From NCBI GenBank assembly GCA_965656375.1, contig CBFHKH010000001.1, positions 132,691 to 196,690 of the forward strand: a stretch of 64,000 nt of DNA, given 5' to 3'. The notes beneath the pieces were generated by a model. It did no database searches. It worked only from the letters and a program-made list of their open reading frames with translations, and was not told the DNA's origin. Numbering within the stretch: the first letter of the stretch is position 1; each line of letters opens with the position of its first letter. Position numbers and translations under genes: made by a program. This document shows, one piece after another, positions 1 through 64,000 of this stretch. This stretch comes from Minisyncoccia bacterium. GTDB taxonomy: Bacteria > Patescibacteriota > Minisyncoccia > Phycocordibacterales > UBA9973.

Positions 1-140
1 GTATCTTCAACGAATTGAAGTTCATAGGCTATCTTGTGTGTTAATACTCTTGTTTTTCCACTACCAGGACAGGCAGTTAATAGAACATTCCCTTCCTGTA
101 AAACCGCATTTCTTTGTTCTTTATTTAAACCAGCCAACAT
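1..140 (-). CDS. UvrD/Rep-like superfamily-1 helicase, N-terminal fragment (gene continues past the left edge); probable GajB partner of the upstream OLD nuclease
   Basis: Minus-strand translation from the ATG at 140-138 gives [41 protein letters not shown]. This is the classic UvrD N-terminal Walker A region (AGxGSGKT). The start lies 5 nt downstream of the OLD-family gene's stop. Confidence 0.6.
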
Positions 141-145
141 AGGGG

Positions 146-2275
146 TTATTTTATAAGGTTAACAAGTTTAACTACAGCATCGTTTTTCAAGTGCTTGCTA
201 AATAGTTTAATGCTTTCATCAGCGCTTTTTGCTTTATCAACTTCTGCTAGTATTTTTGCATAATCTGTATTATCCTCTTTCATAGTTTTTTCTTGAAGCT
301 TTGAAAGTCTGTGCCTGATCATAGATAGAATTATTTTTTGATTAATATGTGGACTTGCAAAGGCTACAGCCTCAATTATATAGTCTGGTAACTCTGTTAG
401 ATGGTTGATGTTTTCACTAAGCATTAGTGCAAACCAGCCTTTTTTAAACTTTTCAGCAAGTCTAAGTACCTCTTTTCCGCTTACCGCAACATCTTCATCT
501 TCTAATGCTTCTTTTGCCTTTCTTTTGGCATCATCAGTTTTATACTCTTTATCAATTGTGCTGATTATTTCATAACTGTTTCCAGCTAAAAGAAAATCCA
601 CCTCAAATGTATGCTTGGCATAAAAGACATCAATCCACTCGTTATCTTCCACAAATTCATCTAAGTCCTCTTTTCGTTTCTGCCCACTAATTTGAGAATT
701 CCTAGAATCCTTTTCTTCTTGTGAATCTTTTTTAGGATCAGCCCCCAGTGAGAAAATTGATTTATCCAAATCGGTAACAATGGAGCATCTTTTCTTGATC
801 CTTAGTTCGTCAAAGAGCCTTGCAATATTTTCAAATCCGGTACTGCCGATATTGATTAAACTAATACCTATTTCATCAAGTGCTACACCGTAAACAGCTT
901 TCACCAATTCAGGGATAAGAATTTGTTCTGCGTCTCCTTCAACAAGAATCACACCTTTGGCAAAAAGCAGTGTGCTTCTCACAGCATCCAAATATCTCTC
1001 AACCCGACTTATCTCATTTTTCTTAAGACCATTTGATGGATTAAAAACCCATGCACTTTGTTTTGCCCTGCTCAATATATTTACAGAACTTATCTGGCTT
1101 ACAGATGAAATATGCGTTGAATGAGTTGATATTATTACTTGTGTATTTCTTTTATCTAATCGCTGGAAAAGTGTTTTTTGAATGTGAGTATGAATATGAG
1201 CCTCTGGTTCTTCAATTAATAGAAAATTAGCAACTCTTTCAAGTGCCTTTACCTTTTCATATTCTAATAATTTCAATGAAAGGTATATTAGGTTAGCACC
1301 TCCTAAACTTAATTCCCAAATTCTTCCCTGATAACCTTCTTCATCAGGATCGCCAACCCACATTTTAAGAGACTGTAACAGCTTCTCCATATCAGATGGA
1401 AGTTCTGATTGAATACTGATATTAGGTGCATAAGTCTCACCAACAGCTTCTTTTATGCTTTCTGAAATGCCTGTAGAAATATTCTTAACCTCGTCAAGGC
1501 TTGAAATATCATTGTTTAAAGTTTCTACCTTCTTTTCAATATCTTCTTTCTTTGCTACAGAAATGTATTTTTCCTTTCCTCTTAAAAGATTCAATAGTGG
1601 GTTGTTCCTATATGACTTTAAATCTTCTTCTACATCTCTTAATGCTTTAACAAATGTGCAGGAGACTTCATTCGATATTGAAAAATTTGATAACCTTACG
1701 CCGTAAATATCACTGCTTTCATCATCTGGATTAGGGAAGACAATCTTTTCAAAATCCCCAACATATTTTCTGTAAACATCGTCATCTGAAAAGTCAACAT
1801 TATTTCTTCCACGGTATGTTATTTCATAATCATTCAGGGTGATTTTGGATAAAATTTCTTCTAACCCTTCCTTTTTCCTTTTGGGGAGTTGTGAAAATTC
1901 ATATAACTGCTTTCTCATACTTTCACGGGGTCGACAACATAGCAAAACCGTCCCTTTAGTAGTATCAAACTCATCAACATGCCCAGCCTTGTGCATTGCA
2001 ATTGCTTGTAATTCTTCATCTGCATCTAGTTCGTCAAGTTGTATTTGTATGATTATCCAATGTCCTTTCCATATACCAATTGAGCGGTTAAAATCTGTTT
2101 CATTAAAGTAAGTTCTACGTGGGAGGTTTTCGTCAATTAAGAGTCGGAGGGCATATAGAAGATTAGTTTTCCCAGAACCATTTTCTCCAATTATTGTATT
2201 TACTCCTTTTTGGAAACAAAGCGAAGCATTACGAAAATTTCTGAAATTCCTGATTGACAATTTTGATATATGCAT
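146..2275 (-). CDS. OLD-family ATP-dependent endonuclease (ABC-type ATPase plus C-terminal Toprim), GajA-like
   Basis: 709 aa. N-terminal Walker A ([19 protein letters not shown]), a Walker B-like [11 protein letters not shown] motif, and a C-terminal Toprim signature ([17 protein letters not shown]). A UvrD-like gene immediately downstream gives the class 2 OLD/Gabija architecture. Confidence 0.75.
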
Positions 2276-2815
2276 AGCATTAAGTTTACTATTGCAAATT
2301 TAATCTTTTATTAATATGAATTATTAATTTTCGCCCAGCATCCGGCAAATCTATACCCTCCACACAATTCCGTCAGTAAAGGTCTTCACTCCATTACATT
2401 CCGCTTGCCTCCGGTTTTGCAAAAAAATCTCCACCTCAGAAACTACTGATATTCGGTAGTATTTTTTGTGTCAAAAACTTTGACTTCCTTCCACCGCTTC
2501 AATAGTGGTTGCCTAAGCTGGCCAAATTTTCATTTTGTGCCGAAATCAATTTTTTAACTAACACTCATTGTACGCAACACCAGTTACGATTACGAAACAT
2601 CATGGTCATTTCACGGGAAATCCAAAGGAAGAAAAAGTGTATCCGTTCAAAAGCCCTCCAAAGTGCCTGGGCAATTTCGCAGAACGAGGATATAACTATC
2701 TACTATCTGGTAAAGAAACACAGCCATGAGAAATGCCCTAATAAGGTAAAGGCAGGGGAACTCACACTATTCAATCAGTAAATAATTTCTATTCATAATT
2801 CAAAAATCAACAGCT

Positions 2816-3187
2816 ATGGTACTCATTGGCAGATTAACAAAAGACGCAGTTGTAGCACAACTGAAAGACGACAGGCAGGTAGTAAACTTCATACTTGTTG
2901 TAAATGACGGGTATAAACCCAAAGGGCATACTGAGTGGGTAAACCTCACCACATTCTTTAACTGTGCCTATTGGATAAGCACAAAGATTGCAGAACGACT
3001 AAAGAAAGGTAACTTGATTGAAGTTTCCGGCCGGATGTTTGTAACCACATACAAAGACATGAGCGGGGAAGCGAAAGCATCCATCAATTTCCATGTAGAT
3101 TCAATCAAGGTACACCAGCAGATGAAGGTTATTGCAACCCATGCAGAGGTCCCTAAAGAAGAACTGTTACCTGACCTGCCGTTTTAA
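2816..3187 (+). CDS. ssb: Single-stranded DNA-binding protein (short OB-fold SSB, mobile-element type)
   Basis: 123 aa. The MVLIGRLTKDAVV...VVNFILVVND N-terminus is typical of SSB OB-folds. A strong hairpin follows the stop codon. Confidence 0.55.
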   Translation: MVLIGRLTKDAVVAQLKDDRQVVNFILVVNDGYKPKGHTEWVNLTTFFNCAYWISTKIAERLKKGNLIEVSGRMFVTTYKDMSGEAKASINFHVDSIKVHQQMKVIATHAEVPKEELLPDLPF

Positions 3188-3202
3188 TTGTTAAAGCCCG
3201 GA

Positions 3203-3238
3203 AAGCTGCCGCCGTATTTACGGCGGCAGCTTGGTTTA
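3203..3238 (+). terminator. Rho-independent terminator-like hairpin after ssb
   Basis: aagctgccgccgt-attt-acggcggcagctt is a perfect 13-bp stem. A T-rich tail (ggttt) follows. Confidence 0.5.
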
Positions 3239-3283
3239 GCACTGGCAATATTAATTATACCCATTCTTATTCATTGTTACAGA

Positions 3284-3320
3284 GTACAAGGGTTGGACTA
3301 AACAGTCTAACCCTTGTACT
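3284..3320. repeat. Imperfect palindrome AGTACAAGGGTTGGAC-N6-GTCTAACCCTTGTACT; candidate recombinase site
   Basis: The arms are 12 bp perfect and about 17/18 overall. The CCCTTGTA core recurs at 3346-3353 and 6001-6008, so copies flank the serine recombinase gene at 4199-5938. Confidence 0.5.
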
Positions 3321-4198
3321 ACTTCTTCATTTAGCAAATAATCCCTTGTACTTTAAAGAACAGTTTCCCCCAAATTATTTAAAACGCATTAATAATAAGG
3401 TTCTATAAGAAGTTTTTTCCGCTTAATAACACAGCTACAAAACTGATTTTTTTAGAAAAAAAGACAGTTTGGTTTAAATCTTTTGCAACCGATTATTATA
3501 TAAAGCGAGTTGAAAACCTTCAAAATCGATTTGTCCTTTTTGAAATAAACCGCTTCGAATAGCTTCGTTTTTAATGTAGGAGGTTGCTTAATGAAGGTAG
3601 TAAGAGTTTGTACCCCAATTTTCTGCAACAGAACGATACAGCTAAAATAGTTTTGTTTTTTGTTGACGAATTATACGGTTTTACTTGGCTGGGTTCTCAT
3701 AAATGGAGAGAAAGAAGAGAACACAACCTAATTACTATAGAAATCTTACTGAAAGCTTTACTTTTTAAATATTAGATATAAATACACTAAAATTCTATAA
3801 AAATGGCAGTGCAAAAGAAAGGGATCACGACCTATGAACGTGATAAAAATAAGGTAAAGATTAGCGGTGACCCGGAAAATGTGAAATGGCCAATTCTAAT
3901 TGACCAGGTAAATAGTGTACTACGGTGGCTAATTCCAGTAGTTGTGTTGCTAGTTGTATTACCCAAAACCAGCTTACTACCAATAGTAATAAAATGGGTC
4001 AAGCAACAGATGATGTTATTGGTCCTTTTTGTGGTTATGGTGGGGTGGGATCATTATCTGTTATCAGGTTGATATAACTTTTCTTTTTGAGATTCCAAAC
4101 AATAGAAGTTTGCAGATCATAAGACTTGATTTTTAAAATCTACTAAATTAATTAGTATTATTGGCCTGTTTTTTGTATCTTTAAGAAAAGCTTTTACC

Positions 4199-5938
4199 AT
4201 GAACGAACGAAAGAATATTGGCCTGTGGATAAGGGTTTCAACCGAATTGCAAGTTCAGGGAGATAGTCCTGAACACCATGAAAAACGAACAAAGCTTTAC
4301 GCTGAAGCAAAGGGCTGGAATGTTGTATCTGTATACAGGCTTGATGCGATGTCCGGAAAGTCAATAATGGATTATCCCGAAACAAAGCGGATGCTTAGCG
4401 ACATCAAAAATGGGCTTATTTCAGGAATCATTTTCTCCAAATTAGCTCGACTTGCCAGAAATACTAAAGAGCTCCTTGAAATTTCAGAATTGTTCAGAAA
4501 CAACAATGCTGACCTTATATCCCTTGCAGAATCAATAGACACTTCAACTCCAGCAGGCAGACTGTTTTATACAATGATTGCGGCTATGGCTCAATGGGAA
4601 AGGGAGGAAATTGCAGAGCGTGTTGCAGCTTCGGTGCCTATTCGGGCAAAAATGGGTAAGCCTTTGGGTGGTGCCGCTTCATTTGGGTATAAATGGGAGG
4701 GAAAAGAACTGATGATAGATGAAAAAGAAGCACCAGTGCGAAAGCTGATGTACGAGCTCTTTATCAAAATTAAAAGACGCAAGGCTGTAGCTGCTGAATT
4801 GAATAAATTAGGATACCGGACAAGAAATGGCTCACAATTTACCGATTCAACTGTTACCAGGCTGCTTCGGGATACTTCGGCAAAGGGTTTGAGAAGAGCA
4901 AACTATACAAAAAGCCTGGGAGAGAAGAAGCGCTGGGTTGCAAAGCCAGCAGAAGATTGGGTAATGCTTCCTTGTCCTGCAATTGTTTCAGAAGAAATCT
5001 GGAATGAATGCAACCAGATTTTAGACCAGCAGGAACGAAAGGTCATCAAACCGGGTCCAAGGGTAAGCCATTTATTGTCAGGCTATATTTACTGCGAATG
5101 CGGCAGGAAAATGTACGTGTATCATACAGCACCTGTTTTTGTCTGCAAAACTTGTAAAACCAAAATTGCGACCGCTGATATTGACGAAATTTATCATGCT
5201 CAGCTTAAATCTTTTTTGCTGACAGATTCTGGCGTCAATGATTTTATGGAAAGATCAAATTCGATTCTTCACGAAAAGGAATCATTGCTTTCTTCAACAA
5301 AAACCGAACATGGCAGAATCAAGAAGGAAATGGATGAATTGCTAACGATGAGGCTCTCGGGTGAGCTGTCAAAAGAGATATTTCCTGCCCACTATAAGCC
5401 TCTGGAGCAGCAATATCACCAATTAAGCGCTCAATTACCGGAGTTGGAGGCAGAGGTCGATTTTCTGAAGATTCAGGCCCTTTCTTCCGATACGGTTCTG
5501 GAAGAAGCCAAAGACTTGTACAATGGCTGGAATAACCTGGAATTTGATGAAAAAAGAGCCGTGGTTGAAACCATCACAGAGAAAATAACGATTGGTAAAC
5601 AAGAGATTACAGTAGCTTTAGCCTATATGCCAACACCAACCAACCAATTTATGCAAAATGCCGGGAAAGGGCATCACTTGGTATTTCCTGCATTGCCTTT
5701 TTCCCGGGCTATACATTCTTTAAAAAAACCACCCATTTCAGGTTTTCCCTGGCACCCGAAGACATTAGGAGAGAAGATATTACGAAAAAGGCTTGAACTT
5801 GGCTTGACTCAAGTAGAACTTGCAGAACAATTAGGGGTTAATGACCAAACGATAAGTAGATGGGAGACAGGGGAGAGTAAACCTTGGGCAAAACAGCAAG
5901 ATAAAATAGCTCAATTTCTTAACCAAACTACCTATTAA
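4199..5938 (+). CDS. Large serine recombinase (resolvase/invertase catalytic domain, recombinase domain, zinc ribbon) with a fused C-terminal XRE-type HTH
   Basis: 579 aa. N-terminus IGLWIRVSTELQ with the catalytic Ser context. A Cys-rich ribbon (CECGRKMY...CKTCK). The C-terminus ILRKRLELGLTQVELAEQLGVNDQTISRWETGESKP is a canonical HTH_XRE. Confidence 0.85.
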   Translation: MNERKNIGLWIRVSTELQVQGDSPEHHEKRTKLYAEAKGWNVVSVYRLDAMSGKSIMDYPETKRMLSDIKNGLISGIIFSKLARLARNTKELLEISELFRNNNADLISLAESIDTSTPAGRLFYTMIAAMAQWEREEIAERVAASVPIRAKMGKPLGGAASFGYKWEGKELMIDEKEAPVRKLMYELFIKIKRRKAVAAELNKLGYRTRNGSQFTDSTVTRLLRDTSAKGLRRANYTKSLGEKKRWVAKPAEDWVMLPCPAIVSEEIWNECNQILDQQERKVIKPGPRVSHLLSGYIYCECGRKMYVYHTAPVFVCKTCKTKIATADIDEIYHAQLKSFLLTDSGVNDFMERSNSILHEKESLLSSTKTEHGRIKKEMDELLTMRLSGELSKEIFPAHYKPLEQQYHQLSAQLPELEAEVDFLKIQALSSDTVLEEAKDLYNGWNNLEFDEKRAVVETITEKITIGKQEITVALAYMPTPTNQFMQNAGKGHHLVFPALPFSRAIHSLKKPPISGFPWHPKTLGEKILRKRLELGLTQVELAEQLGVNDQTISRWETGESKPWAKQQDKIAQFLNQTTY

Positions 5939-5953
5939 TTGTACATCTATTAT

Positions 5954-6610
5954 TTATAACTTAACCAAACCAACTTTTACCGCATACAGGGCTAATTGTA
6001 CCCTTGTATTAAGTTGTAATTTTTTACATAAAGCATCCCTGTAACCTTCAATTGTTTTGGGACTCAAGAACATTTTTTCAGCTATTTCAGCATATGTCAT
6101 ATCTGTACAAGCGAGTATCAAAAATGTTTCTTCTTTTTCAGAAAGTTGACCCAAATTAGTGCTGGGCTTAGATGTATTCTGCATTTCGACCGCCATTATT
6201 TCTGTAGCAATATCTGAGTAATACAGGCCTTTATTTGAAATCGCCTCTAAAGCCAGATGCATGTCTTCTACTTCAATATCTTTGGATAAATATCCCTTTA
6301 CACCTAATCGTAACATTTTTATTACCGATTCTTCTGTTTCTACCATTGAAACGACAAGCACACTTATGGATGGATAGTATTGTTTTAACCATCCCACAGT
6401 TTCATACCCATCCATATCCGGCATATCAATGTCCATGAGTATAATATCAGGAAGCATCCTTTTATCAAGTCTTTCCTTTAGCTCAATGCCACTCGCTGCT
6501 TCAAAGAGTACTGTATATTTACTTTCAGGGTCACTAAGGTTAATTAATTTTATGAGCCCTTTCCTGAATAAATTGTGATCATCAACAACAGCAAGGTTTA
6601 TTTTTTTCAT
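5954..6610 (-). CDS. Two-component response regulator, NarL/LuxR family (REC domain plus LuxR HTH)
   Basis: 218 aa. Receiver-domain motifs (LAVVDDH..., DIILMDIDMPDMDG). C-terminal LuxR-type HTH (LSEKEETFLILACTDMTYAEIAEKMFLSPKTIEGYR). Confidence 0.85.
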   Translation of the reverse strand: MKKINLAVVDDHNLFRKGLIKLINLSDPESKYTVLFEAASGIELKERLDKRMLPDIILMDIDMPDMDGYETVGWLKQYYPSISVLVVSMVETEESVIKMLRLGVKGYLSKDIEVEDMHLALEAISNKGLYYSDIATEIMAVEMQNTSKPSTNLGQLSEKEETFLILACTDMTYAEIAEKMFLSPKTIEGYRDALCKKLQLNTRVQLALYAVKVGLVKL

Positions 6611-6625
6611 AAATAGCTCGTTAAT

Positions 6626-7423
6626 TTATTTTGGGAGTACTATTGTTATTTCTGTTCCTTCACCGATTTTACTTTCAATATCCAAGACACCATCTATTAA
6701 TTTTGCCCTTTTTTGCATGTTCAAAATACCAGTGCTTTCATTTTTTCCTGATTCTTTCATTACATTGCCTAAATCAAAACCCACCCCGTCATCACTAATT
6801 TTCAGGGTTAATACAGTTTTTTCAAAATCAAATGTTACATAAATGTTTTTTGCTTTTGCGTACTTTAAAATATTATTAAGAGCTTCCTGGCATAGTCTGA
6901 ATAAGATTATCTCCCTCTCTGGCAACAGTCTGTATTCAACACCTGTTTTGGTAAGATTTGTGACAAATCGCTTTGTTTTAGAAAACCTTGCTAATTCATT
7001 CTCTAAAGCCTTAACAATGCCGATCTTCATAATATGCTCGGTGTTCAAACTAACACTCAATGCTTTTAAATCTCCCAAAACCTGTTTAGCAAGAGCCTTG
7101 GTTTCAAAAATATTTTCCTTAATACTATCAGAACAGTGTGGAAGTATTGCTGATAAATTAATATTGATTAGTGAAACAAGTTGACTGAAATTTGCATGCA
7201 ATTCCTTTGAGATATGGTTAAGAGTTTCTTCTTGTATTTCTATTTTCGACTGTAACAGAGTTTTTGTAAAATCTTCTCTGAGAGCAACTACTTCTTGTTG
7301 ATGTCGGTATCTTTTTTGCTGATACAGTAAAATATAGCGTACAATAATGACACCAAAGATCAATAACAGTACTGTGCTGATGATGATTGTGAGGGTTAAT
7401 ATTTGAGAAGAGGTTTCGGGCAT
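6626..7423 (-). CDS. Sensor histidine kinase, HisKA_3 (NarL-type) plus HATPase_c, with a single N-terminal TM
   Basis: 265 aa. H-box-like ISKELHANFSQL. An ATPase G-box region (DDGVGFD...GEGTEITIVLP). It lies adjacent to the NarL-type response regulator. Confidence 0.75.
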   Translation of the reverse strand: MPETSSQILTLTIIISTVLLLIFGVIIVRYILLYQQKRYRHQQEVVALREDFTKTLLQSKIEIQEETLNHISKELHANFSQLVSLININLSAILPHCSDSIKENIFETKALAKQVLGDLKALSVSLNTEHIMKIGIVKALENELARFSKTKRFVTNLTKTGVEYRLLPEREIILFRLCQEALNNILKYAKAKNIYVTFDFEKTVLTLKISDDGVGFDLGNVMKESGKNESTGILNMQKRAKLIDGVLDIESKIGEGTEITIVLPK

Positions 7424-8073
7424 AAGAATGCAATTGAATAAAAGGTGTACAGGATGCAGTTTAGGCCAAGGTATATGTAGTAAAGAGCGATAGCTAAAGA
7501 CAAATTTTTATGAATCAGATAGTCAAGACTTATGATGTAGGGTAAATTAGCAGCGTGGAAAATAAATGCGCCCAATGAAAGCCAAACCATTGGGTGTCCT
7601 GTCAATTTAATTGATTCGCTTGCATTTCTCAGTTGGTCAAAATAACAGACAGTTAAAAAGATAATAATTGCGCTAGATAATATTATTGTATAACTATTTA
7701 CAGTATGTATTGACTGAGAAAATAAAAGATTTAGTATTGAAAAAGCAGGGAAAAGAATTCCTAGTATTTTAATTATTTTTTTTAGAAATGGAGATTGAAT
7801 TGTTTGATAATAAACCATGAGGTATAAAAGATATTGAGGAATTAGAGCAATATTATACAACCATAAATTTGAATTGGTAAAAGAATAGGTCCCCAGGTTA
7901 TTATAGAAATAATATTTCCAAGAAATTGCAAAAAGTTCTGTAACAGAAATTATTATTAGAAGTAATGAAAAGATTTTATACTGAACAGGCCATCTCAGCC
8001 TGAAAACTTTCAGGCTGAGCAGCGTACTTACAAATAATGGTATGATATAAATGTGTTGCAGCAACTTTTGCAT
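7396..8073 (-). CDS. Polytopic membrane protein (about 6 TM); possibly the membrane sensor domain of the downstream histidine kinase (separate gene or frameshifted N-terminus)
   Basis: 225 aa, very hydrophobic. It overlaps the kinase ORF by 28 nt in another frame. Confidence 0.4.
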   Translation of the reverse strand: MQKLLQHIYIIPLFVSTLLSLKVFRLRWPVQYKIFSLLLIIISVTELFAISWKYYFYNNLGTYSFTNSNLWLYNIALIPQYLLYLMVYYQTIQSPFLKKIIKILGILFPAFSILNLLFSQSIHTVNSYTIILSSAIIIFLTVCYFDQLRNASESIKLTGHPMVWLSLGAFIFHAANLPYIISLDYLIHKNLSLAIALYYIYLGLNCILYTFYSIAFLCPKPLLKY

Positions 8074-8121
8074 ACTTCTAAAGTAATCAATCTTACCAAC
8101 ATATTGTATAATTAATTTATA

Positions 8122-8583
8122 CTAACAGATTGGTGGGCAGGGTGAGCCATAGTTAAATGGCTTAGGTGTTGCTTCTTCATCAAAAGAAATAGCCTTGCTA
8201 TTAGCAGATGCATTCTTTCGTTCTTCAAATCCGGGCTCATTTTCATAGATTATATCTGTATTTCCGGCACCATCGGCTGTAGGACGTGTTAACATTACAA
8301 CTAGGCATTGTTGTCCTGGTGCGATATGGTGATCTTCATCATATGCACCGAAGTATACTCTCATGCCGGTGGCATTCATAATATTCATTTCATCAAGCCA
8401 GGTTTGGACATGCTCCTTTGAGTACCAGACAGATTTTGTTTCATTTCTGTTTGCATCTTTTGCTTTTTGAGCGGCTTGTAGTAGCGGATATTTTTCAGTA
8501 TTATATTTTTCTGCCATTGATTTTACTTTTTCTGTGCCGATAAAAATGTCAGGTAATGGTTGAGCTGATTGAGGAATTTGCAT
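8122..8583 (-). CDS. Hypothetical protein, divergent from the TIR operon
   Basis: 153 aa ORF with no recognisable motif. Coding-like composition. Confidence 0.35.
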   Translation of the reverse strand: MQIPQSAQPLPDIFIGTEKVKSMAEKYNTEKYPLLQAAQKAKDANRNETKSVWYSKEHVQTWLDEMNIMNATGMRVYFGAYDEDHHIAPGQQCLVVMLTRPTADGAGNTDIIYENEPGFEERKNASANSKAISFDEEATPKPFNYGSPCPPIC

Positions 8584-8769
8584 AAAATGTTTTTTGAAGA
8601 ATTAATAAATCGGGTTGTTTTTGAGCTGGCAAGCTACATATGAAGGGGAAAAGAGAAAACCTCATAATACAAGGAAAGCCCCTGAATAAAATACCGGATT
8701 TTTCCCCTTCCAGAAAGGTTTTTTCCAAAAAGCAACATCGCCATCTTTGATAACTAAATCAGTAAAATT

Positions 8770-9180
8770 ATGGCAGACCCAAGAGTATTCATAAGTTTCG
8801 ACTATGATAATAACAAAGATGAAAAAATCCTTTTTGCCGGACAGGCAAAAAATTCCAGAACACCATTCAGTATAGAAGATTGGTCTTCGAAAACAGTATT
8901 GCCGCAAAAAGAATGGGAAGCATTAATTAATGCTAAAATAAATAAGTGCAATTTATTGATTGTATTGGTTGGCAAGAAAACCTATACAGCCACAGGTGTG
9001 GTTAAAGAAATATCATTTGCGAAAGCGAATGATGTTCCAGTGTTTGGTGTGTATGTTGACGGCGCAACTACAGCTACAGATTTGCCAGCAGGGTTACAGC
9101 GTAACCGGACAATAAGCTGGGACTGGGAAAAAATAGCAGATGCCATTGACCAGTGTATGAATGAAGGGAAAAATAAGTAA
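8770..9180 (+). CDS. TIR-like domain protein, DUF1863/MTH538 type (ThsB-like)
   Basis: 136 aa. The N-terminal RVFISFDYDNNKDE and the later LLIVLVGKKTYTATGVVKEISFA...VPVFGVYVDG match the PF08937-style TIR-like pattern. Confidence 0.55.
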   Translation: MADPRVFISFDYDNNKDEKILFAGQAKNSRTPFSIEDWSSKTVLPQKEWEALINAKINKCNLLIVLVGKKTYTATGVVKEISFAKANDVPVFGVYVDGATTATDLPAGLQRNRTISWDWEKIADAIDQCMNEGKNK

Positions 9181-9198
9181 GAGGTTAAATTGTAGATA

Positions 9199-9618
9199 AT
9201 GCTAAATGAGTTATTCGAATGGCTTTTTGGATCTGAGCCGAAAAAGAAAAGAAAAGTATTTATAAGTTTTGCAATTGAAGATAAAAAGTATAGAGACTTT
9301 TTAGTAAGCCAAGTCAAAAATGACAAAACTCCATTTGAATTTATTGATATGTCGGTAAAAAAGCCCTGGAGTGAGGAAGAGTGGAAAAAGCAATGCCGCA
9401 TCAAGATAAAGCAGTGTGACAGTATGATTGTACTGTTGAGCAAAAATACCTGGCACTCAAGTGGTTCAAGATGGGAAATAAAATGTGGTAGGAAAGAAAG
9501 ACTACGGATTATCGGGATGCATGTAAAAAAAGATGATAAGGGAGCTATACCACCTGAATTGCTTGGAAAAAGAGTCATTGAATGGTCATGGAAAAATCTT
9601 GAAAACTTTTTAAACTAA
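9199..9618 (+). CDS. TIR-like domain protein, DUF1863/MTH538 type (ThsB-like paralog)
   Basis: 139 aa. KVFISFAIEDKKYRDF...MIVLLSKNTWHSSGSRWEIKCG has the same architecture as the preceding ORF. It starts 19 nt after the previous stop. Confidence 0.55.
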   Translation: MLNELFEWLFGSEPKKKRKVFISFAIEDKKYRDFLVSQVKNDKTPFEFIDMSVKKPWSEEEWKKQCRIKIKQCDSMIVLLSKNTWHSSGSRWEIKCGRKERLRIIGMHVKKDDKGAIPPELLGKRVIEWSWKNLENFLN

Positions 9619-9623
9619 ATCTT

Positions 9624-10208
9624 ATGCCGTTATATACAAGTAAATACCTGAAATCACTATCTGCTAATAAAACTATAAATGAAAAGGCTAGATTATTTTC
9701 AGAAGCCCGTCAAAGAGCAACACAGTTTGATATTTTTCTCTCACACAGTTTTTTGGATAAAGACGAGGTTGAAGGTATTTATATCGAATTAACGGGCAAG
9801 GGATATTCAGTGTATGTTGACTGGATTATAGACCCGGATTTGAAAAGAAACAATGTTACTAAAGAATCTGCAGAACTTATCAGGAGAAGAATGCGGTCGT
9901 CTGAATCATTGTTGCTGGCAATATCAGATAATGCCGATTTATCAAGGTGGATTCCATGGGAATTAGGTTTTTTGGATGGACAACAATCACGTTGTTCGCT
10001 GTTTCCCGTATCTAAAAGTGATTTTGAGAAAACAACATTTGAGAGAAAGGAATACCTGCTTTTGTACCCGTATGTTAAGCTTGCAGAACTAGACTCCAGG
10101 AAGCAAATTATTCTTACAGAATCTTCAAATATATACACCACTTTAAATGACTGGGTGAAATACAAAATTCAACCGGGATACAAAGTAAAAAACATTAACT
10201 ATTTATGA
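9624..10208 (+). CDS. TIR domain protein (canonical TIR_2-like)
   Basis: 194 aa. FDIFLSHSFLDKDEV (the TIR box-1-like F/DIFISHS motif) and ...SRWIPWELGF (a W..E motif). Confidence 0.65.
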   Translation: MPLYTSKYLKSLSANKTINEKARLFSEARQRATQFDIFLSHSFLDKDEVEGIYIELTGKGYSVYVDWIIDPDLKRNNVTKESAELIRRRMRSSESLLLAISDNADLSRWIPWELGFLDGQQSRCSLFPVSKSDFEKTTFERKEYLLLYPYVKLAELDSRKQIILTESSNIYTTLNDWVKYKIQPGYKVKNINYL

Positions 10209-11173
10209 GAAAAGCATTAGTTGTAGGAATAAATAATTATCCGAATGCATCGCTTGCTGGATGCATAAACGATGCTTCAGCATTTGGAGCAATTATGGGA
10301 ACACATGGAAACGGGGATCCGAACTTTGCAGTTCGCCTTTGTACCGATGTGCCGACAAAAGGAAAGCTTACCGAACTTCTACAGGAACTTTTTAAAGGAG
10401 ATAGTGAAGTTGCGCTCTTTTATTTTTCAGGCCATGGATTTGAAAATGATTTAGGAGCTTATCTCGTAACCCCGGATGCGGCAAAGTTAGATGTGGGGGT
10501 TTCAATGGCTGATTTATTAGTGATGGCAAATAATTCAAAAGCAACTAATAAGGTTATTATTTTGGATTGTTGTCATTCCGGTGCTGCAGGTACATCAATG
10601 ATAACGGGAGGTGTCACAACATCTATAAACAAAGGGGTAACTATATTAACTGCAAGCAAGTCCGATGAATTTGCAATGGAGGTAAACGGGCATGGCGTTT
10701 TTACAAATCTTCTTATAGATGCATTACAAGGCGGTGCTGCAGATATCAGGGGCGATATTACTCCCGGAAGCATCTATTCCTATATTGACCAGGCTTTAGG
10801 GCCCTGGGATCAGCGGCCAGTTTTCAAAACAAACATCACTGAATTTATTTCATTACGGGAAATTGCTCCAAAAGTTCCTAAAGAAACCCTAAGAAAAATT
10901 ATTCAATATTTTTCTGAACCTGAACAGGAATTTCCATTAGACCCTTCATTTGAATATACCAATTCAGAAGAAGTGAAACATACTGTTGTAGAACCATTTG
11001 CAAAAGCTGAAAATGTAGATGTGTTTAAGGATCTTCAAAAATTCCAAAGTGTTGGGTTGGTTGTACCTGTGGGAGCATCTTACATGTACTTTGCTGCAAT
11101 GGAATCACAATCGTGCAGGTTAACTGCGCTTGGGTATCATTATTGGAGATTAGTTAAGGATGGAAGAATTTAA
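10205..11173 (+). CDS. Caspase-like cysteine peptidase (Peptidase_C14 / metacaspase-like) with a C-terminal domain of about 100 aa of unknown function
   Basis: 322 aa. KALVVGINNYP...L.GCINDA, a catalytic His in FYFSGHG (His77) and a catalytic Cys in IILDCCHSG (Cys123). The ATGA start/stop overlap with the upstream TIR gene indicates translational coupling. Confidence 0.75.
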   Translation: MRKALVVGINNYPNASLAGCINDASAFGAIMGTHGNGDPNFAVRLCTDVPTKGKLTELLQELFKGDSEVALFYFSGHGFENDLGAYLVTPDAAKLDVGVSMADLLVMANNSKATNKVIILDCCHSGAAGTSMITGGVTTSINKGVTILTASKSDEFAMEVNGHGVFTNLLIDALQGGAADIRGDITPGSIYSYIDQALGPWDQRPVFKTNITEFISLREIAPKVPKETLRKIIQYFSEPEQEFPLDPSFEYTNSEEVKHTVVEPFAKAENVDVFKDLQKFQSVGLVVPVGASYMYFAAMESQSCRLTALGYHYWRLVKDGRI

Positions 11174-12562
11174 ATGCGGCTAAGCAAAATACAATGTAAA
11201 ATGATGACGAAAAAAGATTGGACAATTGAAATCGGAAGTGGGGTAATAGATTGTTGTAGTAATAGGGGTGGAGACGTTGTAATTGCTGGTGACATTACTG
11301 GAAAATTTATCCTTTGTAATTGTGATGGGAAAATTCTATTAGAAAATAAAGTTGAGTTACCAATTTGGGGCGTGGATTTTTCTACTCAATTGGATGTAGT
11401 TGCAATCGGAACAGCTTCTAAATCTCCTTTAAAAGGAGAGCTTATCGTTTTTAAACAAAATGAAATAATCTTCAAGCATTCCTTATCAAGCCCTGTATGG
11501 GATGTAAAAATTATCGAAAACCTTCAATTAGTAGTTGCATCGACTTGGAAAGATGGATTAATTATTTATAGCCTGCTTTCCCAAACGTTTACAAGCTATT
11601 CTTTTGAAGAATCACTTTTTGGCTTGGCATATGAAGGGTCAAATTTATATATCGTTGCCTCCGAAAAGGGGGTTTATAAATTTGACTTAGATAGCCAAGA
11701 GCCGCCAATATTAATTTATGATGAAAGAACATGTTGCTATAATATTTACCATAACGAAATTGAGAGAGTACTCTATGTTGGATCAAATTCTAACACATTG
11801 TCAAAAATTGATTTAGTAAATACAAAAAATAGCAAGACATATATAACCCTTTCAAGACAAATAAGTGCTATAAGCCACTTTGGAGAGAATATTATAACAG
11901 GAGACCTTTCAGGAAATCTTTATGTCAATAAAATTAATGATTTTTTAGCACCAATCTATTACCAAAAACTTGAAGATGCGATTTGGAACCTACAGTTTAT
12001 AAGCGATAGTAAAAAATTACTTATCGCCAACGGAAATGGTTTTTTAGAGTGTTATTCGCTAAGTGAATCAGAATACAGCTATTGGAATTTTGAAAGCTTG
12101 CCATTTGATGAAAAACATTTAAAGGGTATCAAAATCTTTATTAATTACGCAAAAGAGGACAAGGATTCTGTTCTCAAACTTTATACCGCACTTCACACAA
12201 TTGGATGTACCCCTTGGATGGATGAGTTTAATATTTTACCAGGACAAAATTGGAAATATGAAACAACAAAAGCTATTGAAGAAGCTGACTTTATTTTGAT
12301 TTGCCTATCATCTTTTTCTGTGGCTAAAAAGGGGTATGTTCAAAAAGAGATAAAAATTGCACTTGATATCATCGATTTGTTACCACAAAACAAAGTATTT
12401 ATAATACCAATCAAATTAGATGAATGTAATGTTCCCGACAATTTAAAGGATTGGCAAGCTGTAGACCTATTTGCACCAAACGGGTTTCAAAAATTTGTTT
12501 ACTCAATATTTATTGACAGGATAAAATATCAGAGTATACTTAATAAGAGATTACTAAACTAA
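11174..12562 (+). CDS. WD40/beta-propeller repeat protein with a C-terminal TIR domain
   Basis: 462 aa. N-terminal repeated beta-strand blocks typical of WD40 or beta-propeller folds. The C-terminal IKIFINYAKEDKDSVL...WMDEFNILPGQNW...ADFILICLSSFSVAKKGYVQKEIKIA is a TIR_2 pattern. It starts 1 nt after the caspase stop. Confidence 0.6.
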   Translation: MRLSKIQCKMMTKKDWTIEIGSGVIDCCSNRGGDVVIAGDITGKFILCNCDGKILLENKVELPIWGVDFSTQLDVVAIGTASKSPLKGELIVFKQNEIIFKHSLSSPVWDVKIIENLQLVVASTWKDGLIIYSLLSQTFTSYSFEESLFGLAYEGSNLYIVASEKGVYKFDLDSQEPPILIYDERTCCYNIYHNEIERVLYVGSNSNTLSKIDLVNTKNSKTYITLSRQISAISHFGENIITGDLSGNLYVNKINDFLAPIYYQKLEDAIWNLQFISDSKKLLIANGNGFLECYSLSESEYSYWNFESLPFDEKHLKGIKIFINYAKEDKDSVLKLYTALHTIGCTPWMDEFNILPGQNWKYETTKAIEEADFILICLSSFSVAKKGYVQKEIKIALDIIDLLPQNKVFIIPIKLDECNVPDNLKDWQAVDLFAPNGFQKFVYSIFIDRIKYQSILNKRLLN

Positions 12563-12573
12563 AAACATATATT

Positions 12574-12933
12574 ATGAGTACAGAATTAAAACCAATCGTT
12601 TCAAAAGAAAATACTTTTGACCTACTGGAAATTAGGGTTGGCAGAGTTATAGATGCTGAAATAGAGCCATCGGCACCTAAGAAAGCCTATTTACTCAAAA
12701 TTGATTTCGGAAAATTTGGTATTAAAACCAGCGTTGGCAGATTTACACAACATTCGATTGAAGAGATTAAAGGGAGCCTCGTTTTAGGAGTTTTAAATTT
12801 TGGGAGCATCCAAATCGGAAACATTAATTCTGAAGTTTTGATTTTAGGAACTCAATTTCCAAAGGCGGATAGTGGCGAAGCTACTTTCATAGCTCCAAAG
12901 GCAGAGTCAAAAATTGGCGGAAAACTTTTTTAG
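12574..12933 (+). CDS. tRNA-binding domain protein (CsaA/YgjH/Trbp111-like, Myf/EMAP OB-fold)
   Basis: 119 aa. DLLEIRVGRVIDAEIEPSAPKKAYLLKIDFGKFG...VGRFTQHS is the classic tRNA_bind motif. It starts 12 nt after the WD40-TIR stop. Confidence 0.6.
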   Translation: MSTELKPIVSKENTFDLLEIRVGRVIDAEIEPSAPKKAYLLKIDFGKFGIKTSVGRFTQHSIEEIKGSLVLGVLNFGSIQIGNINSEVLILGTQFPKADSGEATFIAPKAESKIGGKLF

Positions 12934-13045
12934 TTTTATTCGAAAGGAGTATTTACTGAGCAGACCCCTTAATTAAAACCGTTAAAAACAGGTATTTCAT
13001 TCTTTTAAAAATAGGAGAAGTACTATTTATAAGACAAGTATTAAT

Positions 13046-13780
13046 ATGGATCAGTCCATTTATTTTGATAGCCTGGGAAGGAATATTTTGAATCCAACAA
13101 ATTATCCTAAAGGCGTTCAAGAATATTTAAACGACGAGAAAGAATTTATTAAGTCGTTAATGTATAACCATGGTGGTTTGATAGAGGTAGGGTGTTTTGA
13201 TGCGACTTACTCTCTTTTATGTGATTCTCTGTCTAAACTCTATATTGGAATTGATATTGTTCCTGAATACGTTGAAGAGGCTAATCATCGACTGGATTTT
13301 TGGAGCCTTGACAGCGAGAGGTTTGAGATACTCAACTTAGATGCTCATTTGATTGCGCAAATACCTGAAAAAAGTAAACTAATAAAAAATTTGCCTGCCA
13401 AAGAATGGCTAATTGTTTTTCCTTTTAACTGTTTGGGAAACTTACCTTATCCTCAAAAAGTTATAGACGGAATAAAAAGTTTAAAAATTAATAGTTTTTT
13501 CTCAACATTTAAAGTGTCAAAAAAATCAACTCTGATTAGAAAAGAATATTATTCTAATTGCAAGATTTCGGGATTAAAGGCGACCCCTATGAATACCGGA
13601 TTGTGTTTTAGTTCCGGTAATAAATTTTCTTCGGTTGCCTACAGTAATACTTGGATTTTTAACAATCTGTTCGGGCTAAGTAAAAATTCGTACTGCTTTA
13701 ATTTAGGCGATATAGGAATAGCGGTGCTTAATACCTTAAACAAGATTAAAGAAATGGAAATGCCATCTTTTAATATCTAA
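13046..13780 (+). CDS. Hypothetical protein with a weak class-I SAM-methyltransferase-like fold signature
   Basis: 244 aa. LIEVGCFDATYS resembles motif I and IGIDIVPEYVEEAN resembles motif II. Both are degenerate. Confidence 0.3.
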   Translation: MDQSIYFDSLGRNILNPTNYPKGVQEYLNDEKEFIKSLMYNHGGLIEVGCFDATYSLLCDSLSKLYIGIDIVPEYVEEANHRLDFWSLDSERFEILNLDAHLIAQIPEKSKLIKNLPAKEWLIVFPFNCLGNLPYPQKVIDGIKSLKINSFFSTFKVSKKSTLIRKEYYSNCKISGLKATPMNTGLCFSSGNKFSSVAYSNTWIFNNLFGLSKNSYCFNLGDIGIAVLNTLNKIKEMEMPSFNI

Positions 13781-13790
13781 TTATACATGC

Positions 13791-15008
13791 ATGAAAAATG
13801 TTGATGAAAACCAAGCCTTTTGGAATATTGAATATACTTACAAAGATTATTCTGATAAACAGCTAAGGCGAAAATACAAATGGTTTAAAATTTTGAGTAA
13901 CCCCTTTTTTTACAAAATTCTTAATATCACAACCCCTTTATTATCAATTATTCCTAATTGGGCTCTAAAATTTGTTAAGAAATTTGGGCTGTATCAATAT
14001 TTCATTTCAGGGGAAACATCAGCAGAGTGTTTAAACTGTGCAGATATACTCTATAAAAATGGAATTTCCTCTATTCCTGATTTTTGCATTGAAAGAATAA
14101 AACATTTATCCGATGGTGACAAATTTAAAAATGAAATGGGCTCTCTTATGGCACTGGCAAAGCTCCAGACAAAAAAAATTCCGATTGTTGTATTTAAGCT
14201 TTCTGGCATAGTTCCCTTTGATTGGCTGGAAAGGCTAAATAGCAAACTAAAAAATAATGAGCAACTTAGCCTAGATGAAAATCAAGTGCTTAAAACAATT
14301 ATATACTCTATAGATGAAATGTGCAAAAAGGCTGATACTTTGGGAATTAGAATTATGGCAGATGCGGAAGAGTCCTGGATTCAAGATACGATTGACTACG
14401 TCATTCTAAAAATGCAAGAGAAGTATAATAAAACAAAGGCGGTAGTTATTAATACCTATCAGATGTATAAAGAAGAAGGAATAGTTAATTTGAAAAAAAA
14501 TATACGTTTATCGCATACCTCTGGTTTCATATTGGGATGTAAGTTAGTTCGCGGAGCTTATATGGAAGCAGAAAGAGATCGAGCTGCTAAAATGAATTAT
14601 CAATGCCCAATTTTCAAATATAAAATTCAAACAGATGAGGCATTCAATTCTGCACTTGAATTTTGTTTAACTGCAGATCGCCTTTCATTTTTGCTTGTTG
14701 CCTCTCATAACTCAGAAAGTATTACCCGTTTAGTTGAGTTTATGACTAAGAACAATATCCCTCCAAACACTGCAAGCATTCATATTAGTCAATTGTATGG
14801 AATGGGAGATGTTTTGACGTACAACCTTTCAAAAAATGGATTTAATGTAAGTAAGTATCTGCCCTATGGCCCAATAAAAGAATCTATTCCATATTTAAGT
14901 CGGCGAGCAAGTGAAAACTCTTCCACACGAACAATTACATCTAGCGAGGCCTCTATTTTGTTGAAAGAAATAAACCGAAGGAAAAAACTGGGAGAAGATG
15001 AAAAATAA
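13791..15008 (+). CDS. Proline dehydrogenase (PRODH) family protein
   Basis: 405 aa. GCKLVRGAYMEAERDRA matches the PRODH hallmark LVKGAY...E. An ADAEES... barrel region is also present. Confidence 0.5.
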   Translation: MKNVDENQAFWNIEYTYKDYSDKQLRRKYKWFKILSNPFFYKILNITTPLLSIIPNWALKFVKKFGLYQYFISGETSAECLNCADILYKNGISSIPDFCIERIKHLSDGDKFKNEMGSLMALAKLQTKKIPIVVFKLSGIVPFDWLERLNSKLKNNEQLSLDENQVLKTIIYSIDEMCKKADTLGIRIMADAEESWIQDTIDYVILKMQEKYNKTKAVVINTYQMYKEEGIVNLKKNIRLSHTSGFILGCKLVRGAYMEAERDRAAKMNYQCPIFKYKIQTDEAFNSALEFCLTADRLSFLLVASHNSESITRLVEFMTKNNIPPNTASIHISQLYGMGDVLTYNLSKNGFNVSKYLPYGPIKESIPYLSRRASENSSTRTITSSEASILLKEINRRKKLGEDEK

Positions 15009-15097
15009 AAGCCTGCCAAATTTTGATCTGTACCCCAAAAAGTGGACACTTACGTGCCCACTTTTTTTCTGTTCAATTATTAGGTATAACAATAGAT

Positions 15098-15511
15098 ATG
15101 AAGCAACAAACATTCACAAAAGAGCAAATAGATGGATTGTTACGAAATGAAAATGTCTTGAAGTTTTGCGGGACGTATATCGCATATACGCCCGAATTTA
15201 AGATGAGAGCGGTCGATCAGTATCTTCATAAGGGAATGTCACCAAAGGAAATATTTAGGCAGGCGGGGTTTGATTTAACCCTCTTCAGTAAGCATAAGCC
15301 AAGCTATCTGATGTGTGACTGGCGCAAAATATTTAAGAAAAAAGGGATTGATGGATTTAGTACGGAAACGAGAGGTAAGGATGGAGGGAGGCCGAGAAGA
15401 TTTGAAACTTTGTCAGATATGGAGAAAATTAAGCGATTGGAATTAGAGGTGCGATACCTCAAAAAGGAGAATGATTTTTTAGTCAGACTCCGGGCCAGAA
15501 GAGCGGAGTAA
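15098..15511 (+). CDS. IS3-family transposase OrfA (HTH, leucine-zipper-like C-terminus)
   Basis: MKQQTFTKEQIDGLL...LELEVRYLKKENDFLVRLRARRAE is typical of IS3/IS150 OrfA. The upstream ATG at 15023 lies in the inverted repeat and flank and is rejected. Confidence 0.75.
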   Translation: MKQQTFTKEQIDGLLRNENVLKFCGTYIAYTPEFKMRAVDQYLHKGMSPKEIFRQAGFDLTLFSKHKPSYLMCDWRKIFKKKGIDGFSTETRGKDGGRPRRFETLSDMEKIKRLELEVRYLKKENDFLVRLRARRAE

Positions 15512-15525
15512 AACTCTGGCCAAAA

Positions 15526-16392
15526 ATGAAATATGGATTAATACGAGAGATGGGAGATAGTGTTGATGTTCTCTGCGTAATTGCAGGAGTATCGCGAAGC
15601 GGATACTACAAATGGCTGGGACATGCAGACAAGCCAGAGAAAGACTATTGGGATTACAAGCTCATTAAGGATGTGTTTGATGAAGGAAGGGCCAAATATG
15701 GCTGGAGAACCCTGCAAATGAAGCTTAAAGCTGATAAGAGTGTCGTAATGAATCATAAGAAGATCATGAGGATTAAGAATAAGTATCACCTGATAACCAA
15801 GATACGAAGGAAGAATCTATATAAAAATATCATGAAATGCACACCAGACCATAAGACATTCAGGAATATCTTAAATAGGAAGTTTCAACAAAAGAGTCCC
15901 TTTAGAACATTTTGTACGGATATTACCTACCTGCCATTTAATAGCAGTATGGTGTATCTGTCTGCGGTTAAAGATGTTGCGAGTCTGGAAATTGTTGCGT
16001 GGTACTTGTCCCCAAATCTCACACTGAATATTTCTTTAGGAACGATTGAGAATATGAAAAAGAATAAAACCATTCCCACATTGAAGAATGTGTTGATACA
16101 TTCGGATCAAGGATTTTACTACACCAATCCTGACTATGTATATAGGACAAAGGAACTCAAGATGGTGCAATCAATGTCAAGAAAAGGAAATGCCATTGAT
16201 AATGCGCCGATTGAATCTTTCTTCGGTCATTTCAAAGATGACATTGATTACAAAGACTGCAAGACATTTGAAGAAGTAAAAATAGCCACCGGAAAATATA
16301 TAGAGTATTATAACAACGAGAGGCAGCAATGGAATTTAAAAAAGATGACCCCTGTAGAATACAGAAATCATCTTTTGTTGGCCCGCCAGTAG
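15526..16392 (+). CDS. IS3-family transposase OrfB (rve DDE integrase core)
   Basis: 288 aa. HTH_21-like N-terminus and DDE residues in FCTDITYL..., IHSDQGFYYT and NAPIESFFGHFKDD. It is in the -1 frame relative to orfA. Confidence 0.8.
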   Translation: MKYGLIREMGDSVDVLCVIAGVSRSGYYKWLGHADKPEKDYWDYKLIKDVFDEGRAKYGWRTLQMKLKADKSVVMNHKKIMRIKNKYHLITKIRRKNLYKNIMKCTPDHKTFRNILNRKFQQKSPFRTFCTDITYLPFNSSMVYLSAVKDVASLEIVAWYLSPNLTLNISLGTIENMKKNKTIPTLKNVLIHSDQGFYYTNPDYVYRTKELKMVQSMSRKGNAIDNAPIESFFGHFKDDIDYKDCKTFEEVKIATGKYIEYYNNERQQWNLKKMTPVEYRNHLLLARQ

Positions 16393-16465
16393 GTTTAAGA
16401 GTGTCCACTCTAAAGGGTACACATCAATTTCTCCAAGCAGACTTTGTTGTACTAATAATCATAGG

Positions 16466-17383
16466 TTAATCTGATGATTCATTCGCATCTTCTTTTGGTT
16501 CACCTTCCATTCTACCTAGTATCCAATCCACCGCCTTTTGCGCCCCACCGGCAGCGGTAATAATGCACTTTTTGTCGTTTTTCAATACGTCAAGCCAGCC
16601 TTGTATATAGGCGGTATGATTGGCAATTTCAAACGGCAGTATGCTGGTAAACTGGCAAAGGAATGCTGCCCCCATTTCAGCAATTAACTCCTCCTGGGCA
16701 TAGCTTTCTGACCCAAACGAAGTCCGGTCAACAAGTGTTTTTCGGTCAAGCCGTTTAGCTGCACCGGTTGCATGCACCAACTCGTGCCACAAGGTTGCAT
16801 AGTAGCTGTGAGAGGTTTTAAAGTCCTTCATCTTGGGCATTGTGATTTCATCTGTTTCAACATTGTAGTATGCCGAAGCTTTGCCTTTAAATGAGATGAG
16901 TGGCATATCTGCAATATTGTGTAAGATACTCTCACATTCCATGATCGGATCAGGGCTTTTCCAGGCTTCCTGAACCGGGACAATGCTAACCGGAATGTCT
17001 TTACATTGCTCCAGGTTGAAGACTTTGTAATACCTGAGCATAGGAACAGTTGCAAAACTGCCATCGGCATTCTTTTCTTCTGGCTTTTTCTTAACATTCT
17101 TCCAGAATACAATAATGTGGCCCTTTTCGTCCTTAAGGACTGAGCCTTCCAAGGCCTTGATTTGATCCCAGGTTAAGAAGCAGTTACTTTCATACGGAAG
17201 GGCATTTAACAGCCAGAGATTGATACCACGATATGGCCGTTTACTCAGCATGTTGATGGGCATACCGGTTTCTTTCCAGGGTCGTTGCCAGGGCACCACG
17301 CCTTGTTGAAGCAACTCAATTACTTTGTCGGTAACAATTTGATACAAGTCCAAATCTTTGGACGTAGATGTTTGTGAATCCAT
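16466..17383 (-). CDS. ArdC-like antirestriction protein (N-terminal ssDNA-binding domain plus C-terminal zincin-like metalloprotease)
   Basis: LDLYQIVTDKVIELLQQGVVPWQRPW...RPYRGINLWLL is the ArdC-N pattern. HELVHATG is an HExxH motif. The start is taken at the internal Met (MDSQTS...). Confidence 0.7.
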   Translation of the reverse strand: MDSQTSTSKDLDLYQIVTDKVIELLQQGVVPWQRPWKETGMPINMLSKRPYRGINLWLLNALPYESNCFLTWDQIKALEGSVLKDEKGHIIVFWKNVKKKPEEKNADGSFATVPMLRYYKVFNLEQCKDIPVSIVPVQEAWKSPDPIMECESILHNIADMPLISFKGKASAYYNVETDEITMPKMKDFKTSHSYYATLWHELVHATGAAKRLDRKTLVDRTSFGSESYAQEELIAEMGAAFLCQFTSILPFEIANHTAYIQGWLDVLKNDKKCIITAAGGAQKAVDWILGRMEGEPKEDANESSD

Positions 17384-17502
17384 AATTCTAAGATTTAATT
17401 GTGAAAGAATAATTGTTTCTTTCAGCATAGCTGAATTCACATAGAAGCATAAGGGAGGGAAATTTGTCAGATAAGCAAGTGAGAGTGTAAGAAAAAAAGG
17501 AG

Positions 17503-17973
17503 TCATAAGACTCCTATACAATCTTCGAATGAAATAAATCCTTCAGGGCTAAGAACAAGATGATCCAGGACTTTAATATCAAGAAAGCGCCCGCCATTGA
17601 TTATCTTGTTTGTCAGGGTAATATCAGCGTTACTAAACGCGAGATTCCCAGAGGGGTGATTATGAGCAAGGATAATCTGGCAGGCATTTGTCTTTAGGGC
17701 AACTGAAAATACCTGTTTGGGATCCATGACAGTTCCGGTACATGAGCCTGAAGAAATATGATGGATTCCAAGTACCCGGTTAGACCTGTTAAGGAGCAAG
17801 AGTTTTGCCTGTTCAACCAGGTATATCTTGTCCATATCCCAGCACGTAAGGAAAATATTATACGCATCAACTGCGCCTCGAATAAGTGGCAGCTCCGAGG
17901 GCTTCAACCTTGGCCGGTAAATAACTTCAATTTCACAGGCGACAAGGGGTAATGGGTTTTCTGATTCTTTCAT
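17503..17973 (-). CDS. RadC-like JAB/MPN domain protein
   Basis: The JAMM motif AHNHPSGNLAFSNAD is present. The start is taken at the internal Met (MKESEN...). Confidence 0.7.
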   Translation of the reverse strand: MKESENPLPLVACEIEVIYRPRLKPSELPLIRGAVDAYNIFLTCWDMDKIYLVEQAKLLLLNRSNRVLGIHHISSGSCTGTVMDPKQVFSVALKTNACQIILAHNHPSGNLAFSNADITLTNKIINGGRFLDIKVLDHLVLSPEGFISFEDCIGVL

Positions 17974-18096
17974 ACTAATAAGTTTTAAATGAATGTATTT
18001 ATAACAAAGCATATAGGAAGGGAAGTGATGACATAAGGGCGGGTAATTTGCTGATGAGGCAAACAAAAAACAGGAGATATACTCCTGTTTTTTCAG

Positions 18097-18579
18097 TTAC
18101 TTTCCCTGAACAACTAAGGTAGCCACCGCCACTGCTTCAAAGAGCTTTACATAATAGCGTTTCTGGTTCTTCAGTTCCCGCCGGTAGCAGATCATAAGCT
18201 GGGGGAATTGAAGGGTAAGAGATTCCATGAGAACCTTTTTCAGCTTTTGTTTCCCTTCCGGTATTAAGAGATGAAACTCAGAGATTCTCTTTTCAAAAAC
18301 AGGAATGAGGTTGGCCTTAAAGTACTCTTTGAGCCTAAGCAAAAGGTATCTGAAACCCTTTGTCTGATGATGTGGTGGCGGTATTGACAAAATAACTCTT
18401 TTAATACAGTATTGGCGCACACACGGCTCCAGACTGGAGATTATCATATCCGCTTTCCCAGGCGACCAGGACGCTTTATGTAGATGAATTTTGTAGTCTA
18501 CAAGAGCATTCCCCGAGTTGATAATTGCCAGCCCAAGGAGCCGTGTGTTTGTACTAATGCCGAGTGTCATGTTTGGCAT
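18097..18579 (-). CDS. Hypothetical protein, possibly YqgF/RuvX-like RNase H-fold nuclease
   Basis: 160 aa. MTLGISTNTRLLGLAII...ADMIISSLEPCVRQYCIKRVILSIP loosely follows the RuvX pattern (LGIDxG...GVAV...VVGLP). The similarity is weak. Confidence 0.3.
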   Translation of the reverse strand: MPNMTLGISTNTRLLGLAIINSGNALVDYKIHLHKASWSPGKADMIISSLEPCVRQYCIKRVILSIPPPHHQTKGFRYLLLRLKEYFKANLIPVFEKRISEFHLLIPEGKQKLKKVLMESLTLQFPQLMICYRRELKNQKRYYVKLFEAVAVATLVVQGK

Positions 18580-18793
18580 TGCCTTGGTTGATAAGGAAGG
18601 TGTAGAGGGCTGCCCGGCTTTTCCTGATCTTCTCCGGAGGAAGCGTCATCACCTTATTGAGTACCTTTCGTAAGTATTCCTCTTTATACTTCCTGACATA
18701 CTGCAGGTGCATAACCAGGGAATCTCTGTCCTCCAGGGTTTCGGCTATTTCATTGGCAAGCCTTCGTTCATGGGGTTCATAATCATGATTCAT
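18554..18793 (-). CDS. Small hypothetical protein
   Basis: 79 aa ORF in an operon-like run with RadC and ArdC. Confidence 0.3.
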   Translation of the reverse strand: MNHDYEPHERRLANEIAETLEDRDSLVMHLQYVRKYKEEYLRKVLNKVMTLPPEKIRKSRAALYTFLINQGNAKHDTRH

Positions 18794-19008
18794 AGCAATA
18801 GATAGTTACTAATAAACCCCTCCCAATGGACTTATCCACACACGATACGTTCTTTTATCCTTTCGTTATCGTTAATCGTTCGTTTTTATACTATTGAATT
18901 TTCAAACAACAGAATTTCACCCATGAGAGGGAAAATGAAAAGGACAGCAAGTGTCCTTTTCACGTTGTTGCATTGCAACAACCACTGATTCTATGTTTTC
19001 ATATCGGC

Positions 19009-19284
19009 TTAGAGATTAGAAATAATGGACTCAGTTTCCTGAGTAAACAAGGGAACCGAGGCGGTAATATCACGCCACAGTTCCGGAAAAAGTTCATGCG
19101 GCCAAGTTCTGTATATCTGGGCAAGACGGAAGACCTGCACAATGCCAGGAAGCTTACTACCATGCTCCCATCGTGAGAGGGTGCTGGTATCAGCAAGCCC
19201 AAGCATACGTGCCACTTTCTTTTGAGAATACCCGGCTGTGCGCCTGAACATTTTTAACTTGTTTGGAACCCGACTAATTTCCAT
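19009..19284 (-). CDS. XRE-family helix-turn-helix transcriptional regulator
   Basis: TAGYSQKKVARMLGLADTSTLSRWEHGSKLP is a canonical HTH_XRE. Confidence 0.7.
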   Translation of the reverse strand: MEISRVPNKLKMFRRTAGYSQKKVARMLGLADTSTLSRWEHGSKLPGIVQVFRLAQIYRTWPHELFPELWRDITASVPLFTQETESIISNL

Positions 19285-19434
19285 AAATCTGATTGTATGA
19301 AAATATGAGAAGGGATATAAGGGAGGGCTATTTGAGTTTTAGGCAAAAACTGGGGATAACTCAAAAATTGGCTTTTGGAGTGCTATCTTGATTACTTATC
19401 CTTTAGATACTTTAACAAGCTAAAATTATTACTT

Positions 19435-20388
19435 ATGACACTTAAAATCGCAATTACTGAATTTCTCATCCATTGCCGGTTTGAAAAGAATTTGAGCGCT
19501 AAAACACTCAAAGCCTATGAAATAGACTTGAATCAGTTAAATACATTTTTGGTTACTAAAGACCGAATTGTTGATATTTCAAAAGACGATTTAAGGAACT
19601 ACCTAGTGTTACTCTCCTCCTTAAAACCAAAATCAATAAAAAGGAAAGTAGCTACGATGAAAGCGCTATTCAATTACCTGGAATTTGACGATAAAATAAT
19701 GATAAACCCCTTTCGAAAAATGCGAATAAAAATTAAAGAGCCACAGACATTGAGGCCCGTTATGGATGTTCGTGAAGTGATAAAGATTTTAAAAGCAAGT
19801 TATCAAAAGAAGAATTTGGTAAAGGATAGATGTAGTTACTCATACTTTGAATCACTTCGCAATATTGTAGTGCTTGAATTACTTTTTAGTACCGGTGCCA
19901 GAGTTTCAGAAATTGCAAATATTAAATCAGAATGTATCAATTTTCGTACCGGTTCAATTCTTATTAAAGGCAAGGGGAATAAGGAACGGAATATTCAGAT
20001 ATGTAACAAGGAAACATTAACCCTTTTACAAGAGTATTCTCAATTATTAAAAAGTAACAAGTCTCAGCAAGAAGGGTGGTTTCTTATCAATAGGTTTAAT
20101 AAAAAAATTTCTGACCAGTCTATTCGGAACATTGTAAGTAAAATATCAAGAAAGGCAGGTTTATCAAGACATATTACGCCCCATGTCTTTAGGCATACTT
20201 TTGCCACCTTGCTTCTTGAGAAAGATGTGGATATCAAATATATACAATCATTGCTGGGTCATAGTTCAATTACAACAACTCAAATCTATACTCATGTTAA
20301 TCAAAAGCGCCAACGTCAAATTTTAAGAACTAAACACCCTCGAAAAGACTTTACAATGGATATTTTAAGTTTCACCAACAGTGGATAA
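19435..20388 (+). CDS. Tyrosine recombinase/integrase (XerC/D-like phage integrase family)
   Basis: An N-terminal SAM-like core-binding domain. C-terminal HVFRHTFATLLLEKDVDIKYIQSLLGHSSITTTQIYTHV contains the R..H..R..Y catalytic residues. The start is taken at the internal Met (MTLKIAITEF). Confidence 0.85.
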   Translation: MTLKIAITEFLIHCRFEKNLSAKTLKAYEIDLNQLNTFLVTKDRIVDISKDDLRNYLVLLSSLKPKSIKRKVATMKALFNYLEFDDKIMINPFRKMRIKIKEPQTLRPVMDVREVIKILKASYQKKNLVKDRCSYSYFESLRNIVVLELLFSTGARVSEIANIKSECINFRTGSILIKGKGNKERNIQICNKETLTLLQEYSQLLKSNKSQQEGWFLINRFNKKISDQSIRNIVSKISRKAGLSRHITPHVFRHTFATLLLEKDVDIKYIQSLLGHSSITTTQIYTHVNQKRQRQILRTKHPRKDFTMDILSFTNSG

Positions 20389-20410
20389 CTAATTATTATC
20401 AGCTAACACC

Positions 20411-20971
20411 TTGCTAAAGGAAAAGAGAGATATTATCATCGTCCAACTTATTACATTAAGTAGGGCCATAGCGGCTTTAGTGTTTATTACAATTGCTCTT
20501 ACACCCAAATTTGTCTTCGCAGCTACTGTCTTATTTATCTATGCTTGTGTAACTGATGTAGTTGATGGATTTCTCGCGAGGAAATTTTCCTGCACTACAA
20601 ATACTGGAAAAATTTTAGATCTGTTTGGTGACAAGTATCTTACTGTGATTTCATTAACTTATGCAATCGCAAGAGGGATGCCAGCCTTGCCCTGTGCAAT
20701 TGCAATTTTAAGGGAAATATTATTACTATCTATGCGGTCTATATATATGGAGGGAGAACCTTTATTTCCTCCACAAAGATTATTAGGAACTTTAATGGTA
20801 ATTCCAATATGGTCTGGAACTGTCTTATTACTTTTATCACAAGATATTTTACCTGCATCAACAACTTTTTTCGCATTCTATTTTTGGATATTAGGTGGCT
20901 TAGCAAGCATAAACCTGACATACAAAATACTAGTAAACTGGAAAAAAATATTGCAATCTTTTAACTCTTAG
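20411..20971 (+). CDS. CDP-alcohol phosphatidyltransferase family membrane protein
   Basis: DVVDGFLARKFSCTTNTGKILDLFGDK matches the D-G-x2-A-R-x8-G-x3-D-x3-D signature. Multiple TM segments. Confidence 0.6.
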   Translation: MLKEKRDIIIVQLITLSRAIAALVFITIALTPKFVFAATVLFIYACVTDVVDGFLARKFSCTTNTGKILDLFGDKYLTVISLTYAIARGMPALPCAIAILREILLLSMRSIYMEGEPLFPPQRLLGTLMVIPIWSGTVLLLLSQDILPASTTFFAFYFWILGGLASINLTYKILVNWKKILQSFNS

Positions 20972-20977
20972 TTAAGA

Positions 20978-22126
20978 TCAGAATACTGTTTTTAGGGCGG
21001 GCCAAACATTTTTAAGTAGTGATATGATTAATGGAATATTTATTATTCCAACTACTTTTAATATTGATTTCCAATAAGGCCAAACTGAGATTAATTTTAC
21101 TTGATTAAAAACTGAACTTAGGGTGTTGAGTGTTTCCAAATCATCCGGCTTGAGTATTGATTTTTCATATTTTACAAGTTCAAAATAAAGAGCATTCTGT
21201 TTTCGTGCTATATCATCTAGTTGATTCTTTTTCTCAGACTTAATGATATTTCTAAGTTGAATCGCGGGAATTAGGTATATTATAATAAGTAAAAGACTCA
21301 TTAAACTCAAGCCAATAATAGGGGTAATACTAATATGGCCATGAATAAAAAAAGCGCTTACTACCGACGCGAACCCAACTAGCATTATTGGAATAGGTGG
21401 ATTAATTGCTATTTTAATGATTTCTCCTGCCCCAGCGTGCTCATCTTGGCTATAAGGCATTAGTTTAAAGAATTTTTCTCGTCTTGCTTCATGCAGTAAC
21501 TTATATAAAACAAATAAGCTGCTTAGATGTATATGAATAATGGCAGGTAGAAAAAACACCCACATATAGAGTTTATATACCCTAGTTAACCAATATCCAA
21601 AAAAGTGATTACTTGAATCCCAAAAATCAAAGCCTAAAAATCTAAGCGGCTCTTGATTTTGAAATGAATTCCAGGCAAAGCAAGCTAACCCAATTAAGGA
21701 AATTATTGCAAATGAAAGCCTACTTATGTTTGTTTGCTTTAACGTATGTTTATTGAGTAATGAGATATAAGTTGTTAAATCTTTACTTGCATCAATGACA
21801 TCATTTCCTTTCAAAAAGCCAAGCAACTTATTAATTGATTTTTGAAGAAACCAAGGAGCAATAATTTGCATTACTATAAATCCCCAAAAAGTTGAATGTT
21901 CAAGTAAACCTACATTTATTCCCTCCATTAGTAATGTGTGATCTAAGAGAGAACCAATTACTAATAGTAATATAAAGAGGGATGCTATAAAACAAGATTG
22001 ACCAAATACAGACTTCTTAAACAGAAATGACACCTTTTTACCAAATTGAAAGATGGAGTAATTATAAAAGAAGTCTGTATTTTCTAAAATCTTCATCTTA
22101 ATTAGCTGATAATAATTAGTTATCAA
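20978..22126 (-). CDS. Polytopic membrane protein of unknown function
   Basis: 382 aa and highly hydrophobic with many TM segments. No known motif. Confidence 0.4.
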   Translation of the reverse strand: MITNYYQLIKMKILENTDFFYNYSIFQFGKKVSFLFKKSVFGQSCFIASLFILLLVIGSLLDHTLLMEGINVGLLEHSTFWGFIVMQIIAPWFLQKSINKLLGFLKGNDVIDASKDLTTYISLLNKHTLKQTNISRLSFAIISLIGLACFAWNSFQNQEPLRFLGFDFWDSSNHFFGYWLTRVYKLYMWVFFLPAIIHIHLSSLFVLYKLLHEARREKFFKLMPYSQDEHAGAGEIIKIAINPPIPIMLVGFASVVSAFFIHGHISITPIIGLSLMSLLLIIIYLIPAIQLRNIIKSEKKNQLDDIARKQNALYFELVKYEKSILKPDDLETLNTLSSVFNQVKLISVWPYWKSILKVVGIINIPLIISLLKNVWPALKTVF

Positions 22127-22242
22127 TTGTTGGAGTAAGAAAGATAATGAAAATATATAAATTATTCATAGCTTATTTTAACAGACACTAGATATTCCCA
22201 ATTATTTAAGTAAATAGTATTGTATAAAAACTAACAATAATT

Positions 22243-22623
22243 GTGTTGCTTATTATTAGTGATATAATTAGCTCAGTGAATGCCGCTAACATATTTTTCT
22301 TCTGTTTTTTCATAACAATCTTGATAACAAGGGTACTAATTTACTTTAAGCCCACTTCTAGCCCGACTGTATTTAAGCTAAGGCTACATCATTATATGTA
22401 TGGCATAGTAGCTATTTTGGGCGGTTTTATTCTTAGGTCTATGATTGTCGTTGCGTTTGGTTTAGGCCTCTTCATTGACGAGCTTACTTACATTTTAATA
22501 AAAGGGAAATCTCATACAGACAACTACTCTCCAAAATCAATTATTGGAACTGTTCTCTTTATAATTTTGATATTTCTATTCCGAGAAAAACTGGTAGCAA
22601 TTTTAACCTCAAGCGGATTTTAG
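22243..22623 (+). CDS. Small membrane protein of unknown function
   Basis: 126 aa with 3-4 TM helices. Confidence 0.3.
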   Translation: MLLIISDIISSVNAANIFFFCFFITILITRVLIYFKPTSSPTVFKLRLHHYMYGIVAILGGFILRSMIVVAFGLGLFIDELTYILIKGKSHTDNYSPKSIIGTVLFIILIFLFREKLVAILTSSGF

Positions 22624-23105
22624 AAATTAGAATATCATTGCTACAGAAGTCTATATATTAATAGCAGTAGAGATGAATAAAAATGGAGAAGCTATGAGCA
22701 ATGGAAAGGATTGTTTGTTTGCCATAATGCATTTTAAATGCATTGTAACATTTGAATTCTAAGAGATAAGTGCGGGAAAGATGCTGAAAATGCAAATTAT
22801 CCTCCCTTACCCTACATCTTCTTAAATGTAACACTGAAAGGGTTAATAAATATTGCCTATTGGTACAAAATGAGTCAAACGATAAACAACAAGGTTACGT
22901 CGCGTGCGGATTGCAAACAATCTTTTTCAATGCAAGCGCAGACTCCAAGTAAAAAGAGGCTTCAACAATTCCATCTTGAATATAAATTTATAGATCCTTC
23001 GGATAACAGTTTGGATAAGGCATTCGAAATACTTTTTGATGAGACTTTGAAAATTACTACCAATAATAGTTGACAGTTTGGAACAACTAGGAGTATTATT
23101 CAACA

Positions 23106-23273
23106 ATGGAATACTACACAAAAAATGAGGTAGCAAAACATTTCAGAGTTCACCCCAGGACAGTCGAAAGATGGCTTAAAGGAGGTGTTTTAAAAGGCCA
23201 CAAACTTGGAAACGGGAAAACCTCTTTGTGGCGTATTAAGAAAAATGAGGTTAAGAAATTTTTAGGAAAATAG
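23106..23273 (+). CDS. Excisionase/AlpA-like helix-turn-helix DNA-binding protein
   Basis: This 56-aa ORF is too short for the ORF track. Its product MEYYTKNEVAKHFRVHPRTVERWLKGGVLKGHKLGNGKTSLWRIKKNEV is the Xis/AlpA HTH_17 pattern. It ends 12 nt before the recombinase start. Confidence 0.55.
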   Translation: MEYYTKNEVAKHFRVHPRTVERWLKGGVLKGHKLGNGKTSLWRIKKNEVKKFLGK

Positions 23274-23285
23274 ATAAGAGCAAAA

Positions 23286-24980
23286 ATGTCAGATGACTTT
23301 GTACAAATAAATAAACAGATAGCTGTTTACGCCAGAGTGTCTTCATCAAATCAGGAAAATGAAGGAACCATTGAAACCCAGCTATCAGCCATATATGAAT
23401 ATGCCAAAAGGGAAAAATATTTAATTGTTGAACAATACCTTGATAATGGCTGGAGTGGAGACAGCATAATACGGCCGGAACTTGACAGGCTCCGGGTAGA
23501 TGCCAAAAAGAAAATCTGGAATACAGTTTTAATGTATGACCCTGACAGGTTAGCAAGAAGATATTCTTACCAGGAATTGGTAATGGATGAACTAAGGGAA
23601 GCTGGTATAGAGGTTCTTTTTGTAACAACCCCTGCTCCGGCAAATGGGATTGAAAAGATATTATATGGAGTACAGGGATTATTTGCTGAATATGAAAGGG
23701 CAAAGATTACAGAGCGATTCCGCCTGGGTAAAGTACGGAAGGCAAATGAAGGACATATCATCGTAAGCGAAGCCCCCTATGGATATACGTTTATTCCTAA
23801 GCATGGCAAAAGAGGTGATGCTGATTTTAGACAAGGGTATTACCAAATCAATGAGCACGAGGCTGAAATAGTAAAGAAACTGTTTTACTGGGTAGCAAAT
23901 GATGGTTTAACAATAAGGGGGATAATCAGAAAACTTCAAAATTTAGGTATAACGCCAAGGAAAAGTAAAAGAGAGGTCTGGAGTACAAGTACACTAAGCA
24001 CGCTTTTGAGAAATAAGACATACATTGGAGAAGGGCATTATGGCGCTTCCTATGCAGTGGTGCCATTAAATCCAATTAAAAAAGACGGCTACCGGAAAAT
24101 AAAGAAAACCAGTAGACGAGGTAAACCAGAAGCTGAGTGGATAAAAATTCCGACTCCTAAAATTATAGACGAAGCCCTGTTTACCAGAGTGCAACAGAAA
24201 TTAAAAACAAACTTTGAAGCTGCTTCCAGAAATACGAAAAATGAATACCTGCTTTCTGCAAAAATTTGGTGTTCATGCGGTAGCAGGCTCACAGGGGAAG
24301 GTGTAAAGAACGGGAGAAATCTCTATTATCGTTGCACAAACAGGGTGCGTAATTTCCCTTTACTCCCAACCTGCACAAGAAAAGGGATTAATGCAAAAGT
24401 TATTGATGAATCTGTGTGGCAGCAGATCAAACACTTAATGAGTTCTCCGGAATTGCTGGAAGTGCAGGCAAAGCGCTGGTTCAATGAGCGGCAAAACAAA
24501 AAATTTCATTCTTCTATTGATAAAGGAACTATCCAAAAAGAGATTGATAAACTGAAAGAGCATGAACATCGTTATACCAAGGCTTATGGAGCAGGTCTGA
24601 TCTCGATTGAACAATTGAAAGAATACATACAGCCGGTGAGAGATAAAACCAAATCATTAATAGAACAGTTGGAAAAGAATCGGGTGGAAAGTGAACAAAA
24701 TGGAAAAACAATATTACCAGCAAGTGATCAGATTGAATTGTTTGTGCAAAAAGCTGCTAAGACTCTGCAAAACTTGAACTTCGGAGCAAAAAAGGCAATA
24801 ATTAAAAATGTAATCGAAAAGATTATTGCAACACCACAGGAATTATTAGTTTATGGATATATACCAATTAACAAATTAGAAGATGTCCCATTATGTTCTG
24901 TCCATTGGAATCGTAGGTCTGCCGAACGTCGGAAAGTCGACGCTTTTCAATGCGCTCACAAAGAAAGGCGTACCAGCTGA
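23286..24980 (+). CDS. Large serine recombinase (integrase); 3' end reads through into the ychF coding region
   Basis: 564 aa. IAVYARVSSSNQ with the catalytic Ser. Recombinase domain, Cys-rich zinc ribbon (CSCGSRL...CTNRVRNFPLLPTC) and coiled coil. The last roughly 33 codons overlap the ychF start in another frame. Confidence 0.85.
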   Translation: MSDDFVQINKQIAVYARVSSSNQENEGTIETQLSAIYEYAKREKYLIVEQYLDNGWSGDSIIRPELDRLRVDAKKKIWNTVLMYDPDRLARRYSYQELVMDELREAGIEVLFVTTPAPANGIEKILYGVQGLFAEYERAKITERFRLGKVRKANEGHIIVSEAPYGYTFIPKHGKRGDADFRQGYYQINEHEAEIVKKLFYWVANDGLTIRGIIRKLQNLGITPRKSKREVWSTSTLSTLLRNKTYIGEGHYGASYAVVPLNPIKKDGYRKIKKTSRRGKPEAEWIKIPTPKIIDEALFTRVQQKLKTNFEAASRNTKNEYLLSAKIWCSCGSRLTGEGVKNGRNLYYRCTNRVRNFPLLPTCTRKGINAKVIDESVWQQIKHLMSSPELLEVQAKRWFNERQNKKFHSSIDKGTIQKEIDKLKEHEHRYTKAYGAGLISIEQLKEYIQPVRDKTKSLIEQLEKNRVESEQNGKTILPASDQIELFVQKAAKTLQNLNFGAKKAIIKNVIEKIIATPQELLVYGYIPINKLEDVPLCSVHWNRRSAERRKVDAFQCAHKERRTS

Positions 24981-26004
24981 GAACTACCCATTTTGTACTA
25001 TTGATCCATCAGTGGGAATCGTACCGGTGCCTGATGCACGACTCTCTAAACTTTCTGAATTCTCGAAATCTGCAAAAACAATTCCTGCTGTTATAGAATT
25101 CGTTGATATTGCAGGATTGGTAAAAGGTGCTTCTGCTGGTGAAGGTCTTGGTAATAAATTTCTTTCAAATATCCGTGAAGTTGATGCCATATTTGAAATG
25201 GTCCGCATTTTCCCGCTTAAAAATGAAGGAGGGAACGAAGTCATCCATGTATATGGTGATATTGACCCACTGCGTGATATCGAAGTTATCAATCTTGAAC
25301 TCATACTTGCTGATCTTGAAACCGTTACAAAGCGTAGAAATAATTTAGGAAAAGATTTGAAGAAAGGCGACAAAGAGGCACTCATTGAAGATGCTGCACT
25401 TGCGAAACTAATTACTACGCTTGAAACTGGAAAGCTTGCAAATTCATGTGAGTTCGATGAGAAAGAAATAGAAAAAGTGAAGATGCTCAATCTCCTCACT
25501 TTGAAACCTTTTATCTATGGGCTTAACAAACGCGGTGGTGCAAAGAACTTGGACGAAACGAATCCAGAGATATTCAAGGAACTGACCGACTATATTATGA
25601 ATATGGGCTCACGGTATGTTGTTCTTGATGCCAAGATTGAAGAAGAACTAAAAGATTTCGAAGGTGAAGAAAAAGAAACATTCCGAAAGGAATTAGGCGG
25701 AAACGATGATGGGATCAATAACCTCATAAGCGAAGGGTACAAGCTCCTTGGGCTCGATACATACTTTACGACAGGAGAAGATGAAACTCGTGCATGGACG
25801 ATCAAACACGGCTCAACAGCACCAATTGCAGGTACTGCGATACACACGGATTTCAAAGATAAATTCATCAGGGCAGAAGTGGTATTTTGGCAAGATCTAC
25901 TCGATGCAGGATCATACGGCGAGGCTCGATCAAAAGGTAAAGTTCGTACAGAAGGGAAGGAATACATCGTCAAAGATGGTGATGTAGTGGAATTCAAAAT
26001 ATAG
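24883..26004 (+). CDS. ychF: Ribosome-binding ATPase YchF (Obg-family GTPase)
   Basis: GIVGLPNVGKSTLFNALT P-loop. A C-terminal TGS domain. Full length at 373 aa. Confidence 0.9.
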   Translation: MSHYVLSIGIVGLPNVGKSTLFNALTKKGVPAENYPFCTIDPSVGIVPVPDARLSKLSEFSKSAKTIPAVIEFVDIAGLVKGASAGEGLGNKFLSNIREVDAIFEMVRIFPLKNEGGNEVIHVYGDIDPLRDIEVINLELILADLETVTKRRNNLGKDLKKGDKEALIEDAALAKLITTLETGKLANSCEFDEKEIEKVKMLNLLTLKPFIYGLNKRGGAKNLDETNPEIFKELTDYIMNMGSRYVVLDAKIEEELKDFEGEEKETFRKELGGNDDGINNLISEGYKLLGLDTYFTTGEDETRAWTIKHGSTAPIAGTAIHTDFKDKFIRAEVVFWQDLLDAGSYGEARSKGKVRTEGKEYIVKDGDVVEFKI

Positions 26005-26007
26005 GTT

Positions 26008-26454
26008 ATGCTACTTGTAAAAACTAAGATTAAGGAAAGTAATATACACGGAATCGGATTATTTGCAGATCAGTTTATTCCAAAAGGAACTGAAATTTGG
26101 AAATTCACCCCAGGCTTTGATCAGAAGTTTACGCGAGAGCAAATCTTAAATTTTCCAGATCTGCTTCAAATTTATATTTACAAATATACGTGGAGAAGCA
26201 AGAAGAGTAAATTGTATTGCTTCTCGTCCGATAATGGAAAATATTTTAATCATTCTGATAATCCGAATGTCTTATCTGAACATAGGGATGATGAAGAGGA
26301 GGTGGTAACAGTTGCGATACGGGATATCGAGATCGGAGAGGAGATCTTGGATAACTATAATTCATTCGAGTATGAAAAAAGCGAGAATGACGTTCTCGAT
26401 GAAATTGCTGAAAAATTCAAATTACAGGATGAACTCGATCCACGATTTAAATAG
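26008..26454 (+). CDS. SET-domain protein (putative lysine methyltransferase)
   Basis: IHGIGLFA..., FNHSDNPN and GEEILDNY are SET signature motifs. Confidence 0.6.
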   Translation: MLLVKTKIKESNIHGIGLFADQFIPKGTEIWKFTPGFDQKFTREQILNFPDLLQIYIYKYTWRSKKSKLYCFSSDNGKYFNHSDNPNVLSEHRDDEEEVVTVAIRDIEIGEEILDNYNSFEYEKSENDVLDEIAEKFKLQDELDPRFK

Positions 26455-26480
26455 ACAGGATATGTTTTATTAAAATAAAA

Positions 26481-26508
26481 AGCCTGACATTATTGTGTCA
26501 GGCTTTCC
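26481..26508. terminator. Bidirectional rho-independent terminator between the SET gene and the sigma-factor gene
   Basis: agcctgaca-ttattg-tgtcaggct is a 9-bp perfect stem with T-rich flanks. Confidence 0.5.
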
Positions 26509-26524
26509 AGTACTGTCTTACTTT

Positions 26525-27385
26525 TTATCCAAGGTATACCTTTAATGCTCTACTATAGCGAGCCTTTTGTAGTTGCTCAATAGCTTCATCTTTTATTTGC
26601 CGTATTCGTTCCTTACCCTTATTCAGAATCTCGCCGATAGTTTCCAAAGTTTCAGCATGACACCCGATACCAAAAAACAATATTATTACCCGACGTTGTA
26701 TTTCGGGTAAGTTATTGAGAACTAGTTGAACATCTTTTTCCAGATCATTCGAATCTGTAAGATGATGAATTGGATCAGGACTTGTAAGTAAGTCACCCAG
26801 TGTTATATCTTCAGCTTCGTACACAGGTGCATCAAGTGAAGTGTGACGGGTATTGCTTTGGAATATATCATTGATCTCCATCTCAGACATTTCCAATACT
26901 TCAGCCAACTCTTCGGTTGATGGTTCACGCTCATATTGCTGTTCAAGCTGTATATAGGCTTTATTTGCTTTATTGTACGTCCCCTGTTTGCTTACAGGTA
27001 AGCGAACTAATCGGCCTCGTTCTGCGAGTCCTTCTAGTATGGCTTGGCGGATCCACCATACAGCGTAAGAGATGAATTTGAATCCCTTCGTTTCATCAAA
27101 TCTTTTGGCAGCCTTAATCAGACCACAGTTTCCTTCATTTATTAAATCACTCAATGAAAGTCCTTGATGTTGATATTGCTTTGCTACTGATACTACGAAA
27201 CGAAGATTTGCTCGTGCCAATTTGTCTAATGCGTTTTGATCTCCTGTTTTGATCTTTATAGCTAACGCAACTTCTTCTTCAGGTGTTATTAAAGAAATTT
27301 TTGTGATATCCTGCAAATATTTTTCTGCAGATCTTGATTCACGATTGGTCGTTTGGGTTTCGATTTTTAACTGTCTCATTGCCAT
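26525..27385 (-). CDS. rpoD: RNA polymerase sigma-70 family factor (RpoD-like, regions 2-4)
   Basis: 286 aa. Region 2 ...LIKAAKRFDETKGFKFISYAVWWIRQAI. A region 4 HTH near the C-terminus. Confidence 0.85.
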   Translation of the reverse strand: MAMRQLKIETQTTNRESRSAEKYLQDITKISLITPEEEVALAIKIKTGDQNALDKLARANLRFVVSVAKQYQHQGLSLSDLINEGNCGLIKAAKRFDETKGFKFISYAVWWIRQAILEGLAERGRLVRLPVSKQGTYNKANKAYIQLEQQYEREPSTEELAEVLEMSEMEINDIFQSNTRHTSLDAPVYEAEDITLGDLLTSPDPIHHLTDSNDLEKDVQLVLNNLPEIQRRVIILFFGIGCHAETLETIGEILNKGKERIRQIKDEAIEQLQKARYSRALKVYLG

Positions 27386-27493
27386 GGTATTTAAATTTTA
27401 AGGGTGAGTTTTGAATGGTTGAAATTTACTTTATAGTAATACAGAAACTATCTTTTGTCAAAATACATTCTTTAGATATTATTTAGGGATTTA

Positions 27494-27838
27494 ATGTATA
27501 CTTACTCTATGGATTTATTAAAAGAAAAATGCGTACCGTGCGAAGGAGGAATCGAGCCAATGACAAAGGCAGATGCCGAGGGTATGATCATGTACCATGT
27601 AAAGGATTGGACTCTTTCAGAAGATGCGCGGCATATTTCGAAGAAATTTACATTCAAAGATTTTGCTCACGCACTTTCATTTGTAGATAGTGTTGGTGCT
27701 ATCGCCGAGAGTGAAGGCCACCATCCTGATATTCATTTGATCGATTATAAATTTGTGACTATCGACCTTTCTACTCATGCAATCGGAGGTCTTTCGCAGA
27801 ATGATTTTATTGTAGCAGCAAAAATAAATGTACTCTAA
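27494..27838 (+). CDS. Pterin-4a-carbinolamine dehydratase (PCD/DCoH)
   Basis: The 114-aa ORF contains the EGHHPDI motif. Confidence 0.75.
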   Translation: MYTYSMDLLKEKCVPCEGGIEPMTKADAEGMIMYHVKDWTLSEDARHISKKFTFKDFAHALSFVDSVGAIAESEGHHPDIHLIDYKFVTIDLSTHAIGGLSQNDFIVAAKINVL

Positions 27839-28412
27839 CGATTGGAAAAAAGCAGAAGAAGTTCTTAAGAAGGGCGGAGTTGCATTTGTACCTACAGATA
27901 CGCTCTATGGTGTGGTTGCGAGTGCATTCGATAAAAAAGCAGTAGAGAGAATTTACAAAATCCGCGGACGGGATAAGAGTAAGCCCTGTATTGTTCTCAT
28001 TTCATCTGTTTCTGATCTCAAGAAATTCAACATCGTTCTCTCTTCAAGCCAAAAAGAATTCTTAAAAAAAGTTTGGCCAGGGAAAATAAGTGTAATCCTT
28101 CCATGTCCCGAACGGAAATTTGAATATATACACAGAGGTACAAAGACCATCGCGTTTCGAATGGTTGGGCCTCGCAATAAAAATCTCTCTAAAATCCTCA
28201 AGACTATCGGACCTGTCATTGCTCCAAGTGCGAATCCAGAGGGGTTACCACCTGCGCAGAGTAGAAAAGAAGCGAGGAAATATTTCGGTACGAATGTTGA
28301 CGCATATGTATGTGTGGGTAATCGAGATGGAAAACCTTCAACTGTTGTAGAGTATAAAGATGGGAAACTTATTGTGTTACGAGAAGGGGCAGTACAGATT
28401 AAAAAAGAGTAG
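27828..28412 (+). CDS. tsaC: L-threonylcarbamoyladenylate synthase (YrdC/TsaC family)
   Basis: VAFVPTDTLYGVVASAFDKKAVERIYKIRGRDKSKPCIVLI is the YrdC signature. Confidence 0.8.
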   Translation: MYSNDWKKAEEVLKKGGVAFVPTDTLYGVVASAFDKKAVERIYKIRGRDKSKPCIVLISSVSDLKKFNIVLSSSQKEFLKKVWPGKISVILPCPERKFEYIHRGTKTIAFRMVGPRNKNLSKILKTIGPVIAPSANPEGLPPAQSRKEARKYFGTNVDAYVCVGNRDGKPSTVVEYKDGKLIVLREGAVQIKKE

Positions 28413-28419
28413 CATTTCG

Positions 28420-28947
28420 CTACTCTTTTTTATTTGTCTTTTTTAGTTCCGCAATCTCTTCCATAAGTTTACCAAGGGTATTTTCTATTCTACCGAGGAC
28501 AACATCATCATGGGCATGATCGGATGATTCTTCTTCGCTTTCACTGATTTCCTCAACGTCTTCCTGGATCTCATCCACATCTTTCTCAATCTCCTCGACA
28601 TCTTCTTGAATCTCTTCAACGTCTTTTTGAATCTCATCCACATCTTTTTCAATACCTTCGACATCCTCCTGAATCTCCTCGACATCTTGTGCCACACTAT
28701 CAAGGTCTTGTGCTTGCTTGTTCACACTCATCTGAATGAAAATCGCAAGGTAGATTGCTTCGAGGGATACCAGCGTAGTAACGACAAGTAGAATCTTGTC
28801 AAAATCAATACCAAAAAAGTAGAGTCCAAAAGAAAAAGCGAAAAGAACTGTGTGTACCACAATTGAACTTGTAGAACCAATCCAGCTGGTGGCTTTGGTG
28901 GCTACGCGACCGAGTGTTCTTTTTGATTTTTCTCGTATACGTTTCAT
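28420..28947 (-). CDS. DUF1003-like membrane protein with an acidic heptad tandem-repeat tail
   Basis: Two TM helices followed by seven DVEEIQE-type heptads. Confidence 0.45.
   Translation of the reverse strand: MKRIREKSKRTLGRVATKATSWIGSTSSIVVHTVLFAFSFGLYFFGIDFDKILLVVTTLVSLEAIYLAIFIQMSVNKQAQDLDSVAQDVEEIQEDVEGIEKDVDEIQKDVEEIQEDVEEIEKDVDEIQEDVEEISESEEESSDHAHDDVVLGRIENTLGKLMEEIAELKKTNKKE
28540..28686 (-). repeat. In-frame tandem repeat of 7 x 21 nt encoding DVEEIQE-like heptads
   Basis: Near-identical 21-nt units (gacatcttcttgaatctcttc variants) lie inside the CDS at 28420-28947. Confidence 0.55.
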
Positions 28948-28995
28948 AATAAGTCTTGTGTATTATACACGAATTTTCTGCTATAATCTATAAAT

Positions 28996-29553
28996 ATGGA
29001 TACTATACATCAAGAACCAATTTTGCACGAGAAAAAGAAGTTTCGTTTTATTCATGTCGCTATAATTGTTGCGATTGTTATCGTTCTCAATCTCTTCTCT
29101 AACTATGCTGTTTCTCTCATCTATCAAGAGCCCGCATATGAATCGTATGTGAAGCCTGCGCAAGTTGTCGAAAATATTACTACAAAAGACAAATGTATCT
29201 CAGTGGGTGGCCAGTGGAGCGAGAATGCATATCCAACAGAAAAAGGCGCAACAAAAATTGAAGGGTACTGTAATCCAAATTACACAAAAGATCTCGATTT
29301 CCAAAAAGATCGTGCTTCATATGAGAAAAAAGTTTTCATAACACTTATTGTGTTCGGAGTCTTGTTGCTTGTGCTTGCAGGTTTTATGACCGTACAGATT
29401 CTCTCTGTCTCATTTGCCTGGGGCGGCGTACTTTCTCTTATTATTGCATCAATGCGATATTGGTCACTTGCTGATCGAGTTGCAAAAGTTGCGATTCTCG
29501 CGCTCGCACTTGCGCTTCTTATATGGCTCGCTGTCAAAAAGTTTAATAAATAA
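28996..29553 (+). CDS. Membrane protein of unknown function
   Basis: 185 aa with an N-terminal TM and two C-terminal TM helices. Confidence 0.35.
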   Translation: MDTIHQEPILHEKKKFRFIHVAIIVAIVIVLNLFSNYAVSLIYQEPAYESYVKPAQVVENITTKDKCISVGGQWSENAYPTEKGATKIEGYCNPNYTKDLDFQKDRASYEKKVFITLIVFGVLLLVLAGFMTVQILSVSFAWGGVLSLIIASMRYWSLADRVAKVAILALALALLIWLAVKKFNK

Positions 29554-29570
29554 AACCACTTGCATTCTGA

Positions 29571-32500
29571 ATGAAAAATTACGATCATAGTAAAATTGAA
29601 AAAAAATGGCAGAAAGAGTGGGATAAGAAAAAGATCTATAAGACAGAATCTCCAAGTAAAAAAAAGAAATTCTACGTACTCGATATGTTTCCGTATCCGT
29701 CTGGTGCTGGACTCCATGTAGGTCATCCACGTGGGTATATTGGCTCTGATGTATACGCTCGTATGAAACGCATGCAAGGGTTCAATGTTCTTCATCCGAT
29801 GGGATATGACGCATTCGGTTTGCCTGCAGAGCAGTATGCAATTGAACACAAAATTCACCCTAAAAAGGCAGTCGACATAAATGTAGCCACATTCGAACGT
29901 CAGCTCTCTGTGATCGGCCTTTCGTATGATTGGTCTCGCAAAGTAAATACGACTGATCCCACGTACTACAAATGGACGCAGTGGATTTTTATCGAAATAT
30001 ATAATTCTTGGTATGACAATACAAAGAACAAAGCTCGACCGATCGGAGAGCTCGTAAAATTGTTTGAGCGTGATGGAAACAAAAAAATAGATGCGGTATG
30101 TGATGCGGCGTACTCAGATATATTCTCCGCGAATGAATGGAAAGGGTATAGTGATGTAGAGAAGCAAGACATACTCATGAAATATAGACTCGCATACGAA
30201 GGATATGCGCTTGTAAACTGGTGCCCAAAACTCGGCACTGTTCTTGCAAATGATGAAATCGTAGAAGACAAAGATGGCAACCAGGTCTCAGAACGTGGTG
30301 GATACCCGGTAGAGAAGCTTTCTATGCGTCAATGGTTTATGCGTATCACCGCATATGCTGATCGCTTGCTTACTGATCTCGAAGGGTTGAATTGGTCATC
30401 ACATATCAAAGAGATACAGAAAAATTGGATTGGAAAGAGCGAGGGAAGTGAGATCGAATTTAAAACCACTATCAATAGAACTGTGAAAATCTTTACCACA
30501 CGTGCGGATACACTTTTTGGTGTTACCTATGTAGTACTTTCACCAGAACATGCCAATATCGGAGAATTTATCGTGCAGTCACAAAACATGGCTGAAGCAT
30601 CAGCATATATCCGCGAAGCAAAAGAGCGAATGAAGAAAGAAGACATGCCTGCGCATGCAGGAAAGACTGGCATAGAACTCAAGGGTATCAAAGCTATCAA
30701 TCCAGCAAATGGGGAGGAAGTTCCTGTATGGATCGGGGACTATGTCCTTGCGAACTACGGTACTGGAGCTGTGATGGCTGTACCTGCACACGATGAGCGA
30801 GATTTTGAATTTGCGAAGAAATATAACTTGCCAATGAAGAGGGTGGTAGAACCAAAATTTGTATATTCGGAAGGTGAAGCTGCATATAGAGAAAAAGAAC
30901 CATATGTATACAGAGAGTGTATTTGTGCAATTGTGAGAAATCCAAAAGATGATACATATCTTTGTGTAAGCTGGAAAAAATTCAAGATGCATGGTCTAGT
31001 TACGGGAGGTATTGAAATTGGTGAGGATCCAATCGAAACTGCTAAGAGAGAGATCTATGAAGAAACAGGATATAAGAATGTAATTCTGACAAAAGATCCG
31101 AAATTTGGTCTTCAGACTTTTTTCTATCATCGTGTTAAAGAGATCAATAGACGGGCTCGATTTCAGTATCTTTTCTTTGATCTAGTTAATGAAGAACAAG
31201 ATCCATTAGCAAAGGAAGAATTTGATCTTCATGATGTTGTTTGGATTCCCAAAAATGAAATAAAAACTTTCTTTACTGTAGCCGAAGGCGAGTTTACATA
31301 CAATCTTATTGAGAATCCTGATTACATACACAAAGAAGATGGTATTTTATATTATTCTGGAAAATTTGATGGGATGGATTCTGATGAAGCCCGAAAGAAA
31401 ATCACGGAGGAGGTTGGCGGAAAAATAGTAACAAAATACAAAATGCGTGATGCGATATTTGCGCGCCAGCGATACTGGGGTGAGCCGATACCACTTAAGC
31501 ATGATAAGAAGACAGGCCTCACTTCTCCACTCAAGACAAAAGAATTACCACTCAAACTACCAAATGTAACCTCATACGAACCGACAGGTACCGGAGAGTC
31601 GCCACTTGCATCTGTGAATGCATGGGTAAAAAGTGGTTATGAGACTAATACAATGCCCGGCTGGGCAGGATCTTCATGGTACTTCCTGCGATATATGGAT
31701 CCAAAAAATTCTAAAGAATTCGCAAGCAAGAAATCGCTTGCGTACTGGAAAGATGTCGACATGTATATTGGTGGTCAGGAACATGCGACCGGGCATTTGC
31801 TCTACTCCCGCTTCTGGCACAAATTCCTCTATGATATGGGCTATGTTCCTACCAAGGAACCATTCAAGACGCTCAAGAACCAAGGTCTCATCATAGCTTC
31901 TGATGGACGCAAGATGAGTAAGCGATGGGGAAATGTGATCAACCCTGATGAAATAGTAAAAACATATGGAGCCGATACTCTCCGTGTATATGAAATGTTC
32001 ATAGGGCCATTTGATCAAACTGCACTTTGGAGCACTGAAAGTATAATTGGATCTCGGAGATTCATCGAGCGCGTCTATAGATTGCAAGAAAAGATAGTCA
32101 AGAAATATTCACATCCTTCGACTCTCGAGAAAGCACTTCACAAGACAATTAAAAAGGTCACAGAAGATATAGAAGGGATGAATTTTAATACAGCGATTTC
32201 TTCTATGATGGTATGCATCAATGAAGCAGACAAGGCAACAGAAATATCTCTTGATGACTTTAAAAAATTTTTACAAATCCTCGCACCATTTGCACCGCAT
32301 ATTGCAGAGGAGCTTTGGAATTCTTCAGGCGAGAAAAAATCTATACATACATCCGTATGGCCGAAGTGGGATAAGAAAAAAATCGTAGACGATACAGTGA
32401 CTATCGCTATTCAAGTCAACGGCAAATTGAGAGCAGAGCTCGTTATCCCTCTTGATATGGCAGAAGAAGATGTTCGAACTCTGGCACTTGGGGACAAGGC

Positions 32501-32579
32501 TATCGGAGGCTGGATAGAAGGCAAAGAAGTACGACGTGTGATTTATGTGAAAAATAGACTTATGAACATTGTTGTCTAG
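29571..32579 (+). CDS. leuS: Leucyl-tRNA synthetase with an inserted NUDIX hydrolase domain
   Basis: HIGH-type motif HVGH, CP1 editing motif TTRADTLFGV and KMSKRWGN. Between AHDERDFEFAKKYNLP and ARQRYWGEPIP sits an insert of about 170 aa with the Nudix box GGIEIGEDPIETAKREIYEETGY. Total length 1002 aa. Confidence 0.9.
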   Translation: MKNYDHSKIEKKWQKEWDKKKIYKTESPSKKKKFYVLDMFPYPSGAGLHVGHPRGYIGSDVYARMKRMQGFNVLHPMGYDAFGLPAEQYAIEHKIHPKKAVDINVATFERQLSVIGLSYDWSRKVNTTDPTYYKWTQWIFIEIYNSWYDNTKNKARPIGELVKLFERDGNKKIDAVCDAAYSDIFSANEWKGYSDVEKQDILMKYRLAYEGYALVNWCPKLGTVLANDEIVEDKDGNQVSERGGYPVEKLSMRQWFMRITAYADRLLTDLEGLNWSSHIKEIQKNWIGKSEGSEIEFKTTINRTVKIFTTRADTLFGVTYVVLSPEHANIGEFIVQSQNMAEASAYIREAKERMKKEDMPAHAGKTGIELKGIKAINPANGEEVPVWIGDYVLANYGTGAVMAVPAHDERDFEFAKKYNLPMKRVVEPKFVYSEGEAAYREKEPYVYRECICAIVRNPKDDTYLCVSWKKFKMHGLVTGGIEIGEDPIETAKREIYEETGYKNVILTKDPKFGLQTFFYHRVKEINRRARFQYLFFDLVNEEQDPLAKEEFDLHDVVWIPKNEIKTFFTVAEGEFTYNLIENPDYIHKEDGILYYSGKFDGMDSDEARKKITEEVGGKIVTKYKMRDAIFARQRYWGEPIPLKHDKKTGLTSPLKTKELPLKLPNVTSYEPTGTGESPLASVNAWVKSGYETNTMPGWAGSSWYFLRYMDPKNSKEFASKKSLAYWKDVDMYIGGQEHATGHLLYSRFWHKFLYDMGYVPTKEPFKTLKNQGLIIASDGRKMSKRWGNVINPDEIVKTYGADTLRVYEMFIGPFDQTALWSTESIIGSRRFIERVYRLQEKIVKKYSHPSTLEKALHKTIKKVTEDIEGMNFNTAISSMMVCINEADKATEISLDDFKKFLQILAPFAPHIAEELWNSSGEKKSIHTSVWPKWDKKKIVDDTVTIAIQVNGKLRAELVIPLDMAEEDVRTLALGDKAIGGWIEGKEVRRVIYVKNRLMNIVV

Positions 32580-32637
32580 TATTATCATTATTTATTAGGT
32601 ATAATAGAGCCATTATTATTGGCGCAAACAAAACAAA

Positions 32638-34968
32638 ATGGAATCAAAAAAAGTAGAATTTTTTAACAAATTATCATTCGCGACGCTTCTCGGTACGATT
32701 TTCCTCTCATTATTCTTTTTCATACCGTTCATACCAGTTACTCTTGATGCGAGTAAGGGGTTCTTGATCTCGGTTGGGATGACGATCGCCGTCTTCTTTT
32801 GGCTCATCGCTCGACTTGGAGAAGGAAAGTTCGTTATTCCAAAAGACAGAGTACTTTTGTTTGCAGCTTCGATTCCTCTTGTTTTCTTTGTGGCGTCTTT
32901 CTTTTCTTCATCTCGATATACGTCGCTTTTTGGAAGCGGATTCGAGATCGGAACGTTCGGCTCGATGCTGATCTTGTTCATTCTCTTCTTCCTCTCAACG
33001 CTTTATTTCCAGAGTGAGAAACGCATTTGGTATTTTTATGTACTTCTGTTCGCTGGAGCACTTATCCTTGCAGTGTTTGAACTCTTCAACATGTTTATCG
33101 GTTTTGGTTTTGCTCCAAATCTCTTACAAGGCATATCATCAGGGAATCTTGTAGGGAGTTGGAACGATTTTGCATTACTGTTCGGACTCATTGTGCTTTT
33201 GACCGTATTCACGCTTGATTTCTTGAAGTCAAAGAAACTGTTCCATATAATACAGATCTTTTTGCTTATTGTTGGCTTGTTCTTTCTTGCTATCATCAAC
33301 ATACCTCTTGTATGGCTCCTTATTGGTCTCTTCTCAGCTATTATTTTTGTATATAGCATCTCTATTCAGCAGGCAGGTGTACAGATAACGCCCGGAGCTG
33401 ATGGTGCGCAAAAGAAAAAGTTCCCATTTGTCGCACTTATCGTTGTGTTCGTAAGCTTTATCTTTTTGGTAGGTAGTAATTCTATTGGTGGATTCATTTC
33501 TCGATATATCAATGTCTCTAATGTTGACATCCGACCTTCTATTACCACAACTTCACAAATCGCATGGAAAGCTATCAAGCACAATCCAGCATTTGGTACA
33601 GGACCAAATACATTTGTTATTGACTGGGCACTTTGGCAGCCAAAAGATATAGCCCAAACACTATTTTGGAATGTAGATTTTACAAACGGATATAGTTTAC
33701 TCGCAACATTTGTAATTACTACTGGAGTACTAGGTCTTGTCGTATGGCTACTTTTCCTTGGTACATTCTTTATGCGTGGATTGAAATCTCTCAAGGTGGC
33801 ACTTCAGAATCCGCTTTCGAATTATTTCGTGATGGCGACGCTTGTTACTTCGATCTATACATGGGTAAGTGTCATCTTTTACACTCCGAATATTATTATG
33901 CTTGTACTTGCATTTACTTCAAGCGGAATCCTTATCGGAATACTCGTGAGTCGCCAGGCTATACCTGTTCGTACATTCTCTTTCTTGAGCGATCCTCGCC
34001 ATAGTTTCTTCTCGATCTTGGGGCTCATGGTTCTTATGATTGTCACACTCTCTACTACATATCTGTATGCTGAGAAATTCACTTCAATTATCTATTTCTC
34101 AAAAGCTGCAACAAGTACTACAAATACGCTCGAATCTCTGGGACGATCAGAGAGAATGCTTAACAACGCTCTCGTCTTTGATAAAAGTGATATTTACTAC
34201 CGTACGCTCTCACAAGTGTATATTGGAGAAATTCAAGCTCTCCTTGCTGATAAAACCATTTCTCAAGATACGCTTAAATCAAACATCCAGAAACTTGTAA
34301 ATGCAGCTGAGGGATCTGCGACTGCCGCAATCGGACGTAATCCAAAACAATATCAAAACTATGTGAACCTTGGTAATATCTATACCTCTCTCGTATCACT
34401 CGGAGTGGAAAAAAGTTATGAGAGTGCAGCAGCAGCGTATGACAAGGCTCAATCTTTTGCTCCAAATAATCCATCTATAAAACTTGCTCGTGCATCACTT
34501 GAGGTGGCAAATAAAAATAATACTGAAGCAAAGAAATTCATAGAACAAGCCCTTACCCTGAAAGTGAACTACACGGATGCGATCTTCCTCCTAGCGCAGA
34601 TTGAAACAAGTGAAGGAAATCTTGGAGAAGCTATCAAGCAGGCAGAACGCGCAGCAAGTCTCACTCCAAATGATCCTACCGTATTCTTCAGGCTCGGATT
34701 ACTCCGCTACAATAATTCAGATTACACAGGTGCAGTGAGTGCGTTCGAACAAGCTGTTATCCTCGACACGAATTATTTGAATGCACGATATTTCCTCGGT
34801 CAGGCATATCAGAAAGTCGGTCGTTCGAGTGACGCGCTTATCCAATACAAGATCTTGAGTAAGGTATTGCCTGATAATCAGGACGTAAAGAATGCGATCG
34901 ATTCTGTCTCAGGCACATCAACACCTGCTCCTGAAACAACAAAATCTCCTCTACCAGAAAAACAATAA
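32638..34968 (+). CDS. Polytopic membrane protein (O-antigen ligase/Wzy_C-like) with C-terminal TPR repeats
   Basis: At least 10 TM helices at the N-terminus. C-terminal TPR-like repeats (YDKAQSFAPNNPS..., LGLLRYNNSDYTGAVSAFEQAV...). Confidence 0.55.
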   Translation: MESKKVEFFNKLSFATLLGTIFLSLFFFIPFIPVTLDASKGFLISVGMTIAVFFWLIARLGEGKFVIPKDRVLLFAASIPLVFFVASFFSSSRYTSLFGSGFEIGTFGSMLILFILFFLSTLYFQSEKRIWYFYVLLFAGALILAVFELFNMFIGFGFAPNLLQGISSGNLVGSWNDFALLFGLIVLLTVFTLDFLKSKKLFHIIQIFLLIVGLFFLAIINIPLVWLLIGLFSAIIFVYSISIQQAGVQITPGADGAQKKKFPFVALIVVFVSFIFLVGSNSIGGFISRYINVSNVDIRPSITTTSQIAWKAIKHNPAFGTGPNTFVIDWALWQPKDIAQTLFWNVDFTNGYSLLATFVITTGVLGLVVWLLFLGTFFMRGLKSLKVALQNPLSNYFVMATLVTSIYTWVSVIFYTPNIIMLVLAFTSSGILIGILVSRQAIPVRTFSFLSDPRHSFFSILGLMVLMIVTLSTTYLYAEKFTSIIYFSKAATSTTNTLESLGRSERMLNNALVFDKSDIYYRTLSQVYIGEIQALLADKTISQDTLKSNIQKLVNAAEGSATAAIGRNPKQYQNYVNLGNIYTSLVSLGVEKSYESAAAAYDKAQSFAPNNPSIKLARASLEVANKNNTEAKKFIEQALTLKVNYTDAIFLLAQIETSEGNLGEAIKQAERAASLTPNDPTVFFRLGLLRYNNSDYTGAVSAFEQAVILDTNYLNARYFLGQAYQKVGRSSDALIQYKILSKVLPDNQDVKNAIDSVSGTSTPAPETTKSPLPEKQ

Positions 34969-34980
34969 CCCGATTTAGAA

Positions 34981-36669
34981 ATGGTAAAGCGTATTCTTAC
35001 ATTTCTGAATAAGGAGTTCCATGGAGTAAATGAAGCCGCCCTGCTCTTAGGCGGCTTTGCTTTTCTCTCTCAACTTTTGGGTCTTGTGCGTGATAGAGCG
35101 CTTGCGCATATTGTTGGCGCTGGTCCAGTACTCGATACCTACTATGCTGCATTTCGTATTCCTGACTTTTTGTATATATCAATAGCATCACTTGCATCTA
35201 TCACGGTGCTCATGCCGTTTTTAATGGACAAAATACATTCAGATGCTGATGGTAAAGAAAAGGCCCGAAAATTCCTCAACGGCATTTTCAGTGTCTACAT
35301 GCTCTTTATGGTAAGTGTGAGTCTCGTGGTTGCACTACTTATGCCATATATCGCAAGGTACATTGCTCCGGGATTCAGCGAAGTACAACTTCAATCGCTC
35401 ATCACTACGAGCCGGATTATGCTCTTTTCTCCAATTTTCATTGGACTCTCGAATTTGATTGGTACGGTCACTCAGTTATTTCGGAATTTCTTTGTCTTCT
35501 CGCTGTCACCGGTCTTTTATAATATTGGAATCCTTGTAGGAATCATTTTTCTCTATCCGATATATGGTGTATACGGACTTGCAGGTGGGGTAATCATCGG
35601 TGCGGTTATGCATCTGTTGATACAGGTTCCTGTAGTTATATCTCATGGTTTTTTTCCGCGCTTTACATCTCGAATCGCGTGGAAAGAAATTTTCCATGTT
35701 ATACGAGTGTCCCTCCCACGAACACTGACACTTTCATGTAATAGTTTGGCATTTATATTGCTTATCGCGATCGCGTCCACACTCAAAGAAGGTTCTATAT
35801 CGCTCTTTACCTTTTCATACAACCTCCAGTCTGTACCTGTCGGCATCATCGGTATCTCATATTCCGTCGCAGCATTTCCGATTTTGGTGAAATCATTCTC
35901 TATGAAAGATATGGACAATTTCATCGCCCATATAACACAAGCAGCACGACAGATAATTTTTTGGTCGTTGCCCGTTATCACACTCCTTGCTGTACTTCGT
36001 GCGCAGATCGTTCGTGTGATCCTCGGATCAAATACATTTTCGTGGTCAGATACTCGCTTGACTGCTGCAGCAGTAGCGCTCTTTATCATATCGCTTCTCT
36101 CACAGAGCCTCGTCCTTCTGTTTATTCGCGGATATTATGCTGCTGGTAATACCAAGAAGCCACTCTTTGTGAATGTCTTCTCATCAGTGATGGTTATTGT
36201 GTTTGCATATACTACGATCTACATGTTCCGTACGTATCCATCTGTGCTCCATAACCTTGAAGCAGTGCTTCGCGTCTCTGGTGTACCGGGTACGAGTATG
36301 CTCGCGCTTCCTATCGCATATGCGCTTGGATCGCTTTTAAACTTCTTCTTAATCTGGATTCTTTTCAAAAAAGATTTCCTCGAGGGCTCTTCATCAAAAC
36401 TTTCTAATACCTTTGTGCAGAGTGCTACAGGAGCGCTTGTCATGGGTATCGTGACCTATATTGCACTTGGTGTATTCGATGATATCTTTACTCTCAATAC
36501 TGGACGCGGTATCTTCTTCCAAGGATTCTTCTCGGGCTGTATCGGCATTATAGCTGGTGTTCTGGTTCTTTTTATCATGAAGAACAAGGAATTGAGCGAC
36601 TTGGCAAAAGCTCTCAGTCACAAGTTCTGGCGCGGCCGTGTTCTCGCTCCAGAGCAGAAGGAACTCTAA
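34981..36669 (+). CDS. murJ: Lipid II flippase MurJ
   Basis: 562 aa. 14-TM MOP-superfamily pattern with a MurJ-like N-terminus (AALLLGGFAFLSQLLGLVRDRALAHIVGAG). Confidence 0.8.
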   Translation: MVKRILTFLNKEFHGVNEAALLLGGFAFLSQLLGLVRDRALAHIVGAGPVLDTYYAAFRIPDFLYISIASLASITVLMPFLMDKIHSDADGKEKARKFLNGIFSVYMLFMVSVSLVVALLMPYIARYIAPGFSEVQLQSLITTSRIMLFSPIFIGLSNLIGTVTQLFRNFFVFSLSPVFYNIGILVGIIFLYPIYGVYGLAGGVIIGAVMHLLIQVPVVISHGFFPRFTSRIAWKEIFHVIRVSLPRTLTLSCNSLAFILLIAIASTLKEGSISLFTFSYNLQSVPVGIIGISYSVAAFPILVKSFSMKDMDNFIAHITQAARQIIFWSLPVITLLAVLRAQIVRVILGSNTFSWSDTRLTAAAVALFIISLLSQSLVLLFIRGYYAAGNTKKPLFVNVFSSVMVIVFAYTTIYMFRTYPSVLHNLEAVLRVSGVPGTSMLALPIAYALGSLLNFFLIWILFKKDFLEGSSSKLSNTFVQSATGALVMGIVTYIALGVFDDIFTLNTGRGIFFQGFFSGCIGIIAGVLVLFIMKNKELSDLAKALSHKFWRGRVLAPEQKEL

Positions 36670-36727
36670 TAATCTTTTGTTTTTAATGGTTTTCTGGTAG
36701 AATATAAGACTACTAATAGTATTTACT

Positions 36728-38497
36728 ATGTCTCAGAAAAAAAAATCTACCCTACGTCGAATAGCCCTACATCTAAAAGGTCATAATAAAACAGTGACAT
36801 TTTTGCTTATTCTGGTAGTAATTTCTCAAACAGCTAGTATTATCGTTCCTTTTATTTCAAAAACTCTTATAGACTCTTTAACTGGATTTATAAAAAACGG
36901 AGGGGCTTTGCCATGGGGAATGTTAATATATTGTGCTATCGGAATTCTTACCATGGCACTCATTAGCAGTATCTTGCAATCTTCTTATAATTACAATCTT
37001 TTCAAGATGGTAACAAAAGTAGAGGATAAAATTAGAAACCTAGCATTTAAGAAATATTTACAATTACACTCATTGTTTCATCATGGAGCTTCAAGTGGCC
37101 AAATTATTGGACGCATTGATCGGGGTGCAACCTCTTTCTATACTATTGTTAATGACATCGTTGGACAAAAGATTATCCCACCTATAATAATATTCCTCGG
37201 TGCATTTGGTGCTCTCTTGTATGAAAACGTATGGATAGCACTTGCAGTACTAGTTCCATTTCCAGTTTATATTCTTGCAACTCGTAAAATTGCTAATAAG
37301 ATTTACTTAATCGAGCAGCATTCAAATGATGCTTTTGAAGGAGTGTCAAAGGAAATGTATGATGTAGCGGGCAATGTTCTTACTGTGAAGAAATTTTCCC
37401 AAGAAGAAGTAGAAACTTTAAGTAATAGAAATTTATTAAAAGATGCTCGTAAGATACAATATAGCGCGGAACGATTATGGCAACGTATTGAAAATTTACA
37501 AGCAATAATCTCTACTACTGGTCGGATAGCAGTTCTGGGGCTTTCAGCATTCTTTGTTATGAAAGGTGATGCCAGTATAGGCCAGTTTGTCTTATTCATA
37601 ACTCTTCAAGATATGGCTTACAAACCTCTTTCAGAGCTTGGTTCGCTATTTACGCGTATTAGGAGAAATACTACGAGAGTAGAAAGACTGTTCAGTATTT
37701 TAGATGAACCACTACATGTTACAGATATGGACGGCGCCGTAGAGCTTCCGCTTCTTGAAAAGCAGATTGAGTTTAAGGATGTTTCTTTCTCTTATCGCAA
37801 TGACGAACAATGGGCACTTAAAAATATTAATGTTGTGATTCCAGCTGGAACTACATGCGCGCTAGTAGGCAGATCTGGGAGTGGAAAAACAACATTCATT
37901 AATTTGCTTTTACGATCATATGATCCACAAAAAGGAATGATTTCAATTGATAATATAGATATCAAAAAAGCTACTCAAGCAAGTTTGCGAGGACAAATCG
38001 CTGTCGTTCCTCAGGAAGTTGATCTTTTCTCTCGAACAGTATATGAGAATATTGCCTACGGAAAAGGGGATATATCTCAAGAACAAGTTGAAAACGCAGC
38101 TAAAACTGCACTCGCACATGACTTTATTTTACGGTTAGACAATAGGTACAATACAATCGTTGGGGAAAGGGGGATCAAACTCTCGGGCGGTGAACGTCAA
38201 AGAGTAGGTATCGCACGGGCGGTGTTACGTGATCCAAAGATCCTGATCCTAGATGAAGCTACAAGTCATCTTGATACACAAAGTGAACAGCTCATTACTC
38301 GCGCGACTGATGCACTAGTCAAGAATCGCACATCACTCATCATCGCTCACCGCCTCTCTACTGTTATTCATGCAGATATGATATTAGTGTTTAAAGATGG
38401 AAGTATAGAAGCTAGAGGAACTCATGCAGAGTTACTTGAATCCAGTTCTACATATGCTAAACTGCATTCATTACAGTTTGCCGAGGATGAACAATAG
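36728..38497 (+). CDS. ABC transporter permease/ATPase fusion (MsbA-like exporter)
   Basis: 6-TM domain. Walker A GRSGSGKTT, signature LSGGERQR and Walker B ILILDEATS. Confidence 0.85.
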   Translation: MSQKKKSTLRRIALHLKGHNKTVTFLLILVVISQTASIIVPFISKTLIDSLTGFIKNGGALPWGMLIYCAIGILTMALISSILQSSYNYNLFKMVTKVEDKIRNLAFKKYLQLHSLFHHGASSGQIIGRIDRGATSFYTIVNDIVGQKIIPPIIIFLGAFGALLYENVWIALAVLVPFPVYILATRKIANKIYLIEQHSNDAFEGVSKEMYDVAGNVLTVKKFSQEEVETLSNRNLLKDARKIQYSAERLWQRIENLQAIISTTGRIAVLGLSAFFVMKGDASIGQFVLFITLQDMAYKPLSELGSLFTRIRRNTTRVERLFSILDEPLHVTDMDGAVELPLLEKQIEFKDVSFSYRNDEQWALKNINVVIPAGTTCALVGRSGSGKTTFINLLLRSYDPQKGMISIDNIDIKKATQASLRGQIAVVPQEVDLFSRTVYENIAYGKGDISQEQVENAAKTALAHDFILRLDNRYNTIVGERGIKLSGGERQRVGIARAVLRDPKILILDEATSHLDTQSEQLITRATDALVKNRTSLIIAHRLSTVIHADMILVFKDGSIEARGTHAELLESSSTYAKLHSLQFAEDEQ

Positions 38498-38498
38498 T

Positions 38499-40298
38499 AT
38501 GGATATACAAAAAATTAGAAATTTCTCCATTATCGCCCATATTGATCACGGCAAATCGACCCTTGCTGATCGAATGCTTGAAGTGACGGGTACGATTGAG
38601 AAGCGCAAGATGAAGGATCAAGTTCTCGACTCTATGGAGCTCGAGCGTGAACGTGGTATCACTATCAAAATGCAGCCAGTACGTATGGAACATGTGGTAG
38701 ATGGAGAGAATTATATTCTCAATCTCATTGATACGCCAGGACACATCGATTTCTCATATGAAGTTTCTCGAGCGCTTAAAGCAGTTGAAGGATCAATACT
38801 CCTTGTTGATTCTACTCAGGGAGTCCAGGCGCAAACATTAACCACACTTGGCATGGCACGCGAATCTGGCCTCGTCATTATTCCAGTACTTTCAAAAGTA
38901 GATTCACCGCTTGCGCGTGTTGATGAAGTAAAGATGGAACTCGCAGTTCTTCTTGATATTGATCCGGATACAATACTCGAAGTGTCAGGAAAGACCGGGG
39001 AAGGGGTAGAAGTACTCCTTACAGAACTGGTAAAAAGAATTCCACCTCCAAATGTAAAAGTTGAGACTGCGTCAGGACGGGCACTTGTGTTTGATTTTAA
39101 ATATGACAACCATAGAGGGGTTATCGTCTACGTACGAGTAATAGAGGGAAGCTTTAAGAAAGGAGAATCACTTCTCTTTGCAATATCAGATGAAAAATTT
39201 ATCGCGCTTGAGGTAGGAACTTTTTCTCCTGAAGAGTTTCCTCGTGAAAAGATCAGCGGCGGAGAGATTGGCTACATTGTCACTGGTATCAAAAAGCCCG
39301 GGATTGCATCTGTGGGTGATACGATTACGTATGCAAAACGTCCGCTCGAAGCTCTCCCTGGATACATGAATCCATCACCAGTCGTGTGGGCATCTGTATA
39401 CCCGGAGTCTGCAGATGATTTTCCAGAGCTCAAAGCTGCACTTTCAAAGCTTAAGCTTTCTGACTCTTCGTTCTCGTATGAAGAAGAGACTTCCGGCAGT
39501 TTAGGGAGAGGATTCCGTTGTGGATTCCTCGGAATGCTTCATCTTGAAATCGTCACAGAGCGACTCAATCGTGAATTTGATCTTGAGCTTGTTGTGACGA
39601 TGCCGTCTATCACATACAAAGTCATACTTCGAAATGGAAAGGAGCAGATGATCTATTCTCCGCATCTTTTCCCTGATGATGGGAATGTGCAGAAAATATT
39701 TGAACCATGGGTAGATGTACGGATCATCGTGCCTTCGAAGTACGTAAGTGTGCTCATGCCATTCTTTTATGACCATGAAGGGGAAGTAAAAATGACGGAA
39801 AACTTTGGAGATAATCGTTCCTCAATTGATCTTGAAATGCCACTCCGAGAACTCATGCGAGATTTCTTTGATGAACTCAAAAGTGTTACATCTGGATATG
39901 CGTCGATTTCCTACGAAATAGGTGACTATCGAGAGGCGGATGTAGTTCGCCTTGATATTCTCGTTGCAGATGAACCTATGGTTGCATTCACGAGAGTGGT
40001 ATCTCGCCGCAGAGTAGAGGAGGAAGCAAAAAGTCAGGTGGAACGACTCAAGAAAGTTATTCCTCGTCAGCAATTCGCATTCAAGATTCAAGGTAAAGCT
40101 TTGGGTCGCATCATCTCATCGGAATCTGTAAGTGCCTTTATGAAAGACGTCACGCAGCATATGTATGGAGGGGATATTACACGCAAGATGAAACTTCGAG
40201 AAAAGCAGAAGAAGGGTAAGAAGAAAATGGCTGGTAGAGGAAAAATAAACATCTCTCATGATGTCTTCTTGAAAATGATGCGTAGTGGAGATAACTAG
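38499..40298 (+). CDS. lepA: Elongation factor 4 (LepA)
   Basis: IRNFSIIAHIDHGKSTLADR G-domain. LepA C-terminal domain. The start is taken at MDIQK and the upstream overlapping ATG is rejected. Confidence 0.9.
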   Translation: MDIQKIRNFSIIAHIDHGKSTLADRMLEVTGTIEKRKMKDQVLDSMELERERGITIKMQPVRMEHVVDGENYILNLIDTPGHIDFSYEVSRALKAVEGSILLVDSTQGVQAQTLTTLGMARESGLVIIPVLSKVDSPLARVDEVKMELAVLLDIDPDTILEVSGKTGEGVEVLLTELVKRIPPPNVKVETASGRALVFDFKYDNHRGVIVYVRVIEGSFKKGESLLFAISDEKFIALEVGTFSPEEFPREKISGGEIGYIVTGIKKPGIASVGDTITYAKRPLEALPGYMNPSPVVWASVYPESADDFPELKAALSKLKLSDSSFSYEEETSGSLGRGFRCGFLGMLHLEIVTERLNREFDLELVVTMPSITYKVILRNGKEQMIYSPHLFPDDGNVQKIFEPWVDVRIIVPSKYVSVLMPFFYDHEGEVKMTENFGDNRSSIDLEMPLRELMRDFFDELKSVTSGYASISYEIGDYREADVVRLDILVADEPMVAFTRVVSRRRVEEEAKSQVERLKKVIPRQQFAFKIQGKALGRIISSESVSAFMKDVTQHMYGGDITRKMKLREKQKKGKKKMAGRGKINISHDVFLKMMRSGDN

Positions 40299-40430
40299 CT
40301 TTTTATTGAAAAATAGGCAAATAGAGAAGAACCATGCTTATCATGACGATGACAGATATTACCGTAAAAATAAGTTTCATTCTCTTTTGACCTTTCTGGC
40401 TGAAAATCATGATATAATTATACATATTTT

Positions 40431-40811
40431 ATGGCGCAATTCAATAAGAAAAATACATACAAATTTTGGCACTCTCCACTTGCACTTATCGTGCTTTTTT
40501 GTATTTTTGTACTGTTTGCCTATAATATGGTCGGGCTTATGAAGAAAGAGCGGGAAACCAGCAGAAATAAAGCTTCAGAGCTTAACAAGATCGAAGATCT
40601 TCGTGCTCGTGAAGCTCTACTCAATCGGGATATCGATAGACTTAATACAGACGAGGGCATAGAAGCGTCAATCAGAGATAAATTCCAAGTCGTAAAGCCT
40701 GGGGAGAAGGAAGTCTTAATAGTACAAGAAGAGAGTAAAACAGAGACACTCGAAAAAGAGTCTGACCATAGTTTCTGGGGATACATAAAACGTTTATTCA
40801 AGCGGAATTAG
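40431..40811 (+). CDS. Septum-formation initiator-like protein (FtsB/DivIC family)
   Basis: An N-terminal TM followed by a coiled coil (LNKIEDLRAREALLNRDIDRLNTDEG). Confidence 0.45.
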   Translation: MAQFNKKNTYKFWHSPLALIVLFCIFVLFAYNMVGLMKKERETSRNKASELNKIEDLRAREALLNRDIDRLNTDEGIEASIRDKFQVVKPGEKEVLIVQEESKTETLEKESDHSFWGYIKRLFKRN

Positions 40812-40872
40812 TTTAGTGGTAGAACTGGTGCTTCCCAAGCATCGGGCAGGGGTTCGATTCTCCTATTCCGCA
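40802..40872 (+). tRNA. tRNA-Gly (anticodon CCC), no encoded CCA
   Basis: GCGGAAT acceptor pairs with ATTCCGC. Anticodon loop TTCCCAA. T-loop TTCGATT. It overlaps the last codons of the upstream ORF. Confidence 0.8.
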
Positions 40873-40915
40873 CAGATTTGCATATTAGGCAAAATATCCT
40901 TCCTTAATGGAATAG

Positions 40916-41422
40916 TTATTCTATTGTATATGTAAACACTTTAACTGGAATTCCTTTATCCTGGGCTTTTGTTATTGTATCTTGCGTTCCTTCTGTCTGG
41001 TTAATATGGAAAGCGATAAGTTCATCTGAGTTATCAATAATCGTTGTTATTCTTGCGAAATAAGCTTCTTTATTTAAAATGATGTCTTTTCCTTCTATAA
41101 GTGAATTTGGGTTTCTATTTTTTAAATCTTCTAGTTGGTTAATAAGCCTTGTTGCTTGTTCAAAAGTAATAACACCTTCGTTTGCACGATTGAGATAGTG
41201 AGTTCGATATACATCTAGAGTAGACGGAATATATATTTTAATTTTACTAGCATCAGGGTTATGCTTGAGGGCCTCATCTAGAGCGATTGAATCAACACCT
41301 AATGCACCCCCTGAAACAATCCCGTTTCCATCAATAAAAATATTCTTTAGAGCAACTCTAATATCTTTATCTACTTCTAAGTTAGTTTTCCGCCAAGCAC
41401 CTGCAATTGCGATCCATTTCAT
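40916..41422 (-). CDS. SLOG/DprA-like Rossmann-fold protein (putative nucleotide-binding)
   Basis: 168 aa. GIVSGGALGVDSIALDEAL resembles the DprA/SLOG glycine-rich nucleotide-binding motif. Confidence 0.35.
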   Translation of the reverse strand: MKWIAIAGAWRKTNLEVDKDIRVALKNIFIDGNGIVSGGALGVDSIALDEALKHNPDASKIKIYIPSTLDVYRTHYLNRANEGVITFEQATRLINQLEDLKNRNPNSLIEGKDIILNKEAYFARITTIIDNSDELIAFHINQTEGTQDTITKAQDKGIPVKVFTYTIE

Positions 41423-41494
41423 TCTTCAATTATATCAGAAAATGTTATTTACCCTCCCTTCCAAAGAATACCAATTCGGTGATAGAATGGACTA

Positions 41495-41974
41495 ATGAAT
41501 AATTATGCTTTCATCGATAGTCAAAATGTCTATCTCTCAATAAAATCATTAGGATGGAGTATTCACTGGAAGCGATTTCGAGTCTATTTAAAGGAACATT
41601 ATAGAGTGACTAAAGCTTTTTTATTTCTTGGATATGTAGAAGGGAACAATGCTATGTATTCTGAACTTCAAGAAGCTGGGTTCATTTGTATCTTTAAACC
41701 GGTGCTGACATATAAGGATGGAACAGTAAAAGGCAATGTTGATGCAGAGCTTGTACTCCATACGATGGTTCAGTATGCTAATTTTGAAAAAGCTGTCATT
41801 ATTACCGGTGATGGAGACTTTTATTGCTTAGTTCAATATCTGTTAGAGAACAATAAACTACAGACAGTATTAGTTCCAAACAAGAATAAATACTCTGCTT
41901 TGCTCAAGCGCTTTGCGAAGAAGCATATTGCATTTATGAATGATTTGGAGATGAAGATTGGTCAGGCTAAATAA
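41495..41974 (+). CDS. NYN-domain (PIN-like) ribonuclease family protein
   Basis: AFIDSQNVYLS...ITGDGDF is the NYN/LabA pattern. Confidence 0.65.
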   Translation: MNNYAFIDSQNVYLSIKSLGWSIHWKRFRVYLKEHYRVTKAFLFLGYVEGNNAMYSELQEAGFICIFKPVLTYKDGTVKGNVDAELVLHTMVQYANFEKAVIITGDGDFYCLVQYLLENNKLQTVLVPNKNKYSALLKRFAKKHIAFMNDLEMKIGQAK

Positions 41975-42233
41975 AAAGGACCCCTGCAGGACGAACCTGC
42001 AAGGGGACTTTTCGTGGTGATATAATCATTATAGCTGATCTGGATTACGTGTCAAGGAGCGCTGTATAAGATGTTATTTGCAGGTCATTTATGCTGCTAT
42101 CTTCAATATGTTTCTCATTATAAGTTCTAACTTCGTTGATTAGGCTGTACATATGTCAAGTATTGCAATATATATGGGTATGATATAATGAGGGTCAATT
42201 ATTAAATATCACCGCGTTTGCGGTTTACACAAT

Positions 42234-42473
42234 ATGAGTACAGTCACTATTTATAGCACTCCATCATGTCATTTTTGTCACATGGCAAAAGAGTTTTTTA
42301 AAGAAAAGAATGTCGAATTCGTTGATTTTGACGTAGCAGGGGATCAGGAAAAGCGCAAAGAAATGATCGCAAAAAGCGGTCAGATGGGTGTACCAGTCAT
42401 CGCCATTGGAAATACTATTGTTGTTGGTTTTAATAAGCCAAAGATTGTAGAGCTCCTCGGTATTACTGAGTAG
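42234..42473 (+). CDS. Glutaredoxin-like protein (NrdH/Grx family)
   Basis: 79 aa. CHFC active site in a thioredoxin-fold context (IYSTPSCHFCHMAKEFF). Confidence 0.7.
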   Translation: MSTVTIYSTPSCHFCHMAKEFFKEKNVEFVDFDVAGDQEKRKEMIAKSGQMGVPVIAIGNTIVVGFNKPKIVELLGITE

Positions 42474-42500
42474 CATTTACTACCATTTTAACGTATGATA

Positions 42501-42524
42501 AAAACACCCGTACGGGTGTTTTTA
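42501..42524 (+). terminator. Rho-independent terminator after the glutaredoxin gene
   Basis: aaaacacccgta/cgggtgtttt is a perfect hairpin followed by T-run. Confidence 0.55.
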
Positions 42525-42540
42525 TGTAAACTCAATATTT

Positions 42541-42612
42541 GTCCTTGTAGTTCAACGGATAGAACAGTCCCGTCCTAAGGGATAGATGTAGGTTCAATTC
42601 CTGCCAAGGACA
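42541..42612 (+). tRNA. tRNA-Arg (anticodon CCU), no encoded CCA
   Basis: GTCCTTG pairs with CAAGGAC in the acceptor stem. Anticodon loop GTCCTAA. T-arm GTAGG-TTCAATT-CCTGC. Confidence 0.8.
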
Positions 42613-42682
42613 CAGCTATGTACTCGCGGTCGGAGTGAAGGCACACTTTTATTTTTGACTGAAATATGCTAAAGTTTGGTTC

Positions 42683-42976
42683 ATGGATGAAGTAACCAAA
42701 CAGCTTCTGAAAGAAACATTAGAAGTCTCAAAAGCCAATAATGTAATGCTTGTAAAGCTTGCTCGATCGCAAAAGCGAGCAAATATCTATCGATTGGTAT
42801 ATTGGGGAGTCATTGTTTTCTTTTCATTTGGAATATACTATCTCATCCAACCGTTTATGAACAATTTAATGAGTCTTTATACAGGAGGAGCATCGGATGG
42901 TAGTAGTTTCACTGATTTGATGAAGAACTTCAGCAACAAAGAACAGTTAAATAATTTGATAGATACAATCAAATAA
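42683..42976 (+). CDS. Small membrane protein of unknown function
   Basis: 97 aa with one TM. Confidence 0.3.
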   Translation: MDEVTKQLLKETLEVSKANNVMLVKLARSQKRANIYRLVYWGVIVFFSFGIYYLIQPFMNNLMSLYTGGASDGSSFTDLMKNFSNKEQLNNLIDTIK

Positions 42977-42982
42977 TCCTAT

Positions 42983-42997
42983 GCCGAGATAGCTCAG
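42983..42997 (+). repeat. 15-nt direct repeat identical to the 5' end of tRNA-Phe (GCCGAGATAGCTCAG). It forms the left boundary of a GIY-YIG insertion unit and is followed by two GC-rich hairpins.
   Basis: It matches 43306-43320 exactly. Downstream are the hairpins ccccgac-N9-gtcgggg and agccgac-N6-gtcggct. Confidence 0.6.
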
Positions 42998-43048
42998 CCC
43001 CGACGTGAGTACAGTCGGGGAGCCGACAGAATCGTCGGCTTTGGCGCC

Positions 43049-43315
43049 ATGAAACCAGTTGTTTATATTTTAAAATCAAATTTGGGCAAGTATTATATAG
43101 GTAGTACTTATAATTTAGAAAGAAGGCTTGCTCAGCATGCTGAGGGACATACCCACTCAACAAAAAGAATGGGGTATATGGAACTAGTTTTTTCTCAAGA
43201 ATACAAGAGCCTGAAAGATGCTAGAAATGTAGAGTTTCATATAAAAAAACTCAAGAGAAAAGACTTTGTTGAAAAAATCGTGAAAGAAGGTTATATTAGG
43301 ATTACGCCGAGATAG
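43049..43315 (+). CDS. GIY-YIG nuclease family protein (YhbQ/UPF0213-like)
   Basis: KPVVYILKSNLGKYYIGSTYNLERRLAQH has GIY-YIG and the R...H catalytic core. The last codons and stop are supplied by the tRNA-Phe 5' sequence. Confidence 0.75.
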   Translation: MKPVVYILKSNLGKYYIGSTYNLERRLAQHAEGHTHSTKRMGYMELVFSQEYKSLKDARNVEFHIKKLKRKDFVEKIVKEGYIRITPR

Positions 43316-43378
43316 CTCAGTTGGTAGAGCGCTCCCCTGAAGAGGGATAGGTCACCAGTTCGACTCTGGTTCTCGGCA
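43306..43378 (+). tRNA. tRNA-Phe (anticodon GAA), no encoded CCA
   Basis: GCCGAGA pairs with TCTCGGC in the acceptor stem. D-loop AGCTCAGTTGGTAGAGC. Anticodon loop CTGAAGA. T-loop TTCGACT. Confidence 0.8.
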
Positions 43379-43383
43379 CAATA

Positions 43384-43411
43384 GAAAAATCCCCACAGTG
43401 GGGATTTTTCT
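43384..43411. terminator. Bidirectional terminator between tRNA-Phe and the hsp20 gene
   Basis: gaaaaatcccca-cagt-ggggatttttc. Confidence 0.55.
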
Positions 43412-43425
43412 ATTGTGCTTTAATG

Positions 43426-43932
43426 TTATATCGATTTCACTTTCAATTTTGTCTCTTTGTTTTTGTTTATCTTCGGAAGCTTTATTATAAGGAGCCCATG
43501 CTTCTCTATTGCCTCAGCTTCTTCGGGATCAACTTCTTCAGGAAGAGAGATAGTTCGTGCAAACGAACCCCAGTAGAGCTCTTGCACAAAATAATTATCG
43601 TGGTTTATAGATTGATTCTCTTCGCGCTTGCCACGGATGGTGATCAAGTCGCGAGTGATCGTGATCGCGAGATTTTCCGGGAGTACGCCTGCGACCATCG
43701 TTTGAACGATAATATCTGTTGGAGTCTGATAGAGGTCTACAGTCAGTTGGGCTTCCTCCTCTTCTTCCCATTTGGATTCTTTCTTCTCATTATTTAAACC
43801 ACCCATATCCTTGCTTACCGGGAGGGTTATCTTTTTTGCTGTGTCTGTCGCTTGGAGAGGGGAACTAACTTCTTCTTCGTCTTCAAAGCGCATGCTTCCT
43901 GTGAGACGCTCGAGAAATGATTTTTTTGCCAT
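43426..43932 (-). CDS. Small heat-shock protein (Hsp20/alpha-crystallin family)
   Basis: Alpha-crystallin domain with the A.G-like motif ...ENLAITITRDLITIRGKREE... and an I.I-type C-terminal tail. Confidence 0.75.
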   Translation of the reverse strand: MAKKSFLERLTGSMRFEDEEEVSSPLQATDTAKKITLPVSKDMGGLNNEKKESKWEEEEEAQLTVDLYQTPTDIIVQTMVAGVLPENLAITITRDLITIRGKREENQSINHDNYFVQELYWGSFARTISLPEEVDPEEAEAIEKHGLLIIKLPKINKNKETKLKVKSI

Positions 43933-43940
43933 AAATAATA

Positions 43941-44663
43941 TTAGCGTTCAACAGGAATACTGATAGTAGCATTTCCCATACGCTTTAACTTTTCAAAAAT
44001 AAGTATACTAATAATCGCGACGACCCATAACAATCCGAATACGCTCAAGAAGTTTTCACCGCTTCCTTTCATTATAAAAAAATTAAACACGCTGTGCAAT
44101 ACTATCGCACAGAGGAGTCCACACAGCATATATATACCTCTATATTGACGGATATAAAAAGAAAGACCAAGCGCGCTTCCGATGAGTCCGCTCGCAATCG
44201 CGTGAAGAAGCGTTGATCCCAGGAATCGAAGGTTGCCGGTAAGGAGGCCAACAACGGTGCCGTCGACAGCGAGTGGGCGAAGGAGGTAGAGGATATTTTC
44301 GAATGCTGCAAAGCCGAGCGCTACAGCGATGAAATACATCGGATAATCTATCGGTTCATCAACAACTGTTGTTCCGCTTATGATAATGAGAACACCAAGG
44401 AGTTTCAAAATCTCCTCGATAGTTGCCCATGCTACTATCTGAGTCGTATTATCAGGTAGGTAATTGAGAGAATACTTTTCCATCCATATCGCGATAAGTA
44501 CTATGATTCCGCCAAGAATGAATGAAAGTACGATGAGTCCACGCGGCTCTTTGTGGCCTTCGTCTTCTTCACGAAGCCAAAACCATAACCAAAATACTGC
44601 TGGCAATGCACCGCCGAGAACTGCAAATAACAATGTCTTTGGATCTTTAAGCAGTTCGATCAT
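43941..44663 (-). CDS. PrsW-family intramembrane metalloprotease-like protein
   Basis: TIEEILKLLG is the EExxK motif, AAFENILY is the FxxxE motif and LLHAIASG is the HxxxS motif. Multi-TM. Confidence 0.5.
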   Translation of the reverse strand: MIELLKDPKTLLFAVLGGALPAVFWLWFWLREEDEGHKEPRGLIVLSFILGGIIVLIAIWMEKYSLNYLPDNTTQIVAWATIEEILKLLGVLIIISGTTVVDEPIDYPMYFIAVALGFAAFENILYLLRPLAVDGTVVGLLTGNLRFLGSTLLHAIASGLIGSALGLSFYIRQYRGIYMLCGLLCAIVLHSVFNFFIMKGSGENFLSVFGLLWVVAIISILIFEKLKRMGNATISIPVER

Positions 44664-46857
44664 TGGAATGCCATTTTGTTACCATAAGTAAATTCTTGTC
44701 TTCGACTGGCCTGTCTGCGCAGGTGGACAAGAGTGACCAGATCTCTTCAGTTACGAACGGCATGAATGGATGGAGTGTGATCACTATCTTTGTGAGCGTT
44801 CCGAGTAAGAATTGTGCACGAGAATTTCTATCTTCATTGTCTGCTCCTTGGAGAATTGGTTTACTCTCTTCGATGATTACATCAGCAAATCGTGCCCAGG
44901 TGTACTGGTAAATCTTGTCTCCTGCGAGATAGAATTTATACTCTTCCATTTCTTTTGTAATCGTTTTTAGAATCTCATCTCTTTCATGGATAAGTTCCAT
45001 ATCTTTATTCGTGTATTTTTCGAACTGTGGATCGTAGGTAAGATTTTCTGTGTATGAGAGTACAAAGCGAGTAATATTCCAGAGTTTATTCGCATAGTTT
45101 TTGTATGCTTTTATTTTATCCTCACTCATTTTACTATCATTACCGGGTCCAGTTCCTATAATGAGCGACATACGCACTGCGTCGGCTCCATATTTTGCTA
45201 TGACATCAAGTGGATCGATGATATTACCAAGTGATTTTGACATCTTTCGTCCTTGTGCGTCACGGACAAGGCCGTGGAGATATACAGTCTTGAATGGGAT
45301 TTCACCCAAAATATATTGAGACATGAGAATCATACGTGCCACCCAGAAGAACAGGATGTCGTATCCAGTTTCGAGGATTGTTGTCGGATGATAGGTTTCT
45401 AGGTCTTTTGTTTTCTCTGGCCATCCAAGTGTTGAGAATGTCCACAGTCCCGATGAGAACCAAGTATCGAGTGTGTCTTCATCTTGAACCCATCCTTCTT
45501 CATCTGGCTCTTCAACTCCGCAGTATACTTCGGTGCCCTTATACCACACTGGAATTCGATGCCCGTACCAGATCTGGCGAGAGATACACCAGTCACGCAG
45601 ATTATCTACCCAGTTGAAATATACTCTCTCGAAGTGATCAGGAAGTATATCAATATCTTTATTGCGAATTGGTTCAAGCATTAACTCCTTGAGCGTTTTG
45701 TTATTTCGATCAGGAATCGGTTTGTTCACATTGATGAACCACTGATTCATAATTTGTGGTTCAATAACTGCTTCAGTACGTTCTGCTGTGGCTACGTTGT
45801 GAGTATAGTCTTCAATTTTCTCTACCAAGCCTTTTGATTCGAGTTTTTCGATGATCTTTGCTCTTGCGTCTTTGATCTTCATACCTCCAAATTCGCCAGC
45901 GATAGGGAGGAGCTTGCCGTACTTATCAATGATCTGCTCTTTGTCGAGATTGTGACGCTGTGCGATTTCAAAATCGACAGTACTATGCCATGGAGTGATA
46001 GTCATGACACCTGTACCGAATTCCATATCAATACTTTCATCTTTGATGATCGTTGCTTCTATTGGTCCGTTGATCCACTCGACGGTTATCTTGTCTCCAT
46101 GAGTGTATGTGCTGTATCTGGCATCATCAGGATGCATGACCACGTATTTATCTCCAAATTTTGTTTCTGGTCGTGCAGTACCGATGGTGAACGGTCCATA
46201 CTTTAGATAGTAGAACTTTGTCTTTTCTTCTTTGTATACCATCTCGTCGTCAGAGATTACTGTCTGGCCTTTTGGATCCCAGTTTACGATGCGGTGGCCA
46301 CGATAGATGAGTCCGTCATCGTACATTTTCTTAAATGCTGTGCGCACTGCAAAGTTACGTTTCTCGTCGAGCGTGAACGCTTCTCGTGACCAGTCGATAG
46401 ACGCACCCATTTTCTTCACTTGGGAGACGATTGTGTCATGGCTGTCTTGTGCAAATGTCTCTACTCGCTTGAGAAATTCTTCGCGACCAAGGTCACTTTT
46501 TCTCTTACCTTCTTCTTTCTCGATCAGCTTCTCAACTTTTGATTGCGTCGCGATTGCTGCGTGATCTGTTCCAGGAAGCCAGAGAGTTCGCTTTCCTTGC
46601 ATACGAGCGAAGCGGACCATGATATCTTCGATAACGAGCATAGCTGCATGGCCGATATGGAGTGTTCCCGTGACGTTTGGGGGAGGTAATACTATAGAGA
46701 ATGGTTCACCATCTGCTTTCGTTACTCCTTTCTCTATACAGATATCAGGATTAAAAAAACCACTCTCTTCCCAGAGTTTGTATATGCGGTCTTCAGTTTC
46801 ACCCGGATTATATGGAGAGAGGAGTTTTGGGTTTATATCAGGCATATCTTCTTTCAT
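44647..46857 (-). CDS. valS: Valyl-tRNA synthetase (short form lacking the C-terminal coiled coil)
   Basis: PPPNVTGTLHIGHA HIGH motif, KMSKSLGN, and editing-domain motifs. 736 aa. Confidence 0.9.
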   Translation of the reverse strand: MKEDMPDINPKLLSPYNPGETEDRIYKLWEESGFFNPDICIEKGVTKADGEPFSIVLPPPNVTGTLHIGHAAMLVIEDIMVRFARMQGKRTLWLPGTDHAAIATQSKVEKLIEKEEGKRKSDLGREEFLKRVETFAQDSHDTIVSQVKKMGASIDWSREAFTLDEKRNFAVRTAFKKMYDDGLIYRGHRIVNWDPKGQTVISDDEMVYKEEKTKFYYLKYGPFTIGTARPETKFGDKYVVMHPDDARYSTYTHGDKITVEWINGPIEATIIKDESIDMEFGTGVMTITPWHSTVDFEIAQRHNLDKEQIIDKYGKLLPIAGEFGGMKIKDARAKIIEKLESKGLVEKIEDYTHNVATAERTEAVIEPQIMNQWFINVNKPIPDRNNKTLKELMLEPIRNKDIDILPDHFERVYFNWVDNLRDWCISRQIWYGHRIPVWYKGTEVYCGVEEPDEEGWVQDEDTLDTWFSSGLWTFSTLGWPEKTKDLETYHPTTILETGYDILFFWVARMILMSQYILGEIPFKTVYLHGLVRDAQGRKMSKSLGNIIDPLDVIAKYGADAVRMSLIIGTGPGNDSKMSEDKIKAYKNYANKLWNITRFVLSYTENLTYDPQFEKYTNKDMELIHERDEILKTITKEMEEYKFYLAGDKIYQYTWARFADVIIEESKPILQGADNEDRNSRAQFLLGTLTKIVITLHPFMPFVTEEIWSLLSTCADRPVEDKNLLMVTKWHSNDRTA

Positions 46858-46896
46858 ATAGAAAATATAGCATTTTAGAGCCTTATTTCCAATATT

Positions 46897-48150
46897 TTAT
46901 AGAGATAGATTTCCTGTAGCTTTAAACTTTTTACCTCCTTTAGTTGGCTTCTTTTTTTGATACTGGAAGTATCCAGCGATTGCGATCATGAGGGCATTAT
47001 CCGTGCTCAGGATTTTTGTAGGGAAATGGATTTTAATACCTTTTTCCATATTTTTGAGCTGTCCTTTGAGAACATTTTGCAGGTGTGTATTTCCTGAGAC
47101 TCCACCACCGAGGATGAGAGTTTTTGCTTTATACATATCCATCGCCTTTAAAGTCTTTGCGACGAGAACATCAACAACTGCATCTTCGAATTCTTTGGAG
47201 ATTTCTCGTTTCATTTTATCTGTAAGAGGTCCGGTATCGCGTATATAGTAGAGTACCGCTGTTTTCAAACCAGAAAAAGAGAAATCGAAATCTTTTGAGT
47301 ATATCATTGGGCGAGGGAAGGTTACCTGCTTCGATTCCGAAAGCAATTTTCCAGGTCCTCGGGTTGGTTCACCAGACCGTGTAAAATTACTTTCGGAATC
47401 TCCGCATTTCCGCTCAGCTTCAGCAAGCTTTGAGATTTCTGGTCCACCAGGATACGGTAGTCCGAGCATGCGAGCGACTTTGTCGAATGCTTCGCCCGCT
47501 GCGTCATCTCGAGTAGATCCTATGATCTTGTATTTTCCAAATTCTTTTACAAGTACAATTTCGGTGTGTCCACCAGAGATGAGCAATGAAAGAACAGGGA
47601 AGCTAAGCGTGTCTTTGGTGTACGTAAATGTCTTTTTATTTTGGACAAGCGGTGAGAGCAAATGGCCTTCCATATGATTGACTGGGATAAGCGGTATATT
47701 CCACGCAAGCGATAGTGCTCGCGCGCAACTGATGCCTACCCAAAGCGCTGGTTCAAGTCCAGGACCGACAGTGACAGCGATTGCATCGATATGCGGTTTC
47801 TTCGTTTTCTTGATGAAATCTAAAAGTATATCTGCGAGATCATTTTCTCGAGCAAGGACCTCTCTGATTTTCTTTTCCAATTTTTGATCAATTATAGTAT
47901 TATTTTTCTTCCACATCTTTGCTTCCTTGAGTGCAGCATGGAGCGTTGGAATGATATTTTTCCCGTGTTCACGCTTGGCCATCATCGGGAATATTCCTCC
48001 GTACCCAGTATGGATGTCTATTTGAGTGTGTATCTTATTTGCGAGTATCTTAAATTTTGCAACATCCCTTTCCTTGAGAGTTTCGAGTATGGCAATACCT
48101 GTGTCGTCGGCCGAGGTTTCAATTGCAAGAAGCGTAAGCCCTTTTTTCAT
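46897..48150 (-). CDS. tsaD: tRNA N6-adenosine threonylcarbamoyltransferase TsaD/Kae1 family
   Basis: LLAIETSADDTGIAIL and the HMEGHL His motif. The start is taken at MKKGLTLL. It contains an insert and a Lys-rich C-terminus. Confidence 0.85.
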   Translation of the reverse strand: MKKGLTLLAIETSADDTGIAILETLKERDVAKFKILANKIHTQIDIHTGYGGIFPMMAKREHGKNIIPTLHAALKEAKMWKKNNTIIDQKLEKKIREVLARENDLADILLDFIKKTKKPHIDAIAVTVGPGLEPALWVGISCARALSLAWNIPLIPVNHMEGHLLSPLVQNKKTFTYTKDTLSFPVLSLLISGGHTEIVLVKEFGKYKIIGSTRDDAAGEAFDKVARMLGLPYPGGPEISKLAEAERKCGDSESNFTRSGEPTRGPGKLLSESKQVTFPRPMIYSKDFDFSFSGLKTAVLYYIRDTGPLTDKMKREISKEFEDAVVDVLVAKTLKAMDMYKAKTLILGGGVSGNTHLQNVLKGQLKNMEKGIKIHFPTKILSTDNALMIAIAGYFQYQKKKPTKGGKKFKATGNLSL

Positions 48151-48207
48151 AAAAGCACTATAGCACAAGGGTTTTTATTTGACCATTTTTGTGATAGGCT
48201 GAGATAT

Positions 48208-48819
48208 ATGAAGAAAAAACAACTCGGATTTAACCTGATTCTGATGGGAATGATCGCTTCCGGTAAAGAGACGCAGACTGAAATCTTGAAAAAGAAATAC
48301 TCGCTTCAATCTGTTGAAACAGGTGTATATACAAGGAAGCTTTTAAAAGAAAAAACTGCCAATGGAGATTGGGCACGGCGCACAGCGGGGAAAGGGTTAC
48401 CACTACCCACAGTTTTAATGCAAAAATTCCTTATTGTTCAAATAGATAAAAAACCAAAAAATAAAGACTTGATTTTTATCGGAGGGCCACGTCTTAAACC
48501 AGAAGCTCAATTGACCAAAAAAATTCTTACCGAAAGAGGACAGGATATATTTGCACTTTATATCTCTCTTCCTGATAAATATGTATATGAACGATCTCTT
48601 AAAAGAAGAGTAGGAAACATGAAGGATATCTACAAAGTTTTTGATACAAAAGAGCTTATAAAGAAGCGAATCAAATGGCATAAAAAGCAAGTATCGAAAA
48701 CAGTGGCATATTTCGACAGTCTCGGAAAACTGAAAAAGATAAATGGCAATCAATCAATCGAAAAAGTATCACAAGATATAGAAAAAGCGATTTCTCAATT
48801 TCAAAAACAGCTAAAATAA
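48208..48819 (+). CDS. P-loop nucleoside-monophosphate kinase-like protein (divergent adenylate kinase family)
   Basis: NLILMGMIASGKETQTEIL resembles the Adk P-loop (GxPGxGKGTQ) but is degenerate. The long upstream ORF extension is rejected. Confidence 0.45.
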   Translation: MKKKQLGFNLILMGMIASGKETQTEILKKKYSLQSVETGVYTRKLLKEKTANGDWARRTAGKGLPLPTVLMQKFLIVQIDKKPKNKDLIFIGGPRLKPEAQLTKKILTERGQDIFALYISLPDKYVYERSLKRRVGNMKDIYKVFDTKELIKKRIKWHKKQVSKTVAYFDSLGKLKKINGNQSIEKVSQDIEKAISQFQKQLK

Positions 48820-48820
48820 T

Positions 48821-50239
48821 ATGAAACTCTTGCAAACTGTCATAAAGAATATGAAAGTCCTCGAAACACATGGCAATGTGGAGGTATATATTTCTTCTTT
48901 GTCATTTAATTCGCAAACAGTGGAAGCTCACACGCTCTTTGTTGCTATAAAGGGTACTACTCTCGACGGACATGCGTTTATTGAAGATGCTGTAGAGAAA
49001 GGTGCCAATGTCATCGTTCATGAAGATGAGCTTTCCGAATACAAGCACGGGGTGACCTATGTGAAAGTTCCTGATACAAAGGAGGCGCTGGGAATTATTG
49101 CAAGTAATTTCTACGGACATCCGTCTCAGAAATTGAAGCTTGTCGGCGTGACAGGTACGAACGGAAAAACTACTATCACAACTCTTCTCCACCAACTCTT
49201 TCTTAATCTCGGTCATAAGTCAGGAATGATCGGTACTGTTGCAAACAAAATAAATGATACCGTGTTTGAAGCAGAACGGACTACTCCGGATGCCATTACA
49301 CTCAACAAACTTCTCGATATGATGGTAGAGGAAGGGTGTACGCATTGTTTTATGGAAGTGAGTTCTCATGCGATATCATTGAAGCGTATTGCGGGTCTCA
49401 CATTTACAGGTGGAGTGTTTACGAATCTAACCCTTGATCATCTTGATTATCACGAGACATTTGAGAATTATCGAGATGCGAAAAAAGAATTCTTTGATAA
49501 TTTGCCAGAGAGCGCATTTGCGCTTTCAAATAAGGACGATATGAATGGTGAGTATATGCTCATCAATACCAAAGCAAAACAGTATTTCTATTCGTTTAAA
49601 AAGTCATCTGATTTTATGGAACGACTCACCACAAAACTCATTGGTGAATTCAATGCCTACAACGTGCTTGCAGTATATGGAGCAGCGACGTTGCTTGGTG
49701 AGGATAGAGAAAATATAAAAGAATTAATAAAAGGTCTCGAGCCTGTAGAAGGGCGCTTTAATTATATAAAGAGTAAAGAGGGAATAACAGGTATCGTAGA
49801 TTACGCTCATACTCCAGATGCACTTGAAAATGTTCTCAAAGCTATCACAGAATTAAAATGGAATGGCCAACCGTCAGATCGATCTCGTAAAATCATCTCC
49901 GTATTTGGCTGTGGTGGAGATCGAGATCGTTCAAAGCGTCCTATTATGGCAAAGATCGGTAACGATATGAGTGATACAGTGATACTGACATCTGACAATC
50001 CCCGCAGTGAAAATCCAGAAACAATACTCGAAGAAATGAGAAATGGTCTGCCGAGAACACTTGGCGATACGGTCCATATCATCGTTGATCGAAGAGAGGC
50101 AATCGCAAAAGCATGTTCACTTGCTCACAAAGGTGACTTTATATTGATTGCAGGCAAAGGTCATGAAAAATATCAAGAAGTGAGTGGTGTGAAAAATCAC
50201 TTTGATGATATGGAAGAATTAAAGAAGTTCTTAATTTAA
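48821..50239 (+). CDS. murE: UDP-N-acetylmuramoyl-L-alanyl-D-glutamate--2,6-diaminopimelate (or L-lysine) ligase MurE
   Basis: GVTGTNGKTT and TSDNPRSENP (DNPR motif) in a Mur ligase domain architecture. Confidence 0.85.
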   Translation: MKLLQTVIKNMKVLETHGNVEVYISSLSFNSQTVEAHTLFVAIKGTTLDGHAFIEDAVEKGANVIVHEDELSEYKHGVTYVKVPDTKEALGIIASNFYGHPSQKLKLVGVTGTNGKTTITTLLHQLFLNLGHKSGMIGTVANKINDTVFEAERTTPDAITLNKLLDMMVEEGCTHCFMEVSSHAISLKRIAGLTFTGGVFTNLTLDHLDYHETFENYRDAKKEFFDNLPESAFALSNKDDMNGEYMLINTKAKQYFYSFKKSSDFMERLTTKLIGEFNAYNVLAVYGAATLLGEDRENIKELIKGLEPVEGRFNYIKSKEGITGIVDYAHTPDALENVLKAITELKWNGQPSDRSRKIISVFGCGGDRDRSKRPIMAKIGNDMSDTVILTSDNPRSENPETILEEMRNGLPRTLGDTVHIIVDRREAIAKACSLAHKGDFILIAGKGHEKYQEVSGVKNHFDDMEELKKFLI

Positions 50240-50244
50240 AATAT

Positions 50245-51576
50245 ATGACTAGCTACAAAAACTATTTCAAGAATAAGAAAATCACGATCATGGGCCTTGG
50301 TCTTTTGGGACGGGGAATTGCATATACCAAATTCTTGGCAGAGTGTGGAGCAGATCTCACGGTGACTGATCTAAAAACGAAGGAGCAACTTGCTTCATCA
50401 CTCAACGAACTCAAGAAATATAAAAATATAAAATATGTTCTCGGAAAACATGACCTCAAAGATTTCAAGAATAAAGATATGGTAATCAAGGCAGCAGGAG
50501 TACCACTTGATTCTATCTATATACGTGAAGCAAAGAAGAACAAGATTCCAGTCGAGATGGATGCGTCATTGTTCGCTCAATGTGCGCCAGATGTGACAAT
50601 TATCGGAGTTACTGGTACTCGTGGAAAAACTATGACGACAATGCTCATATATGAAATCTTAAAAAGAGAGGAGAAGAATTTAAAATGCAAAGTCTATGCT
50701 GGCGGCAACATTCGTGGAGGTGCTACGCTGCCACTCCTTGCAAAAGCGAAAAAAGGCGACATCGTAGTGCTCGAGCTTGATTCATGGCAATTGCAAGGAT
50801 TTGGCGAAGCGAAACTATCTCCCCAGATTTCAGTATTCACTTCATTCATGCCGGATCACATGAATTACTATAAGAGTGATCTAAAGAAATATTTCGAAGA
50901 CAAAGCAAATATCTATAGATATCAGAAAAAGGGTGATATACTCGTCATCCGTCCAGGTATGAAGAAATTGATCCAAAAGAATATAAAAGGTAAACTCGTC
51001 GTTGCTCAGGCAAAAACTGTAGCACGGTATGATTTTATTGTGCCAGGGAAATATCAACTGGAGAATCTTGCGTGTGCCATTGAGGTCGCAAAACTGTTCA
51101 AGATTCCTGAGAATGCCCTCAAGAAGACAGTTAAAAATTTCAAAGGAGTAGAAGGACGACTTCAATACGTGAAGACAGTTCTGGGAGTGAAGATATATAA
51201 CGACAATAATGCTACTACTCCAGAGGCAACCACTTCTGGCCTCGAAGCATTAGGAAAGAAGAAAAACATCATATTGATTGCCGGTGGAGCAAGCAAAGGC
51301 CTTGAGACGAGTGGACTTGTAAAAGCTATTAATAAATACTGTAAAGATATCGTACTCCTTGATGGTTCGGGGACTCAAGAAATGCTCTCAGAAAATAAAT
51401 TTAAAACTCCATATAGGGTCGTATCAAGTCTTAAAGATGCCGCAGAACTTGCATCCGGTCTTGCAAAGAAGGGCGACATTGTCCTTTTTTCTCCAGCATT
51501 TGCGTCATTTGGAATGTTTACAAATGAATACGATCGTAACGACCAGTTTATGAAGATACTTAAAAAATTGAAATAA
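50245..51576 (+). CDS. murD: UDP-N-acetylmuramoylalanine--D-glutamate ligase MurD
   Basis: GVTGTRGKTMTT in a Mur ligase central domain. Its position next to murE is consistent. Confidence 0.8.
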   Translation: MTSYKNYFKNKKITIMGLGLLGRGIAYTKFLAECGADLTVTDLKTKEQLASSLNELKKYKNIKYVLGKHDLKDFKNKDMVIKAAGVPLDSIYIREAKKNKIPVEMDASLFAQCAPDVTIIGVTGTRGKTMTTMLIYEILKREEKNLKCKVYAGGNIRGGATLPLLAKAKKGDIVVLELDSWQLQGFGEAKLSPQISVFTSFMPDHMNYYKSDLKKYFEDKANIYRYQKKGDILVIRPGMKKLIQKNIKGKLVVAQAKTVARYDFIVPGKYQLENLACAIEVAKLFKIPENALKKTVKNFKGVEGRLQYVKTVLGVKIYNDNNATTPEATTSGLEALGKKKNIILIAGGASKGLETSGLVKAINKYCKDIVLLDGSGTQEMLSENKFKTPYRVVSSLKDAAELASGLAKKGDIVLFSPAFASFGMFTNEYDRNDQFMKILKKLK

Positions 51577-51580
51577 GATC

Positions 51581-52165
51581 ATGACTAAATATATTTTAGT
51601 TGGAGGATATATACACAGAGCCACAGATGGAGGCAAGGCGTTTTGTGAAGAATTAATTAAAGGTGTTGAAAGCAAGCCTGTAAAAATATTAGATTGCATG
51701 TTTGCACGTTCCCGAGATTCTTGGGAAGAAAAAATTCAAGAAGACACCATCTTCTTTTCAAAATTTATTAAAGATTTTGAGCTCGAACTTGCACAACCTG
51801 AAATATTTGTTGAACAAGTTAAAAGATCAGATGTTATCTTTTTACGAGGAGGAGAAACTCGCCCTCTAATCGATGCATTGTCCAAGGATCCTAGCTGGAT
51901 TCAAGAATTAAATGGTAAGGTTCTTGCTGGAAGCTCAGCTGGCGGCGATGTAATTGCAAAATATTATGCAGTTGGAAAAACAGGAAGAACAAGTGGTGAA
52001 GGACTCGGTCTACTAAACGTAAAATTCATTCCACATTGGGAGTCAGATACATTTAAAGAATACGGTATAAGTTGGGATGAACTCCTAAAAGGATTAAAAG
52101 AACATAAAGAAAATTTACCAGTGTATACGGTAAAGGAAGGCGAGTTTAAAACTTTTGAGATATAA
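51581..52165 (+). CDS. Peptidase S51 (PepE/cyanophycinase-like) family protein
   Basis: GSSAGG nucleophile elbow (GxSxG) in a class-I glutamine-amidotransferase-like context. Confidence 0.45.
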   Translation: MTKYILVGGYIHRATDGGKAFCEELIKGVESKPVKILDCMFARSRDSWEEKIQEDTIFFSKFIKDFELELAQPEIFVEQVKRSDVIFLRGGETRPLIDALSKDPSWIQELNGKVLAGSSAGGDVIAKYYAVGKTGRTSGEGLGLLNVKFIPHWESDTFKEYGISWDELLKGLKEHKENLPVYTVKEGEFKTFEI

Positions 52166-52174
52166 TACGATTGT

Positions 52175-52960
52175 ATGGAAAAATTTGAGATAAAAAATAG
52201 ATACGGTCTAAAAATCATTGGAGAGCTACATCTTCCAGAAAATCCAATTGGACTTGCATTTATACAGCATGGACTCGGTGGCTTTAAAGAGCAAGTTGCG
52301 ATAGTAGCTACTGTTAATACTCTTTTAGAAAATGACTATATTGTCATCAATTTTGATAGCACTAACTCGGTTGGAGAGAGTGAGGGTAAATATGAAGATG
52401 CAACCATGCAGTTGCACTATGAAGATCTGGTAGATGTTATAGAATGGGCAAAAACTCAATCTTGGTATATAGAGCCTTTTATACTTTCTGGATCAAGTTT
52501 GGGTGGGTATTCGGTTGTTCGATACGGGGAAGAATATTCTAATAAAGTAAAAGGTATTTTTGCGAAAGCTCCAGTAGTTGCTGGGGAACTGAGTTTTAAA
52601 ACTAACGAAAGACATGATCCTGAAAATCTTAAAAAATGGAAAGAGACTGGTTGGAATGAAAGAAAAAGTGTATCAAAGCCAGGTATAATTAAAAGATTAC
52701 CGTGGTCGCATATGGAAGAGCGTCTAAAGCATGATCTTCGACCCCAAGTCTCAAAATTAACAATGCCACTAGCCATAATTGTTGGTGAAAATGATACTTC
52801 ATGTCCGTCAGATATTCAGCAACTATTCTATGATTTACTTCCAGAAAAAGGAAATAAAGAATTACACATAACCAAAGGAGCGCCGCATACATTTAAAGAA
52901 GATAAAGATATTTTAGATTTACGGAATACATTGGACTCATGGTTAAAGAAATTGAAATAA
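52175..52960 (+). CDS. Alpha/beta-hydrolase fold protein
   Basis: GSSLGG nucleophile elbow and a C-terminal GAPHTF His. Confidence 0.5.
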   Translation: MEKFEIKNRYGLKIIGELHLPENPIGLAFIQHGLGGFKEQVAIVATVNTLLENDYIVINFDSTNSVGESEGKYEDATMQLHYEDLVDVIEWAKTQSWYIEPFILSGSSLGGYSVVRYGEEYSNKVKGIFAKAPVVAGELSFKTNERHDPENLKKWKETGWNERKSVSKPGIIKRLPWSHMEERLKHDLRPQVSKLTMPLAIIVGENDTSCPSDIQQLFYDLLPEKGNKELHITKGAPHTFKEDKDILDLRNTLDSWLKKLK

Positions 52961-52961
52961 T

Positions 52962-54305
52962 ATGGAATTAGATTTATCAAAAATCAAACATGTGCATTTT
53001 ATCGGTATCGGTGGTATCGGTATTTCGGCGATGGCACGCATGATGATGCATGAAGGCAAGAAGATAAGCGGTCAGGATATCACGAAGTCTGATATTGTAG
53101 AGGAACTTGTAAAAAGTGGAGCAACAATAACAATTGGCCAGCATTTCGACTGTATTCCAGAGGATGCAGAGCTTGTCGTCTATACTATCGCTATCGAAGG
53201 GTATGCTCCCGATCTGTACGAAAAACTTAAATCGCAAACAGATTTTCCTATTCGCTCGTATCCAGAGATGCTTGGTTTGGTAAGTAAAGAAAAATATACA
53301 ATTGCTATTTCCGGAACTCATGGCAAGACCACGACTACGGGTATGATAGCCCAGATACTCTCTGACGAGAAAATGGATCCGACTGTTATTATTGGAAGTC
53401 TTCTTGTCGGCAAGAAAAATGAAAAGAAAAGCAATTTCATTGCGGGTAAGAGTAATTTCTTTGTCGTCGAAGCATGTGAATACAAGCGATCTTTCCTCAA
53501 CATCACTCCAAACATTTTGGTGATTACAAATATTGATGCTGATCATCTTGACTACTACAAAGACATCGAAGATATAAAAAGCGCATTCCGTACTCTTGCG
53601 ATGAAAGTTCCTCCGACTGGGTACGTTGTTTGTAATCCTGATGGTGAAAATATGCATGATGTAATTGAAGGTATACAGGCGAAAGTCATCAACTATACGG
53701 ATTTCTTGAATCCAATCACAACGCTCAAGATTCCTGGTCTTCATAACAAAGAGAATGCAAGCGCAGCATTTGCGGTAGCATCTATCCTCGCTGCTTCATA
53801 TACAAACACCAACATTGCACTTGGGAATTTCCCTGGTACATGGCGAAGATTTGAATACAAAGGAGTGCTTGCACCGAGCGGGAGCCTCATCTATGATGAT
53901 TATGCGCACCATCCTAAGGAAATAAAAGCAACGCTCCAAGGATTCAGAGAGCTCTACAAAAAAGAAGACGGCTGGGCAATCACTGTTGTATTCCAACCTC
54001 ATCTTTTTAGTCGCACGAAGCTTCTTTTACCGGATTTTGCTACGAGCTTCTCCGAGGCTGATATGGTTCTCGTCTTACCTATCTATTATGCACGTGAAGA
54101 AGATGATGGAACGATCTCTTCAAAAATTCTTGCAGAGAGAATAGAAGCAGCCGGCACAAAAGCTCTTTCATTCCCGGATTTCGCAAGCGCGGGCAAGTAT
54201 ATACATATATGGCTACCGAATATGAATAACAAAGACGTTATTGTTACCATGGGAGCAGGAGAGGCATTCAAAATCGGGGACAGCTTACTTGAAAGTAGCC
54301 TCTAA
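52962..54305 (+). CDS. murC: UDP-N-acetylmuramate--L-alanine ligase MurC
   Basis: HVHFIGIGGIGISAMARMM and GTHGKTTTT. Confidence 0.85.
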   Translation: MELDLSKIKHVHFIGIGGIGISAMARMMMHEGKKISGQDITKSDIVEELVKSGATITIGQHFDCIPEDAELVVYTIAIEGYAPDLYEKLKSQTDFPIRSYPEMLGLVSKEKYTIAISGTHGKTTTTGMIAQILSDEKMDPTVIIGSLLVGKKNEKKSNFIAGKSNFFVVEACEYKRSFLNITPNILVITNIDADHLDYYKDIEDIKSAFRTLAMKVPPTGYVVCNPDGENMHDVIEGIQAKVINYTDFLNPITTLKIPGLHNKENASAAFAVASILAASYTNTNIALGNFPGTWRRFEYKGVLAPSGSLIYDDYAHHPKEIKATLQGFRELYKKEDGWAITVVFQPHLFSRTKLLLPDFATSFSEADMVLVLPIYYAREEDDGTISSKILAERIEAAGTKALSFPDFASAGKYIHIWLPNMNNKDVIVTMGAGEAFKIGDSLLESSL

Positions 54306-54313
54306 AAGAAGAG

Positions 54314-55060
54314 GTGTGGTATACTAAATATATGGAAAATACACGCAAATCTTATTTTATTAATTCGAGACTTTTGATCGCGCTTGCGATCATTGTGAGT
54401 ACTGCGATCGCAGCGTATACGTTTTACTCTATTCGCTCTTTTGACAACACACTCACCGTTACGGGTTCTGCTACCAAGCAAGTTACATCTGACCACGTAA
54501 AATGGGTAGGTACGATTACACATATTGTAAAAGCAAGTACACTCAAAGAAGGCTATGCCGATATGGCGAGCGATCTTGCTAATGTAAAAGCATTCTTGAA
54601 AGAGAAAAATATTAGCGATGACCAAGTTGTCATTTCTCCAGTTTTTATGGAGCAGAACTATGATCAGCAGCAAAGCATAGAACGAAGTTACACATTGCGC
54701 CAAATGATCGATGTGAATTCATCAGATGTAAACGGTATCGCTGAGATTGCAAAAAATATCCAGCCACTTATCGATAGAGGAGTTATGTTCTCTACACAAT
54801 CACTCGAGTACACCTATAGTAAACTTCCAGAAGAGCGAGTCGCAATGCTCGCAGATGCAATCAAAGACGCAAAAGCTCGTGCAGCATCACTTGCAAAATC
54901 AACTGGTAAATCTGTCGGTCAGCTCAAAAGTGCTTCATCTGGAGTGGTGCAAGTTATGTCCGCAAATGCGCTCGATGTCTCTGACTATGGTTCATACGAT
55001 ACATCGAAAGTCGACAAGACGATCATGATCACAGTCAAAGCTTCATTTACACTCAAGTAA
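54314..55060 (+). CDS. SIMPL/DUF541 (BP26-like) periplasmic protein
   Basis: An N-terminal TM/signal region followed by SIMPL-domain patterns (AIKDAKARAASLAKSTGKSVGQL). Confidence 0.6.
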   Translation: MWYTKYMENTRKSYFINSRLLIALAIIVSTAIAAYTFYSIRSFDNTLTVTGSATKQVTSDHVKWVGTITHIVKASTLKEGYADMASDLANVKAFLKEKNISDDQVVISPVFMEQNYDQQQSIERSYTLRQMIDVNSSDVNGIAEIAKNIQPLIDRGVMFSTQSLEYTYSKLPEERVAMLADAIKDAKARAASLAKSTGKSVGQLKSASSGVVQVMSANALDVSDYGSYDTSKVDKTIMITVKASFTLK

Positions 55061-55061
55061 A

Positions 55062-55931
55062 ATGAGACGATACCTCTTCATATGCATCCTTGTGATATTC
55101 GGTAGTATTTCTACCTCGTATGCAGATACTTCGAGTACCGCAGGCTTTATTCCAGGGCAAATCTGGTATTCTCAGGATTCACTTGTAGAAGGAGAGACCG
55201 TCAAAATATATACCGCGCTCTGGAATGGTGAAGCAACATCACTTGTTGCGCATGTTGAATTCTACGACGGCAAGACATTGCTTGGCGCGCGGGACGTTAC
55301 CGTTCCACCATCTGAGATACAAGATGTCTCGATATCATGGAAGGTAACGGTAGGTGACCATGCGATTTTGGCAAAAATAAGTTCTTCGAGTACTACCATA
55401 AGTGGCAAGAAACAAGAGCTTATGCTCGATAATAATAAGACCGAAGAAAACAAGACATTCGTTCAAGCAAAAGCTGCGAGTACTGATGTGATCAAAGAGG
55501 GTATTGATAAAGCTACAGATACCGTAAAGGGGATTATTCCTACATCAGTTCCAGCACCTATTGCACAGAGTTTTGGAAGCATTGATTCGGTACGTGCAAC
55601 TACGTATGCAGATATTTCCCATACAAAAGCAGAAACACAAAAACGGATCGATGCACTCAATGGCGTTACAAAGGTTACTACGGCACCGATTGATGCTTTA
55701 CCTAAAAGTACAACATCAAAAAAGAATACAACAGTAAAAAATCCAAAAAAAGCGGAACAATCTCCATCCAAACCACTTGATGCGACAGAAAAGCCTATCG
55801 CATATGTGAAGCTCTTTCTCTTTTCGATACTAGCATTTATTTTCGGCTACAAGCTTGTCTTCTATGGGTTGATTGCGCTTATACTCTTTTTTATACTACG
55901 CTTCATCTACCGCAAAATACGACGTAAATAA
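55062..55931 (+). CDS. Secreted/membrane-anchored hypothetical protein
   Basis: Signal-peptide-like N-terminus, Thr/Ser-rich middle region and a C-terminal TM. Confidence 0.35.
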   Translation: MRRYLFICILVIFGSISTSYADTSSTAGFIPGQIWYSQDSLVEGETVKIYTALWNGEATSLVAHVEFYDGKTLLGARDVTVPPSEIQDVSISWKVTVGDHAILAKISSSSTTISGKKQELMLDNNKTEENKTFVQAKAASTDVIKEGIDKATDTVKGIIPTSVPAPIAQSFGSIDSVRATTYADISHTKAETQKRIDALNGVTKVTTAPIDALPKSTTSKKNTTVKNPKKAEQSPSKPLDATEKPIAYVKLFLFSILAFIFGYKLVFYGLIALILFFILRFIYRKIRRK

Positions 55932-55999
55932 AATTGAATAGGTACTAGAAAAGGACCAAGAAAAATCTTGATCCTTTTTTGTAATATTGTTGTCATGTT

Positions 56000-56263
56000 T
56001 TAATCTTTTAACCATTCTATGAATTCTTCGTAGGTAAGAACCGTCGAGTCAGGTTCCAGTTTAAATTGGTTAAAATTTATTTCATCATGATTCCCATCAA
56101 ATGACAGGTACAACATTTTATGCCCGCATTCCTCAATATATTTTTCGATGGAAATATCTCCATTTATACTGAATAGTGCTTCTGTGGCGGCTTTCAATGC
56201 TGCCTCAATTTTTTCCGGGTCTTTGTCTACTTTTACGTAAACAACTGAAGGTTTTTTGGCCAT
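56000..56263 (-). CDS. Small hypothetical protein
   Basis: 87 aa ORF. Confidence 0.3.
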   Translation of the reverse strand: MAKKPSVVYVKVDKDPEKIEAALKAATEALFSINGDISIEKYIEECGHKMLYLSFDGNHDEINFNQFKLEPDSTVLTYEEFIEWLKD

Positions 56264-56276
56264 GTTTTTAGTTTTT

Positions 56277-56326
56277 GTTTAAACACAAAAGACTTAGTAC
56301 AATCTTCTGTGTTTAAACAAAAACTA
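56277..56326. repeat. Large palindrome (16-bp arms, 1 mismatch) in a divergent intergenic region
   Basis: tgtttaaacacaaaaga...tcttctgtgtttaaaca. Confidence 0.4.
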
Positions 56327-56407
56327 TGTATAGCAGTCGATTTAAGCATAACAATATCATACTTAAACTAATTTGTCAATTATACCCTTATAGAGTATAC
56401 TTATTAT

Positions 56408-56677
56408 ATGAAGCGCGTTATTTTTGATATTGTCCTCTTCGTATCAGTATTTACCTTGCCATGGTGGGTACCAGCAATCCTCGCGCTTATAGGCATGTTC
56501 ATGTTTGTGCAATTCTATGAATTCCTTGGAGTAGGAATCATCATATATGCGCTCTATGCGATACCTGGGACACGGGTTATCGCATCGCCAATTTGGTTTC
56601 CGATCTGTATCTCGATCGTCTACATCGCAATCCAATTCGCACGCCGATATATAATCCTATATAAAAATGAAATTTAA
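56408..56677 (+). CDS. Small membrane protein upstream of the PBP gene
   Basis: 89 aa with 3 TM helices. Its stop overlaps the PBP start. Confidence 0.3.
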   Translation: MKRVIFDIVLFVSVFTLPWWVPAILALIGMFMFVQFYEFLGVGIIIYALYAIPGTRVIASPIWFPICISIVYIAIQFARRYIILYKNEI

Positions 56678-58364
56678 AATCAATCACAATCGAATAAAAA
56701 GAGATATCGATCCGGATGAGATATTTCTCGATTCACAAAACTTGCCCGACTTCAACACTCAGCAATTTGAAGGTCGTCTCGAGAAACCAATCCCTAAGCG
56801 TTCTATTTACATTTTGTCCATCTTTTTTCTTGTGGTAGCGATGTCATTTATGTGGAAGGTTGGAGTCCTTCAAGTTGCGAAAGGGGAAGCATATTCCAAA
56901 AAGAGTGAAAACAATACTCTCAACAAACAGCCAATATTTGCAGATAGAGGGTTGATTTATGATCGCAATGAAACTATGCTTGCATGGAATACATGGGAAA
57001 AAACTGATGAAAATAGATTCCAGGCACCAAAGCGTTCGTATATTGCCAAACCTGGCTTCGGATTACTTCTCGGCTATGTCAGCGCGCCAGCAAAAGATTC
57101 ATCGGGTAATTATTGGCAAGATACATTTATCGGCAAAGATGGAATTGAGAAAGCATACAATACAAGCCTCACTGGAGCTAACGGTGTTCGTATTACCGAA
57201 ACAGATGTTTTAGGCGCAGTCCAGTCGGAGAATACCGTTTCTCAACCAAAAGCAGGAGACAATATAACTCTCTCAATCGACGCCAAGATCCAAGAACAAA
57301 TGTATAAGTCCATCGTAGCAATGGCAAACAGTGTATCATTCTCTGGTGGTGCGGGCGCACTTATGGATATCAAGACAGGTGAACTCCTTGCCCTTACGAG
57401 CTACCCAGAATATAACAATACAATCCTTTCTGACGGAAAAGATAAAAAAGTGATTAGCGGCTACTTCGATGACAAACGAAAAGTATTTCTCAATCGTGCA
57501 GTGTCTGGACTTTATACTCCGGGATCTATTGTAAAGCCGTTTGTCGGTTATGGCGCACTTGTAGAAGATGTAATCAGTCCACTCAAGCAAATACTTTCAA
57601 ATGGTTCTATTTCTATTCCGAATCCATATTTCCCTGACAAGAAATCAGTATTTAAAGATCACGGAAGTTTCGGATATGTAGATATGCAAAAAGCTATTGC
57701 AGTTTCTTCTGACGTATATTTCTATGAAATTGGCGGTGGATTTGAAGATCAAAAAGGGCTTGGAGTTGCAAACATCGACAAATATATCCAAATGTTCGGT
57801 ATTGCGGATAAAACGGGCATTGATATTGGTGGAGAAAAAATTGGCGTCATACCTACTCCTGAATGGAAGGCAAAAACATTCAAAGGAGACATCTGGCGCG
57901 TCGGTGATACCTACAACACATCTATCGGGCAATATGGATTCCAGGTCACACCACTTCAAATGGTTCGTGCAGTTGCTGGTATTGCGGGGAATGGAGTTTT
58001 GCCTACACCGCATTTACGCCATGAAGATAGTGCATATGAAGCAAAAAAGACTACACTTTCACTTGATCTTGAAAAACTTGCTGTAATCAAAAGTGGAATG
58101 CGTCGCGCAGTCACCGAAGGTACTGCTACGGCACTTAATCTCTCATCTGTGAAAGTCGCTGCAAAATCAGGTACTGCTCAAGTTGGAGTTGGCAATACCA
58201 ATACCAACTCGTGGATCATTGGCTTCTTCCCATACGAGAATCCAAAATACAGTTTCGCCATACTCATGGAACGCGGACCAAAAGCAGCATCGGGTAACGC
58301 CACTCAGGTCATGAGGGAAGTTGTAGACTTCATGAGTGTGAATACTCCGGAGTATTTGAAATAG
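56667..58364 (+). CDS. Penicillin-binding protein 2/FtsI-type transpeptidase
   Basis: N-terminal TM. SxxK (GSIVKPF), SxN-like and KSGT motifs. Confidence 0.8.
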   Translation: MKFKINHNRIKRDIDPDEIFLDSQNLPDFNTQQFEGRLEKPIPKRSIYILSIFFLVVAMSFMWKVGVLQVAKGEAYSKKSENNTLNKQPIFADRGLIYDRNETMLAWNTWEKTDENRFQAPKRSYIAKPGFGLLLGYVSAPAKDSSGNYWQDTFIGKDGIEKAYNTSLTGANGVRITETDVLGAVQSENTVSQPKAGDNITLSIDAKIQEQMYKSIVAMANSVSFSGGAGALMDIKTGELLALTSYPEYNNTILSDGKDKKVISGYFDDKRKVFLNRAVSGLYTPGSIVKPFVGYGALVEDVISPLKQILSNGSISIPNPYFPDKKSVFKDHGSFGYVDMQKAIAVSSDVYFYEIGGGFEDQKGLGVANIDKYIQMFGIADKTGIDIGGEKIGVIPTPEWKAKTFKGDIWRVGDTYNTSIGQYGFQVTPLQMVRAVAGIAGNGVLPTPHLRHEDSAYEAKKTTLSLDLEKLAVIKSGMRRAVTEGTATALNLSSVKVAAKSGTAQVGVGNTNTNSWIIGFFPYENPKYSFAILMERGPKAASGNATQVMREVVDFMSVNTPEYLK

Positions 58365-58382
58365 GATCAAAAACACAAAAAT

Positions 58383-58422
58383 AAATACCCGGCGTGTATT
58401 GCTTTATGCCGGGTATTTTTTG
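58383..58422. terminator. Bidirectional rho-independent terminator
   Basis: aatacccggc-N14-gccgggtatt followed by a T5 run. Confidence 0.5.
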
Positions 58423-58644
58423 CTACAATCCGTGATTTTCATCTTTGAGGATGTCAGGACCTGTTGCTTTTGCTTCTTCTTCATCAGAGTTTTTTTTCTT
58501 GACTGTGCTTTTCGTAAATTTCTCCTGCTCTTCTTTAGATAAATTATTAAAAGCTGTGGCAAAAGCGGGGTTGTTGCTCATGATTTTTTCTAATTCAGAA
58601 TTTTCCATAATTAATGTTTTAGTCGTTATGAAATGAGGTTTGTT

Positions 58645-59778
58645 CTAAGCTCTTAATCGCTCCTTGAATCTCCTGATTACGAAGCCTTTCATGATGCGAT
58701 CTGTTGAGATCTTTTCTCGTAAGGATTTAAGGTATAAATGAATATCCTTCGGAAGATGCATCCCCAAGTATGGGTTGCTGCCTTCTAAAAATGCGATCAC
58801 TCGATTGCTTTTTGCTTGTAAGAGTGGCATGTATCCTTCAATGAAGACTTTGTTTTTTTGTGGAGTGTACTGTTCGCCTAAGGATTTTTCAAAAATATGC
58901 TTGATGATTCCATTGTATTTCATCTTTAGTTCACTTGATTGCCGTTGCAAATCAGTGAGAAGACATTCGGCTATATATTTATCCCGGTATTTATCCCGAT
59001 ACTGATTAAGTTCGTAGAAATATTGGGTCTGGATCTTTTTCCAAGGAGTCCTTTCTATTACAGTCTTCAACTTATACTTCTTGTCTTTAAAGGTCATGTA
59101 TCTCTTATCTGCATTCGGTACATCTTTCAGGGATTTATTTTTCAAGAAAATAAAGTGCCCGATAATAGCATTGAGCATTCCGTCATTGAAGTTTTGGATG
59201 ACAATAGCATTAAATCTGACATTATCTTTTAGGTCTTTTTCATACCAGATATATCCTTTTTCCTTATTCATTTTCCCATGAAGTTTTTTAAGCTTCATCT
59301 CTTCTGTGTCGCATAAGAAATAATTATTTCGGATTTTAATGATAATTAGGCCATGATCTGTAAAAGTGCCAAAGTTCAAGCCGAGAAAAATCTGATACGC
59401 ATGTTTGCTGGCTTGTAGGTATGAACCTAAAAGGATAGCCCTCCCAAGACAATTGAAACCTATCGTTTCCTTATATTTCTCTCTTGTGGCAAGTCTAGGG
59501 GTAAATCCGCTTCCATAACGGATATGATATGTCGAGGTCCACATAACTGTACCTATATAGCTTTTTTCTACAAAACTCTCTATACGTTTGTTTCCATATC
59601 CTATTGCATTTTCTAAATAATCGCCTTCGAGGATATCACCCAAGGCAAGGATATATTTAGAAGTATGAAGGAAATCTCTCAGGATTTCATCGACGAGGCT
59701 TTTGACATCAAAAACCTCACTTTGTGTACGCTTCACTACGAACACTAATTTATTCATTGCATGAAGTAGTTTTTCCAT
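58645..59778 (-). CDS. Hypothetical protein (377 aa)
   Basis: Long ORF with coding-like composition and no recognised motif. Confidence 0.4.
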   Translation of the reverse strand: MEKLLHAMNKLVFVVKRTQSEVFDVKSLVDEILRDFLHTSKYILALGDILEGDYLENAIGYGNKRIESFVEKSYIGTVMWTSTYHIRYGSGFTPRLATREKYKETIGFNCLGRAILLGSYLQASKHAYQIFLGLNFGTFTDHGLIIIKIRNNYFLCDTEEMKLKKLHGKMNKEKGYIWYEKDLKDNVRFNAIVIQNFNDGMLNAIIGHFIFLKNKSLKDVPNADKRYMTFKDKKYKLKTVIERTPWKKIQTQYFYELNQYRDKYRDKYIAECLLTDLQRQSSELKMKYNGIIKHIFEKSLGEQYTPQKNKVFIEGYMPLLQAKSNRVIAFLEGSNPYLGMHLPKDIHLYLKSLREKISTDRIMKGFVIRRFKERLRA

Positions 59779-59902
59779 GAGTATGAAGTTTTTAATGAAA
59801 AGATAATTTAAAAATTGTTATCATAATAACATTTATATACACACGCGTCAAATAAGCTTTTTGTACGAGTCTTGTTTACTTTTGAGTATAGATTAATGGG
59901 AA

Positions 59903-59931
59903 ATACTTTGACAAATATGCTTATAACATAT
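59903..59931 (+). promoter_or_regulatory. Sigma-70-like promoter (TTGACA-N17-TATACT) abutting the greA start; possibly a leaderless transcript
   Basis: TTGACA at 59903-59908. TATACT at 59926-59931. ATG at 59937. Confidence 0.35.
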
Positions 59932-59936
59932 ATACT

Positions 59937-60410
59937 ATGCCGATTATGGATGAAATACATTACATTACAGAAGAAAAGAAACAATCATTAATCGAAGAAT
60001 TAAATCATTTAAAGACCGTAAAACGCAAGGAAATCCTTGAGGCGCTTGAAGCTGCAAAAGCACTCGGTGACCTGTCTGAAAATGCCGAATATCACCAGGC
60101 ACGCGAAGATCAAGGTAAAACTGAAGATCGTATCAATCAGATCGACTTCATGCTCCAAAATGCAGTTGTGGTGAAGAAGCATCATAGTACAAAAGTAGAG
60201 ATTGGTACGACTATCGATGTCAAAAAAGAAGGATCAAAGGAAATTGTTACCTACAGCATTGTCGGCGCTGAAGAAGCTGACATGGCTGCGAACAAAATCT
60301 CTAACAAGTCTCCACTCGGAGAAGCGCTTTTTGGTAAATCAAAAAATGATGTGGTGTCTATCACCACTCCAAAGGGGCTGGTCAAGTATACTATAGTTAA
60401 GATACAATAG
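59937..60410 (+). CDS. greA: Transcription elongation factor GreA
   Basis: An N-terminal coiled coil and a C-terminal FKBP-like domain (IVGAEEAD...SPLGEALFGK). Confidence 0.8.
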   Translation: MPIMDEIHYITEEKKQSLIEELNHLKTVKRKEILEALEAAKALGDLSENAEYHQAREDQGKTEDRINQIDFMLQNAVVVKKHHSTKVEIGTTIDVKKEGSKEIVTYSIVGAEEADMAANKISNKSPLGEALFGKSKNDVVSITTPKGLVKYTIVKIQ

Positions 60411-60541
60411 GAGGGACCCTCGTATTTGGCACATTTCGTCGTTGCGAATTCGTTTGCTCTCTCACTGTACGTGTGTACAGCTTGGTCGCAAGCCTCATTC
60501 GCGCCTCGAACTGTGCTCAAATCCGCTAGTCCCTAAATCAT

Positions 60542-62464
60542 ATGGCTTCACTCGAAGAATTACGAAACGCACGTGTCCAAAAAATTAAACTCTTACAAGA
60601 AGCAGGTATGGACCCATACCCGGCTTCTGTCCCGCGTGATTACTCAATAGAGTATGTTAAGCAATCTTTTGATACACTCGCTCCTACTTCAGAAGAAACG
60701 AATATCTCAATTGTAGGAAGAGTTATGGCAGTGCGTGGTCAAGGAGCAATACTCTTCATTGTGCTTCAAGACGGTACCAGTAGACTGCAAGCGGTCCTCA
60801 AAAAGGATTCTTTAGATGAAGATTCATTTAATCTTTTTGTAAATACGATTGATAATGGCGATTTTGTTTCTGTTACTGGCTCTTTATTTGTAACTGAGAG
60901 AGGGGAACAAAGTATCCTGATAAAGGAATGGATGATGGCTACCAAGGCTCTGCTTCCATTACCTGATAAATGGCATGGGCTCCAAAACATAGAAGAAACA
61001 TACAGAAAGAGATATTTAGATATTGTGATGGATAGCGAAGTGTACAAGAGATTTGCACTTCGATCTAACATTATAAAATCGATACGAACATTTTTTGATG
61101 CTAAGAATTTTCTTGAAATAGAAACTCCTATTTTGCAAAACCAAGCCGGTGGAGCCATGGCTGAGACATTCAACACCTACCATAATGATTACAGTATGGA
61201 TATGGTACTTCGCATCGCGCTTGAACTCGAACATAAAATGATCATGACAGGGGGATACGAACGAGTATATGAAATAGGCAAGAATTTTAGAAATGAAGGT
61301 TCAGACCCAACGCACTTACAAGAATTCACCATGATAGAGTGGTATGCCGCATATGAAACACTTGAGACAAATATGAAATGGACTGAAGAGCTCATCAAGT
61401 CTATTGCAGCTGATGTCATGGGAAAAAATACGTTCACTGTGTACGACAATGACGGTACTGCTGTCGATGTAGATATTAGCGTTGAGTGGCCTCGCATAAC
61501 ATTCGGAGAATTGCTACAAAAAGATGCAGGTATCAATATTGAAACTATAACGCTCCAAGAAGCACAGCGCGAAGCGCTCAAGTGGGGTATCGCAGAAGAT
61601 GAAGTCAAAAAATTAGGACGCGGTAATTTGCTTGATAAAATTTACAAGAAATCTTCTCGAAAAAAGATCATTAATCCTACATTTGTTACAGATTTTCCTG
61701 GAGACCTCAAGCCTCTCGCTCAGCAGAATCCAAATGGTACGGCAAAGGTATGCCAGCTTATCATCGCTGGGGCAGAAATCACAAATCAATATGCTGAACT
61801 CGTGAATCCGCTCATTCAACGGGAATTGCTCGTGTCGCAATCACTGGCAAAGGAAAATGGAGACGCTGAAGCAATGGATGTAAGTGAAACGTTCCTTACT
61901 GCTATGGAGCATGGAATGCCTCCGATGACTGGGTTTGGTATGGGTATTGATCGGCTCGTTTCAATATTTACTGAGCAAAAAAATCTACGTGATGTGATAT
62001 TTTTCCCCATAATGAGGCCCGAGAATTCAGTGGCACGTAAGAAGAAAGAAACAATGCTTGCGGTAGCAGTTCTAAATACAGGTGCTTCACTTCTTCCATG
62101 GCAGGAACTCAACACCATTGCGCATTTAAATGCTGCGTTTGGCGCACATGTAGGAAAGGAACTATTTACAAAAGATTTCGTTACTTCAAAGGATAATCAG
62201 AAGATAAAGCTCAATATACAAAACGCAATTGTTATTAAAAAGACGGCAGATGCAGAAGCGCTCCGCAGAGTTGTTCTTGATGCACAGAAGGGTGGACTGG
62301 AAGTAGATGAATTCACACGTGAAATGTTAGAGACTACGAACGACAAGAAAATCACTGAGATCACAGCAGCTAAGAATTTTGATGAAATTGAATATCTCGG
62401 AGTTTTGATATACGGCCCTAAAAATTCTGTTGAGGAAATTACATCTCAATTCGAACGGTACTAA
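60542..62464 (+). CDS. lysS: Class II lysyl-tRNA synthetase with a C-terminal extension of about 135 aa (DUF2000/PTH2-like)
   Basis: An OB anticodon-binding domain followed by class II motifs (FRNEG..., GMGIDRLV). The core ends near FFPIMRP. The extra tail contains LLPWQELNTIAHLNAAFGA. Confidence 0.85.
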   Translation: MASLEELRNARVQKIKLLQEAGMDPYPASVPRDYSIEYVKQSFDTLAPTSEETNISIVGRVMAVRGQGAILFIVLQDGTSRLQAVLKKDSLDEDSFNLFVNTIDNGDFVSVTGSLFVTERGEQSILIKEWMMATKALLPLPDKWHGLQNIEETYRKRYLDIVMDSEVYKRFALRSNIIKSIRTFFDAKNFLEIETPILQNQAGGAMAETFNTYHNDYSMDMVLRIALELEHKMIMTGGYERVYEIGKNFRNEGSDPTHLQEFTMIEWYAAYETLETNMKWTEELIKSIAADVMGKNTFTVYDNDGTAVDVDISVEWPRITFGELLQKDAGINIETITLQEAQREALKWGIAEDEVKKLGRGNLLDKIYKKSSRKKIINPTFVTDFPGDLKPLAQQNPNGTAKVCQLIIAGAEITNQYAELVNPLIQRELLVSQSLAKENGDAEAMDVSETFLTAMEHGMPPMTGFGMGIDRLVSIFTEQKNLRDVIFFPIMRPENSVARKKKETMLAVAVLNTGASLLPWQELNTIAHLNAAFGAHVGKELFTKDFVTSKDNQKIKLNIQNAIVIKKTADAEALRRVVLDAQKGGLEVDEFTREMLETTNDKKITEITAAKNFDEIEYLGVLIYGPKNSVEEITSQFERY

Positions 62465-63125
62465 TAAATTCCCTGAAATAAAAAAGATCTGCAGTTAGAC
62501 TGCAGATCTTTCCGTTAAAAACGATTATGAGGTACATACAAGTACATATACAAAGCTCGGGCTTTGCTTCTTAAAGCAAAGAAAGCAGTATTTGCTTTTT
62601 TCTTGAAAAGCCCGTTTCTTTTTTCTACGATTAAATACCGTATCAAATCTGGAAGGATCAAATTCCATTCTCGATCACTTATCTCAAGTAAGCTTTTTCT
62701 AATCGTTCCTAGCAGCCACACTGAGTACGTGACATCACTTTTCATAGATGTGATTTGTAAATGTAGATCAATTAAAAGAATAACGTTACATTTTTCGGTG
62801 GGCGCAAGTGAATGGGTATGCATCCAGGCCGGATTTGTGCTATATTTCTTTCTTTTAAAATTGCTTCATCCAGGTGATGTTTTGCAAAATGATAGTCAAG
62901 CTGATCTTTATTACTCTGAAGCTGGTTATTATTGTACGGCAAAAGTGTAAGTGCCTTATCGCTCAGTACAAAGACATACATAAAAGGAATTTTCATAATT
63001 GCAATTTTTTGATTTAAAATTTATTTTCTTTCTATTAGAATACCACACAACTAATTAAATTTCAAGTCAAGTAGCTTCTGCATTGTTCGTTATCCACAGT
63101 TTTCTGGGGGATTTTTGTTTGTATT

Positions 63126-63170
63126 GTGGGACAAAGTGGTTTATAATTAAGTTTAGTGGGATTAAGTGGG
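63126..63170 (+). promoter_or_regulatory. Putative MraZ operator: GTGGG(A) direct repeats phased at 10 bp upstream of mraZ
   Basis: GTGGG at 63126, GTGGT at 63136, GTGGG at 63156 and GTGGG at 63166. Confidence 0.5.
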
Positions 63171-63213
63171 AAAAATAAATTTAGGAATATAACCCTTATC
63201 ACACAAGATTATT

Positions 63214-63648
63214 ATGCTTATCGGCGAATTCACTCACACACTAGACGACAAGAACCGCATGTCATTGCCGGTGAAGTTTCGCAAAGAGATGGGGAAGAAG
63301 GTAGTAGTTGCTCCTGGGCTTGATAACTGCCTTTCTATATTTACCGTAAAGGAATGGGAGAAGATCACAAGCAAACTCTCTGACTCCTCGATGCTCGCAT
63401 CTGATAATCGTAGTTTCTCGAGATTTATGTTTGGTCAGGCAGTCGATGTAGATGTCGATGCAAACGGCCGAATATTGATCCCGGAAAATTTAAAAACTCG
63501 TTCAGGACTTTCTTCAAAAGTGATCGTCATCGGAGTGCAGAACCGCGCAGAAATCTGGAACGAGAAAGCATGGAATGACTACAAGCGTGTTGTAGACGGA
63601 CAGGCAGACGCCCTCGCAGATAAATTAGGGCAAATAGGAGTTCTTTAA
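63214..63648 (+). CDS. mraZ: Division/cell-wall cluster transcriptional regulator MraZ
   Basis: MLIGEFTHTLDDKNRMSLPVKFRK and a second DxxxR repeat. Confidence 0.85.
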   Translation: MLIGEFTHTLDDKNRMSLPVKFRKEMGKKVVVAPGLDNCLSIFTVKEWEKITSKLSDSSMLASDNRSFSRFMFGQAVDVDVDANGRILIPENLKTRSGLSSKVIVIGVQNRAEIWNEKAWNDYKRVVDGQADALADKLGQIGVL

Positions 63649-64000
63649 TATGACGCATATCCCTGTACTTCTCGATGAATCGATAGATGGCTTGGCTATC
63701 ACAGAGGGTAATATTGTAGTCGACGGCACACTAGGCGGCGGCGGACATACCCTTGAGATTATCAAAAGATTTGGCCCCTCTGTAAAAGTAGTTGGCCTCG
63801 ATCTTGATCGCGATGCTCTCGATCGGGCAGAAGCTCGTATTGGCGACTTACCTCATGATGCAGTCTTTGTGACAATCGGTTTTCAAGATATAGACCAGGC
63901 ACTTGATGAACTCAACATTCCACATGTCGATCGCATCCTCTTGGACCTTGGACTCTCGTCGTTTCAACTCGAAGTTGCAGGAAGAGGATTCTCTTTCCAG
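63649..64000 (+). CDS. rsmH: 16S rRNA (cytosine1402-N4)-methyltransferase RsmH, 5' portion (continues past the window end)
   Basis: MTHIPVLLDESIDGLAI...VVDGTLGGGGHT. The ATG overlaps the mraZ stop. Confidence 0.8.

Follow-up and report, generated by a model that had tools for sequence, protein, structure and literature searches.

The five plus-strand genes at positions 8770-12562 of the window (the whole stretch of DNA analysed, 64,000 nucleotides) are best explained as a type IV Thoeris system, encoded by the first four genes, followed by what is most likely a separate WD40-TIR module, with the whole unit apparently under the control of a two-component system encoded divergently upstream. 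We give this reading as a whole a probability of about 0.65. Its firmest part concerns g1-g4 (8770-11173), which, judged from their sequences, very probably constitute a type IV Thoeris system comprising three ThsB-type TIR proteins and a ThsE caspase-like effector. All five ORFs were confirmed within the window, and every domain call is borne out by Pfam, PADLOC and AlphaFold/Foldseek:

8770..9180, plus strand: g1, ThsB-type TIR protein of the DUF1863/PF08937 class, 136 aa, catalytic Glu E80
9199..9618, plus strand: g2, ThsB-type TIR protein, nearest relative of PsTIR, 139 aa, catalytic Glu E93
9624..10208, plus strand: g3, classical ThsB TIR protein (FDIFLSHSF), 194 aa, catalytic Glu E113
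10205..11173, plus strand: g4, ThsE-type caspase-like protease, 322 aa, H77/C123 dyad
11201..12562, plus strand: g5, WD40 beta-propeller fused to TIR_2, 453 aa from the annotated start

The initial annotation had described these genes as tightly coupled, and they are. Gaps of 18 nt and 5 nt separate g1 from g2 and g2 from g3, respectively, and g3 and g4 overlap by 4 nt (ATGA). The public gene call for g5 starts at 11201, giving 453 aa and a gap of 27 nt from g4; an upstream in-frame ATG at 11174 would extend it to 11174-12562 (462 aa) and leave a gap of 0 nt. Of the spacings first reported, the 4-nt overlap is thus correct, whereas the gaps of 1 and 19 nt are replaced by those given here. There are no terminator-like sites between the five genes, the single plus-strand match falling within the g5 coding sequence. 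All four TIR domains have the catalytic Glu, which in g5 is E392 in the 462-aa numbering.

The two DUF1863-type TIR proteins recognised earlier both match PF08937 (ThsB_TIR) in Pfam, g1 at 1e-9 and g2 at 8e-13, with g1 also matching PADLOC ThsB1 at 7e-10. As a full-length homologue, g2 resembles the validated type IV Thoeris protein PsTIR, with 38% identity over 123 residues (blastp 2e-32) and PsTIR E79 aligned to g2 E93; for g1 the identity with PsTIR is 29%, and E80 aligns with the same PsTIR E79. The third protein, previously called a canonical TIR protein from its FDIFLSHSF motif, matches PADLOC ThsB1 (PDLC00422) at 7e-49, PF13676 (TIR_2) at 2e-6 in Pfam, and PDB entry 8btn_B, a 'TIR domain-containing protein', at 1.2e-36. 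In about 26 loci the gene immediately before the caspase is an orthologue of g1 (65-84% identity), and g3 adjoins the caspase in 10 of 80 species-level loci. The catalytic Glu is kept across family members in each case (g1 E80, 29/29; g2 E93, 75/77; g3 E113, 15/15). A type IV effector is accompanied by one or more neighbouring TIR/ThsB genes (PF13676 or PF08937) that encode this residue, and here g1, g2 and g3 are each such a gene. The class of ThsB to which g3 belongs is common to type I Thoeris too, so that its product might not be N7-cADPR, the type IV signal.

The peptidase encoded by g4 matches PF00656 (caspase) at 6e-19 in Pfam, and its predicted model has a caspase fold, the top Foldseek match being the MALT1 paracaspase (2.6e-10). 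MALT1 is an Arg-specific paracaspase. The His77/Cys123 dyad noted at the outset is invariant in 37 homologues, as are many residues of the strongly conserved C-terminal domain (about residues 205-322); g4 is thus a caspase-like (Peptidase C14) effector with its His/Cys dyad intact. Full-length homologues number more than 7,991, and identity among the best 120 is 64-100%. Importantly for its assignment as a ThsE orthologue with the family-specific C-terminal domain, g4 is 66% identical over all 322 residues to the caspase genes of Algoriphagus faecimaris DSM 23095 and Arenibacter echinorum DSM 23522 (L030 and L031), genomes that are listed as type IV Thoeris by Rousset et al. (10.1101/2024.10.24.620036, Table S1); the TIR positions in these two loci agree with the gene IDs in that table. 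The validated effector PsCaspase and g4 begin with the same nine residues (MRKALVVGI), a comparison that covers this N-terminal stretch only and leaves the link between their C-terminal domains indirect. In the work of Rousset et al., the C-terminal domain of the effector is the proposed receptor for N7-cADPR.

Since g2 is a PsTIR homologue and g4 belongs to the caspase family of the Table S1 genomes, g1-g4 can be placed in the type IV Thoeris family, a stronger statement than the earlier one of a TIR/caspase module with type IV logic. The description of this type as recently proposed is itself outdated, now that publications describe the signal (N7-cADPR), the activity of the effector and a phage sponge. 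Membership of type I was rejected, as the SIR2-SLOG ThsA effector is absent beside the ThsB genes; neither SIR2 nor SLOG was found in the ORFs from 5.9 to 15 kb of the window. As in other type IV systems, small TIR genes abut or overlap the gene for a protease of about 320 aa that combines a His/Cys dyad with a conserved C-terminal domain, in a defence-island context. The locus described here differs in having three divergent ThsB genes upstream of the caspase rather than one, with a WD40-TIR gene downstream and the divergent two-component cluster upstream.

How unusual is this set of sensors? Thoeris systems are known in which one effector is served by several divergent thsB genes: Table S1 of Rousset et al. 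has an 'Additional TIR' column with many such systems, extra ThsB genes in type I loci have been shown to widen phage range (Ofir et al., 10.1101/2021.01.06.425286), and an island in Sediminibacterium has six ThsB genes with a type IV effector (Yirmiya et al., 10.64898/2025.12.03.692087). These loci share with ours several mutually divergent TIR genes and one common effector, and the Sediminibacterium island shares both the family Chitinophagaceae and the type IV effector; in our locus, however, ThsE is the sole effector. One to three small TIR genes flank the caspase family in 76 of the 80 species-level loci, three being present in eight of them, and the g1-g2-g3-caspase cassette recurs in other Chitinophagaceae (L001, L045, L069, L076, L088-91 and L094). 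Because multi-ThsB loci are already known and the three-ThsB cassette is found elsewhere, the g1-g4 part is ordinary. The claim for an undescribed configuration thus holds only in part; a rare WD40-TIR gene does lie beside the cassette.

The WD40-propeller-TIR fusion proposed for g5 is well founded. Its TIR domain matches TIR_2 at 9e-24 (Pfam), and the AF2 model, which places a propeller at residues 1-290 and the TIR domain at 310-450, matches WD40 proteins in Foldseek at 2.5e-17. The model has about 28 beta strands over residues 1-290, mostly with pLDDT above 90, consistent with a predicted seven-bladed propeller. No ThsB profile in PADLOC matches g5 at E<=0.01, nor does PF08937. Its best PADLOC matches are effector-type TIRs (Aga_TIR, PDC-S66, bSEFIR, RT-TIR and SAVED_TIR), that is, the TIR domains of pAgo-associated, RT-linked, SAVED-linked and bSEFIR proteins, and it is closest to TIRs that deplete NAD. 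An identity as an Avs-type STAND/NLR protein was rejected, there being no central NTPase (NACHT/NB-ARC) between effector and repeats; both Pfam and the model give only propeller and TIR. A sensor domain joined to a TIR domain without an NTPase is also the plan of SpbK-type single-protein defence (PMC12847820), and it is to the NAD-consuming TIRs of SpbK and of SPARTA/TIR-APAZ that the TIR_2 domain of g5 is closest. In contrast with SpbK-type proteins, g5 has as its sensor a WD40 propeller with about seven blades, and its family is rare (about a dozen clusters at 50% identity among 1.84 billion) and sits at a conserved core-genome site.

Upstream of g1, and facing it, is a divergent two-component operon, a lead that the initial annotation overlooked:

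5954..8583, minus strand: divergent four-gene cluster, candidate regulator of the TIR/caspase operon
8122-8583, minus strand: 153-aa protein of this cluster, with no assignment
7396-8073, minus strand: multi-pass membrane protein (hydropathy)
6626-7423, minus strand: histidine kinase with one N-terminal TM segment (Pfam HATPase_c; hydropathy)
5954-6610, minus strand: NarL/GerE response regulator (Pfam Response_reg and GerE)
8696..8726, plus strand: operator-like direct repeat, GGATTTTTCC-N11-GGTTTTTTCC, upstream of g1 in the shared promoter region

In L001, L045, L049, L065, L069, L074, L076, L081, L082 and L090-94, too, the cluster faces the TIR/caspase operon, and the outer flanks vary from locus to locus. 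Downstream of the direct repeat, at 8745-8750, is a Bacteroidota -7-like CTTTGA, and a degenerate inverted copy of the repeat lies at about 8645-8661. The sequence GGWTTTTTCC has two matches in the whole window, both of them in this repeat. The paired motif occurs 13 times in the 1.06 Mb of loci plus window, compared with 0.07 in block shuffles, and is restricted to loci with the two-component cluster. The conserved repeat in the shared promoter, a putative operator, and the co-travelling cluster therefore suggest two-component control of the TIR/caspase operon, a proposal for which we judge the chances to be even. Twelve type IV Thoeris operons have been listed with CapK/CapS (EMBO J 2026, PMC13373217), and as with CapK/CapS, CapW and CapH/CapP, regulatory genes here lie by the promoter of an abortive-infection operon that has conserved promoter repeats. 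The difference is that the candidate regulator is a membrane-linked histidine kinase with a NarL-type response regulator, not a cytoplasmic DNA-damage sensor, and is accompanied by a separate multi-pass membrane protein and the 153-aa protein. Our literature search found no description of this arrangement.

The locus was originally placed in a mobile, defence-rich island next to Gabija:

1..2275, minus strand: Gabija, with complete GajA and the N-terminus of GajB
146-2275, minus strand: GajA, OLD TOPRIM and AAA_15 (PADLOC 1e-290, 707/709 positions)
from about 141 to the window edge, minus strand: GajB, UvrD-like, first ~46 residues, with UvrD motif I 'ACPGSGKT'

The Gabija system is real, given the PADLOC match of GajA and the UvrD-like start of GajB; the order is that of an OLD-family ATPase/TOPRIM protein followed by a UvrD-like one, GajB having only its first ~46 residues within the window. 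Mobile-element genes (serine recombinases, IS3, ArdC, RadC and a tyrosine integrase) lie on both sides. Gabija is not immediately adjacent, however: between it and g1 is a stretch of about 6.5 kb that holds an SSB gene, one serine recombinase gene and the four-gene two-component cluster.

Does the WD40-TIR protein belong to the same system as ThsE? The five genes had been treated as one unit, in which g5 would be a fourth, long-form sensor whose propeller binds a phage protein and whose TIR signal activates ThsE. Its location on the same strand, directly behind the caspase and with no terminator found, argues for this and against autonomy, as does the retention of the caspase/WD40-TIR adjacency in L082-84, where g5 is only 47% identical. 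In L081, where the caspase+TIR pair 3 kb away is a different one, a second type IV variant, the WD40-TIR gene has a copy of the operator promoter to itself. All g5 relatives keep the catalytic Glu, relatives of the cassette with three ThsB genes always have some other TIR gene after the caspase, and in L081 and L092 the sole TIR next to the caspase belongs to one class of these post-caspase TIRs, 152-210 aa long. The wider distribution points the other way. WD40-TIR is absent from beside the caspase in all 80 species-level caspase loci, and of the seven WD40-TIR contexts compared, three (L085, L086 and L097) are without any caspase or comparable protease. The g1-g4 cassette occurs without WD40-TIR in at least ten loci, and other TIR modules follow cassettes that are 80-89% identical. 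The most constant neighbour of WD40-TIR is a tRNA-binding gene, found less than 4 kb away in all six contexts with readable flanks:

12574..12933, plus strand: CsaA/YgjH-like tRNA-binding protein (PF01588 2e-7; NCBIfam tRNA-binding protein 2e-22, below cutoff)

This neighbourhood consists of conserved core genes (CsaA, ProDH and ProRS), and the CsaA-like gene probably reflects core-genome synteny rather than being a part of the system. With the resemblance of the g5 TIR to NAD-depleting effectors and not to ThsB profiles also counting against it, the single five-gene system seems doubtful, and we lean towards WD40-TIR being autonomous, not an input to ThsE.

A more direct connection is conceivable, in which WD40-TIR and a caspase-fold protease form a protein-level circuit with no small molecule, the protease freeing the TIR NADase or the propeller assembling both; in this locus ThsE would then serve a second function. 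In four of the seven contexts, WD40-TIR has a caspase-fold protease beside it, near it or fused to it. The fusion, in L095/96, is with a CHAT domain: one relative, P0183 (677 aa), encoded at the same CsaA-linked site, joins a CHAT domain with an HFSSHG/LNACYS dyad to an orthologous WD40-TIR. The CHAT match of P0183 is marginal, however, at 24.1 bits against a cutoff of 24, and within clan CD the CHAT and ThsE families are distinct. There is no arginine in the low-confidence linker between the WD40 and TIR parts of g5, yet ThsE-type proteases cleave after Arg (Rousset et al., 10.1101/2024.10.24.620036). These points, and the three protease-free contexts, make such a circuit very unlikely. Least likely of all is that the cluster is not immune and serves another function, for instance in cell death during development or under stress, governed by the two-component system. 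Such a dedicated system with its operator would suggest environmental regulation, but homologous TIR+caspase operons protect against phage T6, abortive infection being known from the Pseudomonas and E. coli homologues, a phage sponge for the signal is known, the locus has Gabija and mobile-element genes around it, and the genes downstream of the caspase turn over as they do in defence islands.

We conclude that a type IV Thoeris system with a separate WD40-TIR module is the best account of the locus. The domains, catalytic residues, family membership and recurrent gene order observed here, taken with the homology to characterised Pseudomonas and E. coli systems, suggest a mechanism in which the identity of the signal, the activation step and the phenotype are what we infer. 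The ThsB-type TIR proteins g1, g2 and g3 would each sense a different phage cue, whereupon the TIR catalytic Glu would turn NAD+ into the cyclic signal N7-cADPR. Binding of this signal to the conserved C-terminal domain of ThsE would activate the protease, which would then cut many cellular proteins after arginine, leading to abortive infection. The WD40-TIR protein is most likely a single-protein module, with the propeller as sensor and a TIR domain that consumes NAD+; it appears to be a long-term resident of this chromosomal site beside the tRNA-binding gene, presumably co-transcribed here behind the Thoeris cassette. The whole unit may be governed by the membrane-linked two-component system through the direct-repeat operator in the divergent promoter.

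Finally, the position of WD40-TIR behind ThsE in this locus, the separate copy of the regulated promoter that it has in L081 and the CHAT fusion in P0183 raise a more far-reaching, and rather improbable, possibility: that the membrane-linked two-component system, acting through the direct-repeat operator, turns a multi-sensor TIR-caspase regulon on or off, with WD40-TIR as its protease-coupled long-form sensor. If true, this would be a Thoeris variant in which an envelope signal gates transcription and a propeller serves as pattern receptor.

The five plus-strand genes between 8770 and 12562, g1 to g5, were all found where the initial annotation had placed them, and its TIR, caspase and WD40 assignments are each backed by profile searches (Pfam, PADLOC):

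8770-9180, plus strand: g1, 136 aa, ThsB_TIR (PF08937, 1e-9), catalytic Glu E80
9199-9618, plus strand: g2, 139 aa, ThsB_TIR (PF08937, 8e-13), catalytic Glu E93
9624-10208, plus strand: g3, 194 aa, TIR_2, PADLOC ThsB1 (7e-49), catalytic Glu E113
10205-11173, plus strand: g4, 322 aa, Peptidase_C14 (6e-19), H77 and C123
11174-12562, plus strand: g5, 462 aa, TIR_2 (9e-24) with weak propeller matches, catalytic Glu E392

The genes are spaced by 18 nt, 5 nt, a 4-nt overlap and finally 0 or 27 nt, the last figure following from the g5 start at 11201 (453 aa) in the public gene call; the packing is thus as tight as had been claimed, although the exact gap figures were slightly off. A terminator scan found no terminator-like sites separating the genes. 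The catalytic glutamate is kept in all four TIR domains, and g3 matches the PDB chain 8btn_B (1.2e-36). The His77/Cys123 dyad of g4, reported as intact, is invariant among 37 homologues, and the AlphaFold2 model of g4 has a caspase fold, its top Foldseek match being the Arg-specific paracaspase MALT1 (2.6e-10) in an alignment that covers the caspase domain only. Searching PDB sequences with g4 gave nothing beyond a weak metacaspase match, and there is no ThsE structure among the PDB entries. In NCBIfam, g4 scores 103 bits against the caspase_w_EACC1 cutoff of 140 and was not assigned to that family, and no type IV Thoeris model fires on it.

In type IV Thoeris the signal N7-cADPR, produced by a TIR protein, activates a caspase-like protease that cuts proteins after arginine, aborting infection (Rousset et al., 10.1101/2024.10.24.620036). 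The g4 family is very large and unusually conserved: the search drew more than 7,991 matching proteins, of which the top 120 are all ∼322 aa long, 64-100% identical to g4 and drawn from several bacterial phyla. A genome scan, in which the top matches were Chitinophagaceae-like (Bacteroidota), added relatives of 55-80% identity in Bacteroidota, Bacillota, Patescibacteria, Proteobacteria and archaea. Small TIR genes flank the caspase in 76 of 80 species-level loci, with one TIR gene in ∼46, two in ∼22 and three in 8. This arrangement is what Rousset et al. named type IV Thoeris. Their Table S1 includes the genomes of two of our comparison loci, L030 (Algoriphagus faecimaris DSM 23095) and L031 (Arenibacter echinorum DSM 23522), where the TIR positions agree with the gene IDs in that table and the caspases are 66% identical to g4 across all 322 residues. 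The validated sequences available for comparison were PsTIR, a partial EcTIR and nine caspase residues, from the cloned Pseudomonas (Ps) and E. coli (Ec) pairs. Over the full length of PsTIR (Table S2), identity to g2 is 38%, with the catalytic E79 of PsTIR aligned to E93 of g2 and E80 of g1, and residues 1-9 of PsCaspase are the same as those of g4, in a comparison that spans these nine residues only. From the Table S1 genomes, the PsTIR-g2 identity and the shared start of PsCaspase and g4, we conclude that g1-g4 is, as judged by sequence and gene order, a type IV Thoeris system with three ThsB proteins and one ThsE (naming after Yirmiya et al.), for which we infer the identity of the signal, the activation of ThsE and the phenotype. 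The initial reading of the operon by the logic of type IV Thoeris was right in kind.

The set of three ThsB sensors is not very unusual. Thoeris loci are known to pair one effector with several thsB genes that diverge from one another, and in type I Thoeris multiple thsB genes were shown to widen the phage range (Ofir et al., 10.1101/2021.01.06.425286). The 'Additional TIR' column of Table S1 is filled for many systems (Rousset et al., 10.1101/2024.10.24.620036), and a Sediminibacterium (Chitinophagaceae) island carries six ThsB genes with a type IV effector (Yirmiya et al., 10.64898/2025.12.03.692087). The exact order g1-g2-g3-caspase (hereafter the cassette) recurs in L001 (Lacibacter luteus), L045, L069, L076, L088-L091 and L094, and another three-TIR order, g2-g3-caspase-g2, is found in L008, L010 and L011. 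All-against-all comparison revealed an additional TIR class of 152-210 aa, directly 3′ of the caspase in many relatives and the sole TIR beside it in L081 and L092. The proposal of an undescribed sensor configuration is right only in part and overstates the novelty: multi-ThsB loci are published and the gene order recurs. The four genes are another naturally occurring type IV Thoeris system, useful for cataloguing but unsurprising, and three-sensor systems are confirmed as common in Chitinophagaceae.

Where the cassette is 80-89% identical to that of the window, the slot 3′ of the caspase, occupied here by g5, is filled by one of three other modules, given here with the loci in which they recur:

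Module 1: TIR (∼510 aa), vWA, PP2C phosphatase, Ser/Thr kinase and DUF4407
Module 2: TIR (186-210 aa), three unknown genes and DUF4407
Loci with module 1 or 2: L045 6782-11541; L088 3324-9481; L001 6909-11449; L090 8005-12498; L092 1-5631; L094 1-4426
Module 3: an uncharacterised 440-517-aa protein, then TIR-TPR (486-492 aa), directly 3′ of the caspase
Loci with module 3: L049 6985-9766; L069 6909-9937; L076 6970-9922

The first protein of module 3 has, by eye, a hydrophobic, signal-peptide-like N-terminus. The DUF4407-containing TIR modules, which are absent from the window, may extend type IV Thoeris or be TIR-based systems in their own right.

The surroundings of the operon include other defence and mobile genes:

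146-2275, minus strand: GajA, complete (PADLOC 1e-290)
Window edge, within 1-2275, minus strand: GajB, UvrD-like, first ∼46 residues inside the window
2816-3187: SSB gene
4199-5938: large serine recombinase with C-terminal HTH
5954-8583, minus strand: four-gene two-component cluster, divergent from g1, encoding an uncharacterised protein of 153 aa, a multi-pass membrane protein, a histidine kinase and a NarL/GerE response regulator
15023-16392: IS3-family transposase, two ORFs
16466-17521, minus strand: ArdC anti-restriction-like protein
17503-18066, minus strand: RadC
19375-20388: tyrosine integrase
23286-24980: second large serine recombinase

GajA and GajB are real, but the operon had been described as next to Gabija, and the SSB gene, a serine recombinase and the two-component operon intervene before g1. 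Next to the defence genes, the IS3, ArdC, RadC, integrase and recombinase genes resemble what is left of integrative or conjugative elements. Around the cassette, att-like direct repeats of the kind that would bound a mobile element were sought, and the matches were short and of the sort expected by chance; no tRNA gene lies nearby. Further along, a leucyl-tRNA synthetase ORF (29571-32579, 1002 aa) has a NUDIX match at residues 448-567, after the editing domain, an unusual insertion.

The two-component cluster, whose histidine kinase has one TM segment, stands opposite the TIR/caspase operon in L001, L045, L049, L065, L069, L074, L076, L081, L082 and L090-L094, except that in L093 it is opposite a SEFIR/TIR gene. 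These loci include one Sphingobacteriaceae genome. The outer flanks of the cluster differ among most of them; in L045 a recombinase of the family found at 4199-5938 (61% identity) directly flanks the regulator on its outer side. The family of the 153-aa protein comprises 32 clusters in 5.8 billion proteins. L065 (3205-6969) and L074 (3202-6969), both from Chitinophagaceae, carry the cluster and a ThsE-type caspase with no TIR gene detectable on either side.

The promoter region common to the cluster and the g1 operon (8645-8750) contains a direct repeat, GGATTTTTCC-N11-GGTTTTTTCC, at 8696-8726. A −7-like TTTG element near 8745-8750, ∼20 nt downstream of the repeat, is presumably a Bacteroidota promoter element; a sigma-70 promoter scan, using a model unsuited to Bacteroidota promoters, gave fewer matches than shuffled sequence. 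The motif GGWTTTTTCC has just two matches in the 64-kb window, both in this repeat, and 1.06 Mb of sequence (loci and window) contains 13 copies of the paired motif compared with 0.07 in shuffles, all 13 in loci carrying the two-component cluster. In L081 the pair lies directly upstream of the WD40-TIR gene. The repeat is absent from loci whose regulator is only 25-31% identical, and in L049, L065, L074 and L082 two TACCTA-N4-TAGGTA palindromes take its place. A second class of regulator is thus accompanied by a different putative operator, and the two co-vary. This comparative pattern makes the response regulator a candidate for control of the TIR/caspase operon, in what would be a dedicated two-component regulation of type IV Thoeris. 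CapK/CapS represents another kind of upstream regulator published for type IV Thoeris (PMC13373217). The candidate two-component system and its operator are distinct from CapW, CapH/CapP and CapK/CapS, and a literature search found no description of a two-component version of this regulation.

The only truly uncommon component of the operon is g5. A word-indexed search found four full-length relatives (37-56% identity), and when 1.84 billion cluster representatives were searched exhaustively with a profile, only about a dozen emerged; relatives of the TIR domain by itself number in the thousands and are joined to many different domains. The AlphaFold2 model has ∼28 β-strands, mostly with pLDDT >90, followed by the TIR domain; the N-terminal part is consistent with a seven-bladed propeller. 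A full-text literature search found no paper using 'TIR-WD40' or 'WD40-TIR'. In PADLOC the g5 TIR matches effector-type TIRs (pAgo-associated, RT-, SAVED- and SEFIR-linked) and none of the ThsB models, and among proteins of known structure it is closest in sequence to bacterial TIR-domain proteins, one of them the NAD(+) hydrolase AbTIR, and to TIR-APAZ.

A CsaA/YgjH-like tRNA-binding gene accompanies the WD40-TIR gene:

Window: 12574-12933
L082: 8049-8408
L086: 729-1085
L095: 9058-9417
L097: 7186-7560

It lies within 4 kb in every context with readable flanks and directly adjoins the WD40-TIR gene in four (gaps of 11-65 nt), usually in the company of ProDH, ProRS or a methyltransferase. This constant neighbourhood suggests a conserved core-genome site, and since CsaA identity across loci is 69-78% and the gene keeps this company, its presence probably reflects core-genome synteny; a functional partnership with WD40-TIR is the less likely reading.

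Is g5 then a fourth sensor for ThsE? Its neighbourhood was readable in seven contexts, and in four of these a caspase-fold protease is adjacent, nearby or fused. In the window and L082-L084 the WD40-TIR gene directly follows the cassette, a synteny kept though identity is only 47%, and in L081 the gene comes after the two-component operon, with a different caspase and TIR pair 3 kb away. A CHAT (caspase-fold) domain with the dyad HFSSHG/LNACYS forms the N-terminus of the WD40-TIR orthologue P0183 (L095 7001-9034; L096 2033-4066), whose gene occupies the same CsaA-linked position in the chromosome. The promoter motif common to the WD40-TIR gene and the cassette also favours a link. Against this, the L085, L086 and L097 contexts contain neither caspase nor ThsB, and WD40-TIR is missing from all 80 species-level caspase loci, so that, contrary to the initial reading, the five genes do not form one obligate system. 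We consider a role as fourth sensor unlikely. We read g5 as a separable module, most simply a putative propeller sensor joined to a TIR NADase, beside an insertion hot spot.

Two side results may carry more weight than the core. The recurrent association of WD40-TIR with caspase-fold proteases recalls how TIR and caspase are paired in animal innate immunity. If this coupling is real, it would widen the range of Thoeris sensors from small TIR-only proteins to receptor-like repeat-domain proteins. Abortive-infection systems need silencing until they are required and, if the proposed control is true, TIR/caspase immunity would be gated in a new way, by a membrane-sensing two-component system and an operator that belong to the defence operon itself.

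Follow-up and report, generated by a model that had tools for sequence, protein, structure and literature searches.

The window analysed here, a stretch of DNA of 64,000 nucleotides, very probably carries at positions 24883–24980 the attR of an ICE-like island, at least 33 kb long, which the large serine recombinase LSR#1 has inserted among the first codons of the ychF gene on a Patescibacteria-type chromosome. The attP of the island lies in the 3' end of the LSR#1 gene, and a second large serine recombinase, LSR#2, follows the same design. Inferred parts of this reading are integration modules used depending on the host, arrival by a conjugation-like process, transcription of ychF driven by the element, regulation by the exchanged recombinase tail and a role of a small HTH_17 protein in directionality. 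The features at the right end of the island are:

1–24908, no strand assigned: right-hand 24.9 kb of the integrated ICE-like island, with a uniform tetranucleotide signature, mobile-element and defence genes and collinearity with a sister element.
23070–23099, plus strand: promoter-like site TTGACA-18-TATTAT (11/12 matches, consensus scan only) upstream of the HTH_17-LSR#1(-ychF) string; function inferred.
23106–23273, plus strand: HTH_17 gene (excisionase/MerR-type, 55 aa; PF12728, E = 1.9e-11), directly upstream of LSR#1.
23286–24980, plus strand: LSR#1, large serine recombinase of 564 aa in its integrated (tail-swapped) form.
24883–26004, plus strand: ychF, chimeric, 373 aa.

The reading frames of LSR#1 and ychF overlap by 98 nt (24883–24980, from the ORF coordinates), as had been stated in an initial annotation of this DNA, which read the recombinase frame as open to 24980. 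LSR#1 contains the Pfam domains Resolvase, Recombinase and Zn_ribbon_recom (catalytic domain PF00239, E = 6e-28, residues 12–157; PF07508, E = 3e-20; PF13408, E = 6e-12). Its nucleophile is S19 within R17-V18-S19, a motif that is invariant across 31 homologs and aligned with the RVS of the TP901-1 integrase, and in the AF2 model of the homolog P0002 long helices are predicted at residues 373–473 between the strands of the zinc ribbon. Residues 1–541/542 are native, and residues 543–564 (RRSAERRKVDAFQCAHKERRTS) are ychF sequence read out of frame. Accordingly placed is the end of the similarity to the homolog P0121, which is 95% identical over residues 1–542 and unrelated beyond; the tail that ychF sequence has replaced in LSR#1 is conserved among relatives. 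A PDB sequence search matched only the catalytic domain and was uninformative on the tail.

YchF scores 413.8 bits against TIGR00092 (cutoff 279.2; residues 6–372), and its P-loop GLPNVGKS is intact, as had been noted initially. Codons 1–8 of ychF are derived from the element, the remaining codons from the host. Gene calling shortens ychF at the junction to 330 aa instead of 373 aa. Directly 5' of the LSR gene an HTH_17 gene is present in about 40 related loci of both integration states, with 40–81% identity and mostly above 60%; by its position, the protein is a candidate directionality factor or regulator, a role that is inferred. No internal ychF promoter is claimed in the 3' end of LSR#1, where only 9/12 matches were found, at background frequency. 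A terminator-like hairpin at 24927–24942 lies within the P-loop codons and is regarded as fortuitous, the scan having given fewer such sites than expected by chance.

The anatomy of the junction was derived by comparison of three sites, i.e., the attR of the window, the intact attP of locus L179 and the empty attB of locus L099:

24883–24906, plus strand: attP-derived left arm (P), ATGTCCCATTATGTTCTGTCCATT, identical to the left arm of the intact attP of L179.
24907–24911, no strand assigned: core GGAAT, common to attP, attB and attR in the three-site alignment.
24909–24932, plus strand: attB-derived right arm (B'), the ychF P-loop codons (I)GIVGLPNVGK, matching the empty sites of the closest ychF relatives.
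P' arm of LSR#1, expected at attL: GGAATGGAGTGAACACAATTCC; in the sister copy: GGAATGGAGTGAACACAATTCCGAAT.
Empty ychF attB as expected upon excision: native start joined to GGAATCGTAGGTCTGCC.
Expected circle junction of the LSR#1 element: TGTCCATTGGAATGGAGTG.

L179 derives from another sample and encodes an LSR of 95% amino acid identity with its attP intact. It matches the window over 22708–24911 with 92.7% nucleotide identity, the match ends at 24911, and the protein departs after residue 542 into its native tail. The empty site of L099, the closest ychF relative (YchF 85% identical), matches the window from the GG at 24907 onward, and the right arm differs from the empty sites of the closest relatives mainly at wobble positions. 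Only the five nucleotides GGAAT are common to attP and attB at the join. The GG at 24907–24908 is probably the crossover dinucleotide, a 2-bp crossover being inferred from the known mechanism of large serine recombinases. It is located on the exact symmetry axis of attP (TCCATT-GG-AATGGA in L179; position 25|26 of the 50-bp site in L034), it is unchanged in four attL/attR pairs, and the attP arms form an inverted repeat around it at 16/24 positions. The comparison bears out the earlier proposal of a precise integration junction, at the attR of which the recombinase has exchanged its 3' end, and the att site, expected within a few tens of bp of 24880, has its crossover at 24907–24911, 27 bp away.

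Because the attP is positioned inside the LSR#1 gene, integration swaps the tail of the recombinase and gives ychF a new start and eight N-terminal codons. The attP of about 50 bp within the 3' end of LSR#1 recombines at its central GG (24907–24908). This removes the native C-terminal tail of LSR#1, about 45 aa with a conserved IPFEF-type strand, which should now lie at attL, and 22 residues read out of frame from the P-loop region of ychF substitute for it. Conversely, the host promoter of ychF, its start codon and first few codons are exchanged for the ATG of the element and the residues MSHYVLSI, and the original promoter and start must now be at the unseen attL. The left arm at 24883–24906, read in the ychF frame, indeed gives a new start codon and MSHYVLSI, and YchF keeps an intact P-loop because these residues are written in an alternative frame of the LSR gene. 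Further steps are inferred: element promoters might now transcribe ychF, the tail swap might modulate the activity or the directionality of the integrase (its function is untested), and the small HTH_17 protein might act as directionality factor; this role and the catalysis of attP x attB recombination are put forward without biochemistry.

The same overlap with identical frame offset was found in 64 of 80 LSR-anchored genomes, mostly Patescibacteria and including a complete Wolfebacteria chromosome; its recurrence in the same relative frame in these independent genomes places it beyond chance. The reciprocal architecture of LSR and ychF is family-wide in Patescibacteria. Of 65 occupied junctions, 60 have an in-frame ATG upstream of the GG, at a distance of 24 nt in 50 of them and of 18 nt in 10, and the reading MSxxxL[STA][IV]G is open in all intact attP copies read by eye (ten loci and L179). 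Palindromic attPs of 50 bp are found inside the long-form LSR genes of ten other intact copies. In the AF2 model of a homolog with native tail, the crossover falls in a linker of low confidence that follows the last strand of the zinc-ribbon domain and precedes a confident beta strand. In four of the 64 genomes the attL is present as well, and in it the original ychF start is followed at once by the native tail that was displaced; these displaced tails flank variable cargo of 4–8 kb. The LSR#1 family occurs mostly in CPR genomes rather than in Bacteroidota, and in relatives with intact attP, TrwB-/TraG-like coupling ATPases and a DUF87 protein are encoded directly downstream of the LSR. Viral contigs yielded only recombinases of 26–28% identity, which gives no support for regarding the element as a phage.

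An uninterrupted site upstream of ychF in related genomes, the search for which had been suggested initially, was found repeatedly. Among 78 metagenome loci anchored on ychF, a single one is occupied; the other 77 lack a recombinase and have the native start and promoter; the five closest ychF relatives all have empty sites. The native start of such relatives reads M-S-L-S-I-G and is preceded by an own TGnTATAtT-like -10 element. The upstream neighbours of ychF are not conserved among the relatives with empty sites, so the left host flank of the island cannot be predicted.

The island continues for at least 10 kb to the left of the window edge, and the tetranucleotide signature is uniform over 1–24000 and these 10 kb (L094); the length claimed is at least 33 kb. 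A size of about 45 kb, derived from synteny of L097 with L094, was dropped, the two DUF6443 fragments being non-overlapping and tblastx empty. A comparison of the tetranucleotide profiles of both sides, proposed in the initial annotation, revealed a sharp switch at about 24 kb: 4-kb segments on the left correlate with the left mean at 0.69–0.83 and with the right mean at 0.20–0.39, those on the right with the right mean at 0.65–0.84 and with the left mean at 0.16–0.54. The GC discontinuity noted at the same time is real but modest (36.1% in 1–24906 vs. 39.8% in the rest of the window). To the right, ychF and the downstream genes for pterin-4a, Sua5, DUF1003 and LeuRS are collinear with Nomurabacteria-, Paceibacterota- and Saccharibacteria-labelled genomes and with unlabelled metagenome contigs, in agreement with the CPR-like character ascribed to this side; the gene taken there for a short ValRS encodes a LeuRS (TIGR00396, 912 bits, with NUDIX insert). 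The Bacteroidota-like character ascribed to the left side applies to cargo and backbone, the named homologs of which are from Chitinophagaceae, Ferruginibacter, Segetibacter or Hanamia (for the cargo response regulator, at 61–65% identity, from Chitinophagaceae or other Bacteroidota), but not to the ychF-targeting recombinase family, which is mainly associated with Patescibacteria.

ArdC, RadC and SSB are encoded in the window (Pfam). No relaxase or T4SS mating-pore genes were seen in the parts of the island examined, therefore the element is called only ICE-like. For the TrwB-type coupling protein, no close homolog from the 840-kb contig is among the best 120 matches, which leaves room for a divergent or missing left part in this copy; a 94% match to this T4CP came from an unrelated sample. 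Neither tblastn with long-form native tails nor a degenerate P'-arm pattern gave more than chance matches to an attL in the window or in the adjoining 10 kb to its left, so that only one end of the integration is documented. A direct repeat of 35 nt (positions 2071 and 24859, 71% identity) was rejected as att repeat; it lies inside the GajA gene and was judged a chance match. The island has undergone rearrangement, as is evident from an IS3 insertion at 15023–16427 and from additional recombinase genes.

The second recombinase is encoded near the left edge of the window:

4199–5938, plus strand: LSR#2, large serine recombinase of 579 aa in its attP-intact form (Pfam Resolvase, Recombinase and C-terminal HTH_3).
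5660–5709, no strand assigned: attP#2 inside LSR#2, with the inverted outer motifs GCCGGGAAAGGGCA / TGCCTTTTTCCCGGGC and the core AT at 5683–5684.
attB#2: ..ACATCCA AT AGGTTGTAAATT..

The window is collinear with a sister element on SRR29270585 contigs over 5683–11151, 16427–19365 and 22708–24911 with 90–95% nucleotide identity, and the cargo is mosaically replaced relative to it. The homology has its edge inside LSR#2, ending at 5684 (L183) and beginning at 5683 (L181). Both LSR#2 junctions are present in this one sample, from which attB#2 was reconstructed, and the four att sites of LSR#2 align around the core AT. The sister element resides in a Chitinophagaceae-like chromosome, where it is integrated via LSR#2 between mqnC and a protease gene; its LSR#1 and the attP therein are intact. 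In the 90%-identity cluster of LSR#2, 495-aa members from other contigs stop exactly at the breakpoint (...GKGH(Q/H)FV*), and the C-terminus of a Chitinophagaceae MAG protein on a 1.79-Mb contig ends there as well. The palindrome of attP#2 alone is modestly significant (12/24 ungapped matches). Its core AT is itself palindromic, which is unusual in a directional LSR site.

The initial annotation left open whether the junction is a chimeric join in the assembly. For this, an element contig of Bacteroidota origin would have been falsely connected with one from CPR, within or close to the conserved P-loop sequence of ychF. Composition and taxonomic signal shift sharply at the junction, the sister element resides in a Chitinophagaceae-like genome, and the attL is missing from the window and the 10 kb to its left, all of which such an error would account for, and there are no read-level data. 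However, the join coincides with the exact centre of symmetry of attP, the CPR-type ychF and CPR synteny begin with the first base after the core, and a Bacteroidota-type (MKCG) ychF start occurs in none of the 64 occupied junctions. The shared GGAAT, far below any assembler k-mer, is too short to have been bridged, the same junction is found on a 61.7-kb Logan contig from a unitig-based assembly as well as on the 840-kb NCBI contig, and the architecture recurs in 64 other genomes including the complete Wolfebacteria chromosome; for these reasons chimerism is effectively excluded and we regard it as highly improbable. Even less credible is the view that the two overlapping genes are a vertically inherited pair of CPR, in which, for instance, a domesticated recombinase would be coupled to ychF in translation. 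The overlap is widespread in CPR genomes and always in the same frame, as such a pair would be, but 77 of the 78 loci anchored on ychF, those of the five closest relatives among them, have no recombinase, attL with displaced tails flanks variable cargo, the LSR tree intersperses integrated forms with those of intact attP, and the comparison of attR, attP and attB reveals the recombination directly. The empty sites and the attL/attR pairs contradict this reading, which is thereby already refuted.

It is harder to dismiss, yet still unlikely, that the insertion is old and immobile, a decaying remnant with lost attL and inactive tail-swapped LSR#1, in which the overlap persists as a fossil scar. 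An attL not found within 33 kb, the IS3 element and the mosaic cargo replacements compared to the sister element, and the lack of a close T4CP homolog from the 840-kb contig among the best 120 matches would fit a remnant. Against this, the reading frames of both LSRs are intact with their catalytic motifs, and the circular map implied by the sister element puts attL beyond the sequence examined. Moreover, the backbone is 90–95% identical to a copy in the genome of another phylum and its composition is unameliorated toward the host, which argues for a recent arrival. Integration of a recently acquired island by LSR#1 remains the preferred reading.

The att sites of serine integrases are normally located outside the integrase gene. 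LSR#1 resembles the large serine integrases of phages and ICEs (phiC31, Bxb1, TP901-1, A118, SPbeta SprA; also SCCmec Ccr) in its domain order of resolvase, recombinase and zinc ribbon with coiled-coil insert. As for phiC31-type integrases, the attP is simple, about 50 bp long and has imperfect inverted arms, attL and attR are hybrids and a small accessory gene lies beside the integrase gene. Unlike these, LSR#1 has its attP in its own coding sequence, with the consequence that integration rewrites the integrase C-terminus, and it integrates at the first codons of a gene for a conserved protein, for which the element supplies a substitute start. The recombinase is not a Ccr, since the NCBIfam models CcrB/CcrC give only 136–145 bits (cutoff 900).

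An attP within the int gene is described for IntP/IntX of the myxophage Mx8 and the integrase of the fusellovirus SSV1 (cited in PMC4383910, refs 24, 25). LSR#1 and LSR#2 are alike in carrying the attP within their own ORF, so that integration alters the C-terminus; Mx8 and SSV1 use tyrosine recombinases that target tRNA genes, in contrast to the serine recombinases LSR#1 and LSR#2, and they differ in that here the target gene is functionally restarted by the exchange and two such integrases are present on one element. The resemblance to the Mx8 IntP type is one of logic and not of membership, the tyrosine chemistry not being met. In the integration-dependent immunity of the mycobacteriophages BPs and Brujita, the attP is inside a phage gene and C-termini differ between the viral and the integrated state (PMC3694055). 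The integration state of the island is similarly written into a protein; in BPs and Brujita, however, it is the repressor gene that is altered, a tyrosine integrase acts and a degradation tag is removed (PMC3694055), whereas in the island the integrase itself is altered and LSR#2 loses the whole HTH_3 domain. Islander genomic islands in tRNA/tmRNA genes carry a copy of the displaced gene end and regenerate the split target (PMC4383910). There, too, the target stays functional and a displaced fragment marks the other island end (PMC4383910), but in the present case it is the 5' end of a protein gene (start codon and N-terminus) that is regenerated, encoded in an overlapping integrase frame, the host promoter is displaced and the integrase is of the serine and not the tyrosine type.

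According to the available part of the report on pipolins, LSR-encoding elements are integrated at ychF in Actinomycetota (PMC11551731), so that targeting of ychF by LSRs is not new in itself. The hosts described are Actinomycetota, and in that part of the report the anatomy of the att sites is not given, nor is an attP described within the gene of the integrase (PMC11551731). No piPolB/DNA polymerase B domain was found among 29 of the window ORFs of at least 55 aa upstream of the junction (Pfam) or the called genes of L094; the part of the island further left is not covered.

Serine integrases are major tools of genome engineering, and the P-loop of YchF/OLA1 belongs to the most conserved coding sequences known. 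The junction represents a family with thousands of members, in which the attP lies inside the integrase ORF, the attB in the P-loop of YchF/OLA1 and both proteins are reciprocally rewritten. It offers a natural system for the control of integrase activity by a C-terminal extension and for non-lethal landing in a conserved gene. For annotation, it means that the C-termini of many database 'recombinases' are out-of-frame ychF and that gene callers shorten ychF at such junctions.

Patescibacteria are mostly uncultured epibionts, the hosts of which are largely unknown. The integration of an element of 90–95% identity, through two different integrases, in a Chitinophagaceae-like and a Patescibacteria chromosome is direct sequence evidence of recent DNA exchange between phyla, and such near-identity points to a likely cross-phylum traffic. 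It is inferred that the element might alternate between two integration modules according to the host and that the CPR cell might have been reached by conjugation-like transfer. A tentative extension, which we consider possible although the odds are rather against it, is that the island is an ICE shuttling between two hosts: LSR#2 would serve the intergenic site by mqnC in Chitinophagaceae and LSR#1 the first codons of ychF in Patescibacteria, with a Patescibacteria epibiont and its Chitinophagaceae host exchanging the element by conjugation, and the integrase that has fired would be altered by loss of its tail or HTH, thereby recording the integration state and gating excision. The shared element yields a testable host prediction for this Patescibacteria lineage and, if the two-host shuttle were true, would identify the physical host of an uncultured CPR lineage.

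At the right end of the island, the ORF of a large serine recombinase (LSR#1) runs into ychF, the two ORFs sharing 98 nt:

23286-24980, + strand: LSR#1 ORF, 564 aa, with Resolvase, Recombinase and Zn_ribbon_recom domains
24883-26004, + strand: YchF ORF, 373 aa, TIGR00092 at 413.8 bits, P-loop intact

GC rises from 36.1% left of 24907 to 39.8% right of it, and the tetranucleotide signature switches abruptly near 24 kb, segments on the left correlating at 0.69-0.83 among each other and at 0.20-0.39 with the right-hand mean. The initial annotation had described this overlap, the intact ychF P-loop and the compositional step accurately. Gene callers place the ychF start past the LSR stop, which yields 330 instead of 373 aa and loses the P-loop (L001 11727-12719, corresponding to window ~25012-26004).

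P0121, a 587-aa protein from a different sample, is the second member of the 90%-identity cluster of LSR#1; it is 95% identical to LSR#1 over residues 1-542 and then continues into a native tail (GVNTIPNPEGDENKNAAVIPFEFAIRIPETG..). The DNA of its locus, L179, matches window 22708-24911 with 92.7% identity, the match ending at 24911. The closest ychF relatives (74-85% amino acid identity) all have the site empty: their ychF has a -10 element of its own and begins natively with ATG-TTA-AGT-ATC-GG or a similar sequence. Alignment of the element site (attP), the element/host hybrid junction (attR) and the empty host site (attB, from L099, the closest ychF relative) places the exchange within GGAAT (24907-24911).

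Three-site alignment of attP, attR and attB
attP (L179): left arm ..GATGTCCCATTATGTTCTGTCCATT, centre GG, right arm AATGGAGTGAACACAATTCC..
attR (window): left arm as in attP, centre GG, right arm AATCGTAGGTCTGCCGAACGTCGG..
attB (L099): left arm ..GGACTGTATGTTAAGTATC, centre GG, right arm AATCGTAGGTTTACCAAACGTCGG..

The attP arms mirror about GG (TCCATT-GG-AATGGA; 16/24 positions over 24-nt arms). Serine recombinases use a 2-bp staggered-cut mechanism, from which GG at 24907-24908 is inferred as the likely crossover dinucleotide. The alignment bears out the proposal of a precise integration junction with a swapped recombinase 3' end, the exchange lying close to 24880, where an att site had been predicted, and it demonstrates that integration at ychF is site-specific and mediated by an LSR with an intragenic attP. 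The competing proposal of a chimeric join in the assembly is very improbable, even without read-level data: a breakpoint that sits on the symmetry centre of attP, between partners sharing 5 nt only, cannot result from a mis-join, and the junction is present on two contigs, an 840-kb NCBI contig and a 61.7-kb Logan contig. Moreover, ychF is of the CPR (Patescibacteria) type from the first base past the core and is followed by pterin-4a, Sua5, DUF1003, a 185-aa protein and LeuRS, the order from pterin-4a to LeuRS being common to empty-site relatives and to occupied genomes labelled Nomurabacteria, Paceibacterota or Saccharibacteria. This LeuRS (29571-32579; TIGR00396 at 912 bits) had been mistaken for a short ValRS; it carries a NUDIX domain inserted between catalytic core segments.

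Homologs of LSR#1 number more than 5000, and by their C-termini they form two classes. One, of ~540-555 aa, ends in ...NRNRRSAKRR(K/E)IDAF, i.e., YchF P-loop codons in the wrong frame; the other, of ~570-590 aa, has the conserved tail ...RNG.NT....IPFEF.I.LPPP..G.DYGF. Many database recombinase C-termini (…NRNRRSAKRREIDAF) are ychF read out of frame. Among the best 80 loci of a scan of LSR#1 relatives with one genome per species, the LSR ORF overlaps ychF in 64, with an identical frame offset in all of them, and stops 20-167 nt beyond a conserved AT(A/C/T)-GG; an ATG in frame with ychF precedes this GG by 24 nt in 50 cases and by 18 nt in 10. These genomes are mostly labelled as Patescibacteria lineages, and include the complete Wolfebacteria chromosome CP011209. 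Four loci have the missing native LSR tail 4-8 kb upstream, right behind the original ychF start (MALSIG.., MLSIGIV.., MLKIG..); judged from sequence, these sites are attL, the other hybrid junction. Loci outside these 64, labelled Bacteroidota, Verrucomicrobiota, Proteobacteria or Omnitrophota, lack ychF downstream, and 10 of them retain within the LSR gene an intact imperfect palindrome of ~50 bp, ATGTCn-N18-GG-N18-nGACAT, with GG dead centre. An HTH_17 gene adjoins the LSR in ~40 loci. In the LSR#1 tree integrated and intact forms are interleaved, the window grouping with the intact-attP loci L179, L095 and L097 and a Ferruginibacter copy.

Integration rewrites both proteins reciprocally, the LSR at its C-terminus and YchF at its N-terminus. 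LSR#1 residues 1-541/542 survive and, going by an AF2 model of a homolog with the native tail, comprise every folded domain: the final strand of the zinc-ribbon domain reaches to about residue 530, the crossover falls into a low-confidence linker (534-556), and a confident beta strand (559-567) carries the IPFEF motif. This strand is lost and 22 basic out-of-frame residues are added. Conversely, ychF codons 1-8 (ATG TCC CAT TAT GTT CTG TCC ATT, MSHYVLSI) are element DNA, coded in an alternative frame of the LSR#1 gene, and the new ATG comes from the attP left arm, within its outer ATGTC motif. An open MSxxxL[STA][IV]G reading, as read by eye, is already present in the intact attPs of the 10 palindrome loci and L179, and the replacement YchF N-terminus therefore predates integration. 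The original ychF start and the host promoter are moved to attL, which was not seen for the window element. No terminator was found between LSR#1 and ychF, and a strong promoter-like site lies upstream of the HTH_17-LSR#1 gene pair; co-transcription of LSR#1 and ychF is inferred.

The island carries a second recombinase of the same design:

4199-5938: LSR#2, 579 aa, with C-terminal HTH_3 domain
5660-5709: attP#2, within the LSR#2 3' coding region, core AT at 5683-5684

A sister element on SRR29270585 contig_41277 matches the window in three collinear blocks (90-94% nucleotide identity), the leftmost starting at 5683 within LSR#2. Clustering at 90% identity groups LSR#2 with five 495-aa proteins ending exactly at this breakpoint (...GKGHQFV*) and with MBK8609369.1 from a 1.79-Mb contig of a Chitinophagaceae MAG. 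One 495-aa protein (98% identical to LSR#2) is found on a second SRR29270585 contig, where host genes syntenic with the Chitinophagaceae MAG (PDZ/aspartyl protease, M16 peptidases, holin_4_2, LemA, DUF2207) adjoin the body of LSR#2.

Alignment around the core AT (four sites, attB#2 being reconstructed)
attP#2 (window 5683-5684): ..CACTTGGT AT TTCCTGCATTGCC..
LSR#2 body / host: ..CACTTCGT AT AGGTTGTAAATTCG..
host / P': ..ATACATCCA AT TTCCTGCATTGCC..

Since both junctions, LSR#2 body/host and host/P', are present in SRR29270585, the sister element integrated through LSR#2, demonstrating that a second LSR with an intragenic attP is used in another host. Reconstruction places attB#2 between genes, ~40 nt upstream of mqnC (TIGR03699). 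Integration costs LSR#2 its 84-aa HTH tail, the integrated copies in Chitinophagaceae-like genomes being cut to 495 aa exactly at the crossover. In the sister element LSR#2 is cut while LSR#1 and its attP are intact, and in the window it is the opposite; both gene orders are circular permutations of a single map.

Throughout the part of the window before 24907, and for 10 kb past the window's left edge (L094), the foreign oligonucleotide signature is the same. Besides an SSB, LSR#2, a NarL-type two-component pair, ArdC, RadC, an HTH_3 gene and the HTH_17-LSR#1 module, the island contains:

146-2275, - strand: GajA (964 bits), forming a complete Gabija pair (PADLOC) with GajB (L094 12136-13890, 738 bits), which sits just beyond the left edge
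8770-12562: TIR/caspase cluster with three ThsB-like TIR proteins, a caspase-family (Peptidase_C14) protein and a WD40-TIR protein
15023-16427: IS3-family insertion sequence, two ORFs (HTH_Tnp_1, then rve), 28-nt inverted-repeat ends, 82% complementary
19375-22138: XerC/D-like tyrosine recombinase region adjoining 37-nt inverted repeats (20370-20406 / 22102-22138, 89% complementary)

The TIR/caspase cluster, with which no ThsA was seen, is ~90% identical in the sister element and may be an uncharacterised defence module. The IS3-family element and the 19375-22138 region are missing from the sister element; in the latter, the genes between the repeats code for a CDP-alcohol phosphatidyltransferase and a 382-aa membrane protein, and this may be a cassette that is invertible or nested. 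We name the element ICE-like (integrative and conjugative element) because TrwB/TraG-like coupling ATPase genes follow LSR#1 in the intact-attP loci L095, L097 and L179; an NYN gene follows in L095 and L179, not in L097, and a DUF87 protein is present in L095 and L179. No relaxase was seen in the parts examined, and neither attL nor conjugation genes of the window element were seen in the window or the 10 kb further left. A chromosomal NYN-domain ORF (window 41498-41959) shares 42% identity with the NYN gene of L095/L179. For the cargo response regulator, named homologs (61-65% identity) come from Chitinophagaceae, Ferruginibacter, Chitinophaga, Lacibacter, Mucilaginibacter and Puia, those of the coupling protein from Segetibacter, Hanamia and Bacteroidota; host assignments are based on MAG labels, synteny and named homologs.

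LSR integration at ychF has already been reported for pipolins, with hosts in Actinomycetota (PMC11551731) whereas the LSR#1 family is mostly found in Patescibacteria, and Mx8 and SSV carry attP inside the integrase gene as LSR#1 and LSR#2 do, but with tyrosine instead of serine integrases (PMC4383910). Integration-dependent immunity rests on an attP inside the repressor gene (PMC3694055), not the integrase gene, and a defective pneumococcal prophage adjoins ychF (PMC8637289). A Patescibacteria T4SS survey only remarks that rare relaxases suggest mobile-element acquisition (PMC12102498). A full-text literature search found no description of a serine integrase with intragenic attP, of a ychF-targeting LSR family in Patescibacteria or of a dual-LSR element common to Bacteroidota and Patescibacteria.

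A chromosomal TrwB/TraG-like coupling ATPase lies a few kb from ychF in several Patescibacteria-type loci (L129 2674-3948; L009, L014 and L016, 3-4 kb downstream), and the preferred landing site of the LSR family is therefore near a CPR T4SS neighbourhood. The element would be transferred by conjugation, and the HTH_17 protein is a putative directionality factor. By analogy to the conversion of Mx8 IntP to IntX, loss of the LSR tail or HTH domain might tune activity or directionality, a function that is untested. Chitinophagaceae-type ychF starts with ATG AAA TGT GG.., without the left arm, and we infer that the integrase used would depend on the attB that the host offers.

What the first reader, a model, noticed from the sequence alone, without database searches (positions are those of the whole stretch)
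30845..31360. NUDIX hydrolase domain inserted inside leucyl-tRNA synthetase
Between the conserved AHDxRDFEFA-KY-LP segment and the ARQRYWGEPIP segment, LeuRS carries an extra roughly 170 aa. In E. coli only about 25 aa separate these two segments. The insert contains a complete Nudix box G-x5-E-x7-REUxEExGU (GGIEIGEDPIETAKREIYEETGY). All LeuRS catalytic and editing motifs are intact, so this looks like a functional in-frame domain acquisition and not a pseudogene. A Nudix pyrophosphatase embedded in an aaRS could hydrolyse aminoacyl-adenylates or ApnA, or mediate tRNA or RNA 5'-end chemistry. I do not recall this fusion being described.
Basis: seen in the sequence. Interest (0 to 1): 0.65.

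Follow-up and report, generated by a model that had tools for sequence, protein, structure and literature searches.

The report
Nudix hydrolase nested inside leucyl-tRNA synthetase
This candidate-phyla-radiation bacterium's leucyl-tRNA synthetase carries an intact Nudix hydrolase domain in-frame in a surface loop of its proofreading domain, one case of a widespread, laterally shuffled and apparently undescribed nesting of small hydrolase domains inside LeuRS.

Summary
The 1002-aa ORF at 29571-32579 is a complete bacterial LeuRS (TIGR00396, 912 bits). About 161 aa (aa 428-588) replace a 10-aa loop of the CP1 editing domain. The insert scores as NUDIX (54.5 bits against a cut-off of 21.1), has a canonical Nudix box, and models confidently (pLDDT 94.9).

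It is not an artefact. The identical protein occurs in two independent assemblies. The same insertion is found in 43 species-level Patescibacteria genomes and in about 85 of the 120 closest LeuRS.

The insert is under purifying selection (omega 0.03-0.13), and its three catalytic Glu are kept in 292 of 304 domain instances.

It behaves as an exchangeable cassette:
- The closest, fully syntenic LeuRS lacks it.
- Insert identity and body identity are uncorrelated.
- GC3 is 0.22 in the insert against 0.40 in the rest of the gene.
- One species pair shows a recombination tract over the cassette.

The same NUDIX clade sits at three or more LeuRS sites, in up to three copies per protein. Ham1, HAD, serine-hydrolase, ASCH and DUF559 domains occupy the same loops.

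The substrate is unknown. I infer an active accessory pyrophosphohydrolase tethered to CP1. I found no literature describing it.

The parts
29571..32579 (+). leuS, a complete bacterial-type leucyl-tRNA synthetase of 1002 aa that hosts the insert
   Evidence: ORF found. TIGR00396 scores 912.6 bits. The AF2 model has pLDDT 87.2. Its best Foldseek matches are T. thermophilus and E. coli LeuRS, with target-normalised TM of about 0.8.
29715..29726 (+). HIGH signature (HVGH, aa 49-52)
   Evidence: Located. H49, V50, G51 and H52 are invariant in 75 sequences.
30420..30851 (+). CP1 editing domain, the part upstream of the insert (aa 284-427)
   Evidence: Pfam PF13603 at aa 284-431, profile positions 1-145 of 185. 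Aligns to T. thermophilus residues 222-363.
30495..30512 (+). Thr-rich editing motif TTRADT (aa 309-314)
   Evidence: Located. Nearly invariant.
30786..30803 (+). AHDERD editing motif (aa 406-411). From memory, D408 corresponds to the editing Asp, E. coli D345.
   Evidence: Located. H407, D408, R410 and D411 are invariant.
30852..31334 (+). Inserted cassette (aa 428-588, 161 aa). It consists of an N-terminal beta-hairpin linker, the NUDIX fold, and a C-terminal helical linker. It replaces a loop of about 10 aa.
   Evidence: Boundaries come from P0167 and T. thermophilus LeuRS. GC is 0.340 and GC3 0.224, against 0.420 and 0.396 in the rest of the gene. The AF2 model has pLDDT 94.9.
30912..31271 (+). 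NUDIX domain core (aa 448-567)
   Evidence: Pfam PF00293, 49.9 bits in the whole protein and 54.5 bits for the insert alone, cut-off 21.1. All top Foldseek PDB matches are Nudix hydrolases.
31005..31073 (+). Nudix box G-x5-E-x7-R-E-U-x-E-E-x-G-U (GGIEIGEDPIETAKREIYEETGY, aa 479-501)
   Evidence: Located. Box conservation over 304 domain instances is.
31335..31445 (+). CP1 editing domain, the part downstream of the insert (DGILYYSGKFDG..., aa 589-625)
   Evidence: Aligns to T. thermophilus residues 374 onward and to P0167.
31461..31493 (+). ARQRYWGEPIP catalytic-core motif (aa 631-641)
   Evidence: Located. Invariant.
31911..31925 (+). KMSKS-type loop (KMSKR, aa 781-785)
   Evidence: Located. 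M782, S783, K784 and R785 are invariant.

Best explanation
The gene encodes a fully functional LeuRS. A loop of its CP1 editing domain (equivalent to T. thermophilus 364-373) has been replaced by a self-folding, catalytically competent NUDIX pyrophosphohydrolase cassette.

Shown:
- The domain is NUDIX and its metal-binding glutamates are intact.
- It is under purifying selection as strong as that on the LeuRS body.
- The LeuRS synthetic and editing motifs are untouched.
- The cassette is dispensable for LeuRS, because syntenic close relatives lack it.
- It is exchanged laterally between LeuRS genes.
- The same NUDIX clade is found almost only in LeuRS, at three or more loop sites and in one to three copies. 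Otherwise it occurs as small stand-alone proteins, one family of which still carries a remnant of CP1.

Inferred:
- LeuRS charges and proofreads tRNA-Leu as usual.
- The tethered NUDIX globule hydrolyses a nucleoside-polyphosphate-type compound. Candidates are a dinucleoside polyphosphate such as Ap4A/Ap3A made from the enzyme-bound adenylate, or an aberrant NTP-like or adenylate-like nucleotide.
- Hydrolysis happens close to the place where the adenylate and the tRNA 3' end are handled. The tether to CP1 therefore matters and is more than a convenient way of being expressed.

The substrate is the weakest step.
For: Identity and integrity:
- Pfam NUDIX above cut-off.
- AF2 pLDDT 94.9, and all top PDB fold matches are Nudix hydrolases. 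The best is 2azw. The others are NTP pyrophosphatases, Ap4A hydrolases, NudI, MutT1 and RppH.
- The three catalytic Glu are kept in 292 of 304 domain instances, and the canonical box in 244 of 304. This includes every copy in the multi-copy proteins.

Selection:
- Omega of the insert is 0.03-0.13 in four pairs with unsaturated dS. The body gives 0.055-0.133.

Host enzyme intact:
- TIGR00396 at 912 bits.
- HIGH, KMSKS, TTRxDT and AHDxRD are invariant or nearly so, with or without the insert.

Real and widespread:
- Two independent assemblies.
- 43 GTDB species.
- 379 cluster representatives at E<=1e-3.

Cassette behaviour:
- P0167 is 78% identical in the body, lies in identical synteny, and has no insert.
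- Body and insert identities have Spearman -0.14 over 3828 pairs.
- P0156 has catalytic core identity of 0.88 and 0.93 but insert identity of 0.35. L003 has body identity of about 0.42-0.54 but insert identity of 0.64.
- Between L003 and L004 the NUDIX tract is 94-99% identical in nucleotides across its core, with third positions at 0.93-1.0. The adjacent flanks are 0.82-0.86.
- GC3 is 0.224 in the insert against 0.396 in the rest of the gene.

Link to LeuRS and CP1:
- Every long host among the 150 best representatives is LeuRS.
- Sites A, B and C are all in LeuRS.
- The ValRS of the same window has no insert.
- A stand-alone family of 276-291 aa keeps a reduced CP1 fragment fused to the NUDIX.

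Nucleotide context:
- That stand-alone gene sits in an operon with a CYTH/CyaB-like triphosphate enzyme, and in one locus with CMP kinase.
Against: - No activity or substrate is shown.
- Sequence and fold place the domain in no characterised NUDIX subfamily. All NCBIfam equivalogs are far below cut-off. The best PDB profile hit has E 1e-6.
- The tools do not return coordinates, so I could not measure the distance between the NUDIX active site and the LeuRS synthetic or editing sites.
- Presence is patchy among close relatives, so the module is not needed for LeuRS function.
- Unrelated hydrolases (Ham1-like, HAD, serine hydrolase, ASCH, DUF559) occupy the same loops. This fits 'LeuRS loops are simply permissive' as well as it fits a specific coupling.
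- Truly free NUDIX genes of about 160-180 aa from the same clade exist with unrelated neighbours.
Confidence: 0.45

Rival explanations
1. Hitch-hiking house-cleaning enzyme. The NUDIX is an ordinary nucleotide-pool sanitising hydrolase that has lodged in a permissive loop of a large, monomeric, constitutively expressed protein. LeuRS supplies only expression and a scaffold, with no functional cross-talk.
For: - The other domains found in the same loops are classic house-cleaning or repair families: Ham1/ITPase-like, HAD, serine hydrolase and ASCH.
- Free-standing relatives at 50-63% identity exist in unrelated contexts.
- Presence and absence are patchy among near-identical LeuRS.
- Editing and synthetic motifs are the same with and without the insert.
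Against: - This NUDIX clade was found in no host protein other than LeuRS. It sits at three or more independent sites there, while ValRS in the same window is insert-free.
- Up to three diverged copies, all with intact catalytic residues, occur in one polypeptide. That is hard to explain for a bulk housekeeping activity.
- The stand-alone family retains a CP1 fragment.
Confidence: 0.25
2. Target-tethered detoxification or repair in a molecular arms race. The nested hydrolases protect LeuRS or tRNA-Leu against toxins. These could be nucleotide antibiotics that mimic leucyl-adenylate, like TM84 of agrocin 84. They could also be enzymes that block the tRNA 3' end, for example by pyrophosphorylation. 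NUDIX, HAD and esterase domains would cleave the inhibitor or the blocking group at the target itself.
For: - The evolutionary pattern is that of conflict genes. There is rapid cassette replacement, lateral transfer, presence/absence polymorphism, multiplication of copies, and several alternative hydrolase chemistries at the same place.
- All sites flank or lie in CP1, which handles the CCA end.
- Natural LeuRS-directed adenylate mimics exist, as do enzymatic immunity mechanisms against aaRS-directed adenylate mimics: GNAT MccE, peptidase MccF, HIT hydrolase MccH and possibly HAD (PMC8323819).
- NCBIfam curates an IleRS with an embedded GNAT domain, NF040702.
Against: - There is no direct evidence.
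- PADLOC gives nothing meaningful (14.5 bits).
- No toxin or biosynthetic genes lie next to leuS in the window or in the syntenic loci.
- NUDIX enzymes cleave phosphoanhydrides, not the P-N bond of TM84-type mimics.
- dN/dS shows plain purifying selection, not diversifying selection.
Confidence: 0.15
3. Non-catalytic module. The NUDIX fold has been recruited as a structural, RNA-binding or protein-binding appendage of CP1, for example as an extra tRNA contact or for partner docking. Hydrolysis is irrelevant.
For: - A minority of copies have substitutions in the box: E to Q at the x5-E position in 29 instances, and 44 instances with a residue other than R at the RE position.
- Many lineage-specific aaRS appendages are non-catalytic (general knowledge of aaRS appended domains).
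Against: - The three metal-binding Glu are retained in 96% of 304 instances across sequences that are otherwise only about 34% identical.
- The invariant GG, E, EE and G of the box are exactly the catalytic signature.
Confidence: 0.08
4. Selfish in-frame insertion. The cassette spreads because it is mobile, in an intein-like or homing manner, and is tolerated rather than useful.
For: - Lateral spread and a recombination tract.
- The compositional anomaly.
- A DUF559/REase-like endonuclease domain sits in-frame at site B of another LeuRS, L009.
Against: - No Hint/intein or homing-endonuclease domain lies in or next to the window insert.
- The termini (EPKF... / ...HKE|DG) lack the intein splice residues (my recollection of the intein motifs).
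- There are no flanking direct or inverted repeats beyond chance.
- There is strong purifying selection on the catalytic residues.
Confidence: 0.05
5. Assembly chimera, frameshift artefact or decaying pseudogene.
For: Some database relatives are short fragments (P0001-P0006).
Against: - Those fragments come from an indel-ridden contig in which many genes are split.
- The window ORF is uninterrupted.
- It is identical in two assemblies and conserved in more than 200 full-length homologues.
Confidence: 0.01

Closest known systems
Canonical bacterial LeuRS with CP1 editing domain (TIGR00396; T. thermophilus 1h3n/2bte, E. coli 4aq7)
   Same: - Full domain order.
- HIGH, KMSKS, the Thr-rich motif and the AHDxRD editing motif.
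- About 30-33% identity and target-normalised TM of about 0.8.
   Different: - 161 aa of NUDIX replace the 10-aa CP1 loop (Tt 364-373).
- No solved LeuRS contains such a domain.
- The window enzyme also appears to lack the leucine-specific domain: only ASDGR lies between QGLII and KMSK. I read this from the sequence and did not align it formally.
Small free-standing Nudix pyrophosphohydrolases (E. faecalis 2azw; Ap4A hydrolases 3i7u, 4ijx and 5cfi; NudI 6dt3; RppH 4s2x; MutT1)
   Same: - The alpha/beta/alpha Nudix fold. Query-normalised TM is 0.70 for 2azw and 0.55-0.62 for the rest, with probability 1.0.
- A complete Nudix box.
   Different: - Only 14-24% sequence identity.
- Below every NCBIfam equivalog cut-off.
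- The clade has its own conserved residues. In insert numbering these are R25, K100, N103, R104, H131 and W135.
- It is embedded in another enzyme.
IleRS with embedded N-acetyltransferase domain (NCBIfam NF040702, ileS_w_GNAT)
   Same: A class Ia synthetase that carries an extra small-molecule-modifying enzyme domain within the polypeptide.
   Different: - A different synthetase and a different domain chemistry (acetyl transfer against hydrolysis).
- The window protein matches that model only through the shared class I core, at 83 bits against a cut-off of 1999.
Appended or trans-acting aaRS accessory domains in general (LysX = LysRS-MprF, NF002821; AlaX/YbaK-type editing factors; eukaryotic WHEP/GST/EMAPII additions)
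   Same: Accretion of an accessory domain onto an aaRS without loss of the core function.
   Different: - Those are terminal fusions or separate proteins. Here the domain is nested inside a loop of CP1.
- It is laterally exchanged, variable in site and copy number, and of a family (NUDIX) that I could not find described with an aaRS.
Inteins and other in-frame insertions in essential genes
   Same: In-frame insertion in an essential housekeeping gene, with patchy distribution and lateral spread.
   Different: - No Hint domain or splice-junction residues.
- The insertion is in a variable surface loop, not in a conserved active-site motif.
- The insert keeps an enzymatic signature under purifying selection, and is predicted to remain in the mature protein.

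Membership tests
NUDIX superfamily (Pfam PF00293) | Profile score above the Pfam gathering threshold | tested here: met
   49.9 bits in the whole protein and 54.5 bits for the insert alone, against a cut-off of 21.1.
NUDIX superfamily (Pfam PF00293) | Nudix box G-x5-E-x7-R-E-U-x-E-E-x-G-U on a loop-helix-loop | tested here: met
   G479-x5-E485-x7-R493-E494-I-Y-E497-E498-T-G500-Y. The helix at insert residues 64-76 (window aa 487-499) covers the RE..EE part of the box in the model. The box is canonical in 244 of 304 clade members.
NUDIX superfamily (Pfam PF00293) | Alpha/beta/alpha sandwich Nudix fold | tested here: met
   AF2 pLDDT 94.9. All 50 listed Foldseek PDB matches are Nudix proteins, with probability 1.0.
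NUDIX superfamily (Pfam PF00293) | Divalent-cation-dependent hydrolysis of a nucleoside diphosphate linked to X | not testable with these tools
   This needs an enzyme assay. Only conservation of the catalytic Glu and purifying selection speak for it.
Bacterial leucine--tRNA ligase (TIGR00396 equivalog) | Whole-protein score above the curated cut-off | tested here: met
   912.6 bits against 548.4.
Bacterial leucine--tRNA ligase (TIGR00396 equivalog) | Class I signatures HIGH and KMSKS, and the CP1 editing motifs (Thr-rich TTRxDT, GTG...AHDxRD) | tested here: met
   HVGH at aa 49, KMSKR at aa 781, TTRADT at aa 309 and AHDERD at aa 406. They are invariant or nearly invariant across 75 relatives.
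Bacterial leucine--tRNA ligase (TIGR00396 equivalog) | Leucylation of tRNA-Leu and post-transfer editing activity | not testable with these tools
   Inferred from intact motifs only.
RppH / RNA pyrophosphohydrolase (NF001938 and relatives) | Equivalog score above cut-off | tested here: not met
   26.7 bits against a cut-off of 116.
NudI, NudE, NudB, MutT, NudC and YtkD equivalogs (NCBIfam) | Equivalog score above cut-off | tested here: not met
   All score 12-24 bits against cut-offs of 95-169. The PDB profile search gives at best E 1e-6, over the box region only.
Ap4A hydrolase subfamily of Nudix | A subfamily-specific aromatic residue about 16-18 residues after the box (recalled from Dunn et al. 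1999, not verified here) and ApnA activity | tested here: inconclusive
   F517/Y518 lie 16-17 residues after the box end, and an aromatic residue is common in that column. Ap4A hydrolases are among the fold neighbours but are not the best. The motif rule comes from memory and is a lead only.
Intein | A Hint domain, an N-terminal Cys/Ser splice residue, and a C-terminal His-Asn followed by Cys/Ser/Thr | tested here: not met
   Pfam gives no Hint or intein hit. The junctions are VV|EPKF and HKE|DGIL.
Known anti-phage defence system proteins (PADLOC-DB 2.0) | A significant match to a defence-system model | tested here: not met
   Only 14.5 bits (E 0.005) to the candidate PDC-S07 for the insert, and nothing for the whole LeuRS.

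The most novel reading that the evidence does not exclude
In Patescibacteria, LeuRS serves as a platform that carries interchangeable, laterally traded hydrolase cassettes on its editing domain. These are NUDIX in one to three copies, Ham1-like, HAD, serine hydrolase and ASCH. They would form a target-tethered defence or repair layer that cleaves LeuRS-directed nucleotide toxins or unblocks damaged tRNA-Leu 3' ends at the point of attack. That would be a new principle: immunity domains embedded in the antibiotic or toxin target itself.
Probability: 0.15. Interest if true: 0.9.

Novelty: new variant of a known kind. Interest (0 to 1): 0.7.

Why it matters
Aminoacyl-tRNA synthetases are among the most conserved enzymes known. 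Lineage-specific catalytic domains nested inside them are rare in bacteria and have usually pointed to new biology.

Here an intact Nudix hydrolase sits in the proofreading domain of LeuRS. It is part of a much larger pattern in the candidate phyla radiation:
- at least three to four insertion sites;
- up to three Nudix copies per protein;
- at least five other enzyme families in the same loops;
- lateral exchange of the cassettes independently of the host gene.

If the hydrolase acts on adenylate-derived nucleotides, on LeuRS inhibitors or on tRNA ends, it would be a new kind of quality control or self-protection wired directly into translation.

Even if it is only a hitch-hiker, it is a clear natural example of domain insertion and cassette swapping in an essential gene. 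It also gives ready-made permissive sites for engineering LeuRS.

There is a practical consequence too. NCBI's pipeline labels several of these proteins only as 'class I tRNA ligase family protein', so the LeuRS of such genomes may be under-annotated.

Tried and rejected
- Artefact or pseudogene: rejected.
- Intein or mobile-element signature: no Hint or endonuclease domain in the window insert. There are no flanking repeats beyond short chance matches.
- Assignment to a characterised Nudix subfamily failed by three routes. NCBIfam equivalogs are all far below cut-off. The PDB profile search reaches E 1e-6 at best. The Foldseek PDB neighbours are generic, and the best is an uncharacterised structural-genomics protein, 2azw.
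- Defence-system membership: PADLOC is negative.
- Alternative genetic code as the cause of the roughly 280-aa 'CP1 fragment + NUDIX' proteins: rejected. The ORFs barely change when TGA is read through, by 0-20 aa, and no LeuRS motifs are gained.
- A second copy of this NUDIX elsewhere in the window: none.
- Literature: six searches combining LeuRS, aaRS, Nudix, CPR, Patescibacteria and CP1 insertion returned nothing relevant.

Technical dead ends:
- The afdb50 fold library was not available.
- Model coordinates are not returned, so the distance between the NUDIX site and the LeuRS sites could not be measured.
Full report
**Observation**

The window has one long ORF at 29571-32579 (+) encoding 1002 aa. 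It is a bacterial leucyl-tRNA synthetase: TIGR00396 scores 912.6 bits against a cut-off of 548. Pfam finds the class I core, the anticodon-binding domain and the LeuRS editing domain PF13603. The editing-domain match breaks off at aa 431, at profile position 145 of 185. A NUDIX domain (PF00293) follows at aa 448-567 with 49.9 bits against a cut-off of 21.1. Scanned alone, the insert gives 54.5 bits and no other family.

The Nudix box GGIEIGEDPIETAKREIYEETGY is at aa 479-501 and fits G-x5-E-x7-REUxEExGU exactly.

**Exact anatomy**

Two alignments agree on the boundaries. Against T. thermophilus LeuRS, window aa 427 equals Tt 363 and window aa 584 equals Tt 374. The nearest insert-less relative, P0167, reads KEVI-IEQVNSRHD-DGILH where the window reads KRVV-[161 aa]-DGILY. 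So aa 428-588 (nt 30852-31334) replace a loop of about 10 aa inside CP1. This lies about 20 residues after the AHDERD motif.

The spacing is 55 aa in P0167 and about 67 aa in T. thermophilus (my count). The conclusion that a whole extra domain is present stands.

HVGH, KMSKR, TTRADT and AHDERD are all present. They are invariant or nearly invariant in a 75-sequence alignment that mixes insert-bearing and insert-less enzymes.

An AlphaFold2 model of the insert has pLDDT 94.9. The full-length model has pLDDT 87.2 and pTM 0.77, with the NUDIX blocks at 87-95. Short beta-strands enter and leave the domain (E426-431, E591-593). The full model matches T. thermophilus and E. coli LeuRS with target-normalised TM of about 0.8. 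No solved LeuRS has such a domain.

**Not an artefact**

The identical 1002-aa protein is on record from an NCBI genome (contig of 840 kb) and from an independent Logan assembly of run ERR15116721. The short fragments first recovered (P0001-P0006) come from a contig in which many genes are broken by indels.

**Distribution**

A scan of one genome per GTDB species found 45 loci. In 43 of them the match lies inside a LeuRS ORF between AHDxRD and RQRYWG. Complete ORFs are 947-1325 aa, and a few are cut by contig ends. Nearly all are Patescibacteria MAGs: Nomurabacteria, Paceibacteria, Zambryskiibacteria, Liptonbacteria, Berkelbacteria and others.

A full HMMER pass over 1.84 billion cluster representatives gave 379 hits at E<=1e-3 and 166 at E<=1e-10. 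Every long host among the best 150 is LeuRS. Of the 120 LeuRS most similar to the window protein, about 85 carry PF00293 and about 35 (822-904 aa) do not.

**Selection and catalytic residues**

Across 304 domain instances of this clade, the three glutamates of REUxEE are all present in 292. The full canonical box is present in 244. The first G of the box is invariant, and the second G, the EE pair and the final G are nearly so (295-302 of 304).

In four pairs with unsaturated dS, omega of the insert is 0.03-0.13. This is the same as or lower than the LeuRS body, at 0.055-0.133. This is what an active enzyme looks like, not a spacer.

**Cassette behaviour**

- P0167 is the closest LeuRS body (78% identical). 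It sits in exactly the same gene order (sigma-70, pterin-4a dehydratase, Sua5, two small genes, leuS, TPR protein, MurJ) and has no insert.
- Among 88 insert-bearing sequences, insert identity does not track body identity. Spearman is -0.14 over 3828 pairs. Mean body identity is 66% and mean insert identity 34%.
- Segment by segment, P0156 is 0.88 and 0.93 identical to the window in the two halves of the catalytic core but only 0.35 in the insert. L003 and L004 are 0.39-0.57 in the body but 0.63-0.64 in the insert.
- At the DNA level, L003 and L004 come from different studies. They are 94-99% identical across the core of the NUDIX tract, with third positions at 0.93-1.0. The adjacent flanks are 82-86% identical, with third positions at 0.57-0.70. 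Consistently, dS is 0.175 in the insert against 0.748 in the body.
- In the window, the insert has GC 0.340 and GC3 0.224. The rest of leuS has 0.420 and 0.396.
- There are no flanking repeats.

I read this as repeated gain, loss and replacement of the cassette by recombination between LeuRS genes. I do not read it as transposition.

**More sites, more copies, more domains**

Mapping every NUDIX instance onto window coordinates gives three sites:
- Site A: the window's site, aa 428/589.
- Site B: the start of CP1, between SEGxEIxF and VFTTRADT, at about aa 272-306.
- Site C: about aa 686-691, between RQRYWGEPIP and TMPGWAGSSWY.

P0007 and P0008 have three NUDIX domains, two in tandem at B plus one at A. 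P0011 has two at B, and L023 has one at B and one at A. All these copies keep the catalytic glutamates. The two tandem positions at site B form separate, conserved subgroups, so the array is old.

The same loops also hold other domains above their Pfam cut-offs:
- Ham1/ITPase-like: P0162, P0203, and by Pfam listing also P0255.
- HAD: P0193, L023.
- Alpha/beta serine hydrolase: P0211, L005, L044, L024.
- ASCH: P0251.
- A DUF559/REase-like endonuclease domain: L009, 113 bits.
- A second, different NUDIX directly after the first: P0202, P0204.
- An unassigned domain of about 110 aa just after RQRYWGEPIPL: P0184, P0208.

**Relatives outside LeuRS**

True stand-alone genes of about 160-180 aa exist with unrelated neighbours (L033; P0005). 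They are 50-63% identical to inserted copies and are interleaved with them by nearest neighbour.

A second stand-alone family of 276-291 aa consists of a reduced CP1 fragment plus the NUDIX. The AHD Asp is replaced and there is no TTRxDT motif. These are real ORFs that barely change when TGA is read through (0-20 aa longer, with no LeuRS motifs gained). They lie in contigs of 24-31% GC, including one from a human gut metagenome.

In 6 of 14 loci this gene follows a variant radical-SAM protein (NF045502, 178 bits), an unknown protein of about 340 aa, and a CYTH/CyaB-like protein. In L062 a CMP kinase follows it. This neighbourhood points to nucleoside-triphosphate chemistry. The retained CP1 remnant suggests that the NUDIX and the adjoining part of CP1 form a unit.

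**What the domain is like**

By sequence it belongs to no characterised subfamily. RppH, NudI, NudB, NudE, MutT and NudC equivalogs score 12-27 bits against cut-offs of 95-169. A clade profile reaches only E 1e-6 against PDB sequences, over the box region.

By fold, the best match is 2azw, an uncharacterised E. faecalis MutT/Nudix protein (query-normalised TM 0.70). It is followed by a putative CTP pyrophosphohydrolase, Ap4A hydrolases, NudI, MutT1 and RppH.

The clade-specific conserved residues, in insert numbering, are R25, K100, N103, R104, H131 and W135. They may line the substrate pocket, which is an inference.

**Mechanism**

I commit to the following. LeuRS works normally. The NUDIX globule, tethered by two strands to CP1, is an active pyrophosphohydrolase for a nucleoside-polyphosphate-type compound. 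The tether to LeuRS is functionally meaningful.

The first two steps rest on the evidence above. The third rests on three observations:
- The clade is confined to LeuRS at several independent sites.
- ValRS in the same window has no insert.
- The stand-alone family keeps its CP1 remnant.

The substrate is not shown. Candidates are Ap4A/Ap3A made from the adenylate, or aberrant NTP-like or adenylate-like nucleotides.

The main rival is a pure hitch-hiker model. It is favoured by the house-cleaning flavour of the co-inserted families and by the patchy distribution. A conflict or repair model fits the evolutionary pattern. It has precedents in enzymatic immunity to aaRS-directed adenylate mimics (PMC8323819) and in the curated IleRS-with-GNAT family. 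It has no direct support, and PADLOC is negative. A non-catalytic role, a selfish element and an artefact are unlikely, for the reasons given under the rival explanations.

**Novelty**

LeuRS and NUDIX are both well known, and precomputed Pfam tables already list both domains on these proteins. Six full-text searches found no description of a NUDIX, or of any of the other hydrolases, inside LeuRS, and no account of aaRS insertions in the candidate phyla radiation. The library lacks most subscription journals, so a prior description cannot be excluded. I rate this as a new variant of a known kind, with a broader pattern that deserves a dedicated study.

Noticed in passing
window 60542-62464 (+): The LysRS of the same genome (NF001756 at 521 bits, TIGR00499 at 460 bits) carries an extra C-terminal DUF2000 domain (PF09391, aa 515-637, 69.9 bits). 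It is a second aaRS in this window with an appended accessory domain.
   Followed up: partly
window 44647-46857 (-): ValRS is only 735-736 aa. It matches the valS models up to about position 700 of 860, so the C-terminal part is missing. It has no inserted domain, which shows that the nesting is not general to class Ia synthetases in this genome.
   Followed up: partly
window 31860-31925 (LeuRS aa ~765-785): Only 'ASDGR' lies between QGLII and KMSKR. The leucine-specific domain therefore seems to be absent, as in the minimal Mycoplasma mobile LeuRS (PMC3643597, listed). I read this from the sequence and did not align it formally.
   Followed up: no
window 146-24980: A probable mobile or defence island. 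It holds an OLD-family AAA_15+TOPRIM nuclease (146-2275, minus strand), two large serine recombinases (4199-5938 and 23286-24980), and a WD40+TIR protein (11174-12562).
   Followed up: no
window 40802-43379: Three tRNA genes: Gly-CCC, Arg-CCT and Phe-GAA. No other Rfam family reaches its gathering score in the window.
   Followed up: yes
L009 4471-7764 (Paceibacterota MAG JANOFO010000009.1): This LeuRS has a DUF559/REase-like endonuclease domain (PF04480, 113 bits, aa 269-373) in-frame at site B, as well as the NUDIX at site A. An endonuclease nested in an essential gene suggests a homing-type origin for some of the inserts.
   Followed up: no
L023 5269-9243; L005 2532-6050; L044 4-3390; L024 4864-8316: LeuRS proteins of 1129-1325 aa that combine NUDIX with other nested enzymes. 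L023 has NUDIX at site B, then NUDIX followed by HAD at site A. L005 and L044 have a serine hydrolase at site B plus NUDIX at site A. L024 has NUDIX at site A and a serine hydrolase after RQRYWG.
   Followed up: partly
P0162, P0203 (Pfam-scanned); P0163, P0166 (homologous insert, not scanned); P0255 (Pfam listing only); P0193; P0211; P0251; P0259; P0184/P0208: Site B of close LeuRS relatives holds Ham1/ITPase-like, HAD, alpha/beta-hydrolase or ASCH domains, or an unassigned 125-aa domain. An unassigned domain of about 110 aa sits right after RQRYWGEPIPL.
   Followed up: partly
L003 4900-7773 versus L004 204-3131: The NUDIX tract is 94-99% identical in nucleotides across its core, with third positions at 0.93-1.0. 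The adjacent flanks are 82-86% identical. This indicates a recent recombination or transfer tract coinciding with the cassette.
   Followed up: yes
L053, L054, L055, L058, L062, L063 (e.g. L062 3152-7517): A stand-alone protein of 276-291 aa made of a reduced CP1 fragment plus NUDIX, in very low-GC (0.24-0.31) contigs, one from a human gut metagenome. It lies in a conserved operon of variant radical-SAM (NF045502), an unknown protein of about 340 aa, a CYTH/CyaB-like protein and the CP1-fragment-NUDIX gene, followed by CMP kinase in L062. The function is unknown.
   Followed up: partly
P0033 (379 aa): A protein made of at least two tandem NUDIX repeats of this clade, with the start of a third and no LeuRS part. 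It may be a fragment at a contig end.
   Followed up: no
proteins P0168, P0192, P0195, P0197, P0214, P0245, P0256: NCBI annotation names these insert-bearing LeuRS only as 'class I tRNA ligase family protein'. Some insert-less relatives (P0228, P0242, P0273) get the same name, so the insert may not be the cause.
   Followed up: no
L041 (JABHLR010000008.1), L003 and L023 (TPA assemblies): The records are titled 'archaeon' or 'uncultured Gammaproteobacteria', but they encode a bacterial, Patescibacteria-like LeuRS with the NUDIX insert. The taxonomic labels of these MAGs are probably wrong.
   Followed up: no
L001 (ena:ERZ25039480 contig_141877): On this contig leuS, a transpeptidase gene and a Mur ligase gene are all split into many short ORFs. 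It is an indel-rich assembly, which explains the short 'CP1+NUDIX' fragments in the protein database.
   Followed up: yes
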